Source: Bradymonadales bacterium | Lineage (GTDB): Bacteria > Myxococcota_A > UBA9042 > PWKZ01 | Direction of reading: 5' to 3' | Length of the DNA stretch: 64,000 bases | Assembly (NCBI GenBank): GCA_003559575.1 | Contig: PWKZ01000169.1 | Coordinates: 197 to 64,196 of the forward strand | Shown: one piece after another, positions 1 to 64,000 of the stretch | How the letters are laid out: each line of letters starts with the position of its first letter | Numbering within the stretch: the first letter of the stretch is position 1 | Notes under the pieces: model-generated | What the model saw: the letters and a program-made list of their open reading frames with translations, nothing else | Told to the model about the DNA's origin: nothing | Database searches by the model: none | Position numbers and translations under genes: made by a program

Positions 1-17
1 AAGGGGGGCGCATACGC

Positions 18-539
18 ATGACATCTCATCCTGCCGCAAAACCGTTTGGCCTCACCGCGCTTCTGCTCTTTCTCTCAAGCATCACGGTCGGTTGCGCCGA
101 CTTCACCCCTCGCGAGAGAGCGCTGCCGGACGTCATGCAGGACACCCACACGCCTGATCTGCCTGATCTGATCGACGCCTTTGATCCGGTCGACGACACC
201 CTCACGGCGGAAGTGGGCCCGACCCCGGAGACGGCTCAGGACGGGGACGGAGAGTTCAACATTGTCGTGGTCGACCCGGCGCAAGACGAGCCGATGGTCT
301 TGATGGACCGTCTTGGGTTACAGCTCACTTTCACCGTCAACCCGGAGTTCCTGGGAGCCCGGAGTTATCAATGGATGCTAAATGGCAAAGTGCTGCCGAG
401 TGAGTTCGGCGCTGCACTGGAGATTGAGATCCAGGATCTCCCAATCGGCACCACCAATAGGGTGACGGCGGTCGTGGTCACCGCCGATAACTGGGCTCAC
501 TCCGGCGCCATTTCGTTTATCGTCTCGCTCGTTGAATAG
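18..539 (+). CDS. hypothetical lipoprotein
   Basis: ORF of 173 aa. N-terminal signal peptide with lipobox (LSSITVGC). No recognisable catalytic motif. Confidence 0.5.
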   Translation: MTSHPAAKPFGLTALLLFLSSITVGCADFTPRERALPDVMQDTHTPDLPDLIDAFDPVDDTLTAEVGPTPETAQDGDGEFNIVVVDPAQDEPMVLMDRLGLQLTFTVNPEFLGARSYQWMLNGKVLPSEFGAALEIEIQDLPIGTTNRVTAVVVTADNWAHSGAISFIVSLVE

Positions 540-593
540 AGCTGAGGATAGAGGATCTTATTTTCTGCCATGAATCACACGAGGGGAAGCGAA

Positions 594-2075
594 ATGAGCA
601 GGCAATTTTTAAGAGTCGCCACGGTAACCATCACGCTCCTGGCCCTAACCATGCTTGCGGCCGGGTGCGCCGAGCAACACAAACATCCCGGTACCGGACG
701 ACTGAGCGTCGAATTGGGGATCGGGGCAGCGAAAACAATCTGGCCCGGCGGATGGGTGGACTCCATTGGAGACTTTCGCGTGGCCGTGTTCGCGGAAACC
801 GCCGATCCGCGCGAAGATCAACCTCTTTACGATGTCACGCTCTCCCCCGAAGACTTTGGCGAGCCTGTGACCTTCCATGAGGTGGTAGAGGGCAGTTACC
901 AGGTGTTTGTCGTAGGCCACTGCGGCACATCCGAGTACTGCCGGGCCGATGACATGATCGCGCTCGGACAAGCCGACGACCTCGTGGTGGTACTCCCCGA
1001 CCAGACCGTCACCGCTTCTATCGTGGTCGGTCCATTCCTTTCAGGGGTCGACACCGGCGAGATCGAGGTGACCCTCTCATGGCCTAACGTTGAAGAGATC
1101 GAGGTTTCGCGCGTGGAAGTGTTCCAGCGTGGCCTCGCCGAGTCCTGGCCTCCGGTCCCCACCGAGGTTTTCGAGGGCGCCGACCTGACCGGCCAGTCAG
1201 TCCTCTTCGCTGATGGAGCGGCGGTCTCGGGCTCCCATATGCTTCGCTTCCTGCTTTACACCGCCGATAATCATCTGACATCTTCCGCCATCGAGGTGGT
1301 CAACGTTTATTCCAACTACATGACCGCAGGCGCCATAGTCCTCACGGAAGACGATTTCACCTTTCTCGAGCCGGTCGACGGCTACGATCTGAACCTCACA
1401 ATCTACGGCCACGACACGAACGGGGAGACCTTGTATATCGCGTATGGCGGCAACGGGTGGGATCTCGACGCCGCCCCCGAATGGTTCCTGGACCCCTCCT
1501 TGGCGCCCGAGTGGTCCATCAACATCCCGGAGGCGAGCAATGAAGATGGGCTGCTGGAGTTCACTATTCTGTTCGAGGAGCGAGAATTCACCGCGTGCAT
1601 GACATTCTCTACCTGGGATCTCATCAACGCGACGGTCAGCGGCAGCGGTGCTCTCGCGGATTGTATCATCACAGTCGATTGCACGGGGGTCGAGGGGCTC
1701 CTCTCGATTGACGTACTCATGGATGTCGACGAGGAGGAGATCACGGCCGAGTGCGTCGTGCCCCCCGGGAAAGGGTCGCTGGAGGTCAATATGAGCCTCC
1801 TCGACCCCACCGCCGAGATTGCGGAGCCGCTCGCGATCGAGTGCGTGATGGATGAGGGGCTGTTACTCTGCGAGGCCACCCACGGCGGCGTTTTCGTTGA
1901 TCCGGAGTACGCGTGGTATCTCAACGGCGCGCGGCTGGCCGAGGTGGACGGGGATTCCGCCTCTTTCTCGGCGGCGGATCTAATCCCTGGTGATCGTCTC
2001 GCGCTGGTCGTGCGAGAACACAATTTTGCAGAGAGCGCCCAGTTGACCGTGACTTCCGAGCTGCTGGGGCTTTGA
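594..2075 (+). CDS. hypothetical secreted lipoprotein
   Basis: ORF 570..2075. Likely start at internal Met (MSRQF...) followed by signal peptide with lipobox (LTMLAAGC). Acidic, Cys-containing, no known motif. Its stop abuts the convergent mutase gene (TGATCA). Confidence 0.5.
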   Translation: MSRQFLRVATVTITLLALTMLAAGCAEQHKHPGTGRLSVELGIGAAKTIWPGGWVDSIGDFRVAVFAETADPREDQPLYDVTLSPEDFGEPVTFHEVVEGSYQVFVVGHCGTSEYCRADDMIALGQADDLVVVLPDQTVTASIVVGPFLSGVDTGEIEVTLSWPNVEEIEVSRVEVFQRGLAESWPPVPTEVFEGADLTGQSVLFADGAAVSGSHMLRFLLYTADNHLTSSAIEVVNVYSNYMTAGAIVLTEDDFTFLEPVDGYDLNLTIYGHDTNGETLYIAYGGNGWDLDAAPEWFLDPSLAPEWSINIPEASNEDGLLEFTILFEEREFTACMTFSTWDLINATVSGSGALADCIITVDCTGVEGLLSIDVLMDVDEEEITAECVVPPGKGSLEVNMSLLDPTAEIAEPLAIECVMDEGLLLCEATHGGVFVDPEYAWYLNGARLAEVDGDSASFSAADLIPGDRLALVVREHNFAESAQLTVTSELLGL

Positions 2076-3728
2076 TCAAAGGTAGGCGGGGTCGCTGTAG
2101 ACTCCGAACTCCTCGCGGAAACAGTCGCTCAACTCCCCGACAGTAACTTTGGCCTTGACCGCCTGCAGGACCGCCGCCATCAGGTTGTCTTTGTGGCTGT
2201 CGCCACTTAGCGCCGCCTTGCGCACCTGGTCCAGGGCTCGGGCGGCGGCGTCGGGATCGCGCCGCCGCCGGAGATCGGCGATGCGCTCCTTTTGGATCCG
2301 CTCCACCTCGGGATCGATGCGCAAGAGCGGAATCCGGGCCTTATCCGCCTCTTGGTGGACATTGACTCCCACTATCCGCTGCTCACCCTCCTCCACTTGA
2401 CGCTGGAATCGGTACGCGCTCTCGGCGATTTCCATCTGCGGGTAGCCCGCTTCAATGGCCGCCACGATACCGCCCATCTCGTCGATCCGGTGGATATACG
2501 CGAGGGCCTCCTCTTCAATCCGGTCGGTCATAGATTCGATGAACCACGAGCCCCCAAGTGGATCGATCGTGTTGGTGACACCGGTCTCCTCGGCGATTAG
2601 CTGTTGAGTCCGGAGCGCAAGGGAGGCGGCCGCCTCGGTCGGGAGCGCATAGGTCTCGTCGAGGGAGTTGGTGTGCAACGACTGAGTGCCGCCCAACACC
2701 GCCGCGAGCGCCTGGAGAGCTGTGCGCACCACGTTGTTGTAGGGTTGCTGGGCCGTGAGCGAGACTCCGGCCGTCTGGCAGTGGGTGCGCAGCAGCATGG
2801 CGCGTGGGTTCTTGGCCCCAAAGCGCTCCTTCATGGTGCGCGCCCAAATGCGGCGTGCCGCCCTGAGTTTGGCTATCTCCTCAAAGAAGTCGTTGTGGAC
2901 GTCGAAGAAGAAGCTCAATCGTGGTCCGAAGCGGTCCACATCCAGGCCCGCCTCGATCCCCGCCTGCACATAGCCGATTCCGTCGGCCAGGGTGAAGGCC
3001 AACTCCTGGACCGCGGAGGCCCCCGCCTCACGGATGTGGTAGCCACTGATCGAGATCGGATGCCACAGCGGCATTCGTTCGGTGCAAAACACCATCATGT
3101 CGCGAATGATTCTCATGGATGGGTTCGGCGGACAGATCCACTCCTTTTGGGCGATGAACTCCTTCAGAATGTCGTTCTGGGTTGTGCCCCGTAGCTTGTC
3201 GAGCTTGTAGCCCTGGCGCTCCGCCACCGCCGCATACATGCACAAAAGGACTATCGCGGGGGCGTTGATGGTCATGGAGGTGCTCACCTCGCCGAGCGGG
3301 ATGCCGTCGAACAGGCGCTCCATGTCCTCCACGCTGGCGACCGCGACTCCCTCTTTGCCCACCTCCCCCATCGACATCGCGTGGTCGGGGTCGTAGCCCA
3401 TCAGGGTCGGCATGTCGAATGCGGTCGAGAGGCCTGTCTGGCCGGCCTCCAACAAGTACTTGAATCGCGCGTTGGTGTCCTCCGGGGATCCAAACCCGGC
3501 GAACATTCTCATGGTCCACAGCCGGCCACGATACATCGACGGGTATACGCCGCGCGTAAAAGGGTACTCTCCGGGCAAGCCCAAACTCTCGAAATACTTC
3601 TCGTCGGGCTGCTCGGGGGCGTACAAAGGATCCACATCGAGCCATGAGAGAGTCTGGTGGTGCGCCTTGCGTTGCGACGCGCCCCTAAGCTCCGCTTGCC
3701 AGCGCTCCAGTCGCTCCTTGCCGTTCAT
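2076..3728 (-). CDS. methylmalonyl-CoA mutase family large (catalytic) subunit, without fused B12-binding domain
   Basis: 550-aa ORF. The translation reads as an acyl-CoA mutase TIM-barrel catalytic domain (family-level resemblance, no specific signature motif checked). No C-terminal cobalamin-binding domain, so a separate small subunit is expected elsewhere. Confidence 0.8.
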
Positions 3729-3810
3729 GTCTGAGACTCCTCACTCGCTTTGAGGCGGCCCGGCGTTCCGCCGTGGCGCCACGATTTCGGCTTGGTCGAG
3801 GCCCATTTTG

Positions 3811-4983
3811 TCAAATGACGCCATGCTGTTTGCCGACTTTGACAAAAGCCGCGATGGCGCGGTCAAGGTGCTCACGCGTGTGGGCCGCGCTCACCTGCAC
3901 ACGGATTCGCGCCTTGTTTTGCGGCACCACCGGGTAGGAGAAGCCGATCACGTAGATTCCCTCGGAGAGCATGTCTCGTGCCATGTTCGCGGCGAGCTGC
4001 GCGTCGCCCAGCATGATCGGTACAATCGGATGCACTCCCGGCCGGATGGAAAAACCGCGGGTCGTCATTTCTTCTCTGAAGTAGCGCGTGTTGGCTTCAA
4101 GTGTGTCGCGCCGCTCGGTGGAGGTCGCCAGAAGATCGAGGACCTTCATGGCGGCGCCGGCGATTGGAGGGGGCAGTGTGTTGGAGAACAAATAGGGCCG
4201 CGACCGGTTGCGCAAAAGCTCGACTATTTCGGTCCTCGCGCTGGTGAAGCCACCCGACGCGCCACCGAGCGCCTTGCCGAGCGTGCTGGTGATGATATCA
4301 ATGCGGTCCATCACCCCACAGTGTTCATGAGTCCCTCGGCCGGTTCGTCCGACGAAGCCGGTGGAGTGGGAGTCATCGACCATCACGAGCGCGTCATACT
4401 GATCGGCCAGATCACAGATCTTGTCGAGAGGCGCGATGTTACCGTCCATCGAGAAGACACCGTCGGTCGCGATTACGCGGAAGCGGGCGTCGGCGGCCTC
4501 TTTGAGCTTGGCCTCGAGATCGGCCATGTCGGCGTTGCGGTAGCGATAGCGCCGCGCCTTGGACAACCGGACGCCGTCGATGATCGAGGCGTGGTTGAGT
4601 TCGTCACTAATAATGGCGTCTTCGGCCTTGAACAGCGTCTCGAACAGGCCCCCATTGGCATCGAAACATGAGGAGTAGAGGATCGTGTCTTCCATGCCGA
4701 GAAAGTCGGACACTTTGCGCTCGAGCTGCTTGTGGATCTCTTGGGTGCCACAAATGAACCGGACCGAACTCAGCCCGTAGCCCCAACGATCAAGCGCCTC
4801 GTGGCAAGCCGCCAGGAGGTCGGGATGACTCGAGAGGCCAAGATAGTTATTGGCGCAAAAGTTTATCACCCGCTCGCTGCCGACCTCGATATCGGCTCCC
4901 TGGGGTGACGTAATCACCCGCTCATCCTTCGACAACCCGGCCGCACTGATCTCTTTTAGCTCTTGCTGTAAGAACCCTTTCAT
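3811..4983 (-). CDS. kbl: glycine C-acetyltransferase (2-amino-3-ketobutyrate CoA ligase)
   Basis: Near-colinear similarity to E. coli Kbl ([29 protein letters not shown], pyridoxal-Lys region [13 protein letters not shown]). Start placed at the Met aligning with the E. coli N-terminus. ORF track gives 3811..5007. Confidence 0.85.
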
Positions 4984-5028
4984 TTTGCCGTACATTTGAG
5001 ACTCCATAAGACAAATCTGGTGGCTCGT

Positions 5029-6078
5029 TCAAGGAATCAGGACAACTTTGCCGGAAACTTTGGGTCGCCGGACCATCAGCTCGAAGCCTTCGGCGAACTC
5101 GGACAGCGGCAGCTTGTGGGTGATTATCGGGCTGATATCCAACCTACCGGAGGCCAGCAGGTTACGCACCTCAAACCAGGTGTCGAACATCAGACGTCCA
5201 TTGATCCCATAAACCGTCACCCCTTTGAAGACGATTCCATCGTTGAGATCGATTGAGACCCGGCCGCCGGCCACTCCGAAGGCCGAAAATCGGCCCCCCT
5301 TGCGCACCATCTTGAAGCCGAGATCGATGGCCCGCTGGGTGCCGGCCATATCCAACACCACATCGACGCCAAGCCCGTCGGTTTCAGAGAGAAGCGTCCC
5401 TTCGATGTCATCGCGGTTGTCGTCGAGGGTTTGTGTCGCCCCGACCTTTCGCGCGATCTCCATCCTCACCGGGTGCCGCCCGACCAGGAAAGTCTTGCTC
5501 GCTCCCGCCACATGGGCGACAGCCGCCGCGAACAGGCCAGTTGGGCCGTCACCGAAGATGAGTACGCTCTTGCCCACCACGGGTTCCACCAGGGTGCAGT
5601 AAACTGCGTTCCCGAGAGGCTCCTGAACGGCCGCGAGCTCCGGGGCGACCGACGGGTCGTTTTTCCAGGCGACGATCTCGGGCACCACCGCGTATTCGGC
5701 GAAACAGCCGTCACAGTCGACGCCCAATATCTTTAGATTATTACAGATATGCATCTGACCGGTCAGGCACTGTTTGCACGCCCGGCACGGGATGTGAGTC
5801 TCGGCCGAGATGAAATCGCCCACCTTGATCCGCCTCACTTCGGAGCCGACCTCGACCACTTCACCGGCGAACTCGTGGCCGAGGATCTGCGGTAGGTCGC
5901 GAATCCGCCCGGCGGCCCATGAGTTCCAGCCGTAAATATGGACGTCGGTGCCACAGATCGAGGTCGCTTTGACGCGCACCAGGACTTCATCGGCACCCGG
6001 TCGCGGTATCGACCGTGTCACCAGCTCCGCCCCCGCCTCAGCGGCGCTCTTTACAACCGCCTGCATCAGTTCGCCCAT
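5029..6078 (-). CDS. tdh: L-threonine 3-dehydrogenase
   Basis: Zn-dependent MDR-family dehydrogenase with Tdh-like N-terminus (ATSICGTDVHIY, GHEFAGEVVEVG). Start uncertain (Met23 or Met27 of the ORF 5029..6144). Immediately upstream of kbl, the classical threonine-to-glycine pair. Confidence 0.85.
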   Translation of the reverse strand: MGELMQAVVKSAAEAGAELVTRSIPRPGADEVLVRVKATSICGTDVHIYGWNSWAAGRIRDLPQILGHEFAGEVVEVGSEVRRIKVGDFISAETHIPCRACKQCLTGQMHICNNLKILGVDCDGCFAEYAVVPEIVAWKNDPSVAPELAAVQEPLGNAVYCTLVEPVVGKSVLIFGDGPTGLFAAAVAHVAGASKTFLVGRHPVRMEIARKVGATQTLDDNRDDIEGTLLSETDGLGVDVVLDMAGTQRAIDLGFKMVRKGGRFSAFGVAGGRVSIDLNDGIVFKGVTVYGINGRLMFDTWFEVRNLLASGRLDISPIITHKLPLSEFAEGFELMVRRPKVSGKVVLIP

Positions 6079-6317
6079 TGCCCCTCCGCCGCGCCTCAAG
6101 GCGCATGAGTAGTCACCCCATTTACCACCACCGGTCTCTATCACGGCCCCCCCCCCGTTTCAAGCACACCCCTCGACGCCTCAGGATGCGTCACGAACGA
6201 TAACGACTACGATCACGAATAGGCGGTATTGCGGGTTTGATGAGGAGTTCACGTCCGGTCTATACTTCTCTCGTCCCCCCGGGCGGCCTCTTGGCCCCGC
6301 CCGGCGCGACTCGATGA

Positions 6318-7508
6318 TTGATGGTAGGGCCAAGGTGGGAGGACGACTTGCTGCATCAGCGACCGCAACCTAGTGGAGCCCCTTCCCCACTTGTCGGTGC
6401 CCGAAGACCGCTCGCTTTGACTTCGCGCGTCCCCGCGGGAAGAGAGAGGGGCGCCACGCCCCGCCGGACCTGGGTGCTCTTGCCGGCCTTGGCGGCCCTC
6501 TTGATTGCGGCTCCGGCATCGTCCGCCGATGATGACCTGGGCGAGAGACTCGGGCTACGGGTGCGCGCCGCGGCCGAGCACGGCCGCAGTCGCCCCGCGA
6601 TTTTACTTACTCCCGCTCTGCCGATCGCAACCCTGGTGATCGAACTCGAGCGCTCGGGCGGAACCTCAGAGACTCTCCGCGGCCGCGATCTGCGCCCCGG
6701 TCGAGAGCATGGCTTTGAATTTGACCAACCGCTCGGTGAGCACAGCTTTGAAGCCACGGCGCGAGGTACTTTCGCGGGGGGCGAGCGTTTCGAGCTACCC
6801 TTCGCGTTCGACTCCATCAGCTTCAAACCACTCAAACTCGATCTCCGCAAAGAGGATGTCTGTCTCGACGAGCGGCGCATCACGATTCGCCTCAACCGTG
6901 AGGTGGAGCGAATCGAATACGTCGTCACGGCCGACGGCGGCAAAGTGGTGGCGCGCGGCCAGGAGCCGCCAAGCGCGCCTCCGGGGCGCCCGATGACCAT
7001 AACTTGGGAGGGCGGCGGGGAGGTAACGGAGCGGATCTCGCTCAAGGCCCGCGACAGCCACGGCTTCTGGGTCGGCGTTGAGGTGACACCGTTTTCAGTA
7101 TTCATTCCTCACGACGAGGTGGAGTTCGAGACCGGTAAGTGGTCGATCCGTCCGAGCGAAACTCCCAAGCTTCAAGATACTCTGCGTCAGATCCGCGAGG
7201 CGCTGGCCTTGCACGGACGGGAGCTCGACTTGCAGCTCTATATTGCCGGATACACCGACACGGTGGGTAGCCGCAGCTCGAATCAGATATTGAGCGAGCG
7301 GCGCGCGCGCGCGATCGCGGGCTGGTTTCGGGCCCAAGGTGTTGGAGTTCCAGTCTATTATCAGGGCTTCGGCCAGGATGTGTTGGCAGTCGCGACCCCA
7401 GACCAGACGGCCGAGAAGCGCAACCGCCGCGCGCTTTATGTGCTGAGCGCCGGCCCCCCATCGCAGAGCCCCGCGATCCCACGCGATGCCTGGAAGAGCC
7501 TCCCATAA
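6318..7508 (+). CDS. OmpA family protein (C-terminal OmpA-like domain)
   Basis: C-terminal OmpA_C motif (YIAGYTDTVGSRSSNQILSERRARAIAGW). Hydrophobic signal-like segment (LLPALAALLIAAPASSA) suggests the true start is internal, possibly GTG near 6475. The stop codon TAA lies inside the repeat TIR. Confidence 0.6.
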   Translation: MMVGPRWEDDLLHQRPQPSGAPSPLVGARRPLALTSRVPAGRERGATPRRTWVLLPALAALLIAAPASSADDDLGERLGLRVRAAAEHGRSRPAILLTPALPIATLVIELERSGGTSETLRGRDLRPGREHGFEFDQPLGEHSFEATARGTFAGGERFELPFAFDSISFKPLKLDLRKEDVCLDERRITIRLNREVERIEYVVTADGGKVVARGQEPPSAPPGRPMTITWEGGGEVTERISLKARDSHGFWVGVEVTPFSVFIPHDEVEFETGKWSIRPSETPKLQDTLRQIREALALHGRELDLQLYIAGYTDTVGSRSSNQILSERRARAIAGWFRAQGVGVPVYYQGFGQDVLAVATPDQTAEKRNRRALYVLSAGPPSQSPAIPRDAWKSLP

Positions 7509-7681
7509 TCGTCGGCTCATCCCGGGATTCGCGCGCGGATTCACGCACATCTGCGGCGTCACCTGCACCGAATTAGTGCTCGACGTAGGCGCTGCGTTGG
7601 CCTCCGCCTAATTCGGTTTGCTTCCTTGCACATGCACGCGCCTCCACACGCTCGCTCCTCAGAACGAACCGACGATTATGG
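7502..7681. repeat. MITE-like intergenic repeat, copy A (~180 bp, 13-14 bp terminal inverted repeats)
   Basis: Begins CCATAATCGTCGG and ends CCGACGATTATGG (exact reverse complements). Internal blocks GGATTCACGCACATCTGCGGCGTCACCTGCA and GAATTAGTGCTCGACGTAGGCGCTGCGTTGGCC are shared with copies at 9491, 24445 and 63820. Confidence 0.7.
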
Positions 7682-7709
7682 GTGTAGTCTCTCTGGACCG
7701 CGGGTTGCG

Positions 7710-9488
7710 ATGGGACTATCATGTTCGGGAGATCACCCCGGAGTATATACCGGGCAGTGGCGGATCTCGCGGGAGGTTACTTTGCGCCTCGACTACAGCC
7801 GATTTCTCTTGCTCCTCGTGTTTTTGCCGGCGCCATCCCTCGTTGCGTGCGACCCCGTCCCTGTCTGGCCCGAGGGAGATCGCCGCGCCGACCTCGTGCT
7901 GTCCCTGGCCAACCTGATTGACGGCGAGGACTCCGGCGAAAACCACCTCGGCGAGATCCGTGGCCTGCGCGTTCGGCTCGACGCCGGCCATGAGACGGAC
8001 GACCCGAGGGCGCCGGTCTACGATAGCGGTTGTTCGGAGTACAGTGGTGATCGCCTTCGGATCTCCTCGCTCGAGATTCGTGACGACTACCGCATCAGGA
8101 TCGACCTGTTTAAAGATCCCGCCTGCGAGGAGCTTGCATTCCGTGGTGTCCGCGGGGGAATGAAGGTCTCCGAAAAACGCGACGAGGGCGCCCCCTACTT
8201 GATCGCAATGCTGGCGACGAACGCGTTCACCGGTTTACCCGGGGTGGCCGGAGAGCACTATCCGCTCAACTCGGTCCGGCGCCGGGCGTTCCACACAGCC
8301 ACCGCCATCGGCGATGGCCGGCTAGTACTGCTCGGTGGAGCCGAGGGGGTCCGCTCGTCCGATTTCATCGGTGGCGAGGGAGCCCCCGAGATCTTCGACA
8401 CCCGGACAATGCTCTTCTCGCGGAGCACGCGCCATGAGTTGGCGTCGCGGCGGCTCATGGCGCATGCCACGGCCTGGCTGCCCGGCGGCCTCCTCGCGGT
8501 CGGCGGTGGCGTCCAGGCCTTTCGCCTGGGGAAGGACACCGCCGGACGAGTCGAGCTGCAAATCCCAAGTGAGATCTGCTACGGCGACAGTTGCGACACC
8601 GTCAATTACATCCTCGATTTCAGCTTCCTGGATCTCCATGAACACATTGAGCTCGAGTACCCACTCGCGTCGGCGCGCGTCTTCCCTACCCTCGATGTCG
8701 TCCGCCTTTCGGCCGGCGACACGCTCATCCTGGTCGGTGGGGAACCAGGCGTCTTTGACACCGCGGCGGGTTCTGCTTTCGCATGCTCCGTGGTCGAGGG
8801 CCTCGCGCCGAAATGCGATCCGCTGCCTCTCGCATACTCCCGCGCCGGGCACACTTCGGCCTGCATTCGCCGCACCGCCGATGGTGCCTGTACCTCCCTG
8901 GCGCTGCTTGGGGGAGTGGAGCCGGGCCACCGGCTTGTCGAGTGGATAGCTCTTGGCCAGCAGACCGCTCATGACCATTTCATCGCGGCGGTGGTCGATA
9001 ACTCACGACTCGACTCCTCGCTCTTGTTGCCGCGCGCGGTGGGGCACGACGGACACATCTTCATGACCGGCGGCGCGCTTGGACGTATCCCCACCGCAGA
9101 GAGGCGCGCAGGCCCGGCCGCCATCACACTCTCGGAGGCCGGCACCGGATTTTTTAGATTTCTCGACATGGACCAGGAGCTTGGCCCTGACGCGGGTGAG
9201 CTTTTGTTTCATACCGTCACTCTCCTCGCCGACGATCGCGTCCTTTTGGCCGGCGGTGTAGGCCCCGACAATGACTCTCGCGACGAAGCATTCGTCCTCC
9301 GCCACGAGGGCTCCACCTACGTCGTGGATCAATCACTGCGCCTCAAACAGGCCCGCTTCGGCCACACCGCGACCCGAGTGGAAGGCGGTCCACTCGACGG
9401 CGCGGTCGTGATCTTCGGCGGCGTCGATTTCGACGCCGAGGGACGGCCCCACATGGTTGAGACCGCCGAAATCTTTCTGCCCGAATAA
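7710..9488 (+). CDS. Kelch-repeat-like beta-propeller lipoprotein
   Basis: Repeated GG-containing motifs typical of Kelch blades (VLLGGAEG, LLAVGGG, LILVGGEPG, LALLGGVEPG, VVIFGGVD). Signal peptide with lipobox (APSLVAC). ORF track start 7626 lies inside the repeat; the real start is probably ATG 7710 or TTG 7782. Confidence 0.5.
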   Translation: MGLSCSGDHPGVYTGQWRISREVTLRLDYSRFLLLLVFLPAPSLVACDPVPVWPEGDRRADLVLSLANLIDGEDSGENHLGEIRGLRVRLDAGHETDDPRAPVYDSGCSEYSGDRLRISSLEIRDDYRIRIDLFKDPACEELAFRGVRGGMKVSEKRDEGAPYLIAMLATNAFTGLPGVAGEHYPLNSVRRRAFHTATAIGDGRLVLLGGAEGVRSSDFIGGEGAPEIFDTRTMLFSRSTRHELASRRLMAHATAWLPGGLLAVGGGVQAFRLGKDTAGRVELQIPSEICYGDSCDTVNYILDFSFLDLHEHIELEYPLASARVFPTLDVVRLSAGDTLILVGGEPGVFDTAAGSAFACSVVEGLAPKCDPLPLAYSRAGHTSACIRRTADGACTSLALLGGVEPGHRLVEWIALGQQTAHDHFIAAVVDNSRLDSSLLLPRAVGHDGHIFMTGGALGRIPTAERRAGPAAITLSEAGTGFFRFLDMDQELGPDAGELLFHTVTLLADDRVLLAGGVGPDNDSRDEAFVLRHEGSTYVVDQSLRLKQARFGHTATRVEGGPLDGAVVIFGGVDFDAEGRPHMVETAEIFLPE

Positions 9489-9490
9489 TG

Positions 9491-9737
9491 CCATAATCGT
9501 CGTTCCCTCCAGGGAAACGCGGACGGATTCACGCACATCTTTCTGCCCGAATAATGCCATCGTCGTTCCATCCAGGTATTCGCGCGCGGATTCACGCACA
9601 TCCGCGGCCTCACCTGCAGACGAATTAGTGCTCGACGTAGGCGCTGCGTTGGCCTGCGCCCAAGAACGGCTTGTTTCCTCGCACATGCACGCACCTCCAC
9701 TTAGCGGGTCTCCTCAGAACGAACCGACGATTATGGG
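9491..9737. repeat. MITE-like repeat, copy B (full copy 9557..9737 preceded by a partial 5-prime fragment 9491..9540)
   Basis: Same TIRs and core blocks as copy A. The 26-bp segment AAATCTTTCTGCCCGAATAATGCCAT (3-prime end of the Kelch gene plus element start) occurs twice (9469 and 9533). A solo TIR-like CGACGATTATG recurs at 9813. Confidence 0.7.
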
Positions 9738-9844
9738 GAACGCCCGGGCGCTTGACCTTTCCGGATCATCTCGTGCTAGAATCCGCGCGCCGCTGGCAAT
9801 GTCCACGCGGACGACGATTATGATTCGAGAGGAGGTTCCCCACC

Positions 9845-11626
9845 ATGTCGCAACAGGACCCCGGAGGGTCGACTGTGCCCTCCCACAACTCTCCGACACT
9901 GTTGATCGGTCTGGGTGGGCTCGGCCGAGAGGTCATTTTTCGCACACGCCGACGCCTGTACGAACGCTACCGTCGCACCGAGCTTCCTTTTGTCGATTAC
10001 CTCTGGTTGGACGAGGACATCTCAACCGACCCGATCCCTGAATTGCCCACTCGCATCGCCGGCAAAGTGGCGCTGCCGGTGGAGCGAAGGGTGTCATTGG
10101 CGCTCGATCCACCGGATGCGCTCGAGTTCACACGACGGCAAGCCGATTCCGGTCATGAAGAGTACGCCTCCTTCGCCGAGATTTTGAAGCGCAGTCCCTC
10201 GTTCCCGCGCTCGAGACTTTTGGGTAGGTTGGCGCTGGAGCACAAGTCGGGCGAAGCCACCCAGAAACTGCGCGCCGCGCTTGCCGCCATCTCGTCCGAC
10301 ACCGCGCGAGAATCATCTCGAGCGCTCGGCTTCGAAGTCGCCACCGACAGCGCGCCGCAGGTGATTCTCATCTGCAGCCTTGCCGGCGGGATCGGCTCGG
10401 GCGCACTATTGGCGATGGCGCAGATCGTTCGCCGCGAGTGTCCCGACGCTCACGTGCGAGGGATCCTGTTCTTGTCCGGCCTCTTCATGGCGCACGACGT
10501 CCGCCGCCGCCGGATTGCCATGTCCAACGGCTACGCCGCATGCCGCGAACTAACGGCCGATCAAGAGCGCGCCGAGCGGCCGCTCGTCGATCTGCTCTAC
10601 TTGATCGACCGCGAGAACGCAGCCGGAAGCCGCCCCATCGATCCGCTCGAACCGCTGGAGATGGTCGCGGAAACTCTGACCCTGGAGTTCTCGCGCTCCG
10701 AGATGGCGGCCGCGCTGCGGCGGGAACGTTATCGACTACCTCGAGCGCGCGGGTTCAGATCCTTCGGGCTTGCAGGAGTGGCTCCCGGCGGCGGGCGGTT
10801 GCGGAGTGCCGCCGCGTACCTCTTGGGCGCCGAATTGCTGGACTTCTTCGCCGCTCCTGAAGCGCGCCCGGCACCGAGCGATTGCGGCTTTGAAGGCCCC
10901 TGGCCGACAGAGAAAATTTCTGCCGCGGCACGCGACATTCGGGAAGAATTCGAGACCTACGACATTCCTCCGGTGGAGGAGCGAAATGAAGAGATCTCGA
11001 CCGCATATGACCTGCGAAAGCTGCTCTACGAGCATTTGCGCACCGAACTCAATCTCCCTGCCTCGGCACAGACAATCAAGGTAATCGAGGAGCTGGCCAC
11101 GCGGCTGCCCCGCTTTATCGCCACTGCGCCGGTTGCCGGCGCGGAGCCCAGCGACCCCGTCGAGTTGTTTTTGGATCGTTTGGAGCAGTTCTGCCTCAAC
11201 GCCTGCAGCCACCTGGATCGCCGTGTCGTGGAATCGGGACCGATAGTCGACCACGCCACGCTGGCGCGAATGCTCGAATCCTTATGCGCGTGGTCCGAGC
11301 CGTGGGCGCCGATTGCGCCCCCGCTCCAGAAGGGCGAGGAACGCTCACTGGTGGGCGGGGGCCTGCCGCGCGAGGTCCCGATGTTGCTCTCTCTGGACGC
11401 TCCGCTCTTCGCCCACCACCCCGGCAGCATCTCTTTGTACCGTGAGTCGGCGAGCCTCCCCCCTTCACGCTACAACACTTTCGCCGCATGTCGGCGTGAA
11501 TATCTCGAGTTCTCCGCCGAAGAGCCCGCGAGCTCGGCTCACCGACACACCGTCGCGCGTCCCGATGACCTCCCTGACCCGCTCGTCGAGGCGCCCCGGG
11601 ACTCCGCGGACACTCCGGCTACGTAA
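9845..11626 (+). CDS. divergent tubulin/FtsZ-superfamily GTPase-like protein (Tubulin_2-like)
   Basis: N-terminal Gly-rich loop LLIGLGGLGREV and later SLAGGIGSG resembling the tubulin signature GGGTGSG. AGGAGG-like RBS before the ATG. No other family motif recognised. Confidence 0.45.
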   Translation: MSQQDPGGSTVPSHNSPTLLIGLGGLGREVIFRTRRRLYERYRRTELPFVDYLWLDEDISTDPIPELPTRIAGKVALPVERRVSLALDPPDALEFTRRQADSGHEEYASFAEILKRSPSFPRSRLLGRLALEHKSGEATQKLRAALAAISSDTARESSRALGFEVATDSAPQVILICSLAGGIGSGALLAMAQIVRRECPDAHVRGILFLSGLFMAHDVRRRRIAMSNGYAACRELTADQERAERPLVDLLYLIDRENAAGSRPIDPLEPLEMVAETLTLEFSRSEMAAALRRERYRLPRARGFRSFGLAGVAPGGGRLRSAAAYLLGAELLDFFAAPEARPAPSDCGFEGPWPTEKISAAARDIREEFETYDIPPVEERNEEISTAYDLRKLLYEHLRTELNLPASAQTIKVIEELATRLPRFIATAPVAGAEPSDPVELFLDRLEQFCLNACSHLDRRVVESGPIVDHATLARMLESLCAWSEPWAPIAPPLQKGEERSLVGGGLPREVPMLLSLDAPLFAHHPGSISLYRESASLPPSRYNTFAACRREYLEFSAEEPASSAHRHTVARPDDLPDPLVEAPRDSADTPAT

Positions 11627-11706
11627 CACGCCAACCGCAAGGAGACCCTCCAACGGCAGAAGATCGCCTCGCCGGGCGGTGAGGCCTTTGCAAGGGACTG
11701 TATGCC

Positions 11707-13644
11707 ATGGCCCGGACTGATTACACTGAAAAAGATATCAAGGTGCTCGAGGGTCTGGCCGCGGTCCGCCGCCGCCCCGGGATGTACATCGGCTCCACCG
11801 GCTCACGCGGGCTGCATCATCTCGTCTACGAGATCGTGGACAACTCGGTGGATGAAGCCCTCGCCGGGTACTGCAGCCGAATCGATGTTCGCCTCGATCC
11901 CGGCGAAGTAGTGACGATCAAGGATGATGGCCGCGGCATCCCCACCGGGACGCATGAAAGCGGCATCCCCACCACGGAAGTGATCTTCACCAAACTACAC
12001 GCCGGCGGCAAATTCGACTCAGAGAGCTACAAAGTCTCCGGCGGGCTACATGGCGTCGGAGCGTCGGTGGTCAACGCGCTGTCGGATTTCTTCGAGGTCG
12101 AGAGCCGACGCGACTCGGTCATCCATCGCCAGCGATTCGAACGCGGGGATGAAACGATTGGGCCCCTCGAACGGCTGGGCCCCACCTCAACCTGCGGGAC
12201 GACTATCCGTTTTCACCCCGACCCATTGATCTTCAAGACGATCCACTTCGACAGAACGCTTATCGCGCGGCGTCTGCAGGAGCTCGCATACCTGAGTGCC
12301 GGCGTCAAGATGACCCTCACCGACGCCCGCGAGACGCCGCAGTGGCGCGAAGCGTGGTGTTATGAAGGGGGGATCGTGGCATTCACCGAATACATGAACG
12401 AAGGCCGCGTGCCCGTGCACGAGCCGCTCTTCTTCCAGGACGCCGAGTCGGGGATCGAGGTCGCGTGTGCGCTACAGTACCACGACGGCTACAACGAGTC
12501 CCTGATGAGCTTCGTCAACTGCATCCACACCGCCGAGGGCGGTCAGCACGAGACCGGTTTCCGCAGCGCTCACACCCGCGTGATGAACGAGTATGCGCGA
12601 CGCTACGGCATCTGGAAGCGCAAGGAGAACCTCTCTGGTGAGGATCTGCGCGAGGGGATGACGGCGGTCTTGAGCCTACGCATGCCGGAGACCGAGTTCG
12701 AGGGACAGACCAAGACGCGGCTCGGGAACCCCGAGGCCCGAACCGTGGTGGACGGCGTCGTCACGCGCCGCCTGTCGGCTTATCTGGAAGAGAACCCCGA
12801 CGAGGCCCGCAAGATCATTGACAAGGCCTGCCGTGCGATGCAGGCCCGTTCTGCCGCCCGGCGGGCCCGTGAAGCGTCCCGGAAGGGCAAGGAGAACACC
12901 GGCCGATCATCGCTCGGCGGCAAGCTCACGCGTTGTTCGAGCCGGAAAACCGAGGAGACGGAGCTGATAATCGTCGAGGGCGACTCGGCCGGGGGCTCGG
13001 CCAAGAAAGCCCGAGACCGCCGGGTTCAGGCGATTTTGCCGCTCAGAGGTAAACCGCTCAACACCGAGCGCGCACCGCTGACCAAGGTCCTGCAAAATCG
13101 AGAGATGTTGACCATCATCCAAGCCCTCGGCGCCGGAGTTGGGGCCGACTTCAATCTCGATGAGACCCGCTACGGGAAAGTGGTCATCCTCGCGGACGCC
13201 GATGACGACGGCGCGCATATCCGCTGCCTCTTGCTCACATTTCTCTATCGCCACATGCGCCCCCTCATCAATGCGGGGAGGGTGTTTATCGCCCAACCGC
13301 CGTTATTCAAGGTCGAGCGCGGCGGCAAACGTCGCGCCACCGTCTATGCCTGGAATCATGAGGAGCTTGCCGCGGCGTTATCCAAGCTCGGCAAGGGCGC
13401 GACCATCCAACGGTTCAAGGGGTTGGGTGAGATGGCCCCAGGGCAGCTGTGGGAAACGACCCTCGATCCCGCGACCCGAACCCTCCTTCGAGTCCAAATC
13501 GAAGACGCCGCGGCGATCGAGCATCAGGTCAGCGTCCTGATGGGCGACAGCGCCTCGCTCCGCCGTGAATGGTTGAGTAAAAACGTCTCGTTTGGGGTCG
13601 ATCCCCTCGGGGATGCGACCGAGCTGGCACGCAATCCCGAATGA
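11707..13644 (+). CDS. gyrB: DNA gyrase subunit B
   Basis: GHKL ATPase and TOPRIM motifs (HAGGKFD, GLHGVGASVVNALS, EGDSAGGSAKKARDR, PLRGKPLN). Followed directly by gyrA. Confidence 0.9.
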   Translation: MARTDYTEKDIKVLEGLAAVRRRPGMYIGSTGSRGLHHLVYEIVDNSVDEALAGYCSRIDVRLDPGEVVTIKDDGRGIPTGTHESGIPTTEVIFTKLHAGGKFDSESYKVSGGLHGVGASVVNALSDFFEVESRRDSVIHRQRFERGDETIGPLERLGPTSTCGTTIRFHPDPLIFKTIHFDRTLIARRLQELAYLSAGVKMTLTDARETPQWREAWCYEGGIVAFTEYMNEGRVPVHEPLFFQDAESGIEVACALQYHDGYNESLMSFVNCIHTAEGGQHETGFRSAHTRVMNEYARRYGIWKRKENLSGEDLREGMTAVLSLRMPETEFEGQTKTRLGNPEARTVVDGVVTRRLSAYLEENPDEARKIIDKACRAMQARSAARRAREASRKGKENTGRSSLGGKLTRCSSRKTEETELIIVEGDSAGGSAKKARDRRVQAILPLRGKPLNTERAPLTKVLQNREMLTIIQALGAGVGADFNLDETRYGKVVILADADDDGAHIRCLLLTFLYRHMRPLINAGRVFIAQPPLFKVERGGKRRATVYAWNHEELAAALSKLGKGATIQRFKGLGEMAPGQLWETTLDPATRTLLRVQIEDAAAIEHQVSVLMGDSASLRREWLSKNVSFGVDPLGDATELARNPE

Positions 13645-13673
13645 TTCCAGACCGCCACCGCGGAGATTGATCG

Positions 13674-16295
13674 ATGAGTAAAGCACAAAACGACGTGCAC
13701 GACGCCATACTCGACATCGGGCTCGATCAGGAGCTTGGGATCTCCTATGGGCGTTATGCCCAGACCATCATCCTGGACCGAGCCATCCCCGATGTCCGCG
13801 ACGGGCTCAAGCCCGTTCAGCGCCGTATCCTGTATGCCATGTTCAACGGGCGCAACATGCCTGACAAGCCCTATCGCAAGAGCGCCAAGACCATCGGCGA
13901 TGTGATGGGCAACTACCACCCCCACGGCGACCAGAGCATCTATGAGGCGCTCGTTCGGTTGTCGCAACCGTGGAAGATGCGGCAACCGCTGGTGGATGGG
14001 CACGGCAATTTCGGCTCTATCGACGATGATCCGCCGGCCGCGATGCGTTATACGGAGGCCCGGTTGGCCCCCGCTTCGTTGGAGCTCCTGGCGGAGATCG
14101 AGAACGACACCGTCCCCTGGCGATTGAATTTCGATGAGTCGACCACCGAGCCCGAGGTGTTGCCGGCCGCGTATCCCAACCTTCTGGCCAACGGCGCCTC
14201 GGGGGTCTCCACCGGCTTCGCCACCGAGATCCCGCCGCACAACCTGAGCGAGGTGTGCGAAGCGGTTTGCCTCCGCATCGATCACCCCCAATCCGGTGTC
14301 GATGAGCTTTTGGACGTGATGCCGGGGCCGGACTTTCCCACCGGCGGCATCGTCCTCGGACGCGACGGAATCCGCGAAGCCTATGAAACGGGGCGCGGCC
14401 GAGTGAAGATCCGCGCCCGCCACACAATGGAGCGTGGCGAGGGGGGACGTCCGCTGTTTGTGGTTCACGAGCTTCCCTACGGAGTGGTGAAAGCCAACCT
14501 GGTGCGGGAGCTCGACCAGCTCCGGCAAAATCGCGCCGTCCAAGGCCTGGTCGACGTCCGCGATGAGAGCGACCGGGAAGGCCTCCGGCTCATCATCGAG
14601 GTCCAACGCGGAGCCGACGAGGAGGGGATCTGGAACTATTTGCTGCGCAAGACCTCCCTTCAGGTCTATTTCCATTTCAACATGGTGGCGATTCACGAGC
14701 ACCGCCCCTTCGAGTCGGGCGTGATAGGGCTCCTGGACGCTTATCTCGACCATCGACGTAAGGTGCTGCGGCAGAGCGCGACCTTCAAATTGAAAAAGAC
14801 GATGGAGCGTCTCCATCTCGTCGAGGGTCTTATCCGCGCGGTGGATGTGCTCGATGAGGTCATCGCCACCATACGCGCTTCGGAGGACCGCGCTCGAGCC
14901 CACTCCGCGCTGATGGAGCGCTTCGCCTTCACCGACGCCCAGACCGAGGCCATCCTCGACCTCCGTTTGCACCGCTTGACAGGGCTCCAGATCAACGCGC
15001 TGCGCGCCGAGTTAGACGAGCTCAACAAAAAGCGGGCGGCTCTCGAGCGCCTCCTCGGCAGCCAAAAGCTGATGGACAAGGAGATAAAGATTGGTCTCAG
15101 GGATGTCGCCAAACGTCTCGGGGATGCTCGTCGCACCGAGATCCAAGATGAGACCGGCAATCAGGAGGTCGCGCTGGAGGTGCGCGTCAAGCCTCAACCA
15201 ACCGTCGTGGTGGTCACCGATCGCGGCTACATCAAGCGCTCCTCGCTGCAGAGCTTCATGGCCGCCGGTGGTTCGCCCGAGTCCGCGGGAGTGCGGGACG
15301 GCGACTTCCCCCGGTTCGTTCTCACCACCAACACAATCCACAGGGTGCTGCTGTTCACCGCGCGGGGGGCGGTCTACAGCTTGCCGGCCCACATGATACC
15401 GGAGGCACGGTTCACCGATCTGGGCATGGCGTTGGTCAATGTGGTGCCGTTCGAAAAGGACGACCAGTTGGTTGGGGTCGTCGCGCCGGAGAGCTACTCC
15501 GAGGAACACGCGCTCGTCTTTCTAACTGAGCGAGGGCAACTGAAACTCACCACTCTGGACCATTTCGATCTACGCCGCTCCGGGGCCTCGGTGGCGACAC
15601 GACTTTTGGGCAAGGACCGTGTCGCGGCTGTCATCTCCGTGGCGGCTGAATCCGACCTCCTCGTTTTGACCAGGCTGGGGCAGAGCATCCGCTTCCCCCT
15701 CGCGCAGGTGAATCCCCAAGGCCGCAACGCCCGGGGCGTCAGAGCCATGGGCGTCGATCCGGGCGATGCCGTGGTGACCGGATTGTCGGTGCCGCCCGCC
15801 GCGGAGTTGACTTGCCAGGTGGCGATTTTTACGCAATCCGGTAAAGGGAAACGCACCCCCCTCGAGAGTTATCCCCGACAGCATCGTGGCGGCAAAGGAG
15901 TCCGCACAGTCATGGGCCGCGGGAGACAACCACACCTGCTATGCGCCGCGGCCCTCACCTCGAGCGACGAGAATCTGTTTCTGCTGTTCGACAACGAGGG
16001 GGTGGCGTGCCGAATCGCGAGCCGCGAGCTTCGTTGCACTCGGCGCGATGGGAACGTCTTCAAGATCTCCGCGCTCGCCGGGAAAAGAGGGCTCAAGGCG
16101 GCGCTCCCGGTGGCCCCCGAGGGCAACGGGGCGGAGGGAGACGCCTCCCCGGAGTCGGGTGAAGGTGATGCCGCCCCCGTGCCCACCGAGAATGAAAACA
16201 CGCCTGCACCACCCGATCAGAGCCCGTCTCCGAGCCACCAACTTACTCTCCTCCCTACCAAGCCGGCCGATGGCGGGGAGGGAGACCCAGATTGA
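13674..16295 (+). CDS. gyrA: DNA gyrase subunit A
   Basis: Active-site region AMRYTEARL and GyrA-box RQHRGGKG (distinguishes GyrA from ParC). Acidic, Pro-rich C-terminal tail. Confidence 0.9.
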
Positions 16296-16375
16296 CACTC
16301 CAAGGGCGTTGTTGCTAGTCTGCCGCCCCGCCGGGCGTCATCGGCGAGGAAACCGAGATTGTTTGCGGAGGAAAT

Positions 16376-16990
16376 ATGGGCGCGTTCACCGGGAGCATCA
16401 CTTATAAACAATATTTCGTCGACGGCGATTTGCCGGACGGCTTTCGCGACCAGTTCGAGACCGCGCTGCGAGAGAACGCCTTCCGCGAGCTCGATCACGG
16501 CGAAGAGCGTTCGCTCGGGTGGGTGACGAGTGAAGATCTGCTCGACGCCGACTTTGCGTTACCCAAGTTCTTGTTCGGCCACTTCATGGTGATGGCGTTG
16601 CGCGAGGATTGCATCAAAATCCCCCCAACAACCCTCAAGGTCCACATCCAGCAGGAGGAGACGTTGACCCGCCAGCGGCTCAAGCGCGAACGGTTGAGCA
16701 AGTTCGAGCGAGACGAGATCCGCGAAGCGGTCCAGAAACGCCTCCTCGGTAAAATGCTGCCGACTATCCGGGCATATGATGTCGTCTGGAACCTCGAGAC
16801 CCGCGCCGTGTGGTTTTGGACTCACAACCGCGCGCTCGCAGAGACTTTCGAGGATCTCTTCGAACGGACTTTCGGACTTCGGCTCGTTCCGTACAACACC
16901 TATTGCGCGCTGCAATTTGCCGGACTGCCCGAGCGCGATATGGAGCGAGCGCTGGAGCTCGAACCAGCCGATCTCATCACCGGATCCTGA
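16376..16990 (+). CDS. RdgC-like recombination-associated protein (N-terminal portion)
   Basis: By eye, colinear similarity to the first ~180 aa of E. coli RdgC (AF...GWV, VMALREDCIKIPPTTLK vs VICARKEEKILPSPVIK, LRLVP vs LPVVP). Assignment is tentative. Confidence 0.4.
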   Translation: MGAFTGSITYKQYFVDGDLPDGFRDQFETALRENAFRELDHGEERSLGWVTSEDLLDADFALPKFLFGHFMVMALREDCIKIPPTTLKVHIQQEETLTRQRLKRERLSKFERDEIREAVQKRLLGKMLPTIRAYDVVWNLETRAVWFWTHNRALAETFEDLFERTFGLRLVPYNTYCALQFAGLPERDMERALELEPADLITGS

Positions 16991-17093
16991 ACCGGCCGGC
17001 GCGGTCGAGACGCCCTCGAGTCGGTTTGCCGGCGCGAGTGAACGCTTGAAGAGATAGAGGCCGGGTCGCCTTTTTGAGACAAGGAGCTTCAAA

Positions 17094-17612
17094 ATGGATC
17101 TCGTGGATCGCATCAACAACACCCGTTTTCTCGGCAAAGAGTTTCTCACCTGGCTGTGGTTCAAGAGTGACACCAACGAGGGGCTCATCAAGCTCAACGG
17201 CGACGAGACCGTCGAGTTGTGGTTCGATGACAAGCTGGTGCTGGCCGGTGTCGACGCAGCCCGCGATCAGAACATCATCAAGACCGAGGCGCCCACCGAG
17301 AGCGCCGAGGCGCAGACCGCCCTACTCCAGCGCAAGAAAGTCAGCCAGGCCAAGCTGAGGATAGTCGCCGGTCAGCGCGCCTGGAGTTTCACCATCGCGG
17401 GCGACACGCTGGCGCTCTCGGGGGTCAGGATCCCGGCGATCCTGACGCGCGAGGAAGACGACCAGCTCCAAGAGCGCCTCTATTTGATAGAGGAACTCAA
17501 CAACTACCTGCTGGCGCTCTATCGGGGGTTCGTCGAGCTGCGACTCGACAAGGAGAGATGGGCCTCCGAGCTAACCGCGATGCGTGCCTGGGTGCATGAG
17601 ACGAGAGACTAA
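17094..17612 (+). CDS. hypothetical protein, possibly the RdgC C-terminal portion
   Basis: 172-aa ORF, 103 bp after the previous ORF. Contains WLWFKSD (compare RdgC N-terminal MLWFKNL) and weak similarity to the RdgC C-terminal half. Could be the second half of a split rdgC or a paralog. Confidence 0.3.
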   Translation: MDLVDRINNTRFLGKEFLTWLWFKSDTNEGLIKLNGDETVELWFDDKLVLAGVDAARDQNIIKTEAPTESAEAQTALLQRKKVSQAKLRIVAGQRAWSFTIAGDTLALSGVRIPAILTREEDDQLQERLYLIEELNNYLLALYRGFVELRLDKERWASELTAMRAWVHETRD

Positions 17613-18652
17613 CGCAACTCCTCGCGCACGAACTCCCTCATCACAACAGTGGCGTAAGCGCCGGACGGCAACACAAATGAAAGCTCGATTCCTCTCGGGT
17701 GCGGGCTGACCGCCAGTCCCTCAGGATAGATGAGATTTGCACGGCGGGTACCCAACGCGAGCTTCCCAAATGGTTGAAATGCGCGCGGCTCCAGCCCATA
17801 GGCGGCGAGCACTCGCGCCTCTCGCTCGGCCGCGACGCCCCCGGCGGCGAATGTCTTGCGACCGAATACCGGCCCTGCGTGAACGATTTCGCGCGCTTCG
17901 AGTCGCGCCTGCGCCTCCGAGACATCGTCCACCACGAACATCCCGCCGGTCTCGGTCTTTTTGGCCACATCACCCGCGAGCATGACCCGCAAGAGATCGT
18001 CACCCGCGCGCTCGGCCAGGTAATGGTTGTAAAGCAACGCCTGCGCGGCAGAGATGTTCAGCTTGCGCCGATAGCGATCCCTCGCGCCCGGACCTCTGCG
18101 AGGATCGGCAATTAGCCGCAGGCCGTCGCTTGCCGTTTGACCCTCCCTCCCGAACCGCTGAGGGCCAAAGGCGTTGGGGATCCCGTGCGCGTTGATCGAT
18201 GCCACGATATCGCGGGCCGCCTCGAGCGCGCCCGGACCGACACCGGATAAAACAATCCGGAACCGGTTGCCGAGGACGTGCCCGGTCTTGAGCCGGTTGG
18301 TGTGGCGGTCGCGCGACAACACGCGTGCGCCCTCGAGATCGATGTTCTCGATCCCACCTGCCCCCGTTACCGGCACAGAGAAGTATTGAACGGTGACGGC
18401 ATCGCGATCCTTCTGGCCGGCAAAGCCGACCTCACGCGGCGGCACCTTGGCCGCTCCGGCCAGCGCGGTGGCGACGTCGCGGGTCGACAAGAGGCGCTTC
18501 TCCACCTTGAGATAGAGATGATCGCCGCTGCCACACGGGAGATAGGCGGGGATCTCTTCGACGCGAAAGTCCTCCGGACACGCGCGAATTGTCCCGCCCA
18601 CCGCCGGCAGAGTACCGGTGACGAACGGTATCGCGGGGATCCCTAGCGCCAA
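17609..18652 (-). CDS. truD: tRNA pseudouridine(13) synthase TruD
   Basis: Similarity to E. coli TruD (CPEDFRVEEI, REVGFAGQKDRDAVTVQ). 347 aa. Confidence 0.8.
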   Translation of the reverse strand: MALGIPAIPFVTGTLPAVGGTIRACPEDFRVEEIPAYLPCGSGDHLYLKVEKRLLSTRDVATALAGAAKVPPREVGFAGQKDRDAVTVQYFSVPVTGAGGIENIDLEGARVLSRDRHTNRLKTGHVLGNRFRIVLSGVGPGALEAARDIVASINAHGIPNAFGPQRFGREGQTASDGLRLIADPRRGPGARDRYRRKLNISAAQALLYNHYLAERAGDDLLRVMLAGDVAKKTETGGMFVVDDVSEAQARLEAREIVHAGPVFGRKTFAAGGVAAEREARVLAAYGLEPRAFQPFGKLALGTRRANLIYPEGLAVSPHPRGIELSFVLPSGAYATVVMREFVREELR

Positions 18653-19221
18653 TTGAGCTCCTCTTCACCGAAGCACTTGGCACCGAATCGCGACAACACG
18701 AACAGCGCGTCGCCGAGTCGGTTGACCAACGGAACGACCGACTCGCCGACAGTGTCGGACTCGGCCAGACGGATGATATCGCGCTCGGCTCGGCGACAGA
18801 CGGTACGGGCCTGATTGAGCGCGGCGCTCACCACGCCCCCGCCGGGGAGGACAAAACCGGTGAGCCGCGAAAGCTCGCCCTCTAGGCTATCGATCAAGCG
18901 CTCGAGCTGCTGAACATGCTCCGGCGCGATGGTGGCCCGGCCCTCGGTGGCACTGCCGGACGGAGTGGCAAGCTCGGCACCCAGCACGAAGAGCAGATCC
19001 TGAATTGCCAGGAGTTCACTGACGAGCCGCGCGATCGGCAAAACGCTCGCCTCCGCGCGTTCAGTGGCGAAGGCGCGCACAAGCCCGAGCGTGGCGTTGA
19101 GTTCATCCACCGCGCCGTACGCCTCGAGCCGCAGGCTGCTCTTTTCGACCCTTCGGCCCCCAATCAGAGTGGTTCGCCCGCGATCTCCGGCGCGTGTATA
19201 GATCCTGACAGAACCCGCCAT
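18643..19221 (-). CDS. ATP:cob(I)alamin adenosyltransferase, PduO type
   Basis: Motif VRIYTRAGDRGRTTL and the PduO-type helical bundle. Start probably the internal Met (MAGSVRIY). Confidence 0.8.
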   Translation of the reverse strand: MAGSVRIYTRAGDRGRTTLIGGRRVEKSSLRLEAYGAVDELNATLGLVRAFATERAEASVLPIARLVSELLAIQDLLFVLGAELATPSGSATEGRATIAPEHVQQLERLIDSLEGELSRLTGFVLPGGGVVSAALNQARTVCRRAERDIIRLAESDTVGESVVPLVNRLGDALFVLSRFGAKCFGEEELNWR

Positions 19222-19246
19222 AACGGTCTCCTGCGCCCGATTCGCG

Positions 19247-21118
19247 CTATTTCTTTTTCCAGAAGTCCGGGCGGCCAAAGACTTCGTCGTCGAGATTCTT
19301 GAACAGGTGCATCACCTTACGGCGCCTATCTTTGCTCGTTTCGGCGGGAGGGATCTCGTCGACGAGGCGCAAGACCTTCGGCGTCTTGTTCCACGAATAC
19401 CCAAGAGTCATGAAATGACGCCACAGAGCGCGCTCGTCAATCTCGGCGCCTTCCTTGAGGGTGATGACGGCGCCCACCTCCTGTCCGTAGACGTTGTGGC
19501 GAAAACCGAACGCCAACGCATCCTCGACCACCGGCATTCTCAGAATATCGGCGTCAATCTCAATTGCGGAGTACTTCTCGCCCCCACGCTCGATGACCTC
19601 CTTGAAGCGTCCGATGATGTAAAACATCGTAAGACTCGTCCCATCGGGACGGGTGAGATTCTCAAAATAACCTTCATCTCCCGTCTGTAAGACTCCGTAC
19701 TTGTACGCTCTCTCGTTAGCCACCGCGTTGCGGTAGTAGCCCTTCATCAAACCAGGCCCGGCGGCCACCATCTCTCCCACCTGACCCGGCCCTAGAGGCT
19801 CGCCCGTCTGCGGATCGATTACCCCCATTCGCAGTGAGCCCCCGGGCCCCCCGACTGCCGGGAACCGTGCGTCCAAAATCAGCTTCTGGTATTCATCGGC
19901 ACTCAAATCGGTGGGAGTCATGGCCCCCCAACATGAGGTTTCGGTCATCCCCCATCCGTGCAAGACCCGCAGCCCCAGCAGCCCATAAACCTCCCGCGCC
20001 ACCGCGGGAAAGAGTTGACCGCCGCTGCAGAATATCTTGTCGAGAGTCTCGAGGGCGGCCGGGTAGTCTCGTCGGGGCTTGATCCCCTCGGACTCCACGT
20101 GCGAACAAACCCCCGCCAACATCGCGGGGACCACGCTTGTCGCCGTGATCCCTTCGTCCTCGACGCGCTCTAGAAAAGTCGCCGGGTTGAACCGCCGGTT
20201 CAAAACCACCGTAGCGCCCAAATGAGCCGCGGCGAGCACCCCGGAGACAATCGCGTTGATGTGAAACAGAGGCAGCGTACAGAGCAGTACGTCCTCGCGC
20301 TCGAGTTGCATCGAAGTGGTGAGCGCCCGAACGGCATAGAGCAGCGTATGGCTCAGCACGACCCCTTTGGGCGGCCCGGTGACGCCGGCCGTGTAGACCA
20401 ACAACGCCTCGGTGTCAATTGGAAAGATCTCGGCAAACTCATCTTCTGTTTGCGCCTCGAGCTCATCGAGCCAATGGGCCGCGCGTCGCTCCGTGCCCCC
20501 CATTTGCACGACGTGCGAGATCCCGAGATCGCCCGCCAACGCGGTCATCCGTTTCAAATAATTGTCGAGCGCGCCAAGATCTTGCCGGTCGCGCGCAAAG
20601 ACGACCCTCGCGCCGGAATGTCTGAGAATTTGTTGCTGACGGCGACGATCTTCGCGCATGTTGATCGGCACCACGATCACACCGAGCGCCCAGGCGGCAA
20701 ACATGACCACCACCGTGTCGGGGTGGTTGTGCAAGTCGGCGACCGCGAGGACGTCGCCGGGACCCAACTGGAGAGCATTCTTCATGACGGCGGCGACACG
20801 TTTGACACGCTCGACCACCTCTCGATAGGTGAGACTCTCACGTAGCCCCTGATCGTCGTCGCAAAAAACGAGGTAGGGACTGTCCGGCAACTCCTCTGCG
20901 CGATGCATCAGCATCTCGAGCAGGCTCCAATATCGCGGCGGGGAGAAGTCAATCTCGTCGCCCTGAAGCCCCAGGTTCGACGCACGCACCGCCTCGACGA
21001 TTCGGAGTCGAGTCTCCGAACCGATTGGTCCAAGAACGCCCATGGCCGCTTTTCTCCTCTTGGAACTCGTCAAAACACCCACCGCCCGCTCCATCAGCCG
21101 CCCCTGGAAAACTACCAA
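19247..21118 (-). CDS. AMP-dependent acyl-CoA synthetase/ligase
   Basis: AMP-binding motif LVYTAGVTGPPKGVVLSH and a gate motif near GWGMTE. 623 aa. Confidence 0.8.
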   Translation of the reverse strand: MVVFQGRLMERAVGVLTSSKRRKAAMGVLGPIGSETRLRIVEAVRASNLGLQGDEIDFSPPRYWSLLEMLMHRAEELPDSPYLVFCDDDQGLRESLTYREVVERVKRVAAVMKNALQLGPGDVLAVADLHNHPDTVVVMFAAWALGVIVVPINMREDRRRQQQILRHSGARVVFARDRQDLGALDNYLKRMTALAGDLGISHVVQMGGTERRAAHWLDELEAQTEDEFAEIFPIDTEALLVYTAGVTGPPKGVVLSHTLLYAVRALTTSMQLEREDVLLCTLPLFHINAIVSGVLAAAHLGATVVLNRRFNPATFLERVEDEGITATSVVPAMLAGVCSHVESEGIKPRRDYPAALETLDKIFCSGGQLFPAVAREVYGLLGLRVLHGWGMTETSCWGAMTPTDLSADEYQKLILDARFPAVGGPGGSLRMGVIDPQTGEPLGPGQVGEMVAAGPGLMKGYYRNAVANERAYKYGVLQTGDEGYFENLTRPDGTSLTMFYIIGRFKEVIERGGEKYSAIEIDADILRMPVVEDALAFGFRHNVYGQEVGAVITLKEGAEIDERALWRHFMTLGYSWNKTPKVLRLVDEIPPAETSKDRRRKVMHLFKNLDDEVFGRPDFWKKK

Positions 21119-21147
21119 TCAGTTACTTCTAGTCAATCCCCGCCCTC

Positions 21148-22506
21148 TCACAAGGCCGGGCACCGGGGCTCCAGTCTTCTTAATTCCTTCGAAAGATCAT
21201 CTTCGCTTCCATCGATGGAGAGCGCCTCTCGAAGCCGCTCACAGGCCTCCGAACGGTCGCGCCGACGCAGCTCCTCTGCCTCGAGAAGAAGGCTTGGGCG
21301 CAACGCGCGCACTGCCTCCGCCGCCAAGGAGGCCCGCTCATGGTACACGGAGTCGGAAGGGACTGCCTCGTATCCGGCGAGGGCCTCAGCGAACCGTCGC
21401 ATTCTACGCGCCTCTTCGGCGCTCTCCAAGCCTTTCTGAGCGCGCCGCTCTCTCGTGGCCATCGCAATCATCGTGCGCGCGGTCGGGTGCTCAGGCTCGA
21501 TGAGGAGTGCGCGCTCGCCGGACTCGATGGCCTCTTGCCACTCATGGTTGGCGATATACTCCTGCACGTCGGTGAGCAGCGCCCCGAGACGCTCCTGGCG
21601 CCGCGCCCTTCGCCGCTCTTCCAGGGATCGCGCGCGCTCTTCGGCGGTCGCGGGTGATCCCGGGGCATCAGACTCATCGCCTCCCTGCTTGCTTCGCCCG
21701 GCGTGCAGATAGAGGCCGACTGCGACCAGGGCCACCACGAGAGCTAAAAAGCCGCCCCATCGAAGGGGGCGGCCACGACCACGCGGGATCTCATCGGCGG
21801 CCGTTCGCTCGACCTGGTCCTGCTCTCCTTGAGCTTGCGCGGCCGGCTTGAAATTCTCCGGGGTCACTGTCGGAGGCGAGGCGGGAGACACCGCGCGCCC
21901 TCCGAGCACGAGCTTGAAATCAACGTTCCCGAACCGAATGTGGTCGCCGTGCGTGACGACTCCCTCCTCAATCAAGCGCTCATTCAGTCGGGTGCCGTTG
22001 GAGCTTCGCAGATCCTGCAGCAGAAACTCACCGGACTTCGCCCTGGTCAACTTGGCGTGCATTCGCGACACCGAGGGATCGATGATAGTAACCCCCGTGT
22101 CCTTGCCCCGGCCGATGAGCGTAACCTCGTCGGACAGATTATACGTCTTGCCCTCAAATAGGTTGAACCCCTCGAGACGCGCTACTTCGCCGGGATCTCC
22201 AAGCGGCTCGGTACTCTTGGTTACCCAGAGGACGTAGTCTCCGATTCGAAACCGGGTCTGTGAATCCAGCTCGCGCGCCGCCCCCAGGCGGTCTCCGTCG
22301 ACGAAAACCCCGTTGGCGCTCTTGAGGTCTTCGAGAAAACAGCGGTCGTCGACGGTATATAACCGCGCGTGATTGCGTGAGACGTTGTCGGAGGGGAGTA
22401 CGATGTCGCACTTCTCCCGACTTCGACCAATCAACAACACCCCTTCAGTGAAGGTGTGCTCGTGAGTCGGGCCACCATTCATGTCCTCGATGTGAAGCGT
22501 GAACAT
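21148..22506 (-). CDS. tandem FHA-domain protein with TM segment and C-terminal helical (TPR-like) region
   Basis: Two FHA cores (LLIGRSREKCDIVLPSDNVSRNHARL...ANGVFV and LIGRGKDTGVTIIDPSVSRMHAKL...SNGTRLN). Hydrophobic stretch FLALVVALVAVGLYL. Confidence 0.7.
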   Translation of the reverse strand: MFTLHIEDMNGGPTHEHTFTEGVLLIGRSREKCDIVLPSDNVSRNHARLYTVDDRCFLEDLKSANGVFVDGDRLGAARELDSQTRFRIGDYVLWVTKSTEPLGDPGEVARLEGFNLFEGKTYNLSDEVTLIGRGKDTGVTIIDPSVSRMHAKLTRAKSGEFLLQDLRSSNGTRLNERLIEEGVVTHGDHIRFGNVDFKLVLGGRAVSPASPPTVTPENFKPAAQAQGEQDQVERTAADEIPRGRGRPLRWGGFLALVVALVAVGLYLHAGRSKQGGDESDAPGSPATAEERARSLEERRRARRQERLGALLTDVQEYIANHEWQEAIESGERALLIEPEHPTARTMIAMATRERRAQKGLESAEEARRMRRFAEALAGYEAVPSDSVYHERASLAAEAVRALRPSLLLEAEELRRRDRSEACERLREALSIDGSEDDLSKELRRLEPRCPAL

Positions 22507-22524
22507 CTGTCCTTTCGGGGTGAG

Positions 22525-24312
22525 TCAGACGAGATCTTCAATCGCCAGGGCCCCATCCGAACACTGTCGGACCTCGGCCACGCGAGTTACCTGAGGTGCC
22601 CCGTCTCGTCCCGTTTCCAACTGGACGAGCACGTCGAGGGCCTCCGTCACGAGGCCGCCCAAAGCGGGGCCGCTGCTCTCACAGGCAGTGACCTCACCGC
22701 AGATGGCCATGGTGCGCCACACAAATCCCTCGAGGTTTCGACCGACGGAGGAAGCGAGCACTTGAGGGGCGACCTCGTGGGAAGCAACGATAAACGGAGC
22801 CAAGGAAAATGAGTCGACCCCATTGACCACGAGGGTGTCGATCCCGAGCCCGGTTACCCGCTCGAACAGCCCGGAGCCAATTCCCGGGGCATCGAGGCTC
22901 AAAGAGATGACTCCCGGCTGTGAGAGGCGGACGCCGGGTCCTGAATCCACCAGCCCGATGACTGAGTCGGCGGAGAGAATCTGAGTGATGGCGTTGAGAA
23001 CCATGGTGTTGACGCGACTGGACGGGCCCAGCACCAATAAGCTGCGCCCGGAGGCCACAAGCGCAAGCAGCTTATGCGCGAGGTTTGCCTCGAGCGCTCC
23101 GGCGGCGACGAGATCATCGAGCGAAAAGGCCGTCGACGGCGCCTTCTTGAGACAGCACAGCGGGGCAAATCCCACCAGGGGCGGGAGCAATATCCTGACG
23201 CCCACGTCTCCGGCCAGACGTCCTCTCACCTCGACTCTCTCATCCTCGGCGCCCAGCAGTGACTTGAGACGCCAGAGCTCACTCTCGTACTCACCGGCCC
23301 CCCGGAACCCAGGGCGCCAGAGCGAGACACTCCCTCGGCGACAGAGGAAGATCTTGTCGAACGCGACCGCGTTCACCTCCTCGACGTCGGGCACCGCGAT
23401 GAGTAGTTCCAGCAGCGATTTCCCAGCGAGCAACGCCGCTAATCCCTCGATGTCGAACTTCTTGGGAAGCTCGCCGGCCTTGACCATCGGCTTGAGCAGA
23501 CCTGCCACAATAGACGCAAACGCCTCGAGATCGCCCTCGCCGTAGGCCTCCGCCAGCGCGGGTTTCGTGCCCCAGGAGTCCACCACGCGCTCGGCCGCCA
23601 TCGCGATAACCTGGGGCTCGAACGCGGACTGGGGCGGCGCGAGCGGCATCACCGGCGCGGTTGCTTCGTGGGTGGCCGGCGCGTCAGGCTCTCCTATCGC
23701 GACCTCCTCGTCGGGCCCTTGGTCGTCGAGCGGCGCCGGTTGCGGTGGGGCGGGCGGCTCACCTCGCTCGTCGCCCTCCGCGGGCTGGTCGACCTGTGTC
23801 CCTAGATCGGTCGCTTCCACCTCTCCGGCGGATGTGTCAACGGGATCATCGAGCTCATCGGTCGGACCGGCCGGCGGAGTCGGTGGCGGGATATCAATGG
23901 GATCCGGCGGCAGGGGTGGTGGCGGAGGCTCGCTCTGAGCCGCGGCCGCGGGCTGAGGAGCCGTCACGTGCGCAGACGGCGAGTCGCCGAACGAGACCGG
24001 TTCGTCGGTCGCCACCGCGGCCTCACCCAACTCGAGCCGCAGCACGAAATCGCCCACATAAATCTTGTCCTCCGGCGTGACCACCACCGGCGCGTTGATT
24101 TTACGGGCGTTGAAATAAGTCCCGTTGGTGCTCCGCAGATCGACGACGAAGAATTTATCGCCTCGCTGAACGATTCGCGCATGACGCTTGGACACGTTTC
24201 CGCGCGGCAGCACGATATCGTTGTTTTTTCCGCGACCGACGCTGACCTCCTCTTGATCGAACGTCCGCCGACTCTCTTCACCACCCCTCTCTTTGATGCG
24301 TAATGTATACAT
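22525..24312 (-). CDS. FHA-domain protein with Pro-rich linker and C-terminal CpaF/VirB11-like ATPase-like domain lacking Walker A
   Basis: N-terminal FHA (VSVGRGKNNDIVLPRGNVSKRHARI...TNGTYFN). C-terminal region is colinear with type II/IV secretion ATPases, but the P-loop reads GPSSRVNT instead of GxxGxGKT. Confidence 0.55.
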   Translation of the reverse strand: MYTLRIKERGGEESRRTFDQEEVSVGRGKNNDIVLPRGNVSKRHARIVQRGDKFFVVDLRSTNGTYFNARKINAPVVVTPEDKIYVGDFVLRLELGEAAVATDEPVSFGDSPSAHVTAPQPAAAAQSEPPPPPLPPDPIDIPPPTPPAGPTDELDDPVDTSAGEVEATDLGTQVDQPAEGDERGEPPAPPQPAPLDDQGPDEEVAIGEPDAPATHEATAPVMPLAPPQSAFEPQVIAMAAERVVDSWGTKPALAEAYGEGDLEAFASIVAGLLKPMVKAGELPKKFDIEGLAALLAGKSLLELLIAVPDVEEVNAVAFDKIFLCRRGSVSLWRPGFRGAGEYESELWRLKSLLGAEDERVEVRGRLAGDVGVRILLPPLVGFAPLCCLKKAPSTAFSLDDLVAAGALEANLAHKLLALVASGRSLLVLGPSSRVNTMVLNAITQILSADSVIGLVDSGPGVRLSQPGVISLSLDAPGIGSGLFERVTGLGIDTLVVNGVDSFSLAPFIVASHEVAPQVLASSVGRNLEGFVWRTMAICGEVTACESSGPALGGLVTEALDVLVQLETGRDGAPQVTRVAEVRQCSDGALAIEDLV

Positions 24313-24444
24313 TGGCTTCTCCGAGCGAGCGAGATCGCAGGTTTAGACTAAGACCGTCGGCCGCCCAATGTGTTCGGCTCTCCTGAACAACGGCGCCTCC
24401 ATTGTGAAACAACCACAGTGACCCGTCAAGGCGCCCTCGCAAAT

Positions 24445-24620
24445 CCATAATCGTCGGTTCGTTCTGAGGAGCCCCGCTAAGTGGAGTCGCGTGCATGTGC
24501 AAGGAAACAAGCCGTTCTCAGGCGGAGGCGTAGCAGAGCCTACGTCGAGCACTAATTCGTCTGCAGGTGACGCCGCAGATGTGCCTCAATCCGTCCGCAA
24601 ATCCCAAGATGGGCGCCATC
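24445..24620. repeat. MITE-like repeat, copy C (inverted orientation, degenerate distal end)
   Basis: Starts CCATAATCGTCGGTTCGTTCTGAGGAG, the reverse complement of the 3-prime end of copies A/B. Contains CCTACGTCGAGCACTAATTCG and GGTGACGCCGCAGATGTG cores. Overlaps the annotated 5-prime end of the mlaE ORF. Confidence 0.6.
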
Positions 24621-25493
24621 CGCGGATTGCCCGTGAACGCATTTTCGATTAGGCTCGCTTGCGCGGCGGGGCGGTATTTTTCTGCCCACCAGGAGGAGAA
24701 GCTGAACACACTCTTCCAGCGAATCCCGACCGGAATCGAAACGCTCGGGAGTCGGATTATTGCGGCCATCGAGAGCGTCGGCGAAGCGGTGATCATCCTC
24801 GTGATGTCATTGCTCTGGGCCGTCCGACCGCCGCTCCGCCTGCGTCAATTCATTTTGGCGCTTCACTTCGTTGGGGTGGGCTCACTCTTCATCGTCGGGC
24901 TCACGGGGCTCTTCTCCGGCGGCGTCATGGCGCTTCAGATCGGCCAGGCCTTTCGCATGTTCAACGCCGAGACCTTGACCGGTCCGACGGTCGCCCTGGC
25001 GTTGTCCCGGGAGCTTTCGCCGGTCTTCACCTGTCTCATGATTACGGCCCGCGCCGGCTCGGCGATGGCGACCGAGCTTGGGACGATGCGAGTCACCGAA
25101 CAGCTGGACGCGCTGCGGACCATGGCCGTCAACCCCATCGACTATCTGGTGGCCCCGCGCATACTGGCCTGCCTCCTGATGGCCCCTGCCTTGACGATGT
25201 TTTTCAATCTGATTGGAATGTTCGGCTGCTGGCTGGTGGCGGTGCAGTTCCTCGGCATCGATCACGGCATCTTCATGGCGCGAATCCGCGAGTTCGTCCA
25301 CCCTTCCGACATTTTTAACGGAATGGTCAAGGCGACGGTCTTCGGGGTCGTGCTCGCGACCGTCGGGTGTCACCAGGGGCTCACGGCCCAGGGCGGCGCC
25401 CGGGGCGTCGGCATGGCCACTACCCGCGCGGTGGTTATCGCCTCGGTGCTGATCCTGGTGTTCGACTACTTCTTGACGGTGATCATGTTTTGA
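24609..25493 (+). CDS. mlaE: ABC transporter permease, MlaE family
   Basis: Conserved MlaE core (GGVMALQIGQAFRMF, ARAGSAMATELGTMRVTEQLDALRTMAVNP). ORF track start 24567 lies in the repeat; start probably Met 24609 or later. No mlaF/mlaD adjacent. Confidence 0.75.
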   Translation: MGAIRGLPVNAFSIRLACAAGRYFSAHQEEKLNTLFQRIPTGIETLGSRIIAAIESVGEAVIILVMSLLWAVRPPLRLRQFILALHFVGVGSLFIVGLTGLFSGGVMALQIGQAFRMFNAETLTGPTVALALSRELSPVFTCLMITARAGSAMATELGTMRVTEQLDALRTMAVNPIDYLVAPRILACLLMAPALTMFFNLIGMFGCWLVAVQFLGIDHGIFMARIREFVHPSDIFNGMVKATVFGVVLATVGCHQGLTAQGGARGVGMATTRAVVIASVLILVFDYFLTVIMF

Positions 25494-26211
25494 TGATGAA
25501 GCCGAGCGTGCTCTCGTACGCCGCCGGATCGTCCTCGTCCAGTGCTCGCACCACCGGGCCGCGCAAGCGGCGCTTGAACTCAGCGTAGGTCGCGGTGCGT
25601 TTCTTACCAAGCGCGGCGGCCAGAGTCCGCGCCTGGGGGAGAAGCTCTTCGGCCGACGGCGCGCCGTCGGCAAACCCCAGCTGAACCGCCTCGGGGCCAC
25701 CGTAACGCTTGCCGCTGTAATACATACGGCGCACCGCATGCGGCGGCATGACGGCCTCCAGGACTGCCAACATGCCCGGCAGGAGCGGGATGTTGATGTC
25801 CACTTCGGGGAGACAAATCCACCCGCGATCCTCGCGCATCAGACGGAAATCCATGTGCGCCGCGAGAAACAGCCCCCCCCCAAACGCGTGCCCGTTGACG
25901 GCCGCCACGGTGGGTTTCTTGAAGAGTGTCACACGCCGAAACAGCGTGTTCATCTGCTCCAGGTAGGCCACGACCGCGCGCATGTCTCCGATGTTCTTCA
26001 TCATGTGATCGAGATCGAGCCCTGTGCAAAAATACTTATCATGGCGGCCGGCCACCACTAACGCCCGCACGTCGAAGGCGGCCTCGACCTCATCGAGTGC
26101 GGCGAGAAAATCGCCTATCAAAGCAGGACTCAGTCGGTTCTCCTGCTGGTAGTCGAGCCACAGGGTGGCGATCTTGAGGTCCGCATCTCGCTCTAGGATC
26201 ACATGGCTCAT
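25483..26211 (-). CDS. enoyl-CoA hydratase/isomerase (crotonase) family protein
   Basis: Crotonase fold motifs (LVVAGRHDKYFCTGLDL, AAVNGHAFGGGL). Convergent 11-bp overlap with mlaE. Confidence 0.75.
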   Translation of the reverse strand: MSHVILERDADLKIATLWLDYQQENRLSPALIGDFLAALDEVEAAFDVRALVVAGRHDKYFCTGLDLDHMMKNIGDMRAVVAYLEQMNTLFRRVTLFKKPTVAAVNGHAFGGGLFLAAHMDFRLMREDRGWICLPEVDINIPLLPGMLAVLEAVMPPHAVRRMYYSGKRYGGPEAVQLGFADGAPSAEELLPQARTLAAALGKKRTATYAEFKRRLRGPVVRALDEDDPAAYESTLGFIIKT

Positions 26212-26246
26212 CCGCACACTCCTTTGGTCCCTTTTGTTGCTATCGC

Positions 26247-28046
26247 TCAGGGGCAATCGTAGCTCGCCACATCTCTGTCGGCCGGGTGTTCGCGATGGAA
26301 CACGCGCGTGAAGTTTCCGAAGACACCCTGGCCGGAGCTTTGGTTGACAAGCTGGAAGACATGCTCGGACTGCTCGAGACAGCTCCCACCGAAGGTCACC
26401 TCATAGAGGTCGTCATCTCGCGCGACCGGAATTGTGACGTGGCTGTCGGAGACCGCACTACCCTCATAAGTCCAGAGGATCGGGTCACTCCCCGGCTTGA
26501 GGGCCAGGTGTAGCTCAATGTCGGACGGCTCTCCGCCAAGGAGGCTCATCAAATCGTCGCCCGAGTCGGGCCGCCGCTCCCACTCGAGGGTCACCGCCAC
26601 GATGGGATCCAGCGTGGCACCGTTTTCCTCCTCGCCGTTCGTGCCGCCGGCATTGACCGGCAGCTCGAGCGCCACTTGGACAAACGCCGGAGCCCCTTCG
26701 TCAAAGCTCACCCCCTGATAGCGGCCGCGGCCGGGAACGAACTGCGGTCCGGCGTAGAAGAACGGCTTGACCCTCGTGCATCCCGGTAATCCGTGGTCGG
26801 CGAAAATGGCGCGCACCTCATCCTCTCGTGACGGCTCCAGCGCCGCTGCGTTCGCCATGACCGCGACGGTCGCCTCTTCGAATCCGGTCGAGCGATGATA
26901 GCCGAGCATCGCCTCGAAGACGATTTGATCGGTCAGCTCGGCGCCGATCTCCTCGCGGATGGCCCAAAGCGCGCTGGCGAAAACGCGACCGTCGTTGTGG
27001 GCCTGCCCCATGATATGCTCGGGGCACCGTCGCGGCACGCTCAGATCCCGCGCTCCGCCGAGTTTCCCTAGCGCCCACCGACCGAGGACCGGATCGCCGG
27101 TCATGGAACACGGCAGGTAGTCGGCGTGTGCCTCGTTGAGGGCCAGCGGTCCCATGTCGGCCCCGAATTCGTCATACCGCATCCCTTGCAGGCGTTCACC
27201 GCCGACCGCCGCGTGAACGTATTCGTGATAAACGACACTGCCGTCGTAGGCAAAATCGAGGGTCGGCCCTTGGAAAAAGATGAGCGTATCCTCATTGATG
27301 GGCGGCTCGACGCCCAGCATATCCTCGATCTCGGCGAGTGACTGCTGCGGCAGGTATGCCGCGTTATCGATACTCATCCAGCCGGGTCTCGGGAAGCCAT
27401 CCATCCTCAACCCCAATTGGGCGTTGACGATGGCGTGCAAAGGCCGATTGAGTTCGGTGAATCCAAAGCTCTCGGTCAAAAAGCGGTGGATCCGGCCCAT
27501 GTGATAGTAGACCTGGACCTCGGCGAACGGGTCGTCGGGATCGAGCATGTTGTCCGGGGCTTGGATATGAAGGTAGTTGCCCTCCTCATCGGGGGCCGCG
27601 GTCTGCTCGAAGAGACAGAGAACAGCGTGCATATCGACGCCCATCTCTCTCAGGTCGACCTCGAGCCCACCCAACCGATTGAGGCAGTTGACCACATGCG
27701 CAAACGATCCACTCAAGAAGCCCTCGGGGTGGGTGATGTTCTCGAGCTGCACCTCCACCGGGTCGCTCTTTTCCACTTGCGCGGGATCGTGCCAGGCCCA
27801 GGCCATGCCGGTGGGCCCTGGGGTCGGTATATCGACCTCCTCGGTCTCGACCAGGTCGGTTGGCGCGACGTCATCGGTCTCGACTATGTCCCGAGGATCA
27901 TCGGGCGCGTCGACGTCGGAGCGCACCTCACCGCCCTCCTGAACGTCTTCGGCCGGCGCCGGCCAAACGATGGTCGAGTCACCGTCGGTGAGACAAGCGG
28001 ACAGCAATACCGCCGTCAAGGCGGCCGTAATGAGGGTACACTTCAT
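26247..28046 (-). CDS. putative secreted zinc metalloprotease lipoprotein (HExxH)
   Basis: Lipoprotein signal (LLSAC). HEYVH zinc-binding motif with a downstream Glu. Family not assigned. Confidence 0.45.
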   Translation of the reverse strand: MKCTLITAALTAVLLSACLTDGDSTIVWPAPAEDVQEGGEVRSDVDAPDDPRDIVETDDVAPTDLVETEEVDIPTPGPTGMAWAWHDPAQVEKSDPVEVQLENITHPEGFLSGSFAHVVNCLNRLGGLEVDLREMGVDMHAVLCLFEQTAAPDEEGNYLHIQAPDNMLDPDDPFAEVQVYYHMGRIHRFLTESFGFTELNRPLHAIVNAQLGLRMDGFPRPGWMSIDNAAYLPQQSLAEIEDMLGVEPPINEDTLIFFQGPTLDFAYDGSVVYHEYVHAAVGGERLQGMRYDEFGADMGPLALNEAHADYLPCSMTGDPVLGRWALGKLGGARDLSVPRRCPEHIMGQAHNDGRVFASALWAIREEIGAELTDQIVFEAMLGYHRSTGFEEATVAVMANAAALEPSREDEVRAIFADHGLPGCTRVKPFFYAGPQFVPGRGRYQGVSFDEGAPAFVQVALELPVNAGGTNGEEENGATLDPIVAVTLEWERRPDSGDDLMSLLGGEPSDIELHLALKPGSDPILWTYEGSAVSDSHVTIPVARDDDLYEVTFGGSCLEQSEHVFQLVNQSSGQGVFGNFTRVFHREHPADRDVASYDCP

Positions 28047-28762
28047 CGCCCACCTCCCGACTCCGCGTCAAAGCTCATCGCCGGCCCGGATTCTCGGTGG
28101 ATACTGTCGCGACGGAGCCACAGCGTCTCGCCGGTCGCGGCGTCGACAAACACCGAGACCTGTCCCAGAGGAATAATGGTCGGAACGAGCACCTGGTAGG
28201 CCCGCCGCGCCGGCGGGCCGGCAAGCACCGTCAGCCCGATACGCACCCGGACTCCTTCGGCCTGCCCCGCCACTTCGGCGCGCGCCAACGCCTCCGCTTC
28301 CTCGTGGGAAATGAGATCCTCGGCGGGCGCGAGCGAGACCTCTGCGACGTTCAGGTGCACACTGCGCACCTGCCTCCCGCTCTCGTCAAACACCACCGTC
28401 GCCCCCCTGTCGGCCACCTCCAATCCGTCGGCCATCTGCCGGAGCCTGACCACGCGGCTGCGATGGGTCGCGCTCTCGGAGACCACGCGGAAATCGGCTG
28501 CGGCTAGACCGAGGAGGGCAGCGTGCCGCTCTAAGAACCAGGAGGCACGCGCGGCAAGGTCCGGGCCTTCCGTCATTTCGCGCAATCCGGTGATGAGGCT
28601 TGGGTAACGAGTTCCGTGCGGCACTACAGCCTGCACCTGAGAGCCGAAGCGCTCCTCGGCCAGCCCGCGAAAACCCTCCGCGTCAAAGGGGGCCGCCTGG
28701 GCCGCCCCCGTCATCGCGAAAGCAACCAGAGACAACAGCACCGCCGTGGCCGGTCGTCGCAT
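28043..28762 (-). CDS. hypothetical secreted protein
   Basis: Signal peptide MRRPATAVLLSLVAFAMTGAAQA. 4-bp overlap with the upstream metalloprotease gene suggests co-transcription. Confidence 0.4.
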   Translation of the reverse strand: MRRPATAVLLSLVAFAMTGAAQAAPFDAEGFRGLAEERFGSQVQAVVPHGTRYPSLITGLREMTEGPDLAARASWFLERHAALLGLAAADFRVVSESATHRSRVVRLRQMADGLEVADRGATVVFDESGRQVRSVHLNVAEVSLAPAEDLISHEEAEALARAEVAGQAEGVRVRIGLTVLAGPPARRAYQVLVPTIIPLGQVSVFVDAATGETLWLRRDSIHRESGPAMSFDAESGGGR

Positions 28763-28873
28763 TGAGCTCTCCTTGAAGAATCGAGTGGACACCGCCGCTT
28801 TTGGCGATGAGCGAGAGGTTTAATGAGGGAATCCTCCTCCCTCACGGAGCGGGAGGAGGAGTAGCGCGGAGCG

Positions 28874-29185
28874 CTACCAGCGGTCGCCGCCGCGGCCTCC
28901 ACCGCCGCCGCCGCCGCCCCAGTCATCGCGACGAGGTGCCCGCTCCTGGGCAAAGTCGACCTTGATCCGCCGACCTCCAAAATCGGTGCCGTTGAGCGCC
29001 TCGAGCGCCGTCTGCGCATCCTCTTCGTTTTCGTAAGTCACGAACCCAAAACCGCGCGAACGGCCGGACTCGCGATCAGTAATGACCTTGGCCTCCACCA
29101 ACGTCCCATGTTTCTCAAACCCCTCGTGAAGGGCCTCGTCGTCGGTTGCCCATGGCAAACCACCCACAAACAGCTTCCTTGACAT
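28874..29185 (-). CDS. RRM-type RNA-binding protein with Gly-rich tail
   Basis: RNP-2 (KLFVGGLPW) and RNP-1 (RGFGFVTY) motifs. C-terminal GGGGGGGRGG. Preceded by an unusually AT-rich ~330-bp leader. Confidence 0.8.
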   Translation of the reverse strand: MSRKLFVGGLPWATDDEALHEGFEKHGTLVEAKVITDRESGRSRGFGFVTYENEEDAQTALEALNGTDFGGRRIKVDFAQERAPRRDDWGGGGGGGGRGGDRW

Positions 29186-29518
29186 ATCTCTCTTCTCCCA
29201 TTGCCTGGGCGCTCAGCAGCGCCACTTCAACAAGACACGGCGGACCCGTGCCATCCACGCCCCGAACTTCGGGCGTTTGAAATTTGACCACACTGGAATT
29301 GAGCGTGCTGGGGGGGGTACTGATTGACTACCGGATGTGGACTACTAAAAAGAACCAAAATCCAAGCCGCCCGCGATTGACCGCCGACACCGACATTAAC
29401 CACTCGGTGCACAATTCCTTGAGGAGTTGGGGCGCCCGAAACCCTCCGCCGCCACGAACTCCAAGGGAACATCGCGCGCCAAAATGAAAAATGCAAGTAA
29501 AAAAGTTTTCCTCAGGCA

Positions 29519-29543
29519 GGTCCACGGACTTCGGCCGTGGACC
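29519..29543 (-). terminator. hairpin with UUCG-type tetraloop downstream of giant lipoprotein gene 1
   Basis: GGTCCACGG a C [TTCG] G CCGTGGACC. 9-10 bp GC-rich stem. T6 on the minus strand lies ~13 nt downstream, not a textbook U-tract. Confidence 0.35.
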
Positions 29544-29585
29544 CTTTAAGCTTTCCGCTCCCGACCAATGCTCTCGGGTGGGCTC

Positions 29586-32500
29586 TCAGAAGTTGGTCTC
29601 CAGCGCTGGCCCATCCGCTCCATCGGCGCCCGGCTCCCCTAGCGAGAATCCACCCGACCCCCCGAGTCCGCCCCGGCCCGCGTCGATGAAGGTGTTGTCC
29701 GTCCGCCAGGGCTGCACCAGCGCCGGGTCGATCCCCTCCGCGAAGATGCCGTAGGCCGGCCCACCGCAGCCACCGCCCCCACCGCCGCCGTGACCGCCGT
29801 TGCCGCCGGTGCCGCCGCGGCCCCCTGCGAAAGCGGGGTAGGTGGGATCGACGGGATCGCTGTCGCCGGATCCGCCCCCGTCACCGCCGATCCCCCCGGC
29901 TCCGCCGGCGCCGCCGGCCCCGCCGTTACCGCCGGCGCCGCCGTAGCCGCCTACACCGCCGTAGATTGCGTTCCCGTGGATTGCAGGCGGGCTCGTGGGG
30001 GGCGAGTCGAACAGTACGAAGAGCCCGAATGCGCCGCCACCGCCGGTGCCGCCCTCCCCCCCGGCGCCGCCGCACGCGCCGGCGCCACCGCCGCCGCCGG
30101 TGCCGCCGAGGTTGTCGTAGCCGTACCCTTTGGCAAAGCACGGCTGGTGAACCGCCGCTCCCCCGCCGGAGCCCCCGCCCCCACCGCCGCTCCCGGCGGT
30201 CCCGTCGCCTCCGTCGAGTCGCGGGGGGGGATGAAAGAGGCCGTCGGTGATCGTCGCCGAGGCGAGCTCACAAACCGCCCCGCCATGCGCGTCGGCACCT
30301 CGCGCGCCATCGACTCCCGGGATCCCCTGGAGCGGACCAAAGGTCGAGTAGCCCGCACAGTTATATGATTGATGCCAGACGTCGCGGCCGGCCGCGCCTC
30401 CTGTCCCACCGCCGCCGATGACGCCTCCATCGTCCCCGGCCACGCCTCTCTCTTCAGGCCGTGGAACCCCGGTGACCGAGCCGTCATAGGTGGGACACCC
30501 GCGCGCCCCGCCTGCGCCGCCGCTGCTGGAAGTTCCAGCGCAGCTCTCCACGCCGGGCGCGCCACCCGCCGACCAATGGCTCGAGGTACAATCGTGGCGA
30601 GTGATCCCATACTCGAACCACAGATCGAGGGCCGCCACGCCGGGGCCCCCCGGTTGCCCCACCGCGCCGCTCGAGCCGTCGCCACCGCGCAGCCCGTCGC
30701 CGCCTGATCCGGCAAAGACCTCGTTGTAACCGAGCTCGAGAGTCTCGTCGCAGTTGCGAACGTAAATGGCATAAGACGAGGCCCCCGGGTCGCGCACCGG
30801 CGCCCCGAAGACCGAGAAGCCGGCGAGCGCGACGCTCCCGGGATCGCCGCCCGTGAGATCGATGGCGTTGACCACACCCGGGAGGCCGAGCTCCGGTTGC
30901 AGGCCCACGATCGCGGTCTGGTACAAAGCCGGGTCGCGCAGAGCAAAGTCGGCGCTGTATCCGCCGAATACCGCGACCCCGGCGACGAGGTTGACGGTCT
31001 CGCTATAGACTCCCGTGGCGACGTACACATACGGCACCCCCGCGATCGCCGCGGCGTCGATTCCCGCCTGGATCGTGCGTTTGGGGCGAATCTCGTCGTC
31101 GACCTGATCCCATCGCCCGTCGTACCCGTCGTCACCGTGCTTGGCGACAAAGATCCCGTTGTCTCGCTCGCCGTCCATACCGTCGCAGTTCTCGTCGAGC
31201 CCCCACGGATCGGGGCGGTCATGCGGCTGCGGGTCACAGCACTCGCAGCCGTCGGCCCAGTTCTCATTGACATTGAAGCAGTCCTCGACGCATTCGAATC
31301 GACACGCGGGCGGTTCGAGCGTGTCGTCGCAATAGGCCCAGGCGCCCGGAAGATCGATGGCGCTGCAGTCGTTGCCGCACCCCCCGCAGGCCTCGTCGGA
31401 CGTATAACGACCGAACTCATCGACGAATCCGTCGTCCACCACCCCGTTGCAGTTGGTGTCGCGGCCGTCACAGACCTCCTCGGGCGGCACGCACTCGGAC
31501 CAGCCCGACTCCAGGCACTCGCGTGTCCCCTCGCAAAAGTAGTCCGGCTCGCCTTCGGGCGGATAGGCCAGCAGACAACCGCTCAACAAGCCCACGTTGG
31601 CGGCGTTGCAGCGGCACGCGCCGGTGTCCGGGACGCAGATCGAGTCGATGCATGTGGCGCCGGCCGGGCAGTCGCCGACGGTGTCGCACTCGGGCAGACA
31701 AAAGCGCCCGTCCTCGAGCATGCGGCACTCGGACCCCACGGCGAGACAGTCCGCGTCCGTCGTGCAAGGTGTGCAGAGATCAGTGGTGAACGGGGTGCAG
31801 CTCACGGCATCGAGCGGCACGTACCCGGGAGAGCAGCTCGCGACAACACAGCGGGGGAAATCGCCGCTCGAGTCGCATTCGGCCACGCCGTTTTCGATGC
31901 TCCCTGTGCAGGAGCGGTTACAAGCCCCGCAGTGGTCCTGGTGCGTGTAGAAGCCCGTCACCGGCTCTCTAAACCCGTCGTCGGTGATGCCGTTGCAGGT
32001 ATCGTCAAGCCCATTGCAGGTCTCTTCGGGCAGGGGCTCGCCGGGTTCGGCCGTACAGACGAGCGGCCCCGCGGGGTTCACCGAGTCGCACTGATAGACC
32101 CCGACAGACTGACAGATCCCATGGCCCGCCACGCAGGCCTGGCCCTGCGTGTCCCACCACCCCTCGGGGTGATCGTCGGTGAGCCCGTTGCAGTTGTTGT
32201 CGCGTCCATCGCAGACCTCGGGCTCGGCGTCGCCGGCCACCGCGTTGCAAACCGTGCTTTCGCCGTCCGCGGCGCAGACGAAGTAACCCCGGCGCAAACA
32301 AGCCCCAAGACCAGCCGAGCATGGTTCGCCGAGGTCGTCGAAGCCGCTGTCGGTGATTCCATCACAGTTGTTGTCGCGTCCGTCGCAGCGCTCGGGCGCG
32401 GGAGTGGGCGCGGTACAGATCCAACCCCGCCCCTCGGGGGTATCGCCGCACACCCATTGGCCGGCGCATGTGCCCCACTCGTTACTGTTCTCGCAGCTCC

Positions 32501-35500
32501 ACTCGCCCCCCGGAGGCGACTCGACGTTGTCGATTATTCCGTCGCAGTTGTCGTCGATGCCATTGCAGTCCTCGGGCATGGGTTCTCGCGCATCGCACTC
32601 GCTCCACCCCGGAGTCTCCTCTGGTTGACAGCGCTGAACCCCACGGCACGTCCCGTGCTCGTTCTCGCGGTGGCAAGGGCGAATTGCACCCTCGGTGCCG
32701 GGCAGACAGGTACACGAACGGCTCACGGGCAGACAACGTCCGCCCTCGCACTCGAATCCAGTCGGGCAGTCCTCATCCAGATCGCAGCCGCGAGTGCAGA
32801 AGCTCCCGCCGTCCAGCGACTCGCAGCGCCCTTCGTCGAGCCCGCTGCAATGCTCGTCCTCGCCACAGAGCTGGCAGTCGTAAGCGGTGGTCACGGGGAC
32901 ACAAACGCGCTCGTTGGAGGGGGGGATCAAATATCCCGGCTCACAGCCGACGGGGACACAGAAGGCCGCCCCGTCGCGCTCGCGGCACTCGGTCTCCGTG
33001 GCGTGCGGCACGCGTCCCTCGCAAGAAAAGTCACAAATGCCGCAGTGGTCGAAGTGGTTGTAGACGCCTGTCCCGGGGTTGCGGAACGGCTCGTCCGGGA
33101 TCCCGCTGCAGTCGTCGTCGATGCCGTTGCACACCTCGGTTTGCGGGGTGCGCGCGGAACAGTGAAAGCCCTCGACTCCCAGGCACAGCCACTCGCCCTC
33201 ACAGGTACCGAACTCATTGCTCACCTCACAGGGTTCGCTCGGCGGCTCCACATCGTTGTCCACCAACCCGTCGCAGTTGTCGTCGAGGCCGTTGCACTCC
33301 TCTTGACGGGGCACGGGGGCAGTGCAACCGCCCCACCCAGCCTGAAAATCACAGGTCTCGAGACCGAGGCAAGTGCCGAACTCATTGCTCTGCCGGCAGG
33401 GACGCTCGGCGCCGTCGTGCGCGGGCAGGTTGCACGTACACTGGCCCGACTCGGGGTGGCACAAGAATTTGCCGTCAACCCGCTCGAGGCACTCGAATTG
33501 CGCGGGGCAAACACCCGCGGGATCGCCGTGGATGTTGTCGGGGCCGCAGTCGCGACCACAGAACCAGCCGTCGTCGAGGAGCATGCAGGCGCTCCCCGGC
33601 AGGCGGCAGCTCTCGTCGGTGACACAGGGCTGACACGTGATCTCGGTTAGCTCCAGACAGGCGGCGCCTACCCGGTAATAGCCCTCGAGGCAGCGCTCCA
33701 CCGCGCAGACCGGCACGTCACCGCTCGCGTCACAGTACGCCACCGCTCCAGGGATCGCTCCCTCGCAAGAGATGCCGCACGCGCCGCAGTGATGGTGGTC
33801 CACATAACGCCCGGCTTCGTCGCGGAAGTCTTCATCGGTCAATCCGTTGCAGTTGTCGTCGAGTCCGTTGCACTCTTCGGGCTGTGGCGTTCGCGCGCTG
33901 CACACGAGATCGGTCGAGTCGGAGGTACAATGAAGGACGCCCGCGCACTCGTAGCGCTCGCCCTCGATCTCGGCCTCCGCATAGCACGGCGCGCCCAACC
34001 CCTCCACGTCGTCGATGAGCCCGTTGCAGTCGTCGTCGCGGCCATTACACACCTCGGGCATCGGCCAGTGGGCGCTGCACTCGCTCCACGCCTCGTATGG
34101 CTCGTCGCAGGTCTTGACCCCCTTGCAAAGCCCATACTCGTTTTCGCGCTCGCAGTAGCGCGTGAGCCCGTGGTTGTCGGGCGTGCAATCGCAAGATCCC
34201 GAAAGCGGCACGCACTGATCGGGACCGCCGTCGAACGGGAGACATTCGTAGCCCGCCGGGCAGTCCGCGCCGTGAAGCGAGCCCGGGCCACACGCGCGGC
34301 CACAGAACAACCCATCCTCGATGGGGATGCAGCGGTCGCCGGGCACCGGGCAGTTGGCGTCATGGACACACGGGTTGCAAAGGCTCGCCAAGAGCGGGAG
34401 ACAGGTGGTCGGCCCTGTCTGGACGAACCCCTCGTCGCACTCGACCACCACACACTTGGGCTCCTCATCGCCCATGACGCAAGCCGAGACGCCGTTGGGG
34501 AACCGTCCGAGGCAAGAGTTGCCGCAGGTTCCGCAGTGCTCGTCATGAACGTACTCGCCCGACTCGTCGCGAAACGGCCCGTCGGTGACACCATCGCAGT
34601 TGTTGTCGTATCCGTCGCAGCGCTCGGGTTCAGGCTCCTGGGGAACCACGCAGTCCCAGCCGTCGAATCCACGACATACCCAACTGCCGCCGCATGTCCC
34701 GTGCTCGTTTTGGAGCTGACAAGGTTCGCTCGGCAGGAGCGGTTCGTCGTCCACGAGGCCGCTGCAGTTGTCATCGCGCCCGTTACACTCTTCGGGGGCG
34801 GGGGTCGCCGCGGTGCATTCGCTCCAGCCACTGAGCCCCTCACAGACCTCGACCCCGCGGCAGATCCCGTGTTCGTTCTCCCGAGAGCACATCCGCTGCT
34901 GCCCGATGTTGGCCAGAGTGCAGTCGCAACGGTTGGAGGGCGGCACACACTGGGCTACCAACTCGCCGGTCTCGACCGCGGTACGTTCCTCGCAGACAAA
35001 GCCCTCCGGGCAGAGGCCTTGCTCACCACAAGGCCGCCCGCAGCGCGGGCCGTCGTCGAGCGCGACGCACGCGCCGGGCCCACACTGGCGGTCCACGGAG
35101 CACGAGCCGCAGAGGAAGCTCTCGCCCCAGTAGCACAGGAAAAGAGCGTCGGGCCAACTTTCGGGGGCGGCACGACACTCCCACCCCGTGGGGCACGTCT
35201 CGAAGCATGGCACGGTGCAGACGAACCCCTCGTCCCATGGAACACAGTAGCCGGAGTCACAGTCGGCCGATGTCTCGCACTCGGCGCCGATCGCGCGCTC
35301 TTCACCCTCCCCCGGGCGCAGCGGCGGATCCTTCGGGGCGGCAATCTCAGGTCCCATATCCCGCTGATCGGGGAGCTGGATGTCCGGGAGCGCCTCGACC
35401 TCGACTGTCTCCGATGGCGTCACCACATCCGACGGCGTGGCCGATTCTTCTGCGCACCCGGCGAACAGAAGGGCGAGCGCAACGCTTGTTAGTGTGATTT

Positions 35501-35510
35501 TGTGCTTCAT
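29586..35510 (-). CDS. giant Cys-rich repeat lipoprotein 1 (MopE-type metal-binding motif modules, beta-helix domain, Gly-rich C-terminus)
   Basis: 1974 aa. Lipobox LLFAGC. About 12 modules carrying CNGxDDxCxGxxD(E/D) plus HCGxCGxxC. DUF1565-like beta-helix stretch (RTIQAGIDAA...VYVATGVYSETV). PGRS-like GGxGGxGG repeats. Terminal ...ETNF. Confidence 0.8.
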   Translation of the reverse strand: MKHKITLTSVALALLFAGCAEESATPSDVVTPSETVEVEALPDIQLPDQRDMGPEIAAPKDPPLRPGEGEERAIGAECETSADCDSGYCVPWDEGFVCTVPCFETCPTGWECRAAPESWPDALFLCYWGESFLCGSCSVDRQCGPGACVALDDGPRCGRPCGEQGLCPEGFVCEERTAVETGELVAQCVPPSNRCDCTLANIGQQRMCSRENEHGICRGVEVCEGLSGWSECTAATPAPEECNGRDDNCSGLVDDEPLLPSEPCQLQNEHGTCGGSWVCRGFDGWDCVVPQEPEPERCDGYDNNCDGVTDGPFRDESGEYVHDEHCGTCGNSCLGRFPNGVSACVMGDEEPKCVVVECDEGFVQTGPTTCLPLLASLCNPCVHDANCPVPGDRCIPIEDGLFCGRACGPGSLHGADCPAGYECLPFDGGPDQCVPLSGSCDCTPDNHGLTRYCERENEYGLCKGVKTCDEPYEAWSECSAHWPMPEVCNGRDDDCNGLIDDVEGLGAPCYAEAEIEGERYECAGVLHCTSDSTDLVCSARTPQPEECNGLDDNCNGLTDEDFRDEAGRYVDHHHCGACGISCEGAIPGAVAYCDASGDVPVCAVERCLEGYYRVGAACLELTEITCQPCVTDESCRLPGSACMLLDDGWFCGRDCGPDNIHGDPAGVCPAQFECLERVDGKFLCHPESGQCTCNLPAHDGAERPCRQSNEFGTCLGLETCDFQAGWGGCTAPVPRQEECNGLDDNCDGLVDNDVEPPSEPCEVSNEFGTCEGEWLCLGVEGFHCSARTPQTEVCNGIDDDCSGIPDEPFRNPGTGVYNHFDHCGICDFSCEGRVPHATETECRERDGAAFCVPVGCEPGYLIPPSNERVCVPVTTAYDCQLCGEDEHCSGLDEGRCESLDGGSFCTRGCDLDEDCPTGFECEGGRCLPVSRSCTCLPGTEGAIRPCHRENEHGTCRGVQRCQPEETPGWSECDAREPMPEDCNGIDDNCDGIIDNVESPPGGEWSCENSNEWGTCAGQWVCGDTPEGRGWICTAPTPAPERCDGRDNNCDGITDSGFDDLGEPCSAGLGACLRRGYFVCAADGESTVCNAVAGDAEPEVCDGRDNNCNGLTDDHPEGWWDTQGQACVAGHGICQSVGVYQCDSVNPAGPLVCTAEPGEPLPEETCNGLDDTCNGITDDGFREPVTGFYTHQDHCGACNRSCTGSIENGVAECDSSGDFPRCVVASCSPGYVPLDAVSCTPFTTDLCTPCTTDADCLAVGSECRMLEDGRFCLPECDTVGDCPAGATCIDSICVPDTGACRCNAANVGLLSGCLLAYPPEGEPDYFCEGTRECLESGWSECVPPEEVCDGRDTNCNGVVDDGFVDEFGRYTSDEACGGCGNDCSAIDLPGAWAYCDDTLEPPACRFECVEDCFNVNENWADGCECCDPQPHDRPDPWGLDENCDGMDGERDNGIFVAKHGDDGYDGRWDQVDDEIRPKRTIQAGIDAAAIAGVPYVYVATGVYSETVNLVAGVAVFGGYSADFALRDPALYQTAIVGLQPELGLPGVVNAIDLTGGDPGSVALAGFSVFGAPVRDPGASSYAIYVRNCDETLELGYNEVFAGSGGDGLRGGDGSSGAVGQPGGPGVAALDLWFEYGITRHDCTSSHWSAGGAPGVESCAGTSSSGGAGGARGCPTYDGSVTGVPRPEERGVAGDDGGVIGGGGTGGAAGRDVWHQSYNCAGYSTFGPLQGIPGVDGARGADAHGGAVCELASATITDGLFHPPPRLDGGDGTAGSGGGGGGSGGGAAVHQPCFAKGYGYDNLGGTGGGGGAGACGGAGGEGGTGGGGAFGLFVLFDSPPTSPPAIHGNAIYGGVGGYGGAGGNGGAGGAGGAGGIGGDGGGSGDSDPVDPTYPAFAGGRGGTGGNGGHGGGGGGGCGGPAYGIFAEGIDPALVQPWRTDNTFIDAGRGGLGGSGGFSLGEPGADGADGPALETNF

Positions 35511-35525
35511 TGCCTTGCCTCGCCC

Positions 35526-38500
35526 TTAGAAGTTGGTATCTGTCGCCACCCCGTCATGGCCATCCTCACCCGGCTCCCCGAGAGAGAACCCCCCGACGCC
35601 GCCCTGCCCGCCCGCGCCGGGCGCGAGGAAGTCGTTGGCCGCGCTCCAGACGGAGAGATCGAACACCGCCGGCGGCCACGCGAAGATGCCGTAGGCAGGC
35701 CCCCCGGCCCCGCCGGCGCCGCCGCCGCCGTGACCGCCTCGCCCGCCGTTACCACCACGCCCGCCCTGGAACGAAGGGTAGCTCGAAAACATCGGATCGC
35801 TTGGATCCAGGTGCCCGCCACCACCGCCGGCGCCGCCGAACCCGCCGACTCCACCCGCACCGCCGGTGCCGCCGAAGCCGCCATCACCGCCTGCGCCACC
35901 GACCCCACCCACGATCATGTTGTGCTCGATAATGGGCGGGCTCGTCTCGGCGCCGGAGAAGACGACGAACAGCCCAAACGCGCCGCCACCGCCTTTGCCG
36001 CCGGTGCCGGCCGAGCCGGGGCAGGCGCCGGCACCGCCGCCGCCGCCGCTTCCGCCGAGGTTGTGCCACCCGTACCCCTTGGAGTTACAGCTATTGTCCA
36101 CATAAGCGCCGGCGCCCGAGCCGCCTCCACCGCCTCCGCCGCCGAAAGTGCCGTTCGCACCGGACAGACCTCCCCCGGAGCGCCAGAGACCGGTCACGAG
36201 TCCCCCGAGCCCGCCGCTCTCGCCGCCGGTACCGTCGCCGCCCGCCGCGCCGTCGGTGCCGTTGGCGCCCTCGACCGGCCCATAGCTGTCATACCCGTCG
36301 CAGGAGAAGCGCTGGTGGTAGACATCCCAGCCGGCGGCGCCGCCGCCGGCCCCGCCCGCGGCGCCGGGCAGACCATTCTGTGACGCCACCGGCGCCACCG
36401 TGCGGTCGTTTGCAGAGTCCCAGGCCGGACAAACTCGCTCGCCGCCGGCGCCTCCCGAGGTCTCTGTGCCGTCGCAGGCGAACACCCCCGCGCTCCCGCC
36501 CGGCGAGTGATAGGCGACCGTGCACTCGTCTTGTCCCAGGCCATAGGCGGCGTGGATATCGAGGGCGTCCATGCCGCCCTCGCCCGCCACTCCATCGGCG
36601 CCATCAAAGCCGTTGGCGCCACGCAAGCCGCGACCGCCGGCGCCGGCGATGATCTGATTGTATGAGAGCTTCAGCGTCTCATCACAGCCGCGCACATAGA
36701 CGGCGTAGGAGCTAACCCCCGGGCGAGACTCCTCGTAGCCGAACACGCTGAAGCCGTCCAAAACCACGGAATCGCGAGGGCCGCCGTAAATGTCGATGGC
36801 GTTCACCGCCCCGGGCAGCTCTGGAGACGACTGGAGACCGAAAATGGCGGTCTCGAACCGTAATGGGTCGCGGCGCCTGAAGTCGGCGCTGTAGCCGCCA
36901 TAGACCTCGACTCCCGGTACCAAGACGACCGCTTCCTGATAGACCCCGGTCGCCACGTAGACATACGTCTTGCCTTCGTGTTCCGCGGCCGCGATCCCGG
37001 CCTGGATGGTCCGCAGCGGTTGCCCGAACACTCCCGCGGCATCGTCGTCGCCATGGCGCGCGACGAAGATCCCGTTGTCCTTCTCGCCGTCCATCCCATC
37101 GCAGTTCTCATCGATGCCGAGCGGATCGGGGCGATCAAACGGCGCCGGATCGCAACACTCACAGCCGGTGGTGGGATCGCCGTCGGCGTTGAAACAGTTC
37201 TCCACCTCCGCGCAGTCGATGGAGCAGACCGGCGGATCCGCCAGCGCATCGCACGCTCCGGGGCGCCCGTCGAAAGTCAGCAGCCGGCAGTTGTTGCCAC
37301 ACCCCCCGCAGTGCTCGTCGGTCACATATCGTCCGTCGACGGTGAAGGCGCCGTCGACGACTCCATCGCAGTTGTCATCCATGTAGTTGCAGACCTCGGG
37401 CGGCAGCTCACAGACCTCGGACCACCCCTCTTCCGTACACTCCTGCAAGCCATAGCAGACGCTGTCCTCGTAGTTGACTTCGCAGCCCCGCACGAGATCG
37501 GGGTTGCTCCCGTCGCAGTTGCAGGCATGGGTCACGGGGACACAGAAAGTCCCCTCGACCCCCGCGGCGCTCTCACAGACAAACCCGCTTGTGCAATCCA
37601 CGGGATCGGCGCAAGGGTTCACGCAGAAGTCGCCGTCGTCGAGAGTGACGCAGGCCGCGCCATCGAGGACACAAGTGTCGGCCGTGGTGCAGGGCTCGCA
37701 AGCCCCAAGCCCCGAAGGCACGCACCGAAACGGCGAGGCAGGGATGTAGCCCGCGGTGCACTCGGCCACCGCACACCGCGGCGCGGCATAGCTCTCGGAA
37801 TCACAGTACGCCGTAGAGTTGGGCACGGCGTCGCGACAGTCGATGCCGCAAGCGCCGCAGTGCTCCAGGTGGACGTACTGCGAATCCACCAGGAAGCCGT
37901 CGTCGGTGACGCCGTTGCACGTGTCGTCGAGCCCGTTGCATTGCTCCTCGGCCGCCGGCTCGCCCGGGACCGCGCTGCACACCAGCGCTCCGGCGGGATT
38001 GGCGGAATCGCAGACCAAGACCCCGTAGCGCGCGCAGGCCCCGATGCCCGCCACACACGGCTGCCCTTTGTCCTCCCACAGCGGCCCGTCGTCGGTGAGC
38101 CCGTTGCAACTATTGTCGCGTCCGTCGCAAACCTCGACCGAAGGCGCACCGGGCTCGACGTTGCACCGTGTCCCGCTGCCGTCCGGAGTACACTCGTAAA
38201 ACCCGAACCGCAGACACTCGCCCTGCCCTTCTGAGCATACATCGTACAGTTCGGGCCACAGCTCATCGGTGAGGCCGTTGCAGTTGTCGTCGATGTAATT
38301 GCAGCTCTCGGGCGCCGGCACCTGACCCAAGCAAATCCACCCGTCTTCACCGCCACAGCTCCACTGGCCGGGGCACTCGCCGTGCTCGTTGCTGATGGAA
38401 CACGCCTCGCTCGGCGGGACGACACCGTCGTCGGTCAACCCATTGCAATCGTCATCGCGACCATTGCACACCTCGGCCGCGGGCGTATCCGCGTCGCATG

Positions 38501-41489
38501 CACTCCAGCCGTCGGGATATGAGCAAGCCTGGGTCCCGGTACAGGTCCCGAACTCGTTACTCTCGAAACATGGCCGCACCCGACCGGCCTCGCCCTGAAG
38601 CAAGCAGGTGCAGGAACCGGTGGTCGGCAGGCAACGCCCCTCGTCACAGACGTAGGCGTCAAGGCAATCGGCCTCCGACTCGCACGTCCGGGTGCAAAAA
38701 GTCCCCTGGTCGACAGGCGTACACTCGCCCCCTTCCAGCGCGGCACACTGCGCGTTCTCGACACACGGCTGACAGTCGATGGTGTCGGCGCCCGGGACAC
38801 AAACTCTGTCGTTCGCCTCCGGCACCTCGTAGCCTGTAATGCATTCAACCGGCTTGCACAGCGCCGCGCCGTCCTCGACCACGCACGCCGTCTCGACGGC
38901 GTACATGACGGCGTCATCGCAGCCGTAGCCACAAAGCCCGCAGTGCTCGCGAGTGTGATAGACGCCGTTCTCATCACGAAACGGTCCGTCAACGACACCG
39001 TCGCAGTTGTCATCCTGATAGTTACAAATCTCGGCGCTCGGCTCTTGCGCGTTGCAGACGAAGCCGTCGTGACCCTCGCAAACCCAGTCGCCGTGGCAGA
39101 TCCCGTGCTCATTCTCCTTGGCGCAAGGCTCGGCGGGCGGAGCCAGCGGTCCGTCCGGCGAGTAGTCGATCCGGCCGTCGCAGTTGTTGTCGACTCCATC
39201 GCAGACCTCGGGGGCCGGCACCCGCGCGTCGCATTCGGACCAACCGCCCTCACCGCAGACCTGCTCGCCAACACAAAAGCCATATTCGTTTCGCACGGAG
39301 CAAAGTCGTCGGTTGCCGAGATCTTCTTCGTGCATGCAGCTACACGCCCCGGTGACGGGGACGCACTGGGGCTCTTGACCGGCCACTTCGAGACAATCGA
39401 ACCCCTCGGGGCAATCACCCTCCGGCGTGCCGTAGGCGTTGTCGGGCCCACAGCTTCGCCCACAAAAGCGCCCGTCGCCGAGCTCGAGACAGACGTCGCC
39501 GTCCCCGATGCAATTGAGATCCGAGATGCACGGCTCGCACAGCGATGGCGGCACAAGCTCGCAGGTGAAGGGCGACACCCGAACGTACCCGGGTTCGCAC
39601 CGGTCGACTACGCAGGTCGGCTGCTCCCTCGTGCCATCGCACCGTTCAGTAGCGTTCGCGATCGTGCCGAGGCAAGAGTAGCCGCAGACTCCGCAGTGCT
39701 CGACGTGGACGTATGCCCCCGAATCGGGATCACGAAACGGTCCGTCGACCGTCCCATCGCAGTTGTCGTCGCGATAGTTGCACTCCTCCGCCCCGGCTTG
39801 CTGAACGTCACAGACCCACTCGGCGTCAACGCAACGCCACTCCCCGACGCAGCGCGCCGGCTCGCCTGTTGGATCGTCGGGGTCGTGATAGGTGGTCTCG
39901 CACGGTTCCTCGGGCGGCACGGGGTTGAAGTCGATCAACCCGTCACAGTTGTTATCGGTGCCGTCACAGCTCTCCGGCTCCGGGGTCCGCGCCGTACATT
40001 CCAGCCAACCTTCGAGCGCAGAGCAGGCCTGTGTCCCGAAGCAACGCCCGTACTCGTTTTCATTCATACAGGCGCGCTCCACCCCGTCGTTCTCAGGAGT
40101 GCAGCCGCAATGCCCGTTCTCCGGGACGCACTGGAACACACCGGCCTCGACCTCATCGCAGGTATAGTATTCGGGGCAATCGTCACCGTGGAACGAGTCG
40201 GGGCCGCAGTCGCGACCGCAAAATGTGCCGAGACCGATCTCGAGGCAGCGATCACCCGGGACCGCGCAGTTCACGTCATGGAGACACGGAAGGCACAGCG
40301 ACGACGTGACGGGTAGGCAGAGATGATCGCCGGCGCGATAGAAGTCTTCGTCGCACTCTAGCACCACACATTGGGCCTGGCCGTCGGCCACGCGACAGCC
40401 TCCCAGACCGCCCGCGAACATCTCGCGACAGTCATTGTCGCAGGCCCCGCAGTGCTCGTCGTGAACATACAGCCCGCTGTCGGGATCGCGGAAGCCCTCA
40501 TCGGTCAACCCGTTACAGTTGTCATCGCGATAATTGCAGATCTCAGGCTGAGGCTCGCGAGAGTCCACGCATACCCAGCCCTCAGTTCCGCGACACACAA
40601 AGCGCCCGACACAGGTTCCGTGCTCATTGGCCCACTCGCACGGCTCGTCGGGCGGGACCACATCGTTGTCCACCAGCCCGTCGCAGTTATTGTCCTGCCC
40701 GTCACACACTTCTTCCGTGGGCGGTTGGGCCGAACATTCGCTCCACCCCTCCTGGCCGTCGCAAGTTTGAAAACCATAGCAGACCTCACCCGCTTCGTTG
40801 GCCGCCGCGCAGGGGCGCTGCATCCCATCCCACCGGGGCGAGCAGTCGCAGCTTCCCGTAGGCGGGACGCACTGCGGCGACTCCTCGGTCCCATCGAGGT
40901 TGCTTATGTCCTCACAGATCCAGCCGTCCGGGCAGGTCCGGTCATAGGCGCAGGGCAGAGTGCAGGCCAGCTCCTCGTCGAGTGGCAGGCAATAGCCGCC
41001 GGCGCAGTCGAGATCGACGTTACACGGCGCGCAGAGGCGCTCGGAGGCCGGGTGGCAGATGAAGACATAGTCGGGGCCGGTCCCGCGCACGCTGCGGCAC
41101 TCCCACCCCTCGGGACACCCTTCGGTGCAAGGGTGGGTGCAGACCGTGCCGCCGTCAGGGCCGGCGATGCACCACCCCGATTCGCAGTCGTCATTGTCCG
41201 TGCAGGGATCCATGAACCCCGCCGGCGCGAACCCGTCCGGCGGGAGAGCGTCAATCGTCTCCGGGGGGAGTGGCCCGTCGGTGTCGACCGTCTCGACCAA
41301 CGCGACATCTCCCGGATCCACCAAAGTATCGCGCGAAATATCTTCCACGATGTCGAGCCCCGCCGGCCGCCCGTCCTCGCCGGCACACCCCGCACCGGCG
41401 ACCAACCCGCCGATCAGGAGACAAAGCGCGATCCCGCGCCGCCGGGTCTGTGATAATCGCCGGGTGAAAAGAAGGCGTGCGTAAGCCAT
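35526..41489 (-). CDS. giant Cys-rich repeat lipoprotein 2 (paralog of lipoprotein 1)
   Basis: Same architecture as lipoprotein 1 and colinear over its full length. Ends ...TDTNF. Start chosen at MAYARLL with AAGGAG RBS 6 nt upstream, lipobox LVAGAGC. 15-bp gap to the downstream paralog. Confidence 0.8.
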   Translation of the reverse strand: MAYARLLFTRRLSQTRRRGIALCLLIGGLVAGAGCAGEDGRPAGLDIVEDISRDTLVDPGDVALVETVDTDGPLPPETIDALPPDGFAPAGFMDPCTDNDDCESGWCIAGPDGGTVCTHPCTEGCPEGWECRSVRGTGPDYVFICHPASERLCAPCNVDLDCAGGYCLPLDEELACTLPCAYDRTCPDGWICEDISNLDGTEESPQCVPPTGSCDCSPRWDGMQRPCAAANEAGEVCYGFQTCDGQEGWSECSAQPPTEEVCDGQDNNCDGLVDNDVVPPDEPCEWANEHGTCVGRFVCRGTEGWVCVDSREPQPEICNYRDDNCNGLTDEGFRDPDSGLYVHDEHCGACDNDCREMFAGGLGGCRVADGQAQCVVLECDEDFYRAGDHLCLPVTSSLCLPCLHDVNCAVPGDRCLEIGLGTFCGRDCGPDSFHGDDCPEYYTCDEVEAGVFQCVPENGHCGCTPENDGVERACMNENEYGRCFGTQACSALEGWLECTARTPEPESCDGTDNNCDGLIDFNPVPPEEPCETTYHDPDDPTGEPARCVGEWRCVDAEWVCDVQQAGAEECNYRDDNCDGTVDGPFRDPDSGAYVHVEHCGVCGYSCLGTIANATERCDGTREQPTCVVDRCEPGYVRVSPFTCELVPPSLCEPCISDLNCIGDGDVCLELGDGRFCGRSCGPDNAYGTPEGDCPEGFDCLEVAGQEPQCVPVTGACSCMHEEDLGNRRLCSVRNEYGFCVGEQVCGEGGWSECDARVPAPEVCDGVDNNCDGRIDYSPDGPLAPPAEPCAKENEHGICHGDWVCEGHDGFVCNAQEPSAEICNYQDDNCDGVVDGPFRDENGVYHTREHCGLCGYGCDDAVMYAVETACVVEDGAALCKPVECITGYEVPEANDRVCVPGADTIDCQPCVENAQCAALEGGECTPVDQGTFCTRTCESEADCLDAYVCDEGRCLPTTGSCTCLLQGEAGRVRPCFESNEFGTCTGTQACSYPDGWSACDADTPAAEVCNGRDDDCNGLTDDGVVPPSEACSISNEHGECPGQWSCGGEDGWICLGQVPAPESCNYIDDNCNGLTDELWPELYDVCSEGQGECLRFGFYECTPDGSGTRCNVEPGAPSVEVCDGRDNSCNGLTDDGPLWEDKGQPCVAGIGACARYGVLVCDSANPAGALVCSAVPGEPAAEEQCNGLDDTCNGVTDDGFLVDSQYVHLEHCGACGIDCRDAVPNSTAYCDSESYAAPRCAVAECTAGYIPASPFRCVPSGLGACEPCTTADTCVLDGAACVTLDDGDFCVNPCADPVDCTSGFVCESAAGVEGTFCVPVTHACNCDGSNPDLVRGCEVNYEDSVCYGLQECTEEGWSEVCELPPEVCNYMDDNCDGVVDGAFTVDGRYVTDEHCGGCGNNCRLLTFDGRPGACDALADPPVCSIDCAEVENCFNADGDPTTGCECCDPAPFDRPDPLGIDENCDGMDGEKDNGIFVARHGDDDAAGVFGQPLRTIQAGIAAAEHEGKTYVYVATGVYQEAVVLVPGVEVYGGYSADFRRRDPLRFETAIFGLQSSPELPGAVNAIDIYGGPRDSVVLDGFSVFGYEESRPGVSSYAVYVRGCDETLKLSYNQIIAGAGGRGLRGANGFDGADGVAGEGGMDALDIHAAYGLGQDECTVAYHSPGGSAGVFACDGTETSGGAGGERVCPAWDSANDRTVAPVASQNGLPGAAGGAGGGAAGWDVYHQRFSCDGYDSYGPVEGANGTDGAAGGDGTGGESGGLGGLVTGLWRSGGGLSGANGTFGGGGGGGGSGAGAYVDNSCNSKGYGWHNLGGSGGGGGAGACPGSAGTGGKGGGGAFGLFVVFSGAETSPPIIEHNMIVGGVGGAGGDGGFGGTGGAGGVGGFGGAGGGGGHLDPSDPMFSSYPSFQGGRGGNGGRGGHGGGGAGGAGGPAYGIFAWPPAVFDLSVWSAANDFLAPGAGGQGGVGGFSLGEPGEDGHDGVATDTNF

Positions 41490-41559
41490 GGGAGACTCCT
41501 TACGGCCGATTTGCGTTGGCGGAGAGCACGGGAGCAGACCGAGCGACAAGCAGCCCTGA

Positions 41560-41641
41560 TCCGGATCCTCTGTTCGACTATAGCTGTCCGGCCAGTAGCT
41601 TTACAACCTCACCCCAAGCGCCCTCACTCCCCTCGGTCCAC
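41560..41641. repeat. partial copy of the intergenic repeat family (shares a 33-bp exact block with 63930..63962)
   Basis: CCCTCGGTCCACGGACGCGGTGGATGATTGAGG is identical at 41609 and 63930. Flanking ATAGCT-containing sequence is also similar. Contains a short stem TCCAC/GTGGA. Confidence 0.45.
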
Positions 41642-41676
41642 GGACGCGGTGGATGATTGAGGATTCTGAGTTGACT

Positions 41677-41690
41677 TGAGACGGACTTGA
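41677..41690 (+). promoter_or_regulatory. FNR/CRP-family binding site (TTGAT-N4-ATCAA)
   Basis: TTGATCCAGATCAA matches the FNR consensus exactly. Centred about 42-43 bp upstream of the predicted TSS of nrfH (class II position). Confidence 0.5.
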
Positions 41691-41691
41691 T

Positions 41692-41719
41692 CCAGATCAA
41701 GTTGCCGATGCGCGCTCGC
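41692..41719 (+). promoter_or_regulatory. sigma70-like promoter of nrfHA
   Basis: -35 TTGCCG (41692-41697), 16-nt spacer, -10 TATAAT (41714-41719). GGGGACGG RBS before the nrfH ATG at 41758. Confidence 0.45.
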
Positions 41720-41757
41720 CCTTTATAATCTTTGTGAAAACGTAACGGGGACGGTTC

Positions 41758-42393
41758 ATGTTGAACAGGCTCGGGCGCACATTTGTTTCGCTTTTGACTC
41801 TGCAAATAGTGGCGCCACGGTGGCGGCTGCCCTGTTTTGCGGCGCTCGGGGCTTTCGTCGGTCTCAGCTTGGTGGTCGCCCACATTTCGCGGGCCGCCTC
41901 CTACTTGACCGACTCCCCCGAGGCCTGCGTCAACTGTCACGTCATGACCAACGCTTATCTGACATGGCAGAGGAGCTCGCACGCCACGTTGACCACCTGC
42001 GGCGACTGCCACGTCCCCCAAGATAACATCCTGAGCCACTACCTCTACAAAGCCCGCGACGGCGCCTGGCACACGACTGCCTTCACCTTGCGCTTGGAGC
42101 CGCAAGTGCTGCGACTCTCCAAGAAGGCCATCCCGGTTATCGAGGCCAACTGCCGCCGCTGTCACGACCACGAGCTTCATCGCGTCTCCCTCGCGGCCCC
42201 CGATGAGCAGGGTCAACGATGCTGGGATTGCCACCGCGCCGTGCCGCACGGGAGTGTGCGGTCGCTCTCCACCTCGCCCGCGCTTATGCGCCCAGCGCTC
42301 CCCCCGTTGACGGGGCCGCTCAAGGGTCAAGGACAAACGATCGGCGGCCGGCCCGTCCGGCCCAGCGGTGGCGAACAAGGAGGACCACAATGA
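41758..42393 (+). CDS. nrfH: cytochrome c nitrite reductase small subunit, tetraheme NapC/NirT family
   Basis: N-terminal membrane anchor and four CXXCH motifs (CVNCH, CGDCH, CRRCH, CWDCH). Stop overlaps the nrfA start (ATGA). Confidence 0.85.
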   Translation: MLNRLGRTFVSLLTLQIVAPRWRLPCFAALGAFVGLSLVVAHISRAASYLTDSPEACVNCHVMTNAYLTWQRSSHATLTTCGDCHVPQDNILSHYLYKARDGAWHTTAFTLRLEPQVLRLSKKAIPVIEANCRRCHDHELHRVSLAAPDEQGQRCWDCHRAVPHGSVRSLSTSPALMRPALPPLTGPLKGQGQTIGGRPVRPSGGEQGGPQ

Positions 42394-43877
42394 GCCCGAC
42401 CCCCTCGACCGCGAAGCGCTCTCATCGCCCCTGGCAGGGCTTTGTAGTATTCGGGACGGCGATGCTGGCTGTCTTCCTGATGGGGCTTTTTTTCGCCTCC
42501 ATCATGGAGCGTCGGCGTGAAGCGCACCACATGGAGGTGCTCCAGCCGATTGCGGCGCTCGAATCCGACCCGGCCAAGTGGCGCGCCAACTATCCTCGCC
42601 AATACGACAGCTATCTTCGCACCAGAGAGACCGAGGCCGAGACCAAATACGGCGGCCCGGCTTTTCGCGACTACTTGGAGGAGACCCCCGCCAATGTGAT
42701 CCTTTTTGCCGGGATTGCGTTCTCGAGAGACTACAACCAGGCGCGCGGGCATTACTGGGCGCGCCGGGATACCCTCGACACCGGACGTCTGGCCCCCGAC
42801 AATCCCGGCACCTGCTGGACTTGCAAGAGTTCCGACGTCCCGCGGGTGATGGCCGAGCTGGGGGCAGGCCTCGTCGACGATCCCGAGAACGCGAGCTTTC
42901 GCGAGCGGCTGATGGCCGGCGCGGCGCCTTTCTATGCCACCAACTTTCATGAATTGACGCCCGAGATGAACCACACCATCGGCTGCCTGAACTGCCACGA
43001 TCCCGAGACGATGAGCCTCCGAATCACCCGCCCGGCGCTCGTCGAGGCGTTCGAGCGCCGCGAAATGGACATCGACGAGGTCTCTCATCAGGAGATGCGC
43101 TCCCTCGTTTGCGCCCAATGCCACGTCGAGTACTATTTCCGGGGCGAAAACGACCACCTCACCTTGCCGTGGGATCAGGGGACCACCGTCGAGGACATGG
43201 AGCGACACTTCGACGAGTACGAGTTCGCCGATTACACGCACGCCATCAGCGGCGCGCCGATAATCAAGATCCAGCACCCCGACTACGAACTATATCAGCG
43301 GGGCATCCACGCCTACCGCAGCGTCTCCTGCGCCGACTGCCACATGCCCTACAAGACGGAGGGCGGGGTCAAATACAGCGATCACCACCTCCAGAGCCCC
43401 CTCTTGAGCATCGACAACTCCTGCGCGGTCTGCCACCGCTGGAGCGAGACCGAGATCCGGGTTAGGGTGGAGTCGATTCAAGACAAGATCAAAGAGGGGC
43501 GCGAGCGCGCAGAGCGGGCGCTCGCGTTGGCCCACTTCGACGTGGCGGCGGCGGCCCAGGCGGGCGCCGACGACGCGGAGCTTGCGCGCGCGCGAGCGTT
43601 GTTACGCGGCTCGCAGGTCCGGTGGGACTTCGTCGCGGCCGCCAAGGGGATGGGGTTCCACGCCCCCCAAGAGGCCCAGCGGATTTTGACCGCCGCGGTG
43701 GAGTTGGCCCAGGAGGCACGCCTGGAGGCCGGCCGACTGCTCGCCGGCTACGGCTACACGGCGCCCGTCGCCTACCCCGCGTTTGAAACCAAGGAGCAGG
43801 CCCAAGCCCTCGTCCAACGCTTCACCAACGGCGATCCACCCAGTCTGTTGGTTGGCGGAACGGGCGCCCACCCCTGA
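42390..43877 (+). CDS. nrfA: cytochrome c552 nitrite reductase catalytic subunit (pentaheme, ammonia-forming)
   Basis: Diagnostic CXXCK active-site heme motif (CWTCKS) plus four CXXCH (CLNCH, CAQCH, CADCH, CAVCH). N-terminal signal anchor. AGGAGG RBS. Confidence 0.9.
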   Translation: MSPTPSTAKRSHRPWQGFVVFGTAMLAVFLMGLFFASIMERRREAHHMEVLQPIAALESDPAKWRANYPRQYDSYLRTRETEAETKYGGPAFRDYLEETPANVILFAGIAFSRDYNQARGHYWARRDTLDTGRLAPDNPGTCWTCKSSDVPRVMAELGAGLVDDPENASFRERLMAGAAPFYATNFHELTPEMNHTIGCLNCHDPETMSLRITRPALVEAFERREMDIDEVSHQEMRSLVCAQCHVEYYFRGENDHLTLPWDQGTTVEDMERHFDEYEFADYTHAISGAPIIKIQHPDYELYQRGIHAYRSVSCADCHMPYKTEGGVKYSDHHLQSPLLSIDNSCAVCHRWSETEIRVRVESIQDKIKEGRERAERALALAHFDVAAAAQAGADDAELARARALLRGSQVRWDFVAAAKGMGFHAPQEAQRILTAAVELAQEARLEAGRLLAGYGYTAPVAYPAFETKEQAQALVQRFTNGDPPSLLVGGTGAHP

Positions 43878-43915
43878 CTCGCCGGAGAAGATCCCGCATC
43901 CGTAGGTCTCCGTGA

Positions 43916-43941
43916 CCGTTGGACGCGGACGCGTCCAACGG
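43916..43941. terminator. perfect 12-bp palindromic hairpin between convergent nrfA and the rubredoxin-reductase gene (bidirectional terminator candidate)
   Basis: CCGTTGGACGCG GA CGCGTCCAACGG, flanked by GTGACCG direct repeats. No T-tract. Confidence 0.55.
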
Positions 43942-44054
43942 CAGTGACCGCGGGACGCCGGAACAGGGTCAGCCCCGGCTGCGAATCTGCCGGGGGTCGG
44001 CCAGCGCAAGATCGAGGCCTGGAGCGCCGACACCCCCGTGTGGGCCGTAATGTC

Positions 44055-45422
44055 CTAACGGCTGAGGATCTCCATCAAGAGCTGCTGTTCCTTCTCCTGA
44101 TCGAGATCCGACGGAAGATCCACCTCGTGCGCGCTCTCCACAGCCGCGCTCAGCGCTGTCGAGCCCTCTAGGGTACCGAGCAAGATCCCACCAACCACCC
44201 GGCCCTCGTGAATCACGAGCTTGCGATACAATCCATTCTCGCGCTCGTGGGAGCAGAGCGCGCGCGAACCCTCGGGGGGAGCGGCCGCCCGGCCGGCCGA
44301 GAAGACCGGGATCCCGAGCACCTTCAAAAACGTCGCCGCGATCTGAGTCTCGAGGGTCAACGCGGCTCCGCCCGCGTTGGCCCCGGCGACGTCACCCATC
44401 GACATCGCGGTGGGCCATATGCCATAGAGGGCACCCCGATGCTCGGCCACATCACCGGCGGCGAAGATGTTTCGATCGCTCGTCCGCATGCCGTCGTCAA
44501 CCATGACACCAAGGTTGGTCTCGAGACCGGCCGCCTTGGCGAGCCCAAGATTGGGCCGGATCCCGGCCGCGACAACCACGAGATCCCCGCCGACCACGGC
44601 ACCACCGGCCAGATTGACCTCAAGCGGCCCCTCACCGCCTGAGTCGCCGAACCCCTCGACTCCAATCCCGGTGCGCACCTCGATCCCCTTGCGCGCAACC
44701 TCGGTCTCCAGTAGCGCGGCGGCGGCGGAGTCGAGTTGACGCGGCAGCAAGCGCGGCGCCATCTCCAGGACCGTCACACGGCACCCGGCGCGGGCCTTGA
44801 GCGCGTAGGCGGACTCGAGGCCCAACAGCCCGCCCCCCAAGACCACGACATGGGACAGCTCGGGCGCGAGGCTTATCAGGTGCTCGGCGTCGTCGAGGGT
44901 GCGCAGCACCACCACCTTCGGCTGGTCGATGCCGGGGATCGGGGGGCGGCCGGCCGCCGCGCCCGTGGTAATGACGAGCCGGTCATAAGGGAGCTCGCGC
45001 CCGGAGTCAGTGACGACGACTCGCTCCCGACGATCAATCCGGGCCACGCGCTGCCCCAGGACCAAATCAATGTCCTGTTCGGCGTAACGCGCCTCATCGA
45101 AGAGCGAGAGGTCATCGCGACTGATCTCGCCTGCCACATAGGGTGTCAGGCTCATCCTGCTGTAAAACGGGTGCGGCTCGTCAGTCAGAACCTTTATTTG
45201 GGACTTCCGCGTGGTGCGACGAAGCGCCAGCGCTGCGTGATGGCCTGCGACGCCATTGCCGATCACCACCACGGCACTCGGGGCTTCACCCGCCTGCACC
45301 GACAGATCCTCGTCCGGCAGGCGCTCAAAAAACTCGGGCCCGACCTCGCACACGGGACATTTGGCGGGCGGCTCGTCGCCCCGATGAACATAAGCACAGA
45401 TCCGACATCTCCAACGTTTCAC
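44055..45422 (-). CDS. rubredoxin-domain-fused FAD/NAD(P)H pyridine nucleotide-disulfide oxidoreductase (NorW / rubredoxin reductase-like)
   Basis: N-terminal rubredoxin fold CRICAY...CPVCEV. Two Rossmann GxGxxG motifs (VVVIGNGVAGHHAA, VVVLGGGLLGLESA). C-terminal dimerisation domain. Confidence 0.7.
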   Translation of the reverse strand: MKRWRCRICAYVHRGDEPPAKCPVCEVGPEFFERLPDEDLSVQAGEAPSAVVVIGNGVAGHHAALALRRTTRKSQIKVLTDEPHPFYSRMSLTPYVAGEISRDDLSLFDEARYAEQDIDLVLGQRVARIDRRERVVVTDSGRELPYDRLVITTGAAAGRPPIPGIDQPKVVVLRTLDDAEHLISLAPELSHVVVLGGGLLGLESAYALKARAGCRVTVLEMAPRLLPRQLDSAAAALLETEVARKGIEVRTGIGVEGFGDSGGEGPLEVNLAGGAVVGGDLVVVAAGIRPNLGLAKAAGLETNLGVMVDDGMRTSDRNIFAAGDVAEHRGALYGIWPTAMSMGDVAGANAGGAALTLETQIAATFLKVLGIPVFSAGRAAAPPEGSRALCSHERENGLYRKLVIHEGRVVGGILLGTLEGSTALSAAVESAHEVDLPSDLDQEKEQQLLMEILSR

Positions 45423-45452
45423 TTGGATCTCCTCTACTCTCCGGCCGGGAGC

Positions 45453-46181
45453 TCACCGCCACCCATCGCCCTGAGCGTGGCGTTCATAGATCCCCCGCGC
45501 GAGGCGCACCCTCATCGCCACCATCTCCGCCGCGACCCGCGCGATCCTGCGCGCCGTGGCCACCTTTGAACGACCGGCCAACCTCGGCGCCGGTCGAAAG
45601 GTTACGATCTTGTGCGTTACGCCGCGTCCCAGACATTGGAGCGGAAACTCGAGGTTGACGAAGAACGTGTCACTAAAAAGCGGCGCCGAGTCAAGCAACG
45701 CGCGCCGAAATAACATGGTCCCGGTGTAGTCGGCCCGTGCTCCGAGCACAACCCGACCGACGACACGATAGCTCGCGCTCAGCAACGCACGCGTGAGCCC
45801 GTCGCCGCGCCGGTCATACACCGAGAGGACCAGATCAACCTCCTTGGCGGCCCCGATGAACGCCTCGAGTGTTTCGGGCGGCACCTGGCCGTCAGCCGGG
45901 AGCTGGGTGACCCACTCCTTCGTCGCCGCCCTGTATCCGGTGCGAATAGCACGCCCCATGCCCAGGTTGCGAGAATGCGACAGCAAGCGAACCCGTGGCT
46001 CGCAGAGCGCGGTCCGCCTGACTATCTCTGCGGTCGCGTCGACGCTACCATCGTCGACCACGAGGATCTCAAAGTCGCGTACGTTAGCCCTCAAGTACCG
46101 GAGAGTGCGATCTAGTTGAATGGGGAGGCAGGCCTCCTCGTTGAAGGCCATGATGACGACGCTGAGGCTCAGATCATGCAC
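45453..46181 (-). CDS. family 2 glycosyltransferase (polyprenol-phosphate glycosyltransferase-like)
   Basis: LSVVIMAFNEE ... ILVVDDGSVD GT2 signature. Confidence 0.75.
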   Translation of the reverse strand: MHDLSLSVVIMAFNEEACLPIQLDRTLRYLRANVRDFEILVVDDGSVDATAEIVRRTALCEPRVRLLSHSRNLGMGRAIRTGYRAATKEWVTQLPADGQVPPETLEAFIGAAKEVDLVLSVYDRRGDGLTRALLSASYRVVGRVVLGARADYTGTMLFRRALLDSAPLFSDTFFVNLEFPLQCLGRGVTHKIVTFRPAPRLAGRSKVATARRIARVAAEMVAMRVRLARGIYERHAQGDGWR

Positions 46182-46184
46182 GGC

Positions 46185-46646
46185 TCAGGTTCCCGTGTGA
46201 CCGAATCCGCCCGCACCGCGATCCGTCTCCGGCAGCGACTCGCATTCCGCGATCTCCGCCTGCGTCACCGGCGCAATGATGAGCTGGGCGATGCGCATGC
46301 CGCGCTCAACCGCGAAGGCCTCGCGGCCGTGGTTGACGAGAATCACCTTCACCTCGCCGCGGTAGTCTTCATCGATGGTCCCGGGGGAATTCAACAGCGT
46401 GATCCCATGGCGATGGGCGAGGCCACTGCGCGGCCGCACCTGCCCCTCGTGACCGGCGGGCAACGCAACCGCAAATCCGGTGGGGATGAGAGCGCGCTCA
46501 CCCGGCGACAACACAAGCGGCTCGCTCACCGCGGCCGCGAGGTCGAGGCCGGCCGCGCGCGCCGTGGAGTAGCGCGGCGCGGGCAGGTCGGCGCCGGCGC
46601 TCGCGAGCCTCTGGACAAGGAGGCGGGGACGATCGCCCCCACTCAT
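46185..46646 (-). CDS. dut: dUTP diphosphatase
   Basis: dUTPase motifs ([34 protein letters not shown]). 4-bp overlap with pnp. Confidence 0.85.
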
Positions 46647-48733
46647 GAGGTGACTTGCTTGCCAAGAGCTTGCGCGCGGCTGAGACGCACCTTCCCCTGA
46701 CGGTCGACGGCGATGACCTTGACCAGGATCTCGTCCTGTTCACGAACCACGTCCTCGACGCGGTCAATTCGGCGGTCGGCCATCTCCGAAATGTGAACCA
46801 GCCCCTCGGCGCCGGGGAGGAACTCGACGAACGCGCCGAAATCAACTACCCGAACCACGCGACCGAGATAAATCGATCCGATCTCCGGCTCCTCAGTGCA
46901 GCGCTTGACGAGCCCGAGCGCATCCTCCATCACGGTCGCGTCGCGCGCCGCCACGTGGACCTCACCGTCGTCTCTGACATCGATGATCGCGCCGGTCTGC
47001 TCGACGATTGAGCGGATGTTCTTTCCTCCGGGCCCGATGAGATCGCGGATGCGATCGGGGTTGATCCGGATGGACTCGATGCGCGGCGCCCAGGCCGACA
47101 TCTCCTTTCGCGCCGCGGGCAGAGCCTCGTCCATCTTGTCGAGCACATGCAGTCGCGCCTCGCGCGCCTGACTCAGCGCGTCCTTGAGGATCCCCTCGGA
47201 CAGGCCGTCGATCTTGATATCCATCTGCAGCGCCGAGACGCCGTCCCTATCGCCGACCACCTTGAAGTCCATGTCGCCGAGGTGATCCTCATCGCCCAAG
47301 ATGTCGGACAAGATGCGGATCTTGCGCCCCTCTTTGATGAGCCCCATTGCGATCCCCGCCACGGACCGGCTGAGCGGCATCCCGCCGTCCATCATCGCCA
47401 GCGAGGAGGCGCAGACGGTGGCCATTGAAGAGCTGCCGTTGGACTCGAGCACTTCGCCGACCACGCGGACCGTGTAAGGCCACTCCTCCTGCGTCGGAAG
47501 CGCCGGAGTGAGCCCGCGCTCGGCCAGCGCACCGTGGCCGATGTCGCGCCGCGAGGGGCCGCGCTGAAAGCGCGCTTCGCCCACGCTGAACGGGGGGAAG
47601 TTGTAATGCAAAAGGAAGCGCTTGGTGGTGTCGCCGGTGAGCAAATCGAGGCGCTGCTCGTCGTGGCTGGTGCCGAGCGTGAGCGTTCCAAGCACCTGGG
47701 TCTCGCCCCTCGTAAAGAGGGCCGAGCCGTGCGTACAGGGCAGAATGCCGGTCTCGCAAGTGATCGGGCGCACATCGGCCAAACCGCGGCCGTCGATCCG
47801 TTTGCGTTTGTCGACTATCGTCTGTCGGACCGCGTCACGCTTGAGGTCGCCGAAGGCGCGTTTGATGGCGCCGTGCTCCTCGGGATACTTCTCGCCAAGA
47901 GAGTCGAGAGTCTCTTGCTTGAGCTTGTCGATGGTCCCATAGCGCTCCATCTTGTCGGAGATGAAGGCCGCCTTGGCCACCTTCTTCGCCATGAGCTTCC
48001 GCACATCGGCGACGAGCGCCTCGTTGACCTTGGGCGGCTCAACCTCGCGCTTGGGCTTGCCCACCTTGCGGCGCAGCCGGCGAAGCATCTCGATGACTTC
48101 GTTGGCTTGCTGTTGGGCGAACAAAAGCGCCTCGATGATGACCGCCTCCGGGAGGAACTCGGCGCCGCCCTCGACCATGACGATCCCTTGCGGACCCACG
48201 GCGACGATGAAATCCAGCTCGGAGGCCTCGCGCTCGGCGTAGGTCGGGTTGACCACGAGTTCGCCATTGACACGACCGACCCTCACCCCGGCGACGGGCC
48301 CCTCGAAGGGGATGTCGCTGATTTCGAGCGCCGCGCCGGCGCCAATGAGAGAGAGGATGTCGGCGTCGTTCTCCTGGTCCATGGAGAGGACCGTGGCAAT
48401 AACCTGCGTCTCGCACCGAAAACCCTCGGTGAACAGCGGCCGGATGGGGCGATCAATGAACCTCGAGATCAGGGTCTCGTGGGTTGAGAGGCGCCCCTCG
48501 CGTTTGAAGTAGCCACCGGGGATCTTACCGGCGGAATAGGTCTTTTCCACATAGTCGACAGTCAGTGGAAAGAAGTCGATCCCCTCGCGAGGTTCGTGCG
48601 ATGACGTAGCCGTAACGAGCACCACGGAGTTGCCGTAGCGCACGAGCGCCGCGCCTCCGGCCTGGCGCGCCATGCGGCCGGTCTCGATGATAAGCTCGCG
48701 CCCGCCGATCGTGATGGATTCTTGCGTGACCAT
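46643..48733 (-). CDS. pnp: polyribonucleotide nucleotidyltransferase (PNPase)
   Basis: Two RNase PH domains plus KH and S1 domains. 696 aa colinear with bacterial PNPases. Located downstream of rpsO. Confidence 0.9.
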
Positions 48734-48797
48734 AAATTGCCTGTTCCTTCTATGTATTCTTCAGAGTCGTGACGATTCGTGAGATGTCGTCTTATCG

Positions 48798-49067
48798 CTA
48801 CTTGCGAATGCCGAGGGCTTTGATGAGATTCCGGTAACGCGCGAAGTCCAGCCTCTTGACGTAATCAAGCAGGCGCCGCCGTTTCCCGACCAGCATCAAC
48901 AGCCCACGGCGGGAGTGATGATCGTGTTTGTGCGTCTTGAAGTGCTCGGTGAGGTATTGGATTCGCGCCGTCAACAGCGCGACCTGCACCTCGGGGGAAC
49001 CCGTGTCTCCCTCATGACGCTTGAATTTCTCGATCAGTTCAGCTTTGTCCGTAGTGTGAAGCGGCAT
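48798..49067 (-). CDS. rpsO: 30S ribosomal protein S15
   Basis: 89-aa product from the internal Met ([15 protein letters not shown]...LGIRK), typical S15 length and motif [13 protein letters not shown] track extends to 49124. Confidence 0.85.
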
Positions 49068-49182
49068 ATTACCTCCAAAAAGTCGCGTACGCTCCTGCCG
49101 CAGGTGCGCCGTCAAGTATGACACCCGCTCTCCCCATTTGAGAGCGATGGCCGGGTGACGCTAGTCCAATTGCCTTCTTATG

Positions 49183-50094
49183 TCAATTGAATCCTCTCAG
49201 TACCTTGAGGTCGTTTCCGCCCTCCTGACGCTCGGCCACCGCGACCAACTCCCCTTTCGGCCCGAGGAGGCGCAGCGCGCACCCCCGGGGCGCCGATTCC
49301 CCCGGAATCATGCGCCCATGCCGCACGGCAAGCGTCTCCTCGACCGAGAGATTGACGGCCGGCAACGACCCGAGCGCTTGATTGACGTCGATCAAGCGCT
49401 CGCGCCACGGCACCTCGCCCCGCTCCAGTACGTCGGGTGTGATCGCCTGGTCCAAGCGCAAGCCCGCGCTCTCGGTGCGACAGAGGGCCGCGAGGTGGCC
49501 GCCGCAACCGAGCGCCAGGCCAAGGTCGTGGGCCAGCGAGCGAACGTAGAACCCTCGGCCGCAACAGACCTCAAGCTCGATCTCCGGCAGCGCGAGGCCG
49601 ACTAGTTCAAGCGAGTAGACGACCACTTCGCGCGCAATGGGATTGACTTCCCGTCCCGCGCGCGCCAGGGCGTAGAGTCGCTTCCCACCCCGCTTGAGCG
49701 CCGAGTGTGCCGGCGGCACCTGTGAGAATGTACCCCTGAAGCGATCCAGGAGGGACTCCAGGTGCACCTCGTCGAACTTACCGACCTCCCCCTCCGCGAC
49801 GGTGTTGCCGGCGGCGTCATAAGAGTCGGTTGTGCGCCCAAGAGTGACTGTCGCGAGGTAGCGTTTCGGCGCGTCCATCAACCACGGCACCGCCTTGGTT
49901 CCCTCGCCGAGACAGACGAGCAGAAGCCCCGCGGCCATCGGATCGAGGGTCCCGGCGTGTCCCACCTTGCGCACTCCGGTGAGCTTTCGCACCAAGCGAA
50001 CGATGTCGAAGGATGTCGGTCCTCGTGGCTTGTTGACGGCCAGTACCCCATCAGCGCGATTCTGCGGCGTGTTCGGGGCGGCTCTTTTCGCCAT
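49183..50094 (-). CDS. truB: tRNA pseudouridine(55) synthase TruB
   Basis: Catalytic motif GHAGTLDPMAAGLL. Conserved position downstream of rbfA. Confidence 0.85.
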   Translation of the reverse strand: MAKRAAPNTPQNRADGVLAVNKPRGPTSFDIVRLVRKLTGVRKVGHAGTLDPMAAGLLLVCLGEGTKAVPWLMDAPKRYLATVTLGRTTDSYDAAGNTVAEGEVGKFDEVHLESLLDRFRGTFSQVPPAHSALKRGGKRLYALARAGREVNPIAREVVVYSLELVGLALPEIELEVCCGRGFYVRSLAHDLGLALGCGGHLAALCRTESAGLRLDQAITPDVLERGEVPWRERLIDVNQALGSLPAVNLSVEETLAVRHGRMIPGESAPRGCALRLLGPKGELVAVAERQEGGNDLKVLRGFN

Positions 50095-50516
50095 CAGTCG
50101 GTCAAGTCCGGAGGAGGGGCGTCCTTTTCTTCGGACAAGCCGGAATCGCGCTCGCCCCTCACGGAGGCCAGAAGCTGGTCGATTCGCCGACCTCGCGCCA
50201 CCCCCTCGTCGAGCTTGAAGCGCAGCTCCGGGGTATGGCGGATGTGAAGTGCCGCCCCAAGCACCTTGCGAAGATAGCCCGCTGAGCGCTGGAACGCCTC
50301 GATGAGCTCCTCGCGAGGTGTCTCTTCAGACAATGTCACCACATAGGCGGTCGCGATCCGACAGTCGCCACTGACCTCAACGTCGGTGACGACACTGTCG
50401 GCCAAAATGGAATCACGAGCGCGACAGAGCAGCTCCTCCGACAGAACCTCGCGAATCAACGGCGCCAGACGGACAGAGCGGCGCGCGCCCGGCCGATTTC
50501 TACTCTTGGACATCAC
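50094..50516 (-). CDS. rbfA: ribosome-binding factor A
   Basis: RbfA-like KH fold (RLAPLIREVLSEEL ... VSGDCRIATAYV). Position infB-DUF503-rbfA-truB. Confidence 0.8.
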   Translation of the reverse strand: MMSKSRNRPGARRSVRLAPLIREVLSEELLCRARDSILADSVVTDVEVSGDCRIATAYVVTLSEETPREELIEAFQRSAGYLRKVLGAALHIRHTPELRFKLDEGVARGRRIDQLLASVRGERDSGLSEEKDAPPPDLTD

Positions 50517-50816
50517 TCAATAATTCATAATCTCGAACTGGTGGTCTGCGATCCTTGCCAGCTCGAGTTCGTCGACACTCTCGACAATCTGGTCGATGAG
50601 CGAGTTTACAAAGCGCCGGCTGTTGCTAACCACGGCCACCCCGATGACCCCCACCGACAAATTATCCAACTCATCCACTTCTGCTATCGAGATAGCGAAG
50701 CGGTTCCTCGTCCGCGAGACGAGCTTGCGCATCACACTGCGCTTCGCCTTGAGAGAACTCGTCGGTGGAAGCGCCAACGTAATCTGGAGAACTCCAACGA
50801 CCATGACGCCCATCAC
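50517..50816 (-). CDS. DUF503 (YlxP-like) protein
   Basis: ~99 aa. Conserved location between infB and rbfA. Confidence 0.7.
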   Translation of the reverse strand: MMGVMVVGVLQITLALPPTSSLKAKRSVMRKLVSRTRNRFAISIAEVDELDNLSVGVIGVAVVSNSRRFVNSLIDQIVESVDELELARIADHQFEIMNY

Positions 50817-53764
50817 CCCGTCGCGGCTTTGTACTGCACCTCAAAGGACTCGATCACGTCACCCGTCTTGACGTCATTGTAGTTCTCGAGCCCAATGCCG
50901 CACTCGAAGCCCTCGCGCACCTCTTTGGCGTCATCTTTGAAACGCCGCAAGGTGGACATCTTGCCCTCCCAGATGACCACGTTGTCGCGCACCAGACGAA
51001 CCGCGCTCCCGCGCACGACCTTGCCGTCAATCACCATGACACCGGCGACGGTGCCGGTTTTGGGAATTTGGAACAGCTCGCGCACCTCGGCGTGGCCGTG
51101 AATGACCTCCTCCTTGGTGGGCGCGAGCATTCCGGTGACAGCGGCCTTGATGTCCTCAACGGCGTCATAGATGATCGAATAGAGCTTGATGTCCACATGC
51201 TCTTGCTCGGCCAACGCCTTGGCGTTCGCCTCCGGGCGCACGTTAAAACCGACGATGATCGCCGCCGACGCCGAGGCAAGGTTGACGTCGTTCTCCGAGA
51301 TCCCACCGACTGCCCCGTGAAGAACTCGGATCTCCACCTCCTCGTGGGACAAGTTGTTCAAGGCATTGCGAATGGCCTCGATGGACCCCTGAGCGTCCGC
51401 CTTGAGGATAATCTTGAGTTCTTTCAACTCACCGGCCTTGATGTCGCCAAAGAGGTTCTCGAGCGAAGGCCGGGCGGAGGCCGCCAGCCGAGTCTCGCGC
51501 TCCTTCTGGGCGCGATAATCGGCCACCGCGCGGGCGTTCTTGTCGTCGGTGACGACATCGAAGATATCGCTCGCGCTCAACACATCGGCCCACCCGGTGA
51601 CTTCCACCGGTGTCGATGGCCCGGCCGACTCAATGGGCTGGCCACGGTCATCCAACATCTGCCGCACTCGACCGTGCACCGCGCCGCAGACGACAGCGTC
51701 GCCCGGCCGCAGTGTACCCTCCTGGACCAACAGCGTCGCCACCGGCCCTCGCCTCGGGTCGAGCTTGGACTCGACCACCACGCCGCGCGCACGCTTGTCG
51801 GGGTTGGCGGTCAACTCCAACATCTCGGCTTGCAGCAGCAGCAGCTCCAGGAGCCGATCGATCCCCTTGTGCTCTTTGGCCGAAATGTCGACAAAGATGT
51901 TTTCGCCGCCCCACTCCTCGGGCACCAGATTGAACTCGGTGAGAGTCTGCCGCACCCGCTCAGGATCGGCGTTGTCTTTGTCGATCTTGTTGATCGCCAC
52001 CACAATCGGGACGTTCGCCGCGCGCGCGTGGTTGATCGCCTCTTTCGTCTGCGGCATGATCCCGTCGTCGGCCGCGACCACGAGGATTACGATATCCGTG
52101 ACCTGCGCCCCCCGCGCGCGCATGGCAGTGAACGCCTCGTGGCCCGGAGTATCGACGAAGGTTATTCGTCCGCCGTCGAGATCGACCGTGTAAGCGCCGA
52201 TGTGCTGAGTTATTCCGCCGGACTCCTTGTCGACGATGCGCGTGTTTTGAATAGCATCGAGTAGCGAGGTCTTGCCGTGGTCGACGTGCCCCATGATGGT
52301 CACCACCGGCGCGCGACTGACGAGATCCTCGCTGGCGTCTTCTTCGTGTTCGATATACTGCTTCTCCTCAAACGCCACACTCTCGACCGTGAAGTCGTAC
52401 TCCTGGGCAATGATGGTCGCCGTATCGAAATCGAAGGTCTGGTTGATTGTCGCCATCACACCAAGCTCCATCAGCTTGGTGATGATCTCAGAGGCCTTGA
52501 CCGATAACGCCTGCGCGAAATCGCCGACAGTGATGACCTCACCCATCCGCACGACTCGCTTGGCCGCCTTCGGCACGGTCTGAGGAGTCGTCTGGGCCGG
52601 CCGGCGCTGCCCCTTCTGCTTGCGTCGCTTGCGACCGGCGCGCGCGAACCCGGCGGCGTCGCCTTCGAACCGCGAGCGGGGGCCACCCGAGTCCCGACGA
52701 TGGTCGTAGACCCGCTTGCCGCGCTTGCGTCGTGGCTCCTTGTCCGGCGGCGGTCCCAGAGGAGCCCCTGGAGGCAAAACACCATCGGGCCCCGGCCGGG
52801 GGGTCGGGAACGGATCGGGAGCACCGGAGGGCGGCCCGACACGCCTGGGCGCGCGCGGGCGCTCCGGTCGCGGTGGCTCGGGCTGGATGCTTATCCGGCT
52901 CAACACCTTGGCTCGCTGACCTTCGGTCTGCGGCGCACGCGCCGTGATCTCGGCGTCCGCATACAATGGGCCCTGGCGGCGCGCCGGCTTCCGGGGATCT
53001 GATTCTAAATCCGCCCCCTCATCCTCCATCGACTCCGGCGTCGCTTCTGCGGAGAGCGCCTCCTCGGGCGCACCGGCTTCCACCCTCTCGCCCGGGGATT
53101 CTCCGGCGGTCGGCTCGGCGGCCGAGGCCCCCTCCTCGGCCGCTACGCGAGGGGCACCGGGATCCGACACCTCAGCCGCGGCGGCGGAGTCGGCTTTGGC
53201 GCTCGGGGACGAAACGTCCGAGGGAATCTCGCCCTCCTCCTGCTTCACCTCGACCGGCGCAACATCAGGCGGCGTCTCCTCCAGGACTTCGGCCGGGGGC
53301 TCCGCTTCCTTGGGCGCGCGTCTCACGATCCTGGCCTTGGGCGCCGCGCGCCGCTTGGGCCGCGGAGTCTCGGCGGCGGTCTCCGCGGGTGGTGTGGCGG
53401 CCTCCGCGACCGGTGTGACTACCTCCGCCTCTTTCGAGGGCGCGGGCTCGCCCGGGGTAGCGGCCTCGGCCGGGGCCTCCTCGGTCGGCTCCGGCGTGGG
53501 GTCGGGCTCGGCTTTGGCCCGTCTCTTCTCCGAACCGCGCGCCGCTCGACGCCGGATTACCGTCGGACGGATCCGGCGCTCGACCACCTCACCCTCGCGA
53601 GGCTTTGCGAACAACGCACGGATGCGCTCCTCGTCCTCCGGGTTCAAAGAGGTCAAATGATTCTCGACTGTCACATCGGGAATCTCATCTCTCACGCGCG
53701 CCAACAGGGTCTTGTTGTCGACCCCTATTTCACGCGCCAACTCGTAGACTCTCGTCTTACTCAT
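50813..53764 (-). CDS. infB: translation initiation factor IF-2
   Basis: G-domain motifs (GHVDHGKTSLLD, DTPGHEAF, NKIDK). Long Ala/Pro/Glu-rich N-terminus. 983 aa. Confidence 0.9.
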   Translation of the reverse strand: MSKTRVYELAREIGVDNKTLLARVRDEIPDVTVENHLTSLNPEDEERIRALFAKPREGEVVERRIRPTVIRRRAARGSEKRRAKAEPDPTPEPTEEAPAEAATPGEPAPSKEAEVVTPVAEAATPPAETAAETPRPKRRAAPKARIVRRAPKEAEPPAEVLEETPPDVAPVEVKQEEGEIPSDVSSPSAKADSAAAAEVSDPGAPRVAAEEGASAAEPTAGESPGERVEAGAPEEALSAEATPESMEDEGADLESDPRKPARRQGPLYADAEITARAPQTEGQRAKVLSRISIQPEPPRPERPRAPRRVGPPSGAPDPFPTPRPGPDGVLPPGAPLGPPPDKEPRRKRGKRVYDHRRDSGGPRSRFEGDAAGFARAGRKRRKQKGQRRPAQTTPQTVPKAAKRVVRMGEVITVGDFAQALSVKASEIITKLMELGVMATINQTFDFDTATIIAQEYDFTVESVAFEEKQYIEHEEDASEDLVSRAPVVTIMGHVDHGKTSLLDAIQNTRIVDKESGGITQHIGAYTVDLDGGRITFVDTPGHEAFTAMRARGAQVTDIVILVVAADDGIMPQTKEAINHARAANVPIVVAINKIDKDNADPERVRQTLTEFNLVPEEWGGENIFVDISAKEHKGIDRLLELLLLQAEMLELTANPDKRARGVVVESKLDPRRGPVATLLVQEGTLRPGDAVVCGAVHGRVRQMLDDRGQPIESAGPSTPVEVTGWADVLSASDIFDVVTDDKNARAVADYRAQKERETRLAASARPSLENLFGDIKAGELKELKIILKADAQGSIEAIRNALNNLSHEEVEIRVLHGAVGGISENDVNLASASAAIIVGFNVRPEANAKALAEQEHVDIKLYSIIYDAVEDIKAAVTGMLAPTKEEVIHGHAEVRELFQIPKTGTVAGVMVIDGKVVRGSAVRLVRDNVVIWEGKMSTLRRFKDDAKEVREGFECGIGLENYNDVKTGDVIESFEVQYKAATG

Positions 53765-54369
53765 GAATGCTTGCTCGATTCACGTCTTCGCACACGTCGG
53801 CGGGCACGTCGCCCTTTCGGTTCGTCACCCATTCGGTCACTCTTGTGCTCGAAGAATCGATACTCTTCAAGCCGCTCTCGAATCATCTCTTTCGCCACCG
53901 CATCCGTGACGACTCCATCTAGAAGCCGCTCGGCCTCGGCCACACACAACGGCGCATCCGGTGCGCCGTGACGCGCACCATGAAATGCGCCACTCGGCAA
54001 CGGGACTTGTATCCGCCCCGCCATCATGTTGCAAGCCCGGTCGGTCCGCCAAGCAGTCCGAACGGCTTGCCAAAGCCGCCGCACCAACGCCATCCGCACT
54101 CGCTCACGCAACAGAGCCGGCTCGACACGCAGCCCCGGAGTGCGAAAAGCCGAAATAAACACGCCGCTTTGCGCCGCGCGAGTAGCACAGCGCGGGTTGG
54201 GGCACAACCACGCGCCCCTCCCCGCCCGCGGCATCCCATCGAGTTCGACGCCGAACTCGACATCGCCGGCTTGCGAACGCACGAAACGCAGCAGATCGCG
54301 CGCCGGGCGTCGTCGTCTGCAGCCCACGCACATTCGAACGGGCCCCACTGGCGCTGTCGTGTCGCCCAC
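53761..54369 (-). CDS. YlxR-like (DUF448) RNA-binding protein, possibly fused to an L7Ae-like region
   Basis: N-terminal RMCVGCRRRRPARDLLRFV motif. Located between nusA and infB. Confidence 0.6.
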   Translation of the reverse strand: MGDTTAPVGPVRMCVGCRRRRPARDLLRFVRSQAGDVEFGVELDGMPRAGRGAWLCPNPRCATRAAQSGVFISAFRTPGLRVEPALLRERVRMALVRRLWQAVRTAWRTDRACNMMAGRIQVPLPSGAFHGARHGAPDAPLCVAEAERLLDGVVTDAVAKEMIRERLEEYRFFEHKSDRMGDEPKGRRARRRVRRRESSKHS

Positions 54370-54376
54370 CCGGACC

Positions 54377-55981
54377 TCACTTCTTCAGCGCAGACGCTGC
54401 ATCGCCGGCAGACGCCGTCTCGGGCGCGGTCTCCGGCTCGGGCGCGGCCTCCGGCTCGGGCGCGGCCTCCGGCTCCGGCCTGGGCGCCACAGGCCCCATC
54501 CCCAATCCCGGCTCCGCTCCAAGGGTCGGTACGAACTCGGAGTCCTTGCTCCTCAATCCGGCCACAATCCGATCGCTGTCGCTGAGCGGCGCACCGATCG
54601 GACCGAGCCCCGCCGGCTCTTTTTCCTGCGCGGGCTCCTGGCGCTCCTGGCGCTCGCGCTCTTCCATCTCGCGTAGCTCTTGGTGATGCTCGAACGCTAG
54701 CTGCTGGATCTGCTGCGCCACCTCGAGAGTCAAGCCGGGGATCGCGGTCAGCTCGGATTCTTCGGCGTTCATCATGTTCTCGGCCGAGTGATACCCGAGC
54801 TTGAACAGGTAGAGCACGAGGCTGCTGTCGACCCCTCCGGCCTCCAGCCGCTCGCGCAACATCGTTTTGGTCTCCTCGATCTTCGACTCGCTGAAGATCT
54901 TGATCTCGTATCCGACCAGGCGATGCGCCAGCCGAACGTTTTGACCCCGTCGCCCAATGGCGAGGGAGAGCTGATCATCGGGCACGATTAGCTCGATAAC
55001 CGCGTTGTCGTCATCCACCAACACCCGGCTCACCTCGGCGGGGGCGATCGCGGCGCAGACGAAGCGCGCGGCGTCCTCGTAATACGGCACTATATCGATC
55101 TTCTCGCCACGCAACTCTTGCACCACCGCCTGCACGCGGACACCCTTCATTCCGACGCACGCCCCGACAGGATCGACGTCGGAGTCGCGTGACCTCACGG
55201 CGACCTTCGTGCGCTCGCCGGGCTCGCGCGCGACCCGTACGATGTCGACGATCCCCTCATAGATCTCCGGCACCTCGAGCTCAAACAGCTTCAAGATGAG
55301 CCCCTCGGCAGCACGCGACAGAACGATTTGAGGGCCCTTGGCTTGTTTCTGGACGTCGAGGACGTAGGCTTGCACCCGATCGCCGGCACGATAGCTCTCG
55401 CGATGCGTCTGCTCACGGGTCGGCAAAACAGCCTCGGCGCGACCGAGATCAATAATGATGTTGCCGCGCTCAAAACGCCGCGCGATGCCGGTGATTAGCT
55501 CGCCCTTGCGATCCTTGTACTCGGCATAGACCATGTGCCGCTCGGCCTCGCGCACCCGTTGCAATATCACTTGCTTTGCGGTCTGCGCCGCGATCCGGCC
55601 GAAGGCGCGACGGTAGGTCTTCAGGCCCAGGAGATCGCCGTAACGCTCGTCCTCCTCCCGGGCACGCTCGGAGTCCTCGGCGCGGTAGAAGATCTGAAAC
55701 CCCAGCTCGTCGCCTGTCTCCGCTTCCGGGTCCACCAGCCGCGCGTCTTCAACGAGGAGCTCGGTGTCAGGGCTCTCGATCTCATCCACCACCGTCATAT
55801 ATTGGAAGAGCTCGATCTGGCCTGTCTCCTCGTTGAGTTGCGCCTCGATGAGGCGCTCATCGCCGAACATGCGCTTGGCGGCGCTCTCGAGCGCCGCCTC
55901 CACCGCGGAGATCAATACGTCTCGATCAATGCCCTTGTCCTTGCCCACCTGGTCGATGACCTGGGTCAGACTGAGGTCCAT
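54377..55981 (-). CDS. nusA: transcription termination/antitermination factor NusA
   Basis: NusA N-terminal, S1 and two KH domains. C-terminal acidic EAAPEP repeats. Start placed at the Met aligning with the NusA N-terminus. Confidence 0.85.
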
Positions 55982-56116
55982 CCTAGAGATTCCTTCCTTC
56001 ATCATGCCCGCCCCTCATTTGCCGTCTCCCGCAACCGCAGCGGGGACCCGAGGCGAGGAGTTTGGTGTCCATTCTCGTCAGCTCAAAACGAACCGACGAG
56101 GGAGTATCCATAAAGA

Positions 56117-56623
56117 CTACCGGCCTCTTTTACCGGCCGCGCCGGCCTTTTTACCGAAGCTGAATTTCAAGTTGGCCCGCGTCACCGCATCCAACCGCAC
56201 CCGCTCCCGGGCGTTCGGCGTCTCGACAGCGAGGTGATCTTCACCGCAGAGACCGAGAAGCACCCCCTCGATTCGTCGGCTGCCTTGGTCGGTCTCGAAA
56301 ACAACGGCCACTTCGGAGCCTTTGAACCGCTCGAAATCCCTCGGCCGCGTAAGCTTGCGCTCAACCCCCGGCGAGGAGACCTCCAAGCGGTAAGCGCTCT
56401 CGATGAGATCGACGGCGTCGAGCACCACCGAGGCTTCACGGCTAAAAGCGACACAGTCATCAAGCGCGACCGCGCCATCCTGTCTATCGAGGACAATCTT
56501 GAGCGGGCAGCCGGGGACTCTCAAGCTCAACTTGAGTTCCAATATCTCGAGCCCCATCGAAGCGGCTACGGGTGAGAGCAAAACTTCCAGTCTCTCCTCC
56601 AGGTTGGTCGCGTCTCCCGGCAA
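56117..56623 (-). CDS. rimP: ribosome maturation factor RimP
   Basis: Aligns with E. coli RimP (LEERLEVLLSPVAASMGLEILE..., LEVSSPGVERKL). The 5-prime part of the ORF track (to 56743) is translation of the upstream terminator. Start likely TTG 56623 with GGAGAAG RBS. Confidence 0.7.
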   Translation of the reverse strand: MPGDATNLEERLEVLLSPVAASMGLEILELKLSLRVPGCPLKIVLDRQDGAVALDDCVAFSREASVVLDAVDLIESAYRLEVSSPGVERKLTRPRDFERFKGSEVAVVFETDQGSRRIEGVLLGLCGEDHLAVETPNARERVRLDAVTRANLKFSFGKKAGAAGKRGR

Positions 56624-56716
56624 CAGTCTTCTCCGTCTCGTAGGGCCGCCGTTCAAAGCGCCTCTCCAACAAACCAGAAAGTGTTCGGGGTGAACACACC
56701 AGGGTAGGCGCGGGCC

Positions 56717-56743
56717 AAAAAAAAGTGGGCCTGAGAAGCCCAC
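56717..56743 (-). terminator. rho-independent terminator ending the radical SAM operon (minus strand)
   Basis: Minus strand reads GTGGGC TTCTCAG GCCCAC followed by TTTTTTTT. Lies 100 bp after the stop of the B12-radical SAM gene. Confidence 0.7.
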
Positions 56744-56844
56744 CCAAAAGATGCCGAAACCGACATCGCGCGCAACCTAGCACATCAAAATCACGAAAGC
56801 AAACCTGGCGCCGGGCTAAACTCATCTCACAATCCCAGGCAAAC

Positions 56845-58644
56845 TCATTGCCGCGGCCGCTGGGACCTCTTCCTCTCGACAAGTCTCTCCCCTCGACGCA
56901 GCGCCGCTTGCACCAGCGCCAGCAGGCGCCCTAGATCCGCGGGCGGCACCTCGATGCCCGGCAACGCCTGCCCCGTCAGCTCGTAGCGCTCGGTCACCCG
57001 CGCGTGGAGGCGACTTCGGGCCTCTCGCCTCGTGAGAGTAACACGCGCCTCACCACCATCTCGGTGGCTGAAGCGGGCGATCACGCCTTGCCCCTTGTCG
57101 CGCATTAGCCCAATCTTCTCGAGGGTCCAGCCCTCGATGGTCAAACCGATACTCCACGGGCGAAGTAGCCTCGCGACCCGCGCCGGCGCGAGCCACGGAT
57201 CGAGGCCATCCCGGGCACCCTCCATGAGCACTATCGCCTCGGCTGCCTTGAGCCGCTCGGGGTCCAAAGCGATCCGCCGCAACAGGTACGCTTTGGCGCG
57301 CGCCAGCGCGGAGGCGGGCCAGTCGCGGCTGCTTTGCAGGTAGGGGATCCCCCAGGGGTCGAATTGGAGCTCAAGCTCGGCGCGCCGGCGCCAGAGGAGC
57401 GAGCCCCGGTAGACTTGCAACAACGAGACGAGCACGGTCCCGACCACCGGCCGCTCCCCTGGTTCGGCGACGGTCCATTCTAGCAGTGTATCGAGGGTCT
57501 GCCGGAACCCCAACTCCGTGTCACCCGGCAGGCCCAGCACGATGCTCGCCACCGGTGGCCTGGTGCGTCGCCCGAGCGCCCACAGGCGCTCCTTCAATTC
57601 CTCCTGGTCGACCGGCGCCCGCTCCACCTCGACCATGGCGCGGGGCTCAAAGGTCTCGACCCCCAACAAGACCATCTGCGTGGGCACCCGCGCCAGTAGA
57701 TCCAGCTGCTCCTCATCCAGACAGTCATGGCGGAGATTGTAGGTGAAAAGCAGAGTTCGGCCGGGATCGACCTCGCGGAGAACCTCCACGAACGCGCGCA
57801 GAGCCTCCGTATCGTAATTGATCGCTGAATCGTTGAGGGTCGCGTGGCGGTGTCCGGCGCGGAGGGCCCACTCCAGATCACCGGCAATCCGGGCGGCCGA
57901 GAAATGCCGGAGCTGTTTATCGGCGTTCCAGGTGCAGTAGCCGCAGCCGTGCAAACAGCCGCGTGACAACTCCAACATCACCCCGTTCGGGGGCGGCGTG
58001 AGCACCCCCTGCTGGTAGGGGGAGGGGACCTCATCCAGCCGCTCAATGGCGACCGGCGGCGCCCCCCTCTCGATGCCGGAGCGAGCGCGGTAATAGATCC
58101 CCGGCACCTCGGCCAAAGCCCCCTCCGCGCGGGCGCTCAAGCGCGCCCGCAGCAACTCCCGAAAAGGGATCTCGCCTTCGCCGACAATGGCCACATCGGC
58201 CTCGGGCATCTCCCGCAACAGCCCTTCGGGATCCCCTTCGGTTCCGCGCCCCCCGAGCACCATCAAGGTGCCCGGCAGCTGCTCCCGCAAGGAGGACAGC
58301 GCGCGGCGCACCCCCGCCACGTTCCAGCAGTAGAGGGAAAAGCCGAGGATGTCCGGGCGCGCCGAGACGATGCGCGCGCGATCGCTATCGGAAAACCACA
58401 ACTCCTCGCGCGAGTCCTCGAGCTGCAACGGCTCGGCGACCACTTCGAGTTCGATCTCGTAATTATTCGCCAACTCAGGGAAGGACTCGGCGTAGGTTTT
58501 GAGGTAGGCGTTGGCCAGGCTATAGGGTTCGGGCGCCAGGGTGTCCACGAACCCGCCCTGGCTGCCGAACGGGCCGTCCATTCCCTCGGGGGTGATACTG
58601 CGGAAGCCCCCCACCAGGAGCACCCGCTGTCGCGCCCCGGTCAT
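56845..58644 (-). CDS. B12-binding-domain radical SAM protein
   Basis: N-terminal cobalamin-binding-like Rossmann region, then CxxxCxxC (SRGCLHGCGYCTWN). 599 aa. 4-bp overlap with the upstream plsC-like gene. Confidence 0.75.
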   Translation of the reverse strand: MTGARQRVLLVGGFRSITPEGMDGPFGSQGGFVDTLAPEPYSLANAYLKTYAESFPELANNYEIELEVVAEPLQLEDSREELWFSDSDRARIVSARPDILGFSLYCWNVAGVRRALSSLREQLPGTLMVLGGRGTEGDPEGLLREMPEADVAIVGEGEIPFRELLRARLSARAEGALAEVPGIYYRARSGIERGAPPVAIERLDEVPSPYQQGVLTPPPNGVMLELSRGCLHGCGYCTWNADKQLRHFSAARIAGDLEWALRAGHRHATLNDSAINYDTEALRAFVEVLREVDPGRTLLFTYNLRHDCLDEEQLDLLARVPTQMVLLGVETFEPRAMVEVERAPVDQEELKERLWALGRRTRPPVASIVLGLPGDTELGFRQTLDTLLEWTVAEPGERPVVGTVLVSLLQVYRGSLLWRRRAELELQFDPWGIPYLQSSRDWPASALARAKAYLLRRIALDPERLKAAEAIVLMEGARDGLDPWLAPARVARLLRPWSIGLTIEGWTLEKIGLMRDKGQGVIARFSHRDGGEARVTLTRREARSRLHARVTERYELTGQALPGIEVPPADLGRLLALVQAALRRGERLVERKRSQRPRQ

Positions 58645-59399
58645 CCCTCCCCTCCATGGGATACTCTCCCCTCGAGCGGGGTGGCGATGGCGGCACGCGT
58701 GCGAGCGATGAGCTCCGCTAGATCGCCCTCTCCCAGCCCGGTGGTCTCGATCGGAGGATGAACAAACGCATCCACCTTGCCCGGGAAAAGCTTCAGAGAT
58801 CGACCCGGCAACAGATCCCTCGTCCCCTTGATGGTCACCGGCAAGATCGGCAACCCAAGGTCGAGGGCGAAGCGAAACGCACCTTTTTTGAATGGCAGCA
58901 ACGCTCCGTCAGGAGAACGAGTGCCTTCCGGGAAGAAAACTATCGCAGTGCCGTCGCGGATTTTTTCGCGGGCTCTCTCGAGAGTGGCCAGAGCTTGTTC
59001 ACGATTCGACCGGTCGATATAGACGTGCCCGAGCTTACTGCATGCGAACCCGAACACAGGAATTTTGCGCAGCTCGGCCTTCATCACCCAGCGCAGGTCG
59101 AGCCCACTCCAGCCAATCAAGACGAAGATGTCCAGATGGCTCTGATGGTTGCTGACAACGACGTATGACTGCCCCGGCTTCATGTTCCCCTGATCGAAGA
59201 AGCGCACACGCATGGGGATTGCCGCCGCGTTGAGGCGTGACCAGATACGCCCGCAGATACCCGCCACGCGCGGGCCGGCGATCCAGGAAAGCACGATGCT
59301 CGTGATACCCAGCCCGAAAGTCGAGAGCCCCAGCAGTGGGAAGTAGACGACCCATTTGTATGGTTGGTAAAGGTTGAGCAGTGTTCGATTCTCTCGCAC
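58641..59399 (-). CDS. plsC: 1-acyl-sn-glycerol-3-phosphate acyltransferase-like (PlsC family)
   Basis: HXXXXD motif (VVSNHQSHLD) and FPEGTRS motif. N-terminal TM helix. Start set at GTG 59399 with GGAGGAAGG RBS. ORF track 58641..59552 overlaps the upstream gene and is probably too long. Confidence 0.75.
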   Translation of the reverse strand: MRENRTLLNLYQPYKWVVYFPLLGLSTFGLGITSIVLSWIAGPRVAGICGRIWSRLNAAAIPMRVRFFDQGNMKPGQSYVVVSNHQSHLDIFVLIGWSGLDLRWVMKAELRKIPVFGFACSKLGHVYIDRSNREQALATLERAREKIRDGTAIVFFPEGTRSPDGALLPFKKGAFRFALDLGLPILPVTIKGTRDLLPGRSLKLFPGKVDAFVHPPIETTGLGEGDLAELIARTRAAIATPLEGRVSHGGEG

Positions 59400-59439
59400 T
59401 TCCTTCCTCCCGGAGCCAGTGAAGCCCCCCCGCGCGTGG

Positions 59440-61818
59440 CTACAAGAGACCGCGACTTGCCAACATACCGTAGCAGGGATCATATTCGGGGCGGAAGAAC
59501 CCGCCACAGAGAATGTACTCGGTGCATTCGCGGCACACCGGGTGGCGCACACGGTGCGGCCTCGCGCGCTGGAGCGCCCAGGGTGGGAGCGGAGTCAACA
59601 CCCCGGGCAGATCGGGGAGCATGCACAACGGGACGCCCTGGACCGAGATCTCCGTCTGCAACTTTCGGCCGAGCAGCACCGCGCGCAACATCGCGTCACG
59701 CGCGTCTTCGAACCGCGCCACCGCCTCTCTTGCAAACGCGCGACTGTCCGGCTGCGGGTAAACGAGACGGATCGAGCGAATGCCGAGGCCCCGCGCAAAA
59801 CGCACGGTATCGACCAACAGGCTGAGATTACGGATCAGAACCGGGATGCGGGCTTCCAAATCGGTTATGCCGCTCTTGACCGCCTCGGCGACTCCGGCCA
59901 ACGTGCGCTCATGTGCCCCTTCGAGCGCGGCGATTTCGTCGTGAACCGGGGCCTGCGCCGCAAAGAGATCGATCACCAGGCGATCCACCAGTTGCTCATC
60001 GCGTCCCCCGAGAATGCGTCGCGCGACGGCGGGGCTAACGAGGCCGTGGGCATTGGTCAGGAGCGTCGTGCGCGAGAATCCCATCTCACGTACGCTCGCC
60101 AGTAGCCGGGGCAACAACGGGCTCAACGTGGGCTCGCCGCCCCCGATGAACACCTCGCGCGCCCCAAGAAACCGTGCTTGCTCCAGTTGCGCTGAGAGTT
60201 CAGCGAACCGCGGCGCCTCACCACCGCGGTCAAAGCCCTCGCGCGCCGCCTGCCGGCGCATGCCATCATCGCCCTCGGTCGGGTCCGGGAGACAATGACA
60301 CGCGAGGCAGCGCGCCGTGCACCGGCGCTCGATATCGAGAAAGACCATCGCTTGTGTGGCGGCGTGGAGGTGCTGCGCGTTGCGTTTCATCCGCGACACG
60401 TCGTCCGGATTGAACTCGGGGGTCTCGATGATACTTTGGATCTCCAGAGATTCGCCGGGGACTTCGTGGGGGGGAGTGGTGAAGTAGCCACTCTCCTCAC
60501 ACTCGCGAAACAGCGCGGTTCCCGGAAACGGGATGGCGTGTTGTAGCAATGGCCACGCACCGTATAGTTCGAACAGCCGCGTCGCAAACTCGAGCGTCTT
60601 GTTGATGCGCGCCTTCGTCTCGCCCGGCACGCCCATGATGTAGTGGACCTGGAGCGGCACCTGCTCCTCTTGACAGATTCGGGCTAGCTCGATCACTGTC
60701 CCGAGCTTCAGCCGCTTGTTTATCACCTTGCGCAGCAAATCAGGATCGCCGGACTCGGCCGAGACCGTTATCTTGGTGTTGCCGGCGGCCTTGATGGCGC
60801 GCACCGCGTCGCGATCGAGTTGATCGGCGCGAAAACCGTTGACCGCATCCCACGGCAAGCGCGCGCGCGCCATCCAGGCGACCAATTGACGAAAGCGCCC
60901 GGCGTTGACGTTGATGTTGTCGTCCAGGAACAGAAAACGATCGACCTCGTAGCGGTCCTTCAAGTCAGTGAGGACATTTTTCAAGTAATCCACCGAGTGG
61001 GCGCGCCAAGGGAGGTCGAGCACCTGGTTGGTGCAGAAATTACAGCGGTGAGGGCAGCCACGACTGGTCATGAGTGGAATCTGCCGCTCAACCACGTGGT
61101 ACTCATGCACCAAGCCGGCGCGGATCGCGTCGGCCTGGACCGAGAAGTAGTTGTCCATGTTGATGAGGTGGAACGCGGGCGGCGGCAAAGAGTCGATATT
61201 TTTTATGATTTCAGGCGGACTCGGATCGTAGGCGATGGCCTCGCCGCCGGGTCGGTGAGCGACCCGAGGAAGCCCTTCGACTCCCAGACCGGCCGCCAAC
61301 CGCGCGAGCAGCCGCGGGATGGTCGGCTCACCCTCCCCCACCACGATCCAGTCGGCCGAGGGCAGTGACGCCAACACCCGCCGCGGATCGTATGGAAAAT
61401 AGTTCATCCCACAGATGTGCATGTCGGCGAGCCCCAACGCTGCCTTGGGAAATGCCTCACGCAGCAGGGTGACCGTGGCCGGCACGAGGGTCTCCTGGAT
61501 CCGGTTGAGTTCGGAGAACATCGTCACGGCAACGCAGATGGCCAGCTCGTCACCGCCCGCGCCCAAGCCCATCCCGGCAACATTCTCGCCCACGGCGGCA
61601 ACCACACGCTCGGCCGGCACACCGACCTGCCGCATGCCGCTCTCCTCCGCCCTCATCTCGAGCTCGGAGCATAACGTGAAGGAGTCCACCACCCGAACCT
61701 GGTGGCCCAACTTCTCGAGCCAAGCGGCGTTTGCGAGCAAGCCGAGGGTGCTGAACATCGGATAGTGCGCGAAGATGAGCGGGAGGTGAATGGGGGGATT
61801 TACCAGGATGACGTTCAC
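59440..61818 (-). CDS. fusion protein: B12-binding radical SAM domain plus second radical SAM domain
   Basis: First Cys triad TSRGCPHRCNFC near residue 265. Second triad RRCTARCLAC near residue 497, followed by GGGEPTL and LLTNAHGL core motifs. 792 aa. Confidence 0.7.
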   Translation of the reverse strand: MNVILVNPPIHLPLIFAHYPMFSTLGLLANAAWLEKLGHQVRVVDSFTLCSELEMRAEESGMRQVGVPAERVVAAVGENVAGMGLGAGGDELAICVAVTMFSELNRIQETLVPATVTLLREAFPKAALGLADMHICGMNYFPYDPRRVLASLPSADWIVVGEGEPTIPRLLARLAAGLGVEGLPRVAHRPGGEAIAYDPSPPEIIKNIDSLPPPAFHLINMDNYFSVQADAIRAGLVHEYHVVERQIPLMTSRGCPHRCNFCTNQVLDLPWRAHSVDYLKNVLTDLKDRYEVDRFLFLDDNINVNAGRFRQLVAWMARARLPWDAVNGFRADQLDRDAVRAIKAAGNTKITVSAESGDPDLLRKVINKRLKLGTVIELARICQEEQVPLQVHYIMGVPGETKARINKTLEFATRLFELYGAWPLLQHAIPFPGTALFRECEESGYFTTPPHEVPGESLEIQSIIETPEFNPDDVSRMKRNAQHLHAATQAMVFLDIERRCTARCLACHCLPDPTEGDDGMRRQAAREGFDRGGEAPRFAELSAQLEQARFLGAREVFIGGGEPTLSPLLPRLLASVREMGFSRTTLLTNAHGLVSPAVARRILGGRDEQLVDRLVIDLFAAQAPVHDEIAALEGAHERTLAGVAEAVKSGITDLEARIPVLIRNLSLLVDTVRFARGLGIRSIRLVYPQPDSRAFAREAVARFEDARDAMLRAVLLGRKLQTEISVQGVPLCMLPDLPGVLTPLPPWALQRARPHRVRHPVCRECTEYILCGGFFRPEYDPCYGMLASRGLL

Positions 61819-63683
61819 CCTCTCTTCCTCCCCCGTGAGTCACGGCTCGCTTTTATCAACCATAGGTTAGATGTCGCGGGAGTGACGGGCCGGTGGTGGC
61901 GAACCTTGAACGGAAACCGCCCCATGAGATCCAACACCTGCTCACTCCGCCAGTTACGATAGTGCTCGTGCCCGAATGGCGCGTTCTCGTCGGCGAAGGC
62001 GACCTGCGCCGAGGTCCGTAGCATGGCAAACGGCGGCGAATCGCACAAATAGAGCGTCCCTCCGGAGCGTAACAATCGGGCGAACTGCGCGAAGGCCCGC
62101 TCGAGATCAAAGAAATGGTTGAATGAACGAAAAGCGAGGATGATGTCGAAGCTCTCGTCGGCGGCCTCGAACTCCTCGATCGTGCCCTCGTGCAACGTAC
62201 CGCCCACACCGGCGCCACGGAATCGCGCCAGCGCTCCGGCGTCGGGATCGAGTCCATGGTAATCAATTCGCGCTTCTCGGATGAGCGCCGCCAGCTCTTC
62301 GCGGTAGGGCTGCTCGCCGCAGCCCACATCGAGCACTCGCCCTCGGGCCCGCGAGACCTCCCTCCGCAGCCAGGTCTCCTCGGCAGTGAACGGAGGGTCG
62401 GGGTCCACCCGAACCGCCGTTGGGCACCGTTCTCTGTCAGGGCACGCGTGACACTCGGGGTGAAGACGGGCTCGACGCACCGCGGTCACGAAATCGTCTA
62501 GGGCGGCCCCCGCGCTCAGATCGAAATAGACCTGCTCCAGATCGTCCTTGACGACTCCAATCTCCCGATCCGTAAAGTCGTTGGCCGGGCAATGGTAGAG
62601 ATCGACCTCGCCATCACGGGCGAGCAGCAGGCGGCGGCAGAGAGGTGCCCCGCCGAGGTCGAGGCGCGTGGCCGAGCAACGACCGGCTCTCAACCGAAAG
62701 TTTTCGAGAGTGCGGTCGAACTCGTAGTTGAAGGAATTGGCGCGCACCGCCCTGGTCGGCCTGAGAGCGCGTTCGCCCTCGTGCTGAAGGAGCGGGGCCG
62801 GCGCGCCGGGGCAGGTGGCTTCGTGGACGCAGTCCTGGCAAGGGATTGGATGACTTCGCGCCGGATAATCGGGGTTATGCAACAGCCAGGCGTCCACTCG
62901 CTCGTCGGCAAACGCCGTTCCGGCGAGCGGTAGCCCATAGGCGGGAACACCGTAGCGCAGCCGCTCATCGCGAAGACTGGCATGCTCCTCGAGGAGGCAA
63001 GGCGCGAAACCCTCCCAGGCAACAGGCAATACGACGCCGGAGAGTGCCGCTGCGAGCCGGTCGGAGATCTCCGCCGCCGGTACCCAATCTTCGGCTTTGA
63101 CCCCCGTCAAAGGGGCGACAAAGCGGAGCCCAACGGCAGGAGAGCCCCCGAAATCGGCCAGAATCTCGCTGAGCGCCACTAGCTCCCCCAGGTTGGTGCC
63201 TGTCGGGCAGCACGCCACCTCGACAAACAGCTCTCGCGACCCCTCGCGAAGCAGACCGGCCAACCCGGTGGTGACCTGCTCAAAAGCCCCGGCGACTCCC
63301 ACCACCCGGTCATGGGTCGCTGCGACAGCGCCGTGGAGTCCCACTTGTAAATACCGCAACTCGGGCACGAGTAGGCGGCGGCGCACCCGTGGGTAGAAGA
63401 GCGCGCGGCCGTTGGTGACTACTCCGGCCGCGATCCCGACCTCCCTGCAGGCGCCGAGAAGTCGTGGCAAGTGGCGGTTCAGGGTCGGCTCGCCACCGAC
63501 GAAAACCGCCATCCCCGCCGCCGCGCCGCGCGCCAAAACCAGATCGCGCTCCACCTCGTGAAAATCGCGCTCGGGAGTGTTGAGCGAGTGAGTCGCCGGG
63601 TTGCGTGCGTTGTTTCCGCCCCCGATGCGAAGGACCGCCGCGGAATTCAAAATGCTGCTAAGCGCTCCGTGGCTCGCTATCAT
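61815..63683 (-). CDS. multidomain protein: radical-SAM-like domain lacking the Cys triad, Cys-motif middle region, C-terminal class I SAM methyltransferase
   Basis: GGEPTL and VTNGRAL radical SAM core motifs, but the position aligned to the paralog CTARCLAC reads GGGNNARNP. Middle CQDCVHEATCP and HPECHACPDRERCP. C-terminal MTase motif I VLDVGCGEQ. Start chosen at ATG 63683 with GAGGG RBS. ORF track runs to 63830 into the repeat. Confidence 0.6.
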   Translation of the reverse strand: MIASHGALSSILNSAAVLRIGGGNNARNPATHSLNTPERDFHEVERDLVLARGAAAGMAVFVGGEPTLNRHLPRLLGACREVGIAAGVVTNGRALFYPRVRRRLLVPELRYLQVGLHGAVAATHDRVVGVAGAFEQVTTGLAGLLREGSRELFVEVACCPTGTNLGELVALSEILADFGGSPAVGLRFVAPLTGVKAEDWVPAAEISDRLAAALSGVVLPVAWEGFAPCLLEEHASLRDERLRYGVPAYGLPLAGTAFADERVDAWLLHNPDYPARSHPIPCQDCVHEATCPGAPAPLLQHEGERALRPTRAVRANSFNYEFDRTLENFRLRAGRCSATRLDLGGAPLCRRLLLARDGEVDLYHCPANDFTDREIGVVKDDLEQVYFDLSAGAALDDFVTAVRRARLHPECHACPDRERCPTAVRVDPDPPFTAEETWLRREVSRARGRVLDVGCGEQPYREELAALIREARIDYHGLDPDAGALARFRGAGVGGTLHEGTIEEFEAADESFDIILAFRSFNHFFDLERAFAQFARLLRSGGTLYLCDSPPFAMLRTSAQVAFADENAPFGHEHYRNWRSEQVLDLMGRFPFKVRHHRPVTPATSNLWLIKASRDSRGRKRG

Positions 63684-63713
63684 TGGGCCCTCAACGATCC
63701 TGCACGAAACGAA

Positions 63714-63731
63714 TCCCCTCCCGAGGGAGGG
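63714..63731 (-). promoter_or_regulatory. perfect 8-bp GC hairpin in the 5-prime leader of the radical SAM operon
   Basis: CCCCTCCC GA GGGAGGGG, about 30 nt upstream of the proposed start codon on the minus strand. Confidence 0.3.
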
Positions 63732-63784
63732 GGGACGACGCTCAGAGTTAGCGACCGAGGATTGCCTGTCAAGGCCGGGGCTAC

Positions 63785-64000
63785 CCCCAATCCCCCGCCT
63801 CCACCGGCATTCGGCTGCCGATTCAGGCACATCTGCGGCGTCAGCTTCACCGATTTGGTGCTCCAGATAGCTCGGCTATCCCTCCGCCCGAAATCGGCTC
63901 GCCTCCTTGCAGCTACACCCGCTTCGACACCCTCGGTCCACGGACGCGGTGGATGATTGAGGCCAACCCTAATTCCCCACCTGCACCGGCATTCGCGCGT
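63785..64000. repeat. tandem, diverged copies of the intergenic repeat family (period ~181 bp, truncated by window end)
   Basis: ATTCAGGCACATCTGCGGCGTCAGCTTCACCGATTTGGTGCTC is a mutated version of the copy A core. CCAATCCCCCGCCTCCACCGGCATTCGG at 63785 recurs as CCTAATTCCCCACCTGCACCGGCATTCGCG at 63968. Includes the 33-bp block shared with 41609. Confidence 0.5.

Follow-up and report, generated by a model that had tools for sequence, protein, structure and literature searches.

The question raised by this locus is whether a repeat of about 180 bp, which recurs along the 64-kb stretch of DNA analysed here (the window), belongs to a mobile family or is the product of local duplication. A search profile was built from four copies and run on the window. 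It returned these copies with E values of 2e-55 (A), 3e-54 (C, minus strand), 1e-53 (B) and 3e-45 (E), as well as a left-end fragment (9491-9540, E 1e-6) and a weak match to a right end (41596-41662, E 0.009). The terminal inverted repeat (TIR) of the main subfamily, CCATAATCGTCGG, occurs seven times in the window at up to two mismatches versus 1.7 expected, a count reached in 0 of 100 shuffles. The TIR count and the profile search thus both confirm the repeat family proposed in a first-pass annotation of this DNA, with four full-length copies plus fragments (Table 1). Copies are between 162 and 183 bp long, and the typical element has about 178 bp.

Table 1. Copies and fragments of the repeat in the window, with the promoter-like sequences beside them
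Feature	Position	Strand	Description
Copy A	7503..7681	+	Full length, 179 bp, type-1 termini; TIRs 7503-7515 and 7669-7681
Left-end fragment	9491..9536	+	Incomplete; TIR CCATAATCGTCGT; part of first tandem unit
Copy B	9554..9736	+	Full length; left TIR degenerate, right TIR perfect (9724-9736)
Copy C	24445..24627	-	Full length; opposite orientation to A and B, between divergent genes; right-end TIR 24445-24457, other end degenerate
Copy D	41596..41662	+	Partial or degenerate right end, type 2
Copy E	63785..63962	+	Full length; type-2 termini CCCCAATCCCCCGCC ... GGTGGATGATTGAGG
Second copy in tandem after E	63967..64000	+	Incomplete; type-3 left end CCCTAATTCCCCACC; cut by window end, continues in locus L017
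Two 66-bp tandem units	9471..9602	+	Each unit: last 20 nt of Kelch gene region plus first ~46 nt of element
Promoter-like TGGACC-17-TATCAT	7694..7722	+	12 nt beyond right end of copy A; precedes Kelch-like lipoprotein gene
TTGACC, then extended -10-like TGcTAGAAT (9774-9782)	9752..9782	+	TTGACC 15 nt right of copy B
Promoter-like TTGACG-17-CACAAT	24401..24429	-	15 nt from copy C right end; faces FHA-domain gene 22525-24312 (minus)
TTGCCG-16-TATAAT near copy D	41702..41729		TTGAC 8 nt to the right of copy D
TTGACA	63767..63772	-	12 nt from copy E left end

Perfect TIRs had been ascribed to the copies of the window in general. This holds for copy A, but not for B, C, D and E: the left end of copy B is degenerate (ATGCCATCGTCGT), copy C retains the TIR at its right end only, and the termini of D and E (CCCCAATCCCCCGCC / GGTGGATGATTGAGG) differ from the main TIR. 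The pair CCATAATCGTCGG / CCGACGATTATGG is perfect across 13 bp in copy A and in the loci L007, L009b, L014 and L104. Subfamilies 2 and 3 have terminal sequences of their own, which match at both ends, and positions 41618-41662 of copy D are a near-match to the right end of L012. The termini vary among subfamilies with mutually compensating changes, and chimeric copies are also present. As is characteristic of MITEs, the element has its TIRs at the extreme ends, is short (< ~800 bp) and contains no protein-coding gene.

Two structures in the window point towards local or segmental duplication of non-mobile intergenic sequence, namely the tandem copy that follows E and a 66-bp tandem duplication in copy B. 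The latter includes the duplicated end of the Kelch gene that had been described as 26 bp long; the duplication is real, but the exact repeat (ATCTTTCTGCCCGAATAATGCCAT, at 9471 and 9537) comprises 24 bp. The two 66-bp units differ from each other at subfamily-diagnostic positions. Against local duplication stands the dispersal of the family. At least 17 further copies were found at unrelated loci in soda-lake assemblies, and at least 23 loci carry copies overall, in a sample of about 23 loci that was partly chosen by the conserved-core pattern and is not a whole genome. A metagenome scan gave nine soda-lake contigs with copies, many of which end within the repeat, so that assemblies break at the element. 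Searching with element-encoded peptides yielded four ORFs that led to L103 (three copies), L104 (two copies) and L105. One candidate, L005 (ERZ650303), was rejected as a chance 24-nt match within an ORF of a contig with 53% GC. The flanks are unrelated among more than 20 loci, with neighbouring genes as different as rpsA, nitroreductase, glutamate dehydrogenase and toxin-antitoxin-like genes.

Direct evidence of movement comes from a polymorphic site just left of the window, which is filled in L015 and L002 and empty in L016 and L001. The sole difference between L015 and L016 is the presence of 178 bp plus a second CCGTTT, i.e. a 6-bp target-site duplication (TSD), and L001 has the same empty-site sequence as L016. 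Filled and empty assemblies are > 99.7% identical; L001 differs from the window at 52 of 18047 positions and L002 at 28 of 13550. Perfect 6-bp TSDs were found in six further copies (CCATTT in L009b, ATAGAT in L007, CCTCAC in L011, CACAGA in L103a, TCCTTA in L103b and CTTGGT in L104), which brings the number of copies with this feature to seven; for one of them the empty site provides confirmation. No recognisable TSD flanks the window copies A, B, C and E. When additional filled/empty polymorphisms at C, D and E were sought via the neighbouring proteins, the other assemblies carried the same copy or broke inside it. Recombination between copies may have produced the chimeric copies and those that lack a TSD.

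The repeats are a recently active mobile MITE family rather than a local duplication, and we assign the non-mobile explanation a practically negligible probability. The proposal of a MITE-like family was said to fall if a genome-wide search turned up neither further copies nor a TIR-bounded structure elsewhere; the opposite was found, and the dispersed copies, the seven perfect TSDs and the filled/empty pair all support the proposal. The best explanation overall, which we consider probable, is a family of non-coding DNA transposons with perfect 13-bp TIRs and a 6-bp TSD in an uncultured soda-lake Myxococcota host. Four features had escaped the first-pass annotation: the TSD, the different termini of the subfamilies and, as described below, the hairpin with its strand asymmetry and the fixed placement by -35 boxes in one orientation.

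To place the family, databases were searched for relatives. A 24-nt core pattern, which all four window copies fit, had no exact hit in 185,579 GTDB representative genomes, from which we conclude that the source lineage is absent among the representatives; the same pattern gave no hit in IMG/VR either. With the ParE/GyrB-like protein as taxonomic marker, the nearest relatives are uncultured Myxococcota/Myxococcales MAGs (55-66% identity). When the profile was run on 179 kb of sequence taken from 11 of them, no copy was detected (best E 0.017). Copy A had no BLASTN match among the PLSDB plasmids. Rfam 15 gave no match at gathering score anywhere in the window and none at E ≤ 10 with copy A; its covariance models place the element in no known structured RNA family. 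A literature search with the TIR and core strings returned only an unrelated Drosophila cDNA. Across Rfam, PLSDB plasmids, GTDB representative genomes and the searchable literature, the family has no sequence relative. Bacterial MITEs in general are covered by a review (PMC10969869) and a survey (PMC11602168), neither of which mentions MITEs of Myxococcota. As far as our searches could find, this is the first MITE family described in this uncultured Myxococcota lineage.

A cognate transposase with the same TIRs had been suggested as a target for further searches, and none was found in about 170 kb of related DNA. Within this DNA, all TIR matches belong to MITE copies, and the TIRs enclose neither an autonomous element nor a transposase. 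Nor does a transposase gene lie beside any copy. The paired copies in L008 and L009 likewise enclose no transposase; rpsA, a HIT-family gene and small toxin-antitoxin-like ORFs are found there instead. The elements are presumably non-autonomous, and a DDE-type transposase with staggered cuts of 6 bp would mobilise them in trans.

Folding of the element had also been recommended, and it revealed a strongly strand-asymmetric structure. The whole element forms a long imperfect hairpin of about 68 pairs, which, owing to G·U pairs, folds far better on one strand (-102 kcal/mol, z -9.5) than on the opposite one (-72 kcal/mol, z -4.2). In copy A, it is the minus strand that folds strongly, with 57 Watson-Crick pairs, 11 G·U and no A·C. 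All 14 full copies fold better on the same strand. Across 12 copies, 92.5% of the cells are paired, compared with 74% for the opposite strand and 34-45% for slid controls. Changes on both sides were observed for 16 of 51 pairs, a value reached in 0 of 500 shuffles, and changes on both arms preserve the pairing across subfamilies. We rejected a role as intrinsic terminator, since neither the region 7400-9900 nor the L015 site has a predicted terminator-like site and a U-tract after the hairpin is missing on either strand.

A further feature is the position relative to promoters, a term that throughout this work denotes consensus matches rather than mapped starts. In about half of the copies, all in one orientation, the right end is 12-15 bp upstream of a -35-like TTGAC or of a full sigma-70-type match. 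Of 17 copies, 7 have TTGAC at offset 14-15 from the right end (background frequency 0.0011 per position), and two more have TTGGC or TTGCT there. A strict -35/-10 match begins at offset 12-15 in 6 of the 17 (window density 9.4e-5 per position per strand), and tool-based prediction gave confirmation. In the window, the TTGACC beside copy B and the TTGACA beside copy E were read directly from the sequence. The former lies upstream of a Tubulin_2-family gene (9845-11626), and with its 19-nt spacer the site fails the strict scan; the latter faces a methyltransferase gene starting at 63683 (minus strand). In the one empty site (n = 1), TTGAC was already present before insertion. A -35-like box at this offset is absent from about half of the copies, e.g. 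L009a, L009b, L011, L014, L008b and L104. The family is ordinary in kind; what makes it unusual is the oriented placement about 15 bp upstream of predicted promoters in about half of its copies.

A strand-specific hairpin would be explained if the elements were REP/BIME-like or IS200/IS605-derived (PATE-like) and moved as single-stranded DNA by an HUH tyrosine transposase (RAYT or TnpA). The dense copies and intergenic sites also agree with this mode, REP/BIME and PATEs being abundant intergenic palindromes or hairpins that are relevant on one DNA strand, and the 5-nt TTGAC nearby is reminiscent, as a lead only, of the penta-nucleotide targets of IS200/IS605 elements. However, REP/BIME are palindromes of 20-40 nt that have no TSD and are associated with a RAYT gene, and PATEs have neither TIR nor TSD and insert directly 3' of a 4-5-nt target. 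The present element, in contrast, measures 178 bp and has true TIRs that extend to the very ends. Elements of the HUH type make no TSDs, whereas here there are seven copies with 6-bp TSDs and a clean filled/empty pair. TTGAC is not abutting but 15 nt away, with the TSD and 9 variable nt in between, and there is no RAYT, TnpA or TnpB gene near the copies. We regard movement by an HUH transposase as highly improbable.

For a TIR-bounded transposon of the kind proposed, the promoter adjacency may reflect target choice at insertion, with later selection as the alternative. Promoter DNA could offer a cue by being bent or occupied by RNA polymerase, or TTGAC could be recognised by a DNA-binding domain. 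The transposase would then integrate the element in one orientation through a 6-bp staggered cut at about -50 to -45, either reading TTGAC directly or docking on promoter-bound RNA polymerase or sigma. We offer only tentatively the joint reading of a promoter-steered transposon family that cuts 9 bp upstream of the -35 box and may create a hybrid promoter. If true, it would parallel in prokaryotes the Ty3/Tf1-type targeting of promoters, represent a rare bacterial example of transposition directed to promoters, and supply a natural system that places 184 bp between core promoters and upstream regulatory DNA.

Alternatively, a MITE that inserts at random might be tolerated only between the stop of the upstream gene and the next promoter, so that the adjacency would be a matter of survivorship, or a favoured phase might arise from a UP-like or activator site in the element end. 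Intergenic regions are short here, several copies (e.g. copy A and L103c) touch the upstream stop codon, and half of the copies do not adjoin a -35 box. As judged from its sequence, the terminal AACCGACGATT is near-palindromic and relatively A/T-rich and could thus bind a protein. Under tolerance alone, however, insertions should be scattered over the available space and not pile up at 14-15 nt in one orientation. Moreover, L015, L007 and L103a, which are presumably young given their perfect TSDs, hold the same position, and the polymorphic L015 insertion lies in a divergent intergenic region of 155 bp with space elsewhere. Random insertion is in our view a possible but rather doubtful explanation. 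What gives the family a wider interest is this orientation and position 12-15 nt ahead of -35 boxes, which young insertions share.

The spacing puts the CATAAT of the TIR 17 nt from a reversed -35 box. A divergent hybrid promoter might thus arise upon insertion and transcribe the G·U-rich strand into a hairpin RNA of about 165 nt. In another reading, the functional unit would be a structured hairpin RNA of about 165-180 nt, i.e. a small-RNA gene family spreading by transposition, transcribed from the G·U strand and possibly from a hybrid promoter with CATAAT as -10 and a -35 in the flank. A strong and consistent asymmetry between the strands speaks for it (120 G·U cells against 9 A·C, in addition to the uniform preference of the full copies), and compensatory changes occur within the internal helices. 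Furthermore, the sole predicted promoter-like site at the L015 junction, TTGTCA-17-CATAAT, is directed into the element on the hairpin strand, and it is the 15-nt offset that results in a spacer of exactly 17 nt to CATAAT. On the other hand, the flank hexamer of that strand is a good -35 in only two of nine cases (TTGTCA), the rest matching at 2-4 of 6 positions, and the hairpin is not followed by a terminator-like site and has no Rfam match even at the permissive threshold. Co-variation of the TIRs is required for transposase recognition in any case, and folding with DNA parameters indicates that G·T pairs stabilise single-stranded DNA too. An RNA gene family is thus unlikely in our estimation, and we retain the non-coding transposon as the preferred reading.

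Several known repeat families share some features with this transposon. Correia elements (CREE/NEMIS) of Neisseria duplicate TA and carry their own outward promoters. They are similarly TIR-bounded, 100-160 bp long, able to form a long hairpin, located immediately upstream of genes and in interaction with promoters. The present element differs in its variable 6-bp TSD and in the position of the promoter, which lies in the pre-existing flank and not in the element; its TIR is another one, there is no sequence similarity, and neither the TA duplication nor the Correia TIR is found. ERIC/IRU and YPAL-type repeats of enterobacteria are imperfect intergenic palindromes of ~130-170 bp with orientation-dependent folding and resemble the element in this architecture. 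We know of no case in which a recent insertion polymorphism with a TSD of 6 bp was shown for these repeats, and to our knowledge a fixed distance from -35 boxes has not been reported for them. The promoter activity of Correia elements has been summarised (PMC10969869).

The closest precedent for the phased placement is provided by ISAjo2-type IS of the IS1202 family. These dif-site hunters are autonomous elements of 1.5 kb with 5'-TGT ends, which insert 5 bp from the XerC site and generate 5-bp TSDs; the family as a whole is characterised by TGT/ACA ends, a TnsB-like transposase, a 3-5-bp TSD and a target beside the XerC site (PMC10132070). Like them, the present element keeps a single orientation and a short, fixed distance to a site bound by protein. 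Unlike them, it is presumably non-autonomous, has 178 bp, CC...GG ends and a 6-bp TSD, and its landmark is the -35 box of a promoter, located 9 nt past the TSD. All that the two share is the principle of oriented, phased targeting, and we do not assign the element to the IS1202 family.

For the host, insertion may entail replaced stop codons, spurious ORF calls and the separation of a core promoter from its upstream DNA by 184 bp. The new MITE family accounts for MAG assembly breaks, spurious ORFs from several pipelines, altered gene ends and mosaic intergenic regions. Spurious ORFs had been noticed before, and a 117-aa ORF across copy B has in fact been annotated by gene callers in four assemblies. 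Six-frame translation reproduced the recurring peptides. Each of the six frames of the element contains stops or is disrupted by indels when copies are compared; the recurring ICGVTCTELVLDVGAALASA frame is interrupted by single-base indels from copy to copy and was therefore dismissed as coding. Element ends supply two stop codons. As previously described, the TAA stop (7506-7508) of the OmpA-family ORF (6318-7508) lies inside the TIR of copy A, and copies A and B bracket the Kelch-like lipoprotein gene, which probably starts at TTG 7782, as judged from 568-aa gene calls in L003/L004.

The repeat under study is a recently active, non-coding element that is bounded by terminal inverted repeats (TIRs) and duplicates 6 bp at insertion. 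One site, 83 nt left of window position 1, exists in a filled and an empty form. The filled allele is on ENA contig k141_1625715 (L015/L002; L numbers denote related loci or contigs outside the window, and a letter suffix an individual copy), the empty one on Logan contig L016 and in GCA_007134265.1 (L001). L015 and L016 align identically except for CCATAATCG...CGATTATGG (178 bp) and a second CCGTTT in the filled allele. Besides the polymorphic L015 copy, six others are flanked by perfect 6-bp direct repeats (see table), and the chance of such a match at both junctions is about 2e-4 per copy. Insertion thus generates 6-bp target-site duplications (TSDs), and the element has moved recently. With these sites and the dispersed copies described below, the mobile, MITE-like family proposed in the first-pass annotation is borne out, and an active MITE family is very probable.

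Copies of the element and their junctions. E-values are from a search of the window with a profile built from four copies; promoter matches lie beyond the right end.
Copy	Position	Strand	E-value	Direct repeat	-35	Spacer (nt)	-10
A	7503-7681	plus	2e-55		TGGACC	17	TATCAT
Left-end fragment	9491-9540		1e-6				
B	9554-9736	plus	1e-53				
C	24445-24627	minus	3e-54		TTGACG	17	CACAAT
D (weak right-end fragment)	41596-41662		0.009				
E	63785-63962		3e-45				
Additional copy	63967 to window end, where it is interrupted; continues in L017						
L007				ATAGAT	TTGACG	17	TATCTT
L008a					TTGACA	17	TATGGT
L009b				CCATTT			
L011				CCTCAC			
L103a				CACAGA	TTGGCT	17	TAGAAT
L103b				TCCTTA			
L103c					TTGACA	18	TATTTT
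L104				CTTGGT			

In the window, the family was confirmed by the profile matches, by repeat detection, which joined 7503-7681, 9491-9736, 24445-24627 (inverted) and 63785-63870, and by the 13-mer CCATAATCGTCGG, for which there were seven matches with at most two mismatches (1.7 expected; seven was not reached in any of 100 shuffles). The TIRs had been called perfect, which holds only for the copy A pair; full copy B and copy C each have one degenerate end, and the termini of D and E differ. The Kelch-like gene is indeed bracketed by two copies, A and B. The duplication of its end in copy B is also present, as an exact repeat of 24 bp (9471 and 9537) instead of the 26 bp originally given, and sits within a 66-bp tandem duplication whose junction is an ATCT microhomology. 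Copy A varies among assemblies by a 4-nt duplication in its central stem (CCGAATGAATTAG vs CCGAATTAG; L004:17-199 vs the window copy), which is strain-level variation within a fixed copy.

Three types share the central ~110 nt and differ in their termini: type 1, the main subfamily (CCATAATCGTCGG / CCGACGATTATGG), type 2 (CCCCAATCCCCCGCC / GGTGGATGATTGAGG; E, D and the right end of L012) and type 3 (CCCTGATTCCCC / GGGGAATTAGGG; L009a, L011, L103c and the tandem copy at the window end). Copies A, B, C, E, L012, L014 and L009a have no TSD. L012 (237-416) is a clear chimera whose left end is type 1 and whose right end is type 2, and some TSD-less copies are assembled from mixed variant modules; we thus infer that recombination between copies lies behind them. 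At L104:78-394, a degenerate type-3 copy has a type-1 copy inserted 11 nt from its end. At L105:144-358, a type-1 right-end fragment comes after a type-2-like copy; this locus looks like the L009a locus from another sample.

The wider search for copies used a 24-nt core pattern to which all four window copies conform. It had no matches among 185,579 GTDB representative genomes or in IMG/VR, and was found on nine contigs of the JGI metagenome SL_3KL_010_SED, which bear 11 more copies at unrelated loci; a tenth match, L005, was rejected as a chance match. Many of the copy-bearing contigs terminate within the repeat. To exploit ORF calls across the element, the concatenated six reading frames of copy A were searched against 5.8 billion proteins. 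Only four ORFs were returned (P0001-P0004), and those that could be traced all come from soda-lake assemblies. Via such element-encoded ORFs we reached L103, with two full copies and a right-end fragment, L104, where a full copy adjoins a degenerate one, and the further copy-bearing locus L105, so that copies are known from at least 23 distinct loci, with neighbouring genes that include rpsA and those for a nitroreductase and glutamate dehydrogenase. ORFs of 117-242 aa run through MITE copies (window 9333-9686, minus strand; P0001-P0004). These "proteins" are translation artefacts of the repeat, as had been suspected; the 117-aa ORF over copy B is called in four assemblies.

Apart from an autonomous partner, for which about 170 kb of related DNA gave no candidate, every defining MITE feature was found: the element is small, has no gene, is bounded by TIRs and flanked by TSDs, and occurs in dispersed copies with an insertion polymorphism. 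REP/BIME and IS200/IS605-type identities are excluded by the TSDs and TIRs, and a Correia element by a TSD and TIR unlike its own. No match to the element was found among Rfam families, in PLSDB plasmids or in the searchable literature. The family is a MITE that, as far as the databases and literature searched show, was previously undescribed, and oriented promoter-proximal placement is the sole aspect that might lift it beyond an ordinary one.

For this placement, all copies were oriented like copy A and the flank beyond the right end was read (17 informative copies). TTGAC occurs at offset 14-15 in 7 of the 17 (B, C, L007, L008a, L012, L015, L103c), at a window background of 0.0011 per position and strand; L103a and L103b have TTGGC and TTGCT at the same offset, and in about half of the copies that offset lacks a -35-like box. 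By the criteria of the promoter-prediction tool, a full -35/-10 consensus match begins at offset 12-15 in six copies, where about 0.006 are expected from the window density of 9.4e-5 per position and strand; the A and C sites are also predicted by the tool itself. Element orientation is the same in all promoter-adjacent cases, and the downstream genes fit the predicted promoters (B, Tubulin_2-family; C, FHA-domain; L008a, rpsA; L103a, nitroreductase; L103c, glutamate dehydrogenase). The adjacency is almost certainly non-random. The 9 nt between TSD and TTGAC are unconserved and thus outside the element, and the empty allele already has CCGTTT-CCCGCGCGT-TTGACA, so that the box belongs to the target. 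Slow selection could also leave copies next to promoters. In our small sample, however, the pattern is about equally frequent in perfect-TSD and TSD-less copies, which favours choice at insertion, and we lean towards targeting at that step. The closest documented logic is that of the ISAjo2/IS1202 group, with single-orientation insertion at a fixed short distance from a protein-binding site.

Mobilization would be carried out by a DDE-type transposase acting in trans with 6-bp staggered cuts; about 170 kb of related DNA contained no such gene and no TIR match outside MITE copies. Target capture would be biased to DNA that precedes transcription starts by about 45-50 bp, either by a DNA-binding domain reading TTGAC or by promoter DNA that is bent or occupied by RNA polymerase.

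The entire element is an imperfect palindrome. The reverse complement of copy A folds at -102 kcal/mol (z -9.5), the other strand at -72 kcal/mol (z -4.2), and the better-folding strand is the same in 14/14 full copies, also with DNA parameters. The hairpin of copy A is built from 57 Watson-Crick and 11 G·U pairs and contains no A·C mismatch. Over 12 copies, the proportion of paired cells is 92.5% (slid controls 34-45%; opposite-strand mirror structure 74%), with 120 G·U vs 9 A·C cells. Both sides have changed in 16 of 51 pairs, a number reached in 0 of 500 shuffles, with the caveat that TIRs must co-vary for transposase recognition anyway and that the copies are mutually related. The persistent one-strand folding bias is real, and could stem from RNA, from single-stranded DNA or from strand-biased mutation. 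As to RNA, with the 15-nt offset the spacing between CATAAT in the TIR and the reverse of the -35 box is exactly 17 nt. For the L015 junction the tool reports a single promoter-like site, TTGTCA-17-CATAAT, which is directed into the element along the best-folding strand. Such a hybrid promoter would make sense of the G·U asymmetry, but only 2/9 of the reverse hexamers make a good -35 and no terminator follows the hairpin; judged from sequence, a hairpin RNA made from the element is improbable.

Insertion moves upstream promoter DNA away by 184 bp. Element ends also provide stop codons: as first noted, the TAA of the OmpA-family gene (7506-7508) lies within the TIR of copy A, whose removal would give back ...SLV* instead of ...SLP*. 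In parallel, the terminal TTAGGG of a type-3 fragment (L103:5093-5161) gives a TAG stop to a TPR_19 gene (2607-5159). Tandem or nested clusters arise (at the window end, copy B, L104 and L105), assemblies break where copies lie, and spurious ORFs are annotated.

Exact matches to window proteins (window GC 64%) came from soda-lake assemblies (NCBI MAGs GCA_007134265.1 and GCA_007127155.1, ENA ERZ27301262/63, Logan SRR7083934), which are 99.7-99.8% identical to the window. In the ParE/GyrB-like protein, identity to the nearest GTDB representatives, uncultured Myxococcota/Myxococcales MAGs, is only 55-66%, and the host thus belongs to a poorly sampled Myxococcota lineage. Lactobacillaceae homologues of this protein (51-55%) are as close as most Myxococcota ones. 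Its gene is part of a GyrB/ParE-like and GyrA/ParC-like pair that lies, with rdgC, directly downstream of the Tubulin_2-family (PF13809) gene; the whole group spans 9845-16300.

Two tandem paralogous giant genes, about 5.9 kb apart, occupy 29700-41549 (minus strand), with 73-78% mutual identity over 120-130-nt stretches. Each is packed with internal repeats (~165-750 bp) that encode Cys-rich CxxC/DxD motifs; one of the genes is a 2007-aa ORF (35526-41549) with a weak Cu-binding_MopE Pfam match in another assembly. Very GC-rich, 9-bp-periodic runs of the GCCGCCGGN type (29734-30138, 35800-36291) would, read on the minus strand, encode Gly-rich triplet repeats within these genes. Directly downstream of copy D is an nrfH/nrfA-like pair (Cytochrom_NNT, Cytochrom_C552; 41758-43877), also preceded by a strong promoter match, TTGCCG-16-TATAAT (41702-41729). 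Two radical SAM proteins, one of which has a B12-binding domain, are encoded together with a multi-domain methyltransferase and an acyltransferase in an operon-like cluster at 51800-63683 (minus). This cluster lies upstream of rimP, a 553-aa gene for which Pfam gave no match, ylxR and infB.

Follow-up and report, generated by a model that had tools for sequence, protein, structure and literature searches.

A tandem pair of giant cysteine-rich lipoprotein genes from an uncultured myxobacterium, with a candidate calcium-stiffened stalk and a conserved glycine-rich C-terminal domain

The C-rich domain of teneurin contains three bound Ca2+ ions in its solved structure (PMC9058538), and its core has previously been aligned with the consensus of the Pfam family PF11617 (PMC3278476). 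The name of that family derives from MopE/CorA of methanotrophs, surface-associated or secreted proteins that contain the short PF11617 motif. The copper site of MopE* consists of two His residues and a Trp-derived kynurenine (PMC3423442), a definition of the MopE*/CorA site that is also given in PMC3912023. For Gly-rich proteins such as PGRS domains and phage gp38 ("PGII sandwich"), GGX triplets with Gly at each third residue identify, at the level of sequence, the polyglycine-II sandwich model, in which left-handed helices pack in antiparallel sheets, and PGRS domains have been proposed to lie on the mycomembrane ("sailing").

In the stretch of 64,000 nucleotides analyzed here (the window), two adjacent real genes of an uncultured myxobacterium, A and B, each encode a protein of approximately 2000 residues. 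As described in the initial annotation, they are tandem paralogues; both reading frames are intact and on the minus strand. The downstream copy, gene A (29586..35510, minus strand, including the stop codon), was delineated from its open reading frame and translation; it encodes 1974 amino acids and is identical to database protein P0001. The upstream copy, gene B (35526..41489, minus strand, including the stop codon), encodes 1987 amino acids and is identical to database protein P0015. In the list of open reading frames, B at its longest extends over 35526–41549 and opens at a TTG at 41549; the ATG at 41489 appears to be the likelier start, given that an AAGGAG ribosome-binding site (41496..41501, minus strand) is located 6 nt upstream and that this start agrees with P0015. 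The two genes are separated by the 15 nt noted initially (35511..35525, minus strand), and this spacer, GGGCGAGGCAAGGCA, carries a GAGG ribosome-binding site and is identical in a sister strain. A candidate sigma-70-like promoter, defined solely by its match to the consensus (TTGTAA-18-TATAGT; 41577..41606, minus strand), is located 5' of B. A GC-rich hairpin read directly from the sequence approximately 45 nt past the stop codon of A (29519..29543, minus strand) is a possible terminator of the B–A unit; it was not called by the consensus scan. The genes nrfH and nrfA lie upstream of B–A in divergent orientation, as had been reported. The gene neighborhood varies among relatives and lends no support to a link with nrfHA, and the gene context indicated no ligand or partner. 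Adjacent genes in relatives often encode further giant proteins of surface type (PKD, DUF4215, LTD).

The GC3 values of A and B (0.80 and 0.79, respectively) are comparable to those of housekeeping genes of the same window, and 923 homologues were found at E < 1e-10. Frameshifts in relatives, which the initial annotation had named as a possible sign of artefact, were not seen in the sister strain, in which A and B are both intact and no Cys is altered; dN/dS was 0.27 for gene A, the copy compared at the DNA level with sister-strain locus L034. The reading frames are therefore genuine. Many long alternative-frame open reading frames overlap the region, as expected at a GC content of 66–69% and as would also be the case if A and B were artefacts of GC-rich repetitive DNA. 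That explanation is refuted by the evidence above, by the invariant Cys patterns of the homologues, and by two confident AF2 folds, and its probability is negligible.

Both proteins start with a signal peptide that ends in a lipobox with the invariant Cys of bacterial lipoproteins, in agreement with the initial annotation. This region comprises residues 1–19 of A (35454..35510, minus strand), ending in LLFAG and Cys19 (lipobox LFAGC), and residues 1–35 of B (41385..41489, minus strand), ending in LVAGAG and Cys35 (lipobox AGAGC, which is atypical at position –3). A lipoprotein signal was also detected in 87 of 112 full-length homologues. A sorting rule for lipoproteins based on Lys at +2 comes from work on Myxococcus xanthus; among the signals of A, B, and these 87 homologues, Lys at +2 is present in only one. 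Both proteins are thus predicted to be lipidated, and the two features that suggest a surface rather than a periplasmic location are their size and this lack of Lys at +2.

The Cys-rich stalk spans approximately residues 77–1425 of A (31236..35282, minus strand) and 96–1444 of B (37158..41204, minus strand), and in each case contains 11 PF11617 motifs and five HCGxCG elements. These features had been largely anticipated: 10 to 12 MopE-type modules were proposed (11 matches to C[ND]GxD[DN]xCxGxxD were found per protein) together with a recurring HCGxCGxxC element, and the estimate of approximately 10% Cys compares with measured values of 9.0% for A and 8.9% for B, rising to approximately 12% within the first ~1450 residues. 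The initial annotation lacked a further layer of organization, a supermodule of approximately 250 residues. An N-terminal Cys-rich subdomain is followed by five supermodules in A (residues 132–376, 377–625, 626–873, 874–1244, and 1245–1425) as well as in B (152–397, 398–649, 650–900, 901–1261, and 1262–1444). Full-length copies numbered 506 in 120 homologues, with 2–11 per protein among relatives having any. The supermodule alignment contains 40 invariant columns, 30 of which are Cys, and this even number is consistent with all of them being disulfide-paired. The AF2 model of the supermodule (pLDDT of 95.6) consists mostly of beta-hairpins, and the supermodule profile had no match in the PDB.

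Several stretches of both proteins matched PF11617 (Cu-binding_MopE, "putative metal-binding motif") at an E value of 1e-33, with scores of 115.1 and 116.8 bits that exceed the Pfam gathering threshold of 27. No other Pfam family was detected at E ≤ 0.01, including LDL-receptor class A (PF00057), a six-Cys module of ~40 residues, the calcium cage of which (DxSDE) had been invoked as a likeness. Within the motif, the residues that never vary are E, C, D, C, G, and D, and neither His nor Trp is conserved. Profile-profile comparison with hhalign aligned the motif with the teneurin C-rich core over 13 columns at a probability of 87%, so that the positions of the DxDNDxDGxxD core that coordinate Ca are matched by acidic or amide residues: the invariant D13 and D21 as well as positions 10, 14, 15, and 17 (D/N) correspond to D843, D851, D840, N844, D845, and D847 of teneurin, respectively. 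The equivalent Asp and Asn residues of teneurin-4 coordinate Ca2+ in the manner of thrombospondin type-3 (T3) repeats and LA modules (PMC9058538). On the basis of this 13-column alignment, the acidic loops of A and B, with the pattern E-x-C-[ND]-G-x-D-[DN]-x-C-x-G-x-x-D, most likely bind Ca2+.

The COOH-terminal ~555 residues of both proteins constitute one conserved, strictly C-terminal domain that the initial annotation missed, and which we refer to as the head. In A, its first half (residues 1420–1600; 30711..31253, minus strand) opens with a CECCDP...DENCDGMDGE motif, after which comes a short right-handed beta-helix, and its second half (residues 1601–1974; 29589..30710, minus strand) is Gly-rich and conserved, contains runs of Gly with a period of 3, and ends in ETNF. 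In B, the beta-helix and Gly-rich region occupy residues 1441–1987 (35529..37169, minus strand) and end in DTNF. The AF2 model of the head (pLDDT of 91) contains a right-handed parallel beta-helix of approximately 150 residues and six turns, and PDB matches showed 12–21% identity over approximately 180 of the 555 residues. The earlier description of a DUF1565-like beta-helix therefore holds for the fold and not for the family, given that Pfam yielded no family at E ≤ 10, and hence no PF07602, for the COOH-terminal 554 residues of A or B; PF07602 was matched by one of 30 relatives (1.4e-5). Neither Pfam nor NCBIfam has a model for the head domain.

Gly accounts for approximately 35% of the last ~370 residues, its autocorrelation is 0.55 at lag 3, 0.33 at lag 6, and 0.18 at lag 9, and at least nine conserved (Gxx)n runs, each of 4–8 triplets, are present. 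This region shows almost no DSSP secondary structure despite a pLDDT of >90, with only short isolated strands in the last 370 residues of the confident model, and its (G-x-x)n segments probably form polyglycine-II-type helices. The C-terminus is thus Gly-rich, as the term "PGRS-like tail" implied, and belongs to a conserved, confidently folded domain rather than being a loose low-complexity extension. A terminal aromatic residue (Phe, as here, or Trp) is also a feature of autotransporter and outer-membrane beta-barrels, a possibility that was rejected because the model lacks a C-terminal barrel of 12 or more strands.

The head was found at the extreme COOH-terminus in the top 150 matches, in host proteins of 413–4398 residues, and it remains constant across relatives while stalk length varies. 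At a threshold of E ≤ 1e-30, the head family comprises 1252 protein clusters (50% identity), the majority of which derive from uncultured Myxococcota, and its members end in NF in 74 of 120 homologues and in another aromatic residue in most others. The nearest homologues are MAG proteins of 1200–3400 residues with 37–54% identity, named "MopE-related protein" or "hypothetical protein" by NCBI. The "MopE-related" PF11617 repeat proteins of Myxococcota belong by sequence to the same family as A and B, whereas that name is a database annotation alone and carries over no function. We found no study of any family member in the literature, consistent with the initial statement that their function is uncharacterized.

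The proposal of a recent tandem duplication was not upheld. A and B are 49% identical at the protein level and 68% identical over 563 nt at their 3' ends, and identity at third codon positions is 0.35–0.50 over the entire length, indicative of saturation. Given the protein identity and the saturated third positions, the duplication is not recent. A metagenome contig holds an orthologous tandem pair in the same gene order, and in a neighbor-joining tree of the C-terminal domain A grouped with the downstream member of this second pair and B with its upstream member (support of 177/200 and 191/200, respectively), with A and B being sisters in only 8/200. These results indicate an old duplication, the copies of which have been retained as a pair.

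The reading that we favor, with somewhat better than even confidence, is that A and B are surface-anchored proteins in which a Ca2+-rigidified stalk presents a binding head; of the classes suggested initially, surface adhesin or matrix protein remains the most plausible. The two co-oriented paralogues are probably cotranscribed, and each giant lipoprotein would be anchored by the lipid at its N-terminus and exposed beyond the cytoplasmic membrane, most likely at the cell surface. The stalk of approximately 1350 residues would be a rod of five ~250-residue supermodules, each a chain of small beta-hairpin subdomains with up to 15 disulfides and two acidic loops, and Ca2+ in these loops would stiffen the junctions as in T3 repeats and the teneurin C-rich domain. 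At the far end, a short pectin-lyase-type beta-helix would run on into the Gly-rich region to form the constant functional part, which may bind a surface or polymer, and supermodule number would set its reach. The maintenance in tandem of two anciently diverged heads suggests two specificities. It is a more speculative proposal, and one that we regard as rather doubtful, that the head is an undescribed hybrid fold in which a short beta-helix passes into a conserved assembly of polyglycine-II helices. In that case, a large family of folded PGRS-like Gly domains would exist beyond mycobacteria and phage tail tips, the head would form the target-binding tip on Ca2+-stiffened stalks of adjustable length at the surface of uncultured, possibly predatory, Myxococcota, and the A/B pair would present two specificities.

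Sequestration of metal (copper, according to the Pfam name) by the 22 MopE motifs, abundant Cys residues, and CxxC elements of the two proteins would account for the strong PF11617 match and for the CxxC within HCGxCG, and a CzcB/CusB-type RND efflux system is located approximately 6 kb downstream in the locus of one relative. The His residues and the Trp-derived kynurenine of the MopE* site nevertheless have no counterpart among the motif invariants, neither the motif profile nor the whole protein matched MopE*, CorA, or, for the motif, any other PDB entry by sequence, and no conserved metal genes were found nearby in the window or in the loci of relatives. The even count of invariant Cys fits full disulfide pairing instead. 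Membership of the MopE/CorA copper proteins was accordingly rejected, and metal sequestration is very unlikely; the calcium cage suggested in the initial annotation fits better than copper, and copper sequestration by analogy with MopE is not supported.

Two other explanations concern the head and are each improbable, to a similar extent. The head might be an enzyme, a stalk-mounted pectin-lyase-fold polysaccharide lyase, hydrolase, or epimerase acting on prey or matrix glycans; several polar residues of its helix, D102, R106, D144, S160, Y161, and N177 (model numbering), are invariant or nearly so. The similarity is at the level of fold, however, with Foldseek giving no match at E < 0.08 and Pfam being silent, the helix is short, and the nonenzymatic adhesins PfbA and UpaB share the fold and appear in the same match list. 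Alternatively, A and B might be structural proteins of the envelope or matrix, such as an S-layer-like coat or spacer, in which the Gly-rich domain would not recognize a foreign target but would associate with itself or insert into the surface of the outer membrane, akin to the "sailing" proposed for PGRS domains. The strict C-terminal position with its conserved terminal aromatic residue, the PGRS-like GGX composition, and the occurrence in relatives of multiple paralogues within one genome (three in the AMXMBFR64 MAG, for example) are compatible with such a role. The model, however, contains no predicted beta-barrel or amphipathic membrane element, and an N-terminal lipid anchor is already present.

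Uncultured Myxococcota spend genes of 6–13 kb, often several per genome, on a stalk–head architecture. If the favored reading is correct, the head would be a new conserved Gly-rich domain that merits a family model. Such a model of the head family would reannotate at least 1252 clusters (50% identity, E ≤ 1e-30) that are now "hypothetical" or "MopE-related," and the misleading "Cu-binding" label would be corrected; practical value is modest pending a ligand or phenotype.

With regard to known systems, A and B lack the MopE*/CorA fold as well as its His-His-kynurenine Cu site. Pectin-lyase-fold proteins (DUF1565-type caps, phage tailspikes, and the adhesin PfbA) differ in that the helix of A and B has only approximately six turns and no Pfam match, and none of the PDB matches, the longest covering approximately 190 of 555 residues, reaches into the Gly-rich region. 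The tails of A and B share with PE_PGRS proteins and gp38 runs of GGX triplets with Gly conserved at every third residue, whereas they are interleaved with Cys and beta-strands and joined to a beta-helix. In contrast to PE_PGRS proteins, A and B have a lipoprotein signal and Cys-rich array at the NH2-terminus in place of the PE domain (no PE Pfam match) and GRPLI linker, their host is Gram-negative, and their Gly region, instead of being polymorphic, is highly conserved in both sequence and length. The motif core [ND]GxD[DN][ND]x[ND]GLxD aligns column for column with that of the teneurin C-rich domain, which, like T3 repeats, has Ca2+-binding, disulfide-bonded acidic loops. This likeness covers 13 columns, with the second Cys of the motif at a non-Cys position of teneurin, does not extend to the third Ca site of teneurin, which is LA-like, and does not establish homology. 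If the favored reading holds, the stalks would be a bacterial counterpart of the disulfide- and Ca2+-stiffened extracellular rods of eukaryotes, such as fibrillin, thrombospondin, and teneurin.

The two paralogous cysteine-rich lipoprotein genes are adjacent on the minus strand. The ORF listing places the downstream gene, A, at positions 29586–35510 (1974 amino acids, ATG start) and a long form of the upstream gene, B, with a TTG start, at 35526–41549. Gene B also contains an in-frame ATG at 41489, with AAGGAG located 6 nt upstream, and initiation there yields the 1987-residue public database product P0015. As the initial annotation had stated, both proteins possess a lipobox, a gap of 15 nt separates the genes, and the nrfHA genes are divergent from them. 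The spacer contains GAGG, and scanning it revealed no terminator between B and A. Given the short gap, the lack of a terminator within it, a GC-rich hairpin 3' of A, and a weak promoter-like site ~90 nt upstream of B, the two genes probably constitute a single transcription unit.

The possibility that the reading frames are artefacts of GC-rich sequence, which had been raised in the initial annotation, was refuted by several observations. The GC3 values of A (0.80) and B (0.79) are native in comparison with those of pnp (0.83) and nrfA (0.82), and A has 923 matches at E<1e-10 among database proteins. In a sister strain (GCA_007134265.1, locus L034), the 3' end of B is followed by the identical 15-nt spacer, and A is intact and has the same genes downstream of it. 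The proteins of the two strains are equal in length and differ at 14 residues in A and 9 in B, with no change of Cys. For A, the copy for which DNA was compared, dN/dS was 0.27 (21 synonymous and 18 non-synonymous differences). Eight of the 14 differences in A fall within residues 1201–1400 (window positions ~31311–31910), corresponding to the end of supermodule 4 and supermodule 5, which hints at a locally variable patch.

Similarity between the 3' ends of the genes had been taken to indicate a recent tandem duplication, and our comparisons contradict this interpretation. A and B share 49% identity along their entire length, with all modules in colinear order; their best DNA match is at the 3' end, with 68% identity over 563 nt. 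Third-codon-position identity is 0.35–0.50 in every 100-codon window, and third positions are therefore saturated, given the GC3. A JGI metagenome contig (L030) also carries a tandem pair, with P0022 upstream of P0005 at a distance of 10 nt. The closest match of A is P0005 (54%) and that of B is P0022 (52%), with cross-comparisons giving 43–47%. In a neighbour-joining bootstrap analysis of the C-terminal domain (numpy, 200 replicates), A grouped with P0004 and P0005 in 177 replicates, B with P0022 in 191, and A with B in 8, with all five proteins forming one clade in 175. Given the pairing of A with P0005 and of B with P0022 in both identity and bootstrap, the duplication is older than the split of the window and L030 lineages, and gene order has been retained in both. 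The DNA identities and the bootstrap thus rule out both recent duplication and gene conversion at the 3' end. P0013, a single-copy relative at locus L032, lies outside the five-protein clade, and duplication after its lineage branched off fits this position. The neighbourhood of P0013, with an AMP-binding enzyme and gyrBA, suggests partial synteny with the window; L032 also contains an FHA/sigma-54 activator near its single MopE-family gene.

Each protein has a stalk of five supermodules of ~250 amino acids, the fourth having two additional motifs and the fifth being shorter than the others. The motif content described earlier was borne out: 11 MopE-type motifs and five HCGxCGxxC elements per protein, PF11617 well over threshold in Pfam, 9% Cys overall (~12% in the first ~1450 residues), and ~35% Gly across the last ~335 residues. 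An HMM built from six supermodule copies identified 506 full-length copies among the 120 best homologues, at 2–11 per protein. When 40 copies were aligned, 40 columns proved invariant, 30 of them Cys, and the non-Cys invariant columns include E, D, and D in each of the two MopE motifs of the supermodule. The AF2 model of the supermodule (pLDDT 95.6) consists chiefly of beta-hairpins with coil between them, and on this prediction we read the stalk as a rod, a chain of small disulfide-locked subdomains. The HCGxCGxxC elements, located at residues 325, 574, 822, 1193, and 1374 of A, contain a C-x-x-C-G "knuckle" like that of rubredoxin and zinc-ribbon metal sites, and their Cys may be either disulfide-bonded or metal ligands. 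PDB sequence searches with the whole protein, the supermodule profile, and a 29-residue motif profile yielded nothing relevant.

The Pfam name of PF11617 implies copper, whereas the only invariant residues among the 22 motif copies of A and B are E, C, D, C, G, and D. The copper site of MopE* consists of two His and kynurenine (PMC3423442), and the Ca2+ that MopE* and CorA also bind is structural and separate from it (PMC3912023). PDB sequence searches detected no similarity of A or B to the MopE* or CorA chains. An alignment published earlier pairs the PF11617 consensus with the core that is conserved in the cysteine-rich domain of teneurins (PMC3278476). We aligned the published teneurin cores and compared them as a profile with the motifs of the window with hhalign, which gave a probability of 87% over 13 columns (NGxDDNCxGLxD versus DGIDNDxDGLxDC). 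In the structure of teneurin-4, exactly this core coordinates Ca2+ through its Asp and Asn residues, as thrombospondin type-3 repeats do (PMC9058538). Given the lack of a MopE*-type site, the alignment with the teneurin core, and the Ca2+ in teneurin-4, Ca2+ appears to be the better-supported ligand of the MopE motifs, by analogy over a short motif rather than by proven homology.

The head, comprising the last ~555 residues, was modelled from a 30-homologue alignment (pLDDT 91.2, pTM 0.79). Foldseek with this model returned no significant match, and none of the structural matches listed aligns over more than ~190 residues. Pfam and NCBIfam searches with the whole proteins and the C-terminal 554 amino acids identified PF11617 only, with no model covering the head; a hit to an NCBIfam Leptospira surface protein family (15.6 bits against a cut-off of 380) is meaningless. 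The DUF1565 label proposed for the beta-helix could not be retained, since the C-terminal 554 residues match no Pfam family at E<=10 and 1 of 30 relatives reaches PF07602 (1.4e-5). The remaining ~370 residues past the helix are highly conserved, with 115 positions at which Gly is present in >=80% and some eight Cys. Conserved Gly recurs with a period of 3 (autocorrelation of 0.55, 0.33, and 0.18 at lags 3, 6, and 9, compared with ~0 for the helix part), and the region contains at least nine runs of 4–8 G-x-x triplets that lack a DSSP assignment despite a pLDDT of >90. Polyglycine-II helices have been proposed for PGRS domains (PMC9436101), and the Gly-rich region bears the sequence signature of such helices, their geometry here being putative. 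The chain ends with a short strand followed by a conserved ..(T/A/S)N-F/Y/W terminus. P0058, P0046, and similar proteins have C-terminal tails with 20–24 Cys and, within the Gly-rich head, an additional insert rich in Cys. The insert matches Pfam Somatomedin_B in two of the 30 aligned heads (best E of 9.6e-5), and its presence in some family members shows that the head tolerates domain insertion at one position. Apart from the age of the duplication and the DUF1565 label, the initial annotation described a real finding well.

The window is core chromosome, containing gyrB, gyrA, infB, nusA, pnp, and truB. Upstream of B and divergent from it are nrfH (41758–42393, plus strand; NapC/NirT tetrahaem family) and nrfA (cytochrome c552), within an nrfHA span of 41758–43877. 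The nrfA ORF is listed from 42219, but its Pfam match starts only at residue 117, so the real start is probably near 42400. A 270-residue minus-strand ORF at 41578–42390 is probably spurious, given that it has no Pfam match and is antisense to nrfH. Directly downstream of A lies a minus-strand gene for a 103-residue RRM-type RNA-binding protein with a Gly/Arg-rich tail (28874–29185); the sister strain has this gene in the same place (L034 7130–7441). Two minus-strand ORFs of 249 and 599 residues with overlapping start and stop (26247–28792; no Pfam match) are likewise kept in order there (L034 7553–9729). Further features are two adjoining minus-strand FHA-domain proteins beside an AMP-binding enzyme (21148–24312; 452 residues with two FHA domains, and 595 residues) and a minus-strand radical SAM cluster at 56845–63830 (a B12-binding radical SAM protein of 599 residues, a second radical SAM protein of 792, and a 671-residue protein with a C-terminal methyltransferase domain), possibly a cassette for modification or natural-product synthesis. 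On the plus strand, a 620-residue ORF with weak Kelch-repeat matches (7626–9488) adjoins a 593-residue ORF (9845–11626) matching PF13809 Tubulin_2 ("tubulin like"; Pfam, E of 5e-28) just upstream of gyrB and gyrA; the presence of such a tubulin-like protein in bacteria, here in a Myxococcota-like genome, may merit separate study.

Gene context was not conserved across five loci and gives no indication of function, and the adjacency to nrfHA is thus coincidental rather than a functional link. An RND efflux system (OEP, CzcB-CusB, ACR_tran; L030 22993–26489) lies ~6 kb downstream of the orthologous tandem pair and is probably also coincidental, given that it was not seen at the other loci inspected. 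Lipoprotein signals were present in 87 of 112 homologues, in most of which the +2 residue is G, S, or P, with Lys just once. The lipoprotein sorting rule of Myxococcus xanthus relates the +2 residue to inner-membrane retention and, if applied here, argues against such retention. An N-terminal lipid anchor, a stalk of variable length, and a constant C-terminal head would make up the design expected of a binding protein displayed at the surface, with Ca2+ sites and disulfides that would stiffen the stalk and confer protease resistance outside the cell; the maintenance side by side of two anciently diverged heads suggests two targets. We consider the odds to be somewhat in favour of a surface-anchored stalk-and-head binding or structural protein. 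That the head is an enzyme, possibly one that cuts a polymer, seems to us unlikely, and we would give a purely structural or self-associating role the same low probability. Metal sequestration, which the initial annotation had held plausible, is the least probable of these roles and very doubtful.

The reading as a surface-anchored stalk-and-head protein concerns a large, database-visible, and unstudied family, of which A and B are members. A profile of the head recovered at least 1486 clusters at 90% identity, and in an exhaustive library clustered at 50% identity it matched 1252 clusters at E<=1e-30, a number that rises to 5136 at E<=1e-10. The top 150 matches, in proteins of 413 to 4398 residues, all end at or within ~40 residues of the C-terminus, most of them at the last residue; many shorter members have 0–3 MopE motifs. 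Most of the long "non-hits" of a stricter search retain a Gly-rich tail of ~600 residues ending in N-F/Y/W. Where a source is named, it is nearly always a MAG of uncultured Myxococcota, Myxococcales, or "Deltaproteobacteria". Among the matches listed, the sole locus from a cultured strain is that of Cystobacter fuscus (L019), whose match is limited to model residues 6–100, the pre-helix motif and helix cap. The literature searched contained no study of this family and no description of the supermodule or the C-terminal domain, both of which are uncurated. Given that giant modular surface proteins are common, A and B do not represent a new kind of system in principle; they are a distinct variant whose folded, glycine-rich head is unusual.

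What the first reader, a model, noticed from the sequence alone, without database searches (positions are those of the whole stretch)
59440..61818. Single polypeptide carrying two complete radical SAM Cys triads (B12-rSAM plus a second rSAM)
CPHRCNFC and CTARCLAC triads lie about 230 aa apart, each followed by its own core motifs. Tandem-fused radical SAM catalytic domains are uncommon and imply two sequential radical steps on one substrate.
Basis: seen in the sequence. Interest (0 to 1): 0.55.

Follow-up and report, generated by a model that had tools for sequence, protein, structure and literature searches.

The report
Two radical SAM enzymes fused together
One 792-residue protein really does contain two complete radical SAM catalytic domains plus a third iron-sulfur site. 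It belongs to an unstudied myxobacterial and Elusimicrobia family that usually sits in gene clusters for modifying His-Gly-Ser repeat peptides, some of which also encode nitrogenase-like enzymes of unknown function.

Summary
ORF 59440-61818 (-) encodes 792 aa with CPHRCNFC at aa 255-262 and CTARCLAC at aa 500-507. They are 245 aa apart, not about 230.

Both triads sit at the canonical position of a full radical SAM core:
- The N-half has a Rossmann-like domain plus a core, the class B architecture. Its closest solved relative is AprD4, which does not bind cobalamin.
- The C-half is an HxsC/BlsE-like core with its own GGEPT motif.
- Four further invariant Cys (C732, C762, C765, C771) suggest a third, auxiliary cluster.

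The fusion is not an artefact. The identical protein occurs in three assemblies, and 75 full-length genomic homologues keep triad 1 (75/75), the auxiliary Cys (75/75) and usually triad 2 (67/75).

The family has no curated model and I found no literature on it. It is linked to an HxsC-like-methyltransferase fusion, to HxsB, HxsD and HxsC4-like genes, to (HGS)n HxsA4 precursors and, in some loci, to nitrogenase-like NflHDK. Relatives with three cores, or with a fused methyltransferase, exist.

The window shows only a reduced four-gene operon, with no precursor or Nfl genes in view. The "B12" label and the "two sequential steps on one substrate" idea remain untested inferences.

The parts
59440..61818 (-). 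Double radical SAM gene ('DBL'), 792 aa, GTG start. Its start overlaps the stop of the upstream gene by 4 nt.
61129..61818 (-). N-terminal Rossmann-like ('B12-binding-like') domain, about aa 1-230. Cobalamin binding is not established.
   Evidence: The Pfam B12-binding hit is sub-threshold. Foldseek matches to AprD4, TokK, TsrM, CysS and OxsB span about 500 columns.
60391..61086 (-). Radical SAM core 1, about aa 245-476.
   Evidence: Pfam Radical_SAM at 251-412. phmmer hit to AprD4, E 1e-13.
61033..61056 (-). Triad 1, CPHRCNFC (C255, C259, C262).
   Evidence: Invariant in 75/75 homologues.
59644..60348 (-). Radical SAM core 2, HxsC/BlsE-like, about aa 491-725.
60298..60321 (-). Triad 2, CTARCLAC (C500, C504, C507).
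   Evidence: Intact in 67/75 homologues. Aligned on the radical SAM cluster motif of BlsE and GDGT-MAS.
60127..60141 (-). GGEPT, the SAM-binding 'GGE' motif of core 2 (aa 560-564).
59506..59625 (-). C-terminal Cys set C732...C762-x2-C765-x5-C771, a candidate auxiliary [4Fe-4S] site of twitch/SPASM type.
   Evidence: Invariant in 30/30 and 75/75. The sequence was checked.
61815..63683 (-). Partner gene of 622 aa from M50 (the longest ORF runs to 63830). It combines an HxsC-like radical SAM fold whose CxxxCxxC has decayed (GGGNNARNPAT), conserved Cys clusters, and a class I SAM methyltransferase.
58641..59399 (-). PlsC-family (LPLAT) acyltransferase of 252 aa by the NCBI call (the longest ORF runs to 59552). 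It lies between DBL and the B12-rSAM gene.
   Evidence: The same arrangement occurs in the closest relative, L094.
56845..58644 (-). Class B radical SAM protein of 599 aa (CLHGCGYC) with a significant B12-binding domain. It is a recurrent partner of the family.
56723..56745 (-). Terminator-like hairpin followed by a T-run, between the B12-rSAM stop and rimP. It is the likely 3' end of the four-gene unit.

Best explanation
**Shown.** The gene encodes a genuine, evolutionarily conserved fusion of two different radical SAM enzymes.
- Residues 1-476 have the class B architecture: a Rossmann-like domain followed by a radical SAM core carrying C255/C259/C262.
- A long helix (about 471-490) leads into residues 491-792.
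- Residues 491-792 form an HxsC/BlsE-like radical SAM core with C500/C504/C507 and GGEPT, followed by a four-Cys C-terminal module (C732, C762, C765, C771).

**Inferred.**
- The protein binds three [4Fe-4S] clusters. Two bind SAM and one is auxiliary.
- Each core cleaves its own SAM to a 5'-deoxyadenosyl radical, so one polypeptide performs two different radical steps in one pathway.

**Inferred from the gene neighbourhoods of homologues.**
- That pathway is an expanded 'type 4' His-Xaa-Ser (Hxs) maturation system acting on a ribosomal repeat peptide, or on something derived from it. HxsA4 is a leader followed by 9-60 HGS units.
- The HxsC-like half engages the H-x-S unit, as HxsC-HxsD does in the canonical system.
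- The class B-like half adds a second modification: methylation if it binds cobalamin, otherwise an AprD4-type redox-neutral step.
- It works together with the adjacent HxsC-like-methyltransferase fusion.

**In this window** only a reduced operon is visible: pseudo-rSAM-MTase, DBL, a PlsC-type acyltransferase and a B12-rSAM. The substrate gene is out of view.
For: **Architecture.**
- Two Pfam Radical_SAM stretches.
- The halves hit different NCBIfam groups. The N-half hits Sden_1168, HpnJ, ladderane-B12 and BchE. The C-half hits HxsC, NrdG2, ScmF, HxsC4, MoaA and PqqE.
- The full-length AF2 model has pLDDT 92.6 and pTM 0.90.
- Foldseek assigns the N-half to AprD4, TokK, MgmA, TsrM, CysS and OxsB.
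- The C-half profile hits BlsE (4e-28), GDGT-MAS (6e-19), SkfB, PqqE and MoaA, with the triad on the radical SAM motif.
- The C-half modelled alone matches PFL-AE, viperin, SkfB and BlsE.

**Conservation.**
- Triad 1 is intact in 75/75 homologues, triad 2 in 67/75, the auxiliary Cys in 75/75, and G560/G561/E562 in 71-75/75.
- 151 genomic relatives were found, almost all Myxococcota, including cultured Enhygromyxa, Nannocystis and Plesiocystis, plus Elusimicrobia.

**Pathway (87 non-redundant loci).**
- MTase fusion in at least 50 loci.
- HxsC4-like genes in 32 (454 bits to NF038332).
- HxsB in 18 (567 bits, above the cutoff of 370).
- HxsD in 10.
- (HGS)n precursors in 16. These score as HxsA4 at 100-216 bits against a cutoff of 55.
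- An aKG-HExxH peptide hydroxylase in 10.
- The 51%-identical relative L016 has HxsD, an HxsB-like gene and DBL contiguous.

**Rosetta-stone fusions.** Some relatives fuse a methyltransferase to DBL (P0200, P0193). Others carry three CxxxCxxC cores (P0144, P0147, P0219, P0246).

**Canonical system.** HxsC-HxsD modifies the SHRSS motif of HxsA (PMC13128918).
Against: - The 64-kb window contains no HxsA-like repeat gene and no HxsB, HxsD or Nfl gene. The contig breaks about 300 nt upstream of the operon.
- Within the subclade above 50% identity, only L016 carries Hxs genes. In that subclade the partner's triad is always lost, and triad 2 of DBL is lost in about half the members. The second radical step may therefore be dispensable there.
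- The HxsC hit is far below the family cutoff (52 bits against 268).
- A PlsC-type acyltransferase inside the operon is not a known RiPP component.
- No biochemical data exist for any family member.
Confidence: 0.55

Rival explanations
1. The enzyme tailors a non-peptide cofactor, a tetrapyrrole or similar. It would act in the pathway proposed for Group VI nitrogenase-like (NflHDK) clusters that are rich in radical SAM genes.
For: - NflH/D/K genes lie within 10 kb of homologues in 12 of 87 loci. These include close relatives L004/L013, L012, L014 and L016, and an Elusimicrobia locus, L005.
- Meheust et al. described exactly such clusters in Elusimicrobia and Myxococcales and proposed tetrapyrrole reduction. 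The 2026 review still lists the function as unknown.
- The N-half has weak similarity to BchE and BzaD.
Against: - Nfl genes accompany only a minority of loci and are absent from this window.
- 5 of the 12 Nfl-containing loci also carry HxsB, HxsD or HxsA4.
- No tetrapyrrole biosynthesis genes were seen next to DBL.
- The similarities to BchE and AhbD are generic and far below cutoffs.
Confidence: 0.15
2. The enzyme modifies a membrane lipid, for example by C-methylation or C-C coupling of acyl chains. The embedded PlsC-type acyltransferase would then install the modified chains.
For: - A PlsC-family acyltransferase lies between DBL and the B12-rSAM gene in the window. It is translationally coupled to DBL in the closest relative, L094 (66% identity).
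- The C-half profile hits the lipid-coupling enzyme GDGT-MAS at E 6e-19.
- The N-half hits HpnJ and the 'lipid biosynthesis B12-binding/radical SAM' model TIGR04072.
Against: - The acyltransferase occurs only in the window's genome and L094, that is, in two of the roughly 90 loci examined.
- No other lipid genes are in the operon.
- All lipid-family hits are far below cutoffs and no better than hits to peptide or cofactor radical SAM families.
- The family-wide partners are peptide-maturation genes.
Confidence: 0.12
3. Only the N-terminal core is catalytic. The C-terminal core would be a decaying or pseudo radical SAM domain kept for substrate recognition or electron transfer through its auxiliary cluster. 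In that case there are not two radical steps.
For: - Triad 2 is lost in 8 of 75 homologues (L012, L014, L015, L016, L020, L028, L029, L031), while the auxiliary Cys and the fold are kept in all of them.
- The adjacent partner's HxsC-like domain has lost its triad in this genome and in its subclade.
- Some genomes have lost both triads.
Against: - This protein keeps C500/C504/C507, GGEPT and N589 intact.
- 67 of 75 homologues keep the triad across identities of 25-66%, which indicates purifying selection.
Confidence: 0.2
4. The finding is an artefact. Either two genes were joined by a sequencing frameshift, or the second CxxxCxxC is only an auxiliary-cluster motif, as in MJ0619/GDGT-MAS.
For: - GDGT-MAS shows that a second CX3CX2C motif can be an auxiliary cluster in a small domain (PMC9433317).
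- One homologue (L021) has an in-frame stop in the linker.
Against: - The identical ORF occurs in three assemblies.
- 75 full-length fused homologues were found in genomes, and about 35 further two-triad representatives at the 50% identity level.
- Triad 2 sits at the start of a complete core with its own GGE motif.
Confidence: 0.01

Closest known systems
FbiC (FO synthase, a CofG-CofH fusion)
   Same: A single polypeptide with two complete radical SAM domains. Each domain generates its own 5'-deoxyadenosyl radical for one pathway. It also exists as two separate genes in other organisms (PMC11917521).
   Different: The cores belong to unrelated subfamilies. FbiC has no Rossmann-like domain and no C-terminal auxiliary Cys module, and its substrates are small molecules (tyrosine plus a pyrimidine). 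No CofG or CofH model appeared among the 25 NCBIfam hits displayed, out of 34 found.
HxsC / HxsC4 radical SAM maturases of His-Xaa-Ser systems (TIGR03977, NF038332)
   Same: The C-terminal half is homologous to them (HxsC E 4e-14 and HxsC4 E 1e-9 for this protein; 104 bits to HxsC4 for the Nannocystis homologue). Homologues sit beside HxsB, HxsD, HxsC4-like genes and HxsA4 precursors.
   Different: Scores are far below the family cutoffs. The domain is fused to a class B-like radical SAM enzyme. The window shows no HxsA, HxsB or HxsD. The canonical HXS system is a four-gene antiphage system, mostly in Gammaproteobacteria, with five HxS repeats and a peptidoglycan-binding domain (PMC13128918).
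AprD4 and the cobalamin-dependent (class B) radical SAM enzymes TokK, TsrM, MgmA/Mmp10, CysS and OxsB
   Same: The N-terminal 476 residues share their two-domain fold, a Rossmann-like domain plus a radical SAM core. AprD4 is also the best sequence hit among solved structures.
   Different: Cobalamin binding is not supported by Pfam, and AprD4 itself binds none. None of these enzymes carries a second radical SAM core.
MJ0619 / GDGT-MAS (tetraether lipid synthase)
   Same: It has two CX3CX2C motifs and three [4Fe-4S] clusters in one chain. The C-half profile matches its core at E 6e-19.
   Different: In GDGT-MAS the extra CX3CX2C motif ligates an auxiliary cluster in a small N-terminal domain. 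Here each motif heads a complete core with its own SAM-binding motifs.
Radical SAM suites next to Group VI nitrogenase-like NflHDK (Meheust et al. 2020)
   Same: Homologues of this protein are components of such clusters in Elusimicrobia and Myxococcota.
   Different: The fused enzyme, the HxsA4 precursors and HxsB/HxsD are not mentioned in that paper or in the 2026 review. The window itself has no Nfl genes.
BlsE (cytosylglucuronate decarboxylase)
   Same: It is the best solved-structure sequence match for the C-half (E 4e-28), with the radical SAM motif and the GGEP motif aligned.
   Different: BlsE is a stand-alone small-molecule enzyme. The match covers only the core (profile positions 11-186).

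Membership tests
Radical SAM superfamily, N-terminal core | A CxxxCxxC triad in the loop after strand beta-1 of a partial TIM barrel | tested here: met
   C255/C259/C262 are invariant in 75/75 homologues. Pfam Radical_SAM covers 251-412. The fold matches AprD4, TokK and TsrM.
Radical SAM superfamily, C-terminal core | A CxxxCxxC triad at the head of a second partial TIM barrel, with its own GGE SAM-binding motif | tested here: met
   C500/C504/C507 and GGEPT 560-564 align to the motifs of BlsE and GDGT-MAS. The stand-alone model matches PFL-AE, viperin and SkfB. The triad is intact in 67/75 homologues.
Radical SAM superfamily, both cores | Reductive cleavage of SAM at each cluster | not testable with these tools
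   This needs anaerobic biochemistry with triad-specific variants.
Class B (cobalamin-dependent) radical SAM enzymes | An N-terminal Rossmann-type domain preceding the core | tested here: met
   Foldseek alignments of about 500-640 columns to TokK, TsrM, CysS and OxsB.
Class B (cobalamin-dependent) radical SAM enzymes | A recognisable B12-binding domain (PF02310 above its gathering score) | tested here: not met
   16.4 bits against a cutoff of 32.1. Most family members have no precomputed PF02310 hit.
Class B (cobalamin-dependent) radical SAM enzymes | Bound cobalamin | not testable with these tools
   The closest solved relative, AprD4, does not bind cobalamin.
HxsC family (TIGR03977) / HxsC4 (NF038332) | Score at or above the curated cutoff | tested here: not met
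   52.2 bits against 267.9, and 37.9 bits against 500.
His-Xaa-Ser (Hxs) system | Adjacent HxsA repeat precursor, HxsB and HxsD | tested here: not met
   None is present in the 64-kb window. The feature is met in 24 of 87 homologue loci, including the 51%-identical relative L016.
SPASM/twitch auxiliary-cluster radical SAM enzymes | Conserved C-terminal Cys residues ligating one or more auxiliary [4Fe-4S] clusters | tested here: inconclusive
   Four invariant Cys are present (C732, C762-x2-C765-x5-C771). There is no Pfam SPASM hit, and cluster binding is untested.
FbiC / CofG-CofH | Homology of both cores to CofG and CofH | tested here: not met
   No such model appeared among the best 25 NCBIfam hits. 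34 families hit in all, and the lowest 9 were not displayed.
Group VI NFL-associated radical SAM cluster | NflH, NflD or NflK encoded nearby | tested here: not met
   tblastn with three NflHDK sets finds nothing in the window. The feature is met in 12 of 87 homologue loci.

The most novel reading that the evidence does not exclude
The fused enzyme would be one module of an unrecognised 'assembly line' of chained radical SAM cores. Relatives carry two or three cores per polypeptide, or a fused methyltransferase. The line would rewrite every His-Gly-Ser unit of HxsA4-type repeat peptides. In part of the family the product would be handed to a Group VI nitrogenase-like reductase. The unknown substrate of Group VI NFL enzymes would then be a ribosomal peptide, or a peptide-derived cofactor or polymer, rather than a tetrapyrrole.
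Probability: 0.2. Interest if true: 0.85.

Novelty: new variant of a known kind. Interest (0 to 1): 0.6.

Why it matters
Tandem radical SAM cores are rare. FbiC is the textbook case. The other much-cited candidate, MJ0619, turned out to have an auxiliary cluster instead of a second core.

This protein is a clean second architecture, a class B-like core fused to an HxsC-like core with a third cluster site. It has 151 genomic relatives, including culturable myxobacteria (Enhygromyxa, Nannocystis, Plesiocystis), so it is experimentally tractable.

The family also connects three things that have so far been treated separately:
- the His-Xaa-Ser maturation machinery, whose chemistry (+8 Da on SHRSS) is unresolved;
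- very long (HGS)n precursors, curated only as 'HxsA4';
- the Group VI nitrogenase-like enzymes, whose substrate remains an open question.

The three-core and methyltransferase-fused relatives give Rosetta-stone evidence for which enzymes act together. That makes the pathway directly testable.

Tried and rejected
- **Frameshift or fusion artefact.** Rejected. The identical ORF occurs in three assemblies, and there are 75 fused genomic homologues.
- **Second triad as an auxiliary SPASM/twitch cluster.** Rejected by the profile alignment and by the fold of the C-half alone.
- **Single-sequence phmmer of the C-half against PDB.** It found nothing. A family profile was needed.
- **Split orthologues.** Only L021 has an in-frame stop in the linker, and it also lacks triad 2. 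Stand-alone homologues of each half do exist as separate families: 480-560-aa N-half-like proteins and 300-340-aa HxsC4-like proteins.
- **HxS or HGS repeat ORFs, HxsB, HxsD, NflHDK and a beta-propeller gene in the window.** None was found.
- **PADLOC defence models.** Only weak generic radical SAM hits.
- **Public names for the proteins.** None is recorded.
- **An Rfam family in the repeated upstream region.** None was found.
- **Complementary loss of the two HxsC-like triads, DBL-C against partner.** Not supported, because several genomes have lost both.
- **Distance between the two active sites.** It could not be measured because model coordinates are not exposed.
Full report
**1. The observation**

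The window carries a 792-aa ORF at 59440-61818 on the minus strand. Its GC3 of 0.78 is typical of coding sequence here. CPHRCNFC is at residues 255-262 (nt 61033-61056) and CTARCLAC at residues 500-507 (nt 60298-60321). The triads are 245 residues apart, not about 230.

The protein has 17 cysteines. Random placement of 17 Cys gives one CxxxCxxC in 0.6% of trials and two in none of 20,000 trials.

The identical protein is called on contigs from three independent assemblies (NCBI GCA_007134265.1, ENA, Logan). About 70 database homologues of 722-812 aa cover the full length, down to 25% identity. The fusion is therefore not a sequencing artefact.

**2. Both triads head complete radical SAM cores**

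- Pfam reports two Radical_SAM stretches.
- NCBIfam splits the protein in two. Residues 20-476 hit class B families (Sden_1168, HpnJ, the 'ladderane' B12-rSAM, BchE, AprD4). Residues 494-776 hit HxsC, NrdG2, ScmF, HxsC4, MoaA and PqqE. All hits are far below their family cutoffs.
- An AlphaFold2 model built on 30 homologues is confident: pLDDT 92.6, pTM 0.90. A long helix at about residues 471-490 joins the halves.
- Foldseek matches the N-half to AprD4 (E 4e-17), TokK, MgmA, TsrM, CysS and OxsB. AprD4 is also the best sequence match among solved structures.
- A 19-sequence profile of the C-half hits BlsE (4e-28), GDGT-MAS (6e-19), SkfB, PqqE and MoaA. Its CxxxCxxC aligns on their radical SAM motif and its GGEPT on their GGE motif.
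- The C-half modelled alone (pLDDT 91) matches PFL-AE, viperin, SkfB, BlsE, GDGT-MAS and SuiB.

This is the opposite of the MJ0619/GDGT-MAS case, where a second CX3CX2C motif proved to be an auxiliary cluster in a small domain. Here the auxiliary role falls to a separate, invariant Cys set: C732, C762, C765 and C771. The motif names and the twitch/SPASM concept come from my own knowledge of the radical SAM literature.

**3. Conservation**

A scan of one genome per species found 151 relatives. Almost all are Myxococcota (Polyangia, Nannocystaceae, Sandaracinaceae). They include cultured Enhygromyxa salina, Nannocystis punicea, Nannocystis sp. RBIL2 and Plesiocystis pacifica (two loci). A few are Elusimicrobia.

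| Feature | Retained in 75 full-length genomic homologues |
|---|---|
| Triad 1 | 75 |
| Auxiliary Cys | 75 |
| G560 / G561 / E562 | 75 / 71 / 72 |
| Triad 2 | 67 |

The eight losses of triad 2 are L012, L014, L015, L016, L020, L028, L029 and L031. Most are in or near this protein's own subclade.

Only one locus is 'split'. L021 has an in-frame stop in the linker and also lacks triad 2.

An exhaustive HMMER search of 1.84 billion representatives gave 398 hits at E <= 1e-30. Among the best 150:
- about 35 further two-triad proteins of 680-999 aa;
- many 480-560-aa stand-alone relatives of the N-half;
- longer fusions, described next.

P0144, P0147, P0219 and P0246 carry three CxxxCxxC cores. 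P0200 and P0193 carry a class I methyltransferase fused in front of the double core.

**4. Is the N-half a B12 enzyme?**

This is not established. The Pfam B12-binding hit is below threshold (16.4 bits against 32.1). Most relatives lack that hit. AprD4, the closest solved relative, is reported not to bind cobalamin despite its Rossmann-related domain (PMC12931638). The fold is that of class B enzymes. The cofactor is unknown.

**5. Context in the window**

On the minus strand the gene order is as follows.

| Coordinates | Product |
|---|---|
| 61815-63683 | 622-aa partner; its stop overlaps the DBL start by 4 nt |
| 59440-61818 | DBL |
| 58641-59399 | PlsC-family acyltransferase |
| 56845-58644 | 599-aa class B radical SAM with a significant B12-binding domain |
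| 56745-56723 | terminator-like hairpin |
| below 56743 | housekeeping rimP-nusA-ylxR-infB-rbfA-truB-pnp-dut block |

The partner is an HxsC-like radical SAM fold plus a class I methyltransferase. It is paralogous to the C-half of DBL (28% identity, E 6e-13). In this genome its CxxxCxxC has decayed to GGGNNARNPAT, whereas more distant relatives keep it.

The window ends about 300 nt upstream of the operon, inside a repeated intergenic element where three assemblies break. The rest of the window has no Hxs or Nfl genes.

**6. Context of homologues**

In 87 non-redundant loci with flanks of 10 kb or less, my crude gene calls and clustering give the lower bounds below.

| Neighbouring gene | Loci | Supporting score |
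|---|---|---|
| Methyltransferase fusion | at least 50 | |
| HxsC4-like small radical SAM | 32 | NF038332, 454 bits |
| HxsB | 18 | TIGR03978, 567 bits against cutoff 370 |
| HxsD | 10 | TIGR03976 above cutoff |
| aKG-HExxH peptide beta-hydroxylase | 10 | |
| Leader + (HGS)9-60 + W precursor | 16 | |
| Nitrogenase-like NflH/D/K | 12 | |

- The precursors score as NCBIfam 'HxsA4' at 100-216 bits against a cutoff of 55. Several contigs end inside that repeat.
- The Nfl proteins score below every curated NifH, CfbC or BchL cutoff.
- Five Nfl loci also carry Hxs genes. In L090, NflHDK, an HxsC4-like gene, HxsD, an HxsB-like gene and HxsA4 are contiguous. In L016 (51% identical to this protein), HxsD, an HxsB-like gene, DBL, a B12-rSAM and NflK/D are contiguous.
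- The closest relatives show MTf-DBL-acyltransferase (L094, 66%) and beta-propeller-MTf-DBL-B12-like rSAM (L093, 63%).

**7. Literature**

- Radical SAM-rich Nfl clusters in Elusimicrobia and Myxococcales were described by Meheust et al. They were assigned to a new Group VI with a proposed tetrapyrrole substrate.
- A 2026 review still lists the function as unknown.
- Neither text mentions Hxs genes, peptides or methyltransferases.
- The canonical four-gene HXS system was shown in 2026 to be an antiphage system. In it, HxsB/HxsC mature HxsA, and an HxsC-HxsD core is proposed to install a +8 Da modification on an SHRSS motif.
- Searches for HGS repeats, HxsA4, HxsC4 or multi-core radical SAM proteins returned nothing relevant.
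- FbiC is the established precedent for two radical SAM domains in one protein.

**8. Interpretation**

Shown: this is a conserved polypeptide with two cores and probably three clusters.

Inferred:
- Both cores cleave SAM.
- The HxsC-like half recognises an H-x-S-type unit.
- The class B-like half performs a second step: methylation, or an AprD4-like transformation.
- The neighbouring methyltransferase fusion acts in the same pathway.

The fusions of DBL with a methyltransferase, or with a third core, are independent evidence that these activities work together.

For this particular genome the assignment is weaker, for three reasons:
- No precursor or HxsB/D gene is in view.
- The subclade shows relaxed conservation of the HxsC-type triads.
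- A lipid-type acyltransferase is embedded in the operon.

I therefore rate the architecture as near certain. I give the peptide-pathway assignment about even odds for this protein and higher odds for the family. The rivals are a tetrapyrrole or other cofactor pathway with Nfl, a lipid pathway, or a catalytically silent second core.

**9. Verdict**

The finding is real. It is a new architectural variant of a known kind of enzyme, in a family with no curated model and no literature that I could find. Its main value is as an entry point to an uncharacterised Hxs-type-4 / Group VI NFL biosynthetic system.

Noticed in passing
window 61815-63683 (-): The upstream partner is a pseudo radical SAM. 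It has an HxsC-like fold with GGEPT and conserved Cys clusters, but its CxxxCxxC is replaced by GGGNNARNPAT. It is fused to a class I SAM methyltransferase. The triad is intact in 29 of 37 adjacent partner genes in other genomes and lost throughout this subclade.
   Followed up: yes
L090 4361-12009; L008 7696-22238; L016 8063-18081; L007; L019: HxsA4-type (HGS)n precursor genes, HxsB and HxsD lie in the same loci as Group VI-like nitrogenase paralogues NflHDK. This link is absent from the 2020 description and the 2026 review of these enzymes.
   Followed up: partly
L034 2-547, L037 3-353, L039 177-854, L040 5096-5836 and others: The precursors carry 9 to about 60 perfect His-Gly-Ser repeats ending in ...HGSW. 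Their leaders are either acidic and cytosolic-type or carry a twin-arginine or signal-like sequence. Several metagenomic contigs terminate inside the repeat.
   Followed up: partly
proteins P0144, P0147, P0219, P0246, P0200, P0193, P0049 (not in the window): Some relatives have three CxxxCxxC radical SAM cores in one chain. Others have a methyltransferase fused N-terminally to the double core. Two proteins of more than 2,000 aa in the same hit list have 4-5 such motifs.
   Followed up: partly
window 63779-63813 and 63961-63995; L002 1-330: A repeated intergenic element with spacing of about 182 nt lies upstream of the operon. A third copy lies further upstream in L002. Contigs from three assemblies end here. 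There is no Rfam match.
   Followed up: partly
window 58641-59399 (-): A PlsC/LPLAT-family acyltransferase with an N-terminal hydrophobic segment is embedded between two radical SAM genes. The same arrangement, with a 4-nt overlap, occurs in the closest relative L094 but nowhere else in the family.
   Followed up: partly
L021 8561-10903: This is the only 'split' homologue. It has an in-frame stop in the inter-domain linker (…NPDQVM*FKNNF…), and its C-terminal part has no triad.
   Followed up: yes
window 29586-35510 (-) and 35526-41549 (-): Two tandem genes of about 2,000 aa each lie in the most GC-rich part of the window. Their only Pfam signal is the MopE-like putative metal-binding motif.
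   Followed up: no
window 9845-11626 (+): A 593-aa protein with a bacterial tubulin-like domain (PF13809 Tubulin_2) lies just upstream of gyrB/gyrA-type topoisomerase genes.
   Followed up: no
window 42219-43877 (+) and 44055-45422 (-): An NrfA-type cytochrome c552 nitrite reductase, and a rubredoxin-fused pyridine-nucleotide-disulfide oxidoreductase with a C-terminal rubredoxin-reductase domain.
   Followed up: no
window 18643-19278 (-) and 2076-3728 (-): A PduO-type cobalamin adenosyltransferase and a methylmalonyl-CoA mutase. The organism therefore uses cobalamin, which is relevant to the class B radical SAM genes.
   Followed up: no
window 56723-56745 (-): A 10-bp hairpin followed by a T-run lies between the B12-rSAM stop and rimP. 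It suggests that the four-gene unit is transcribed separately from the rimP-nusA-infB operon.
   Followed up: no
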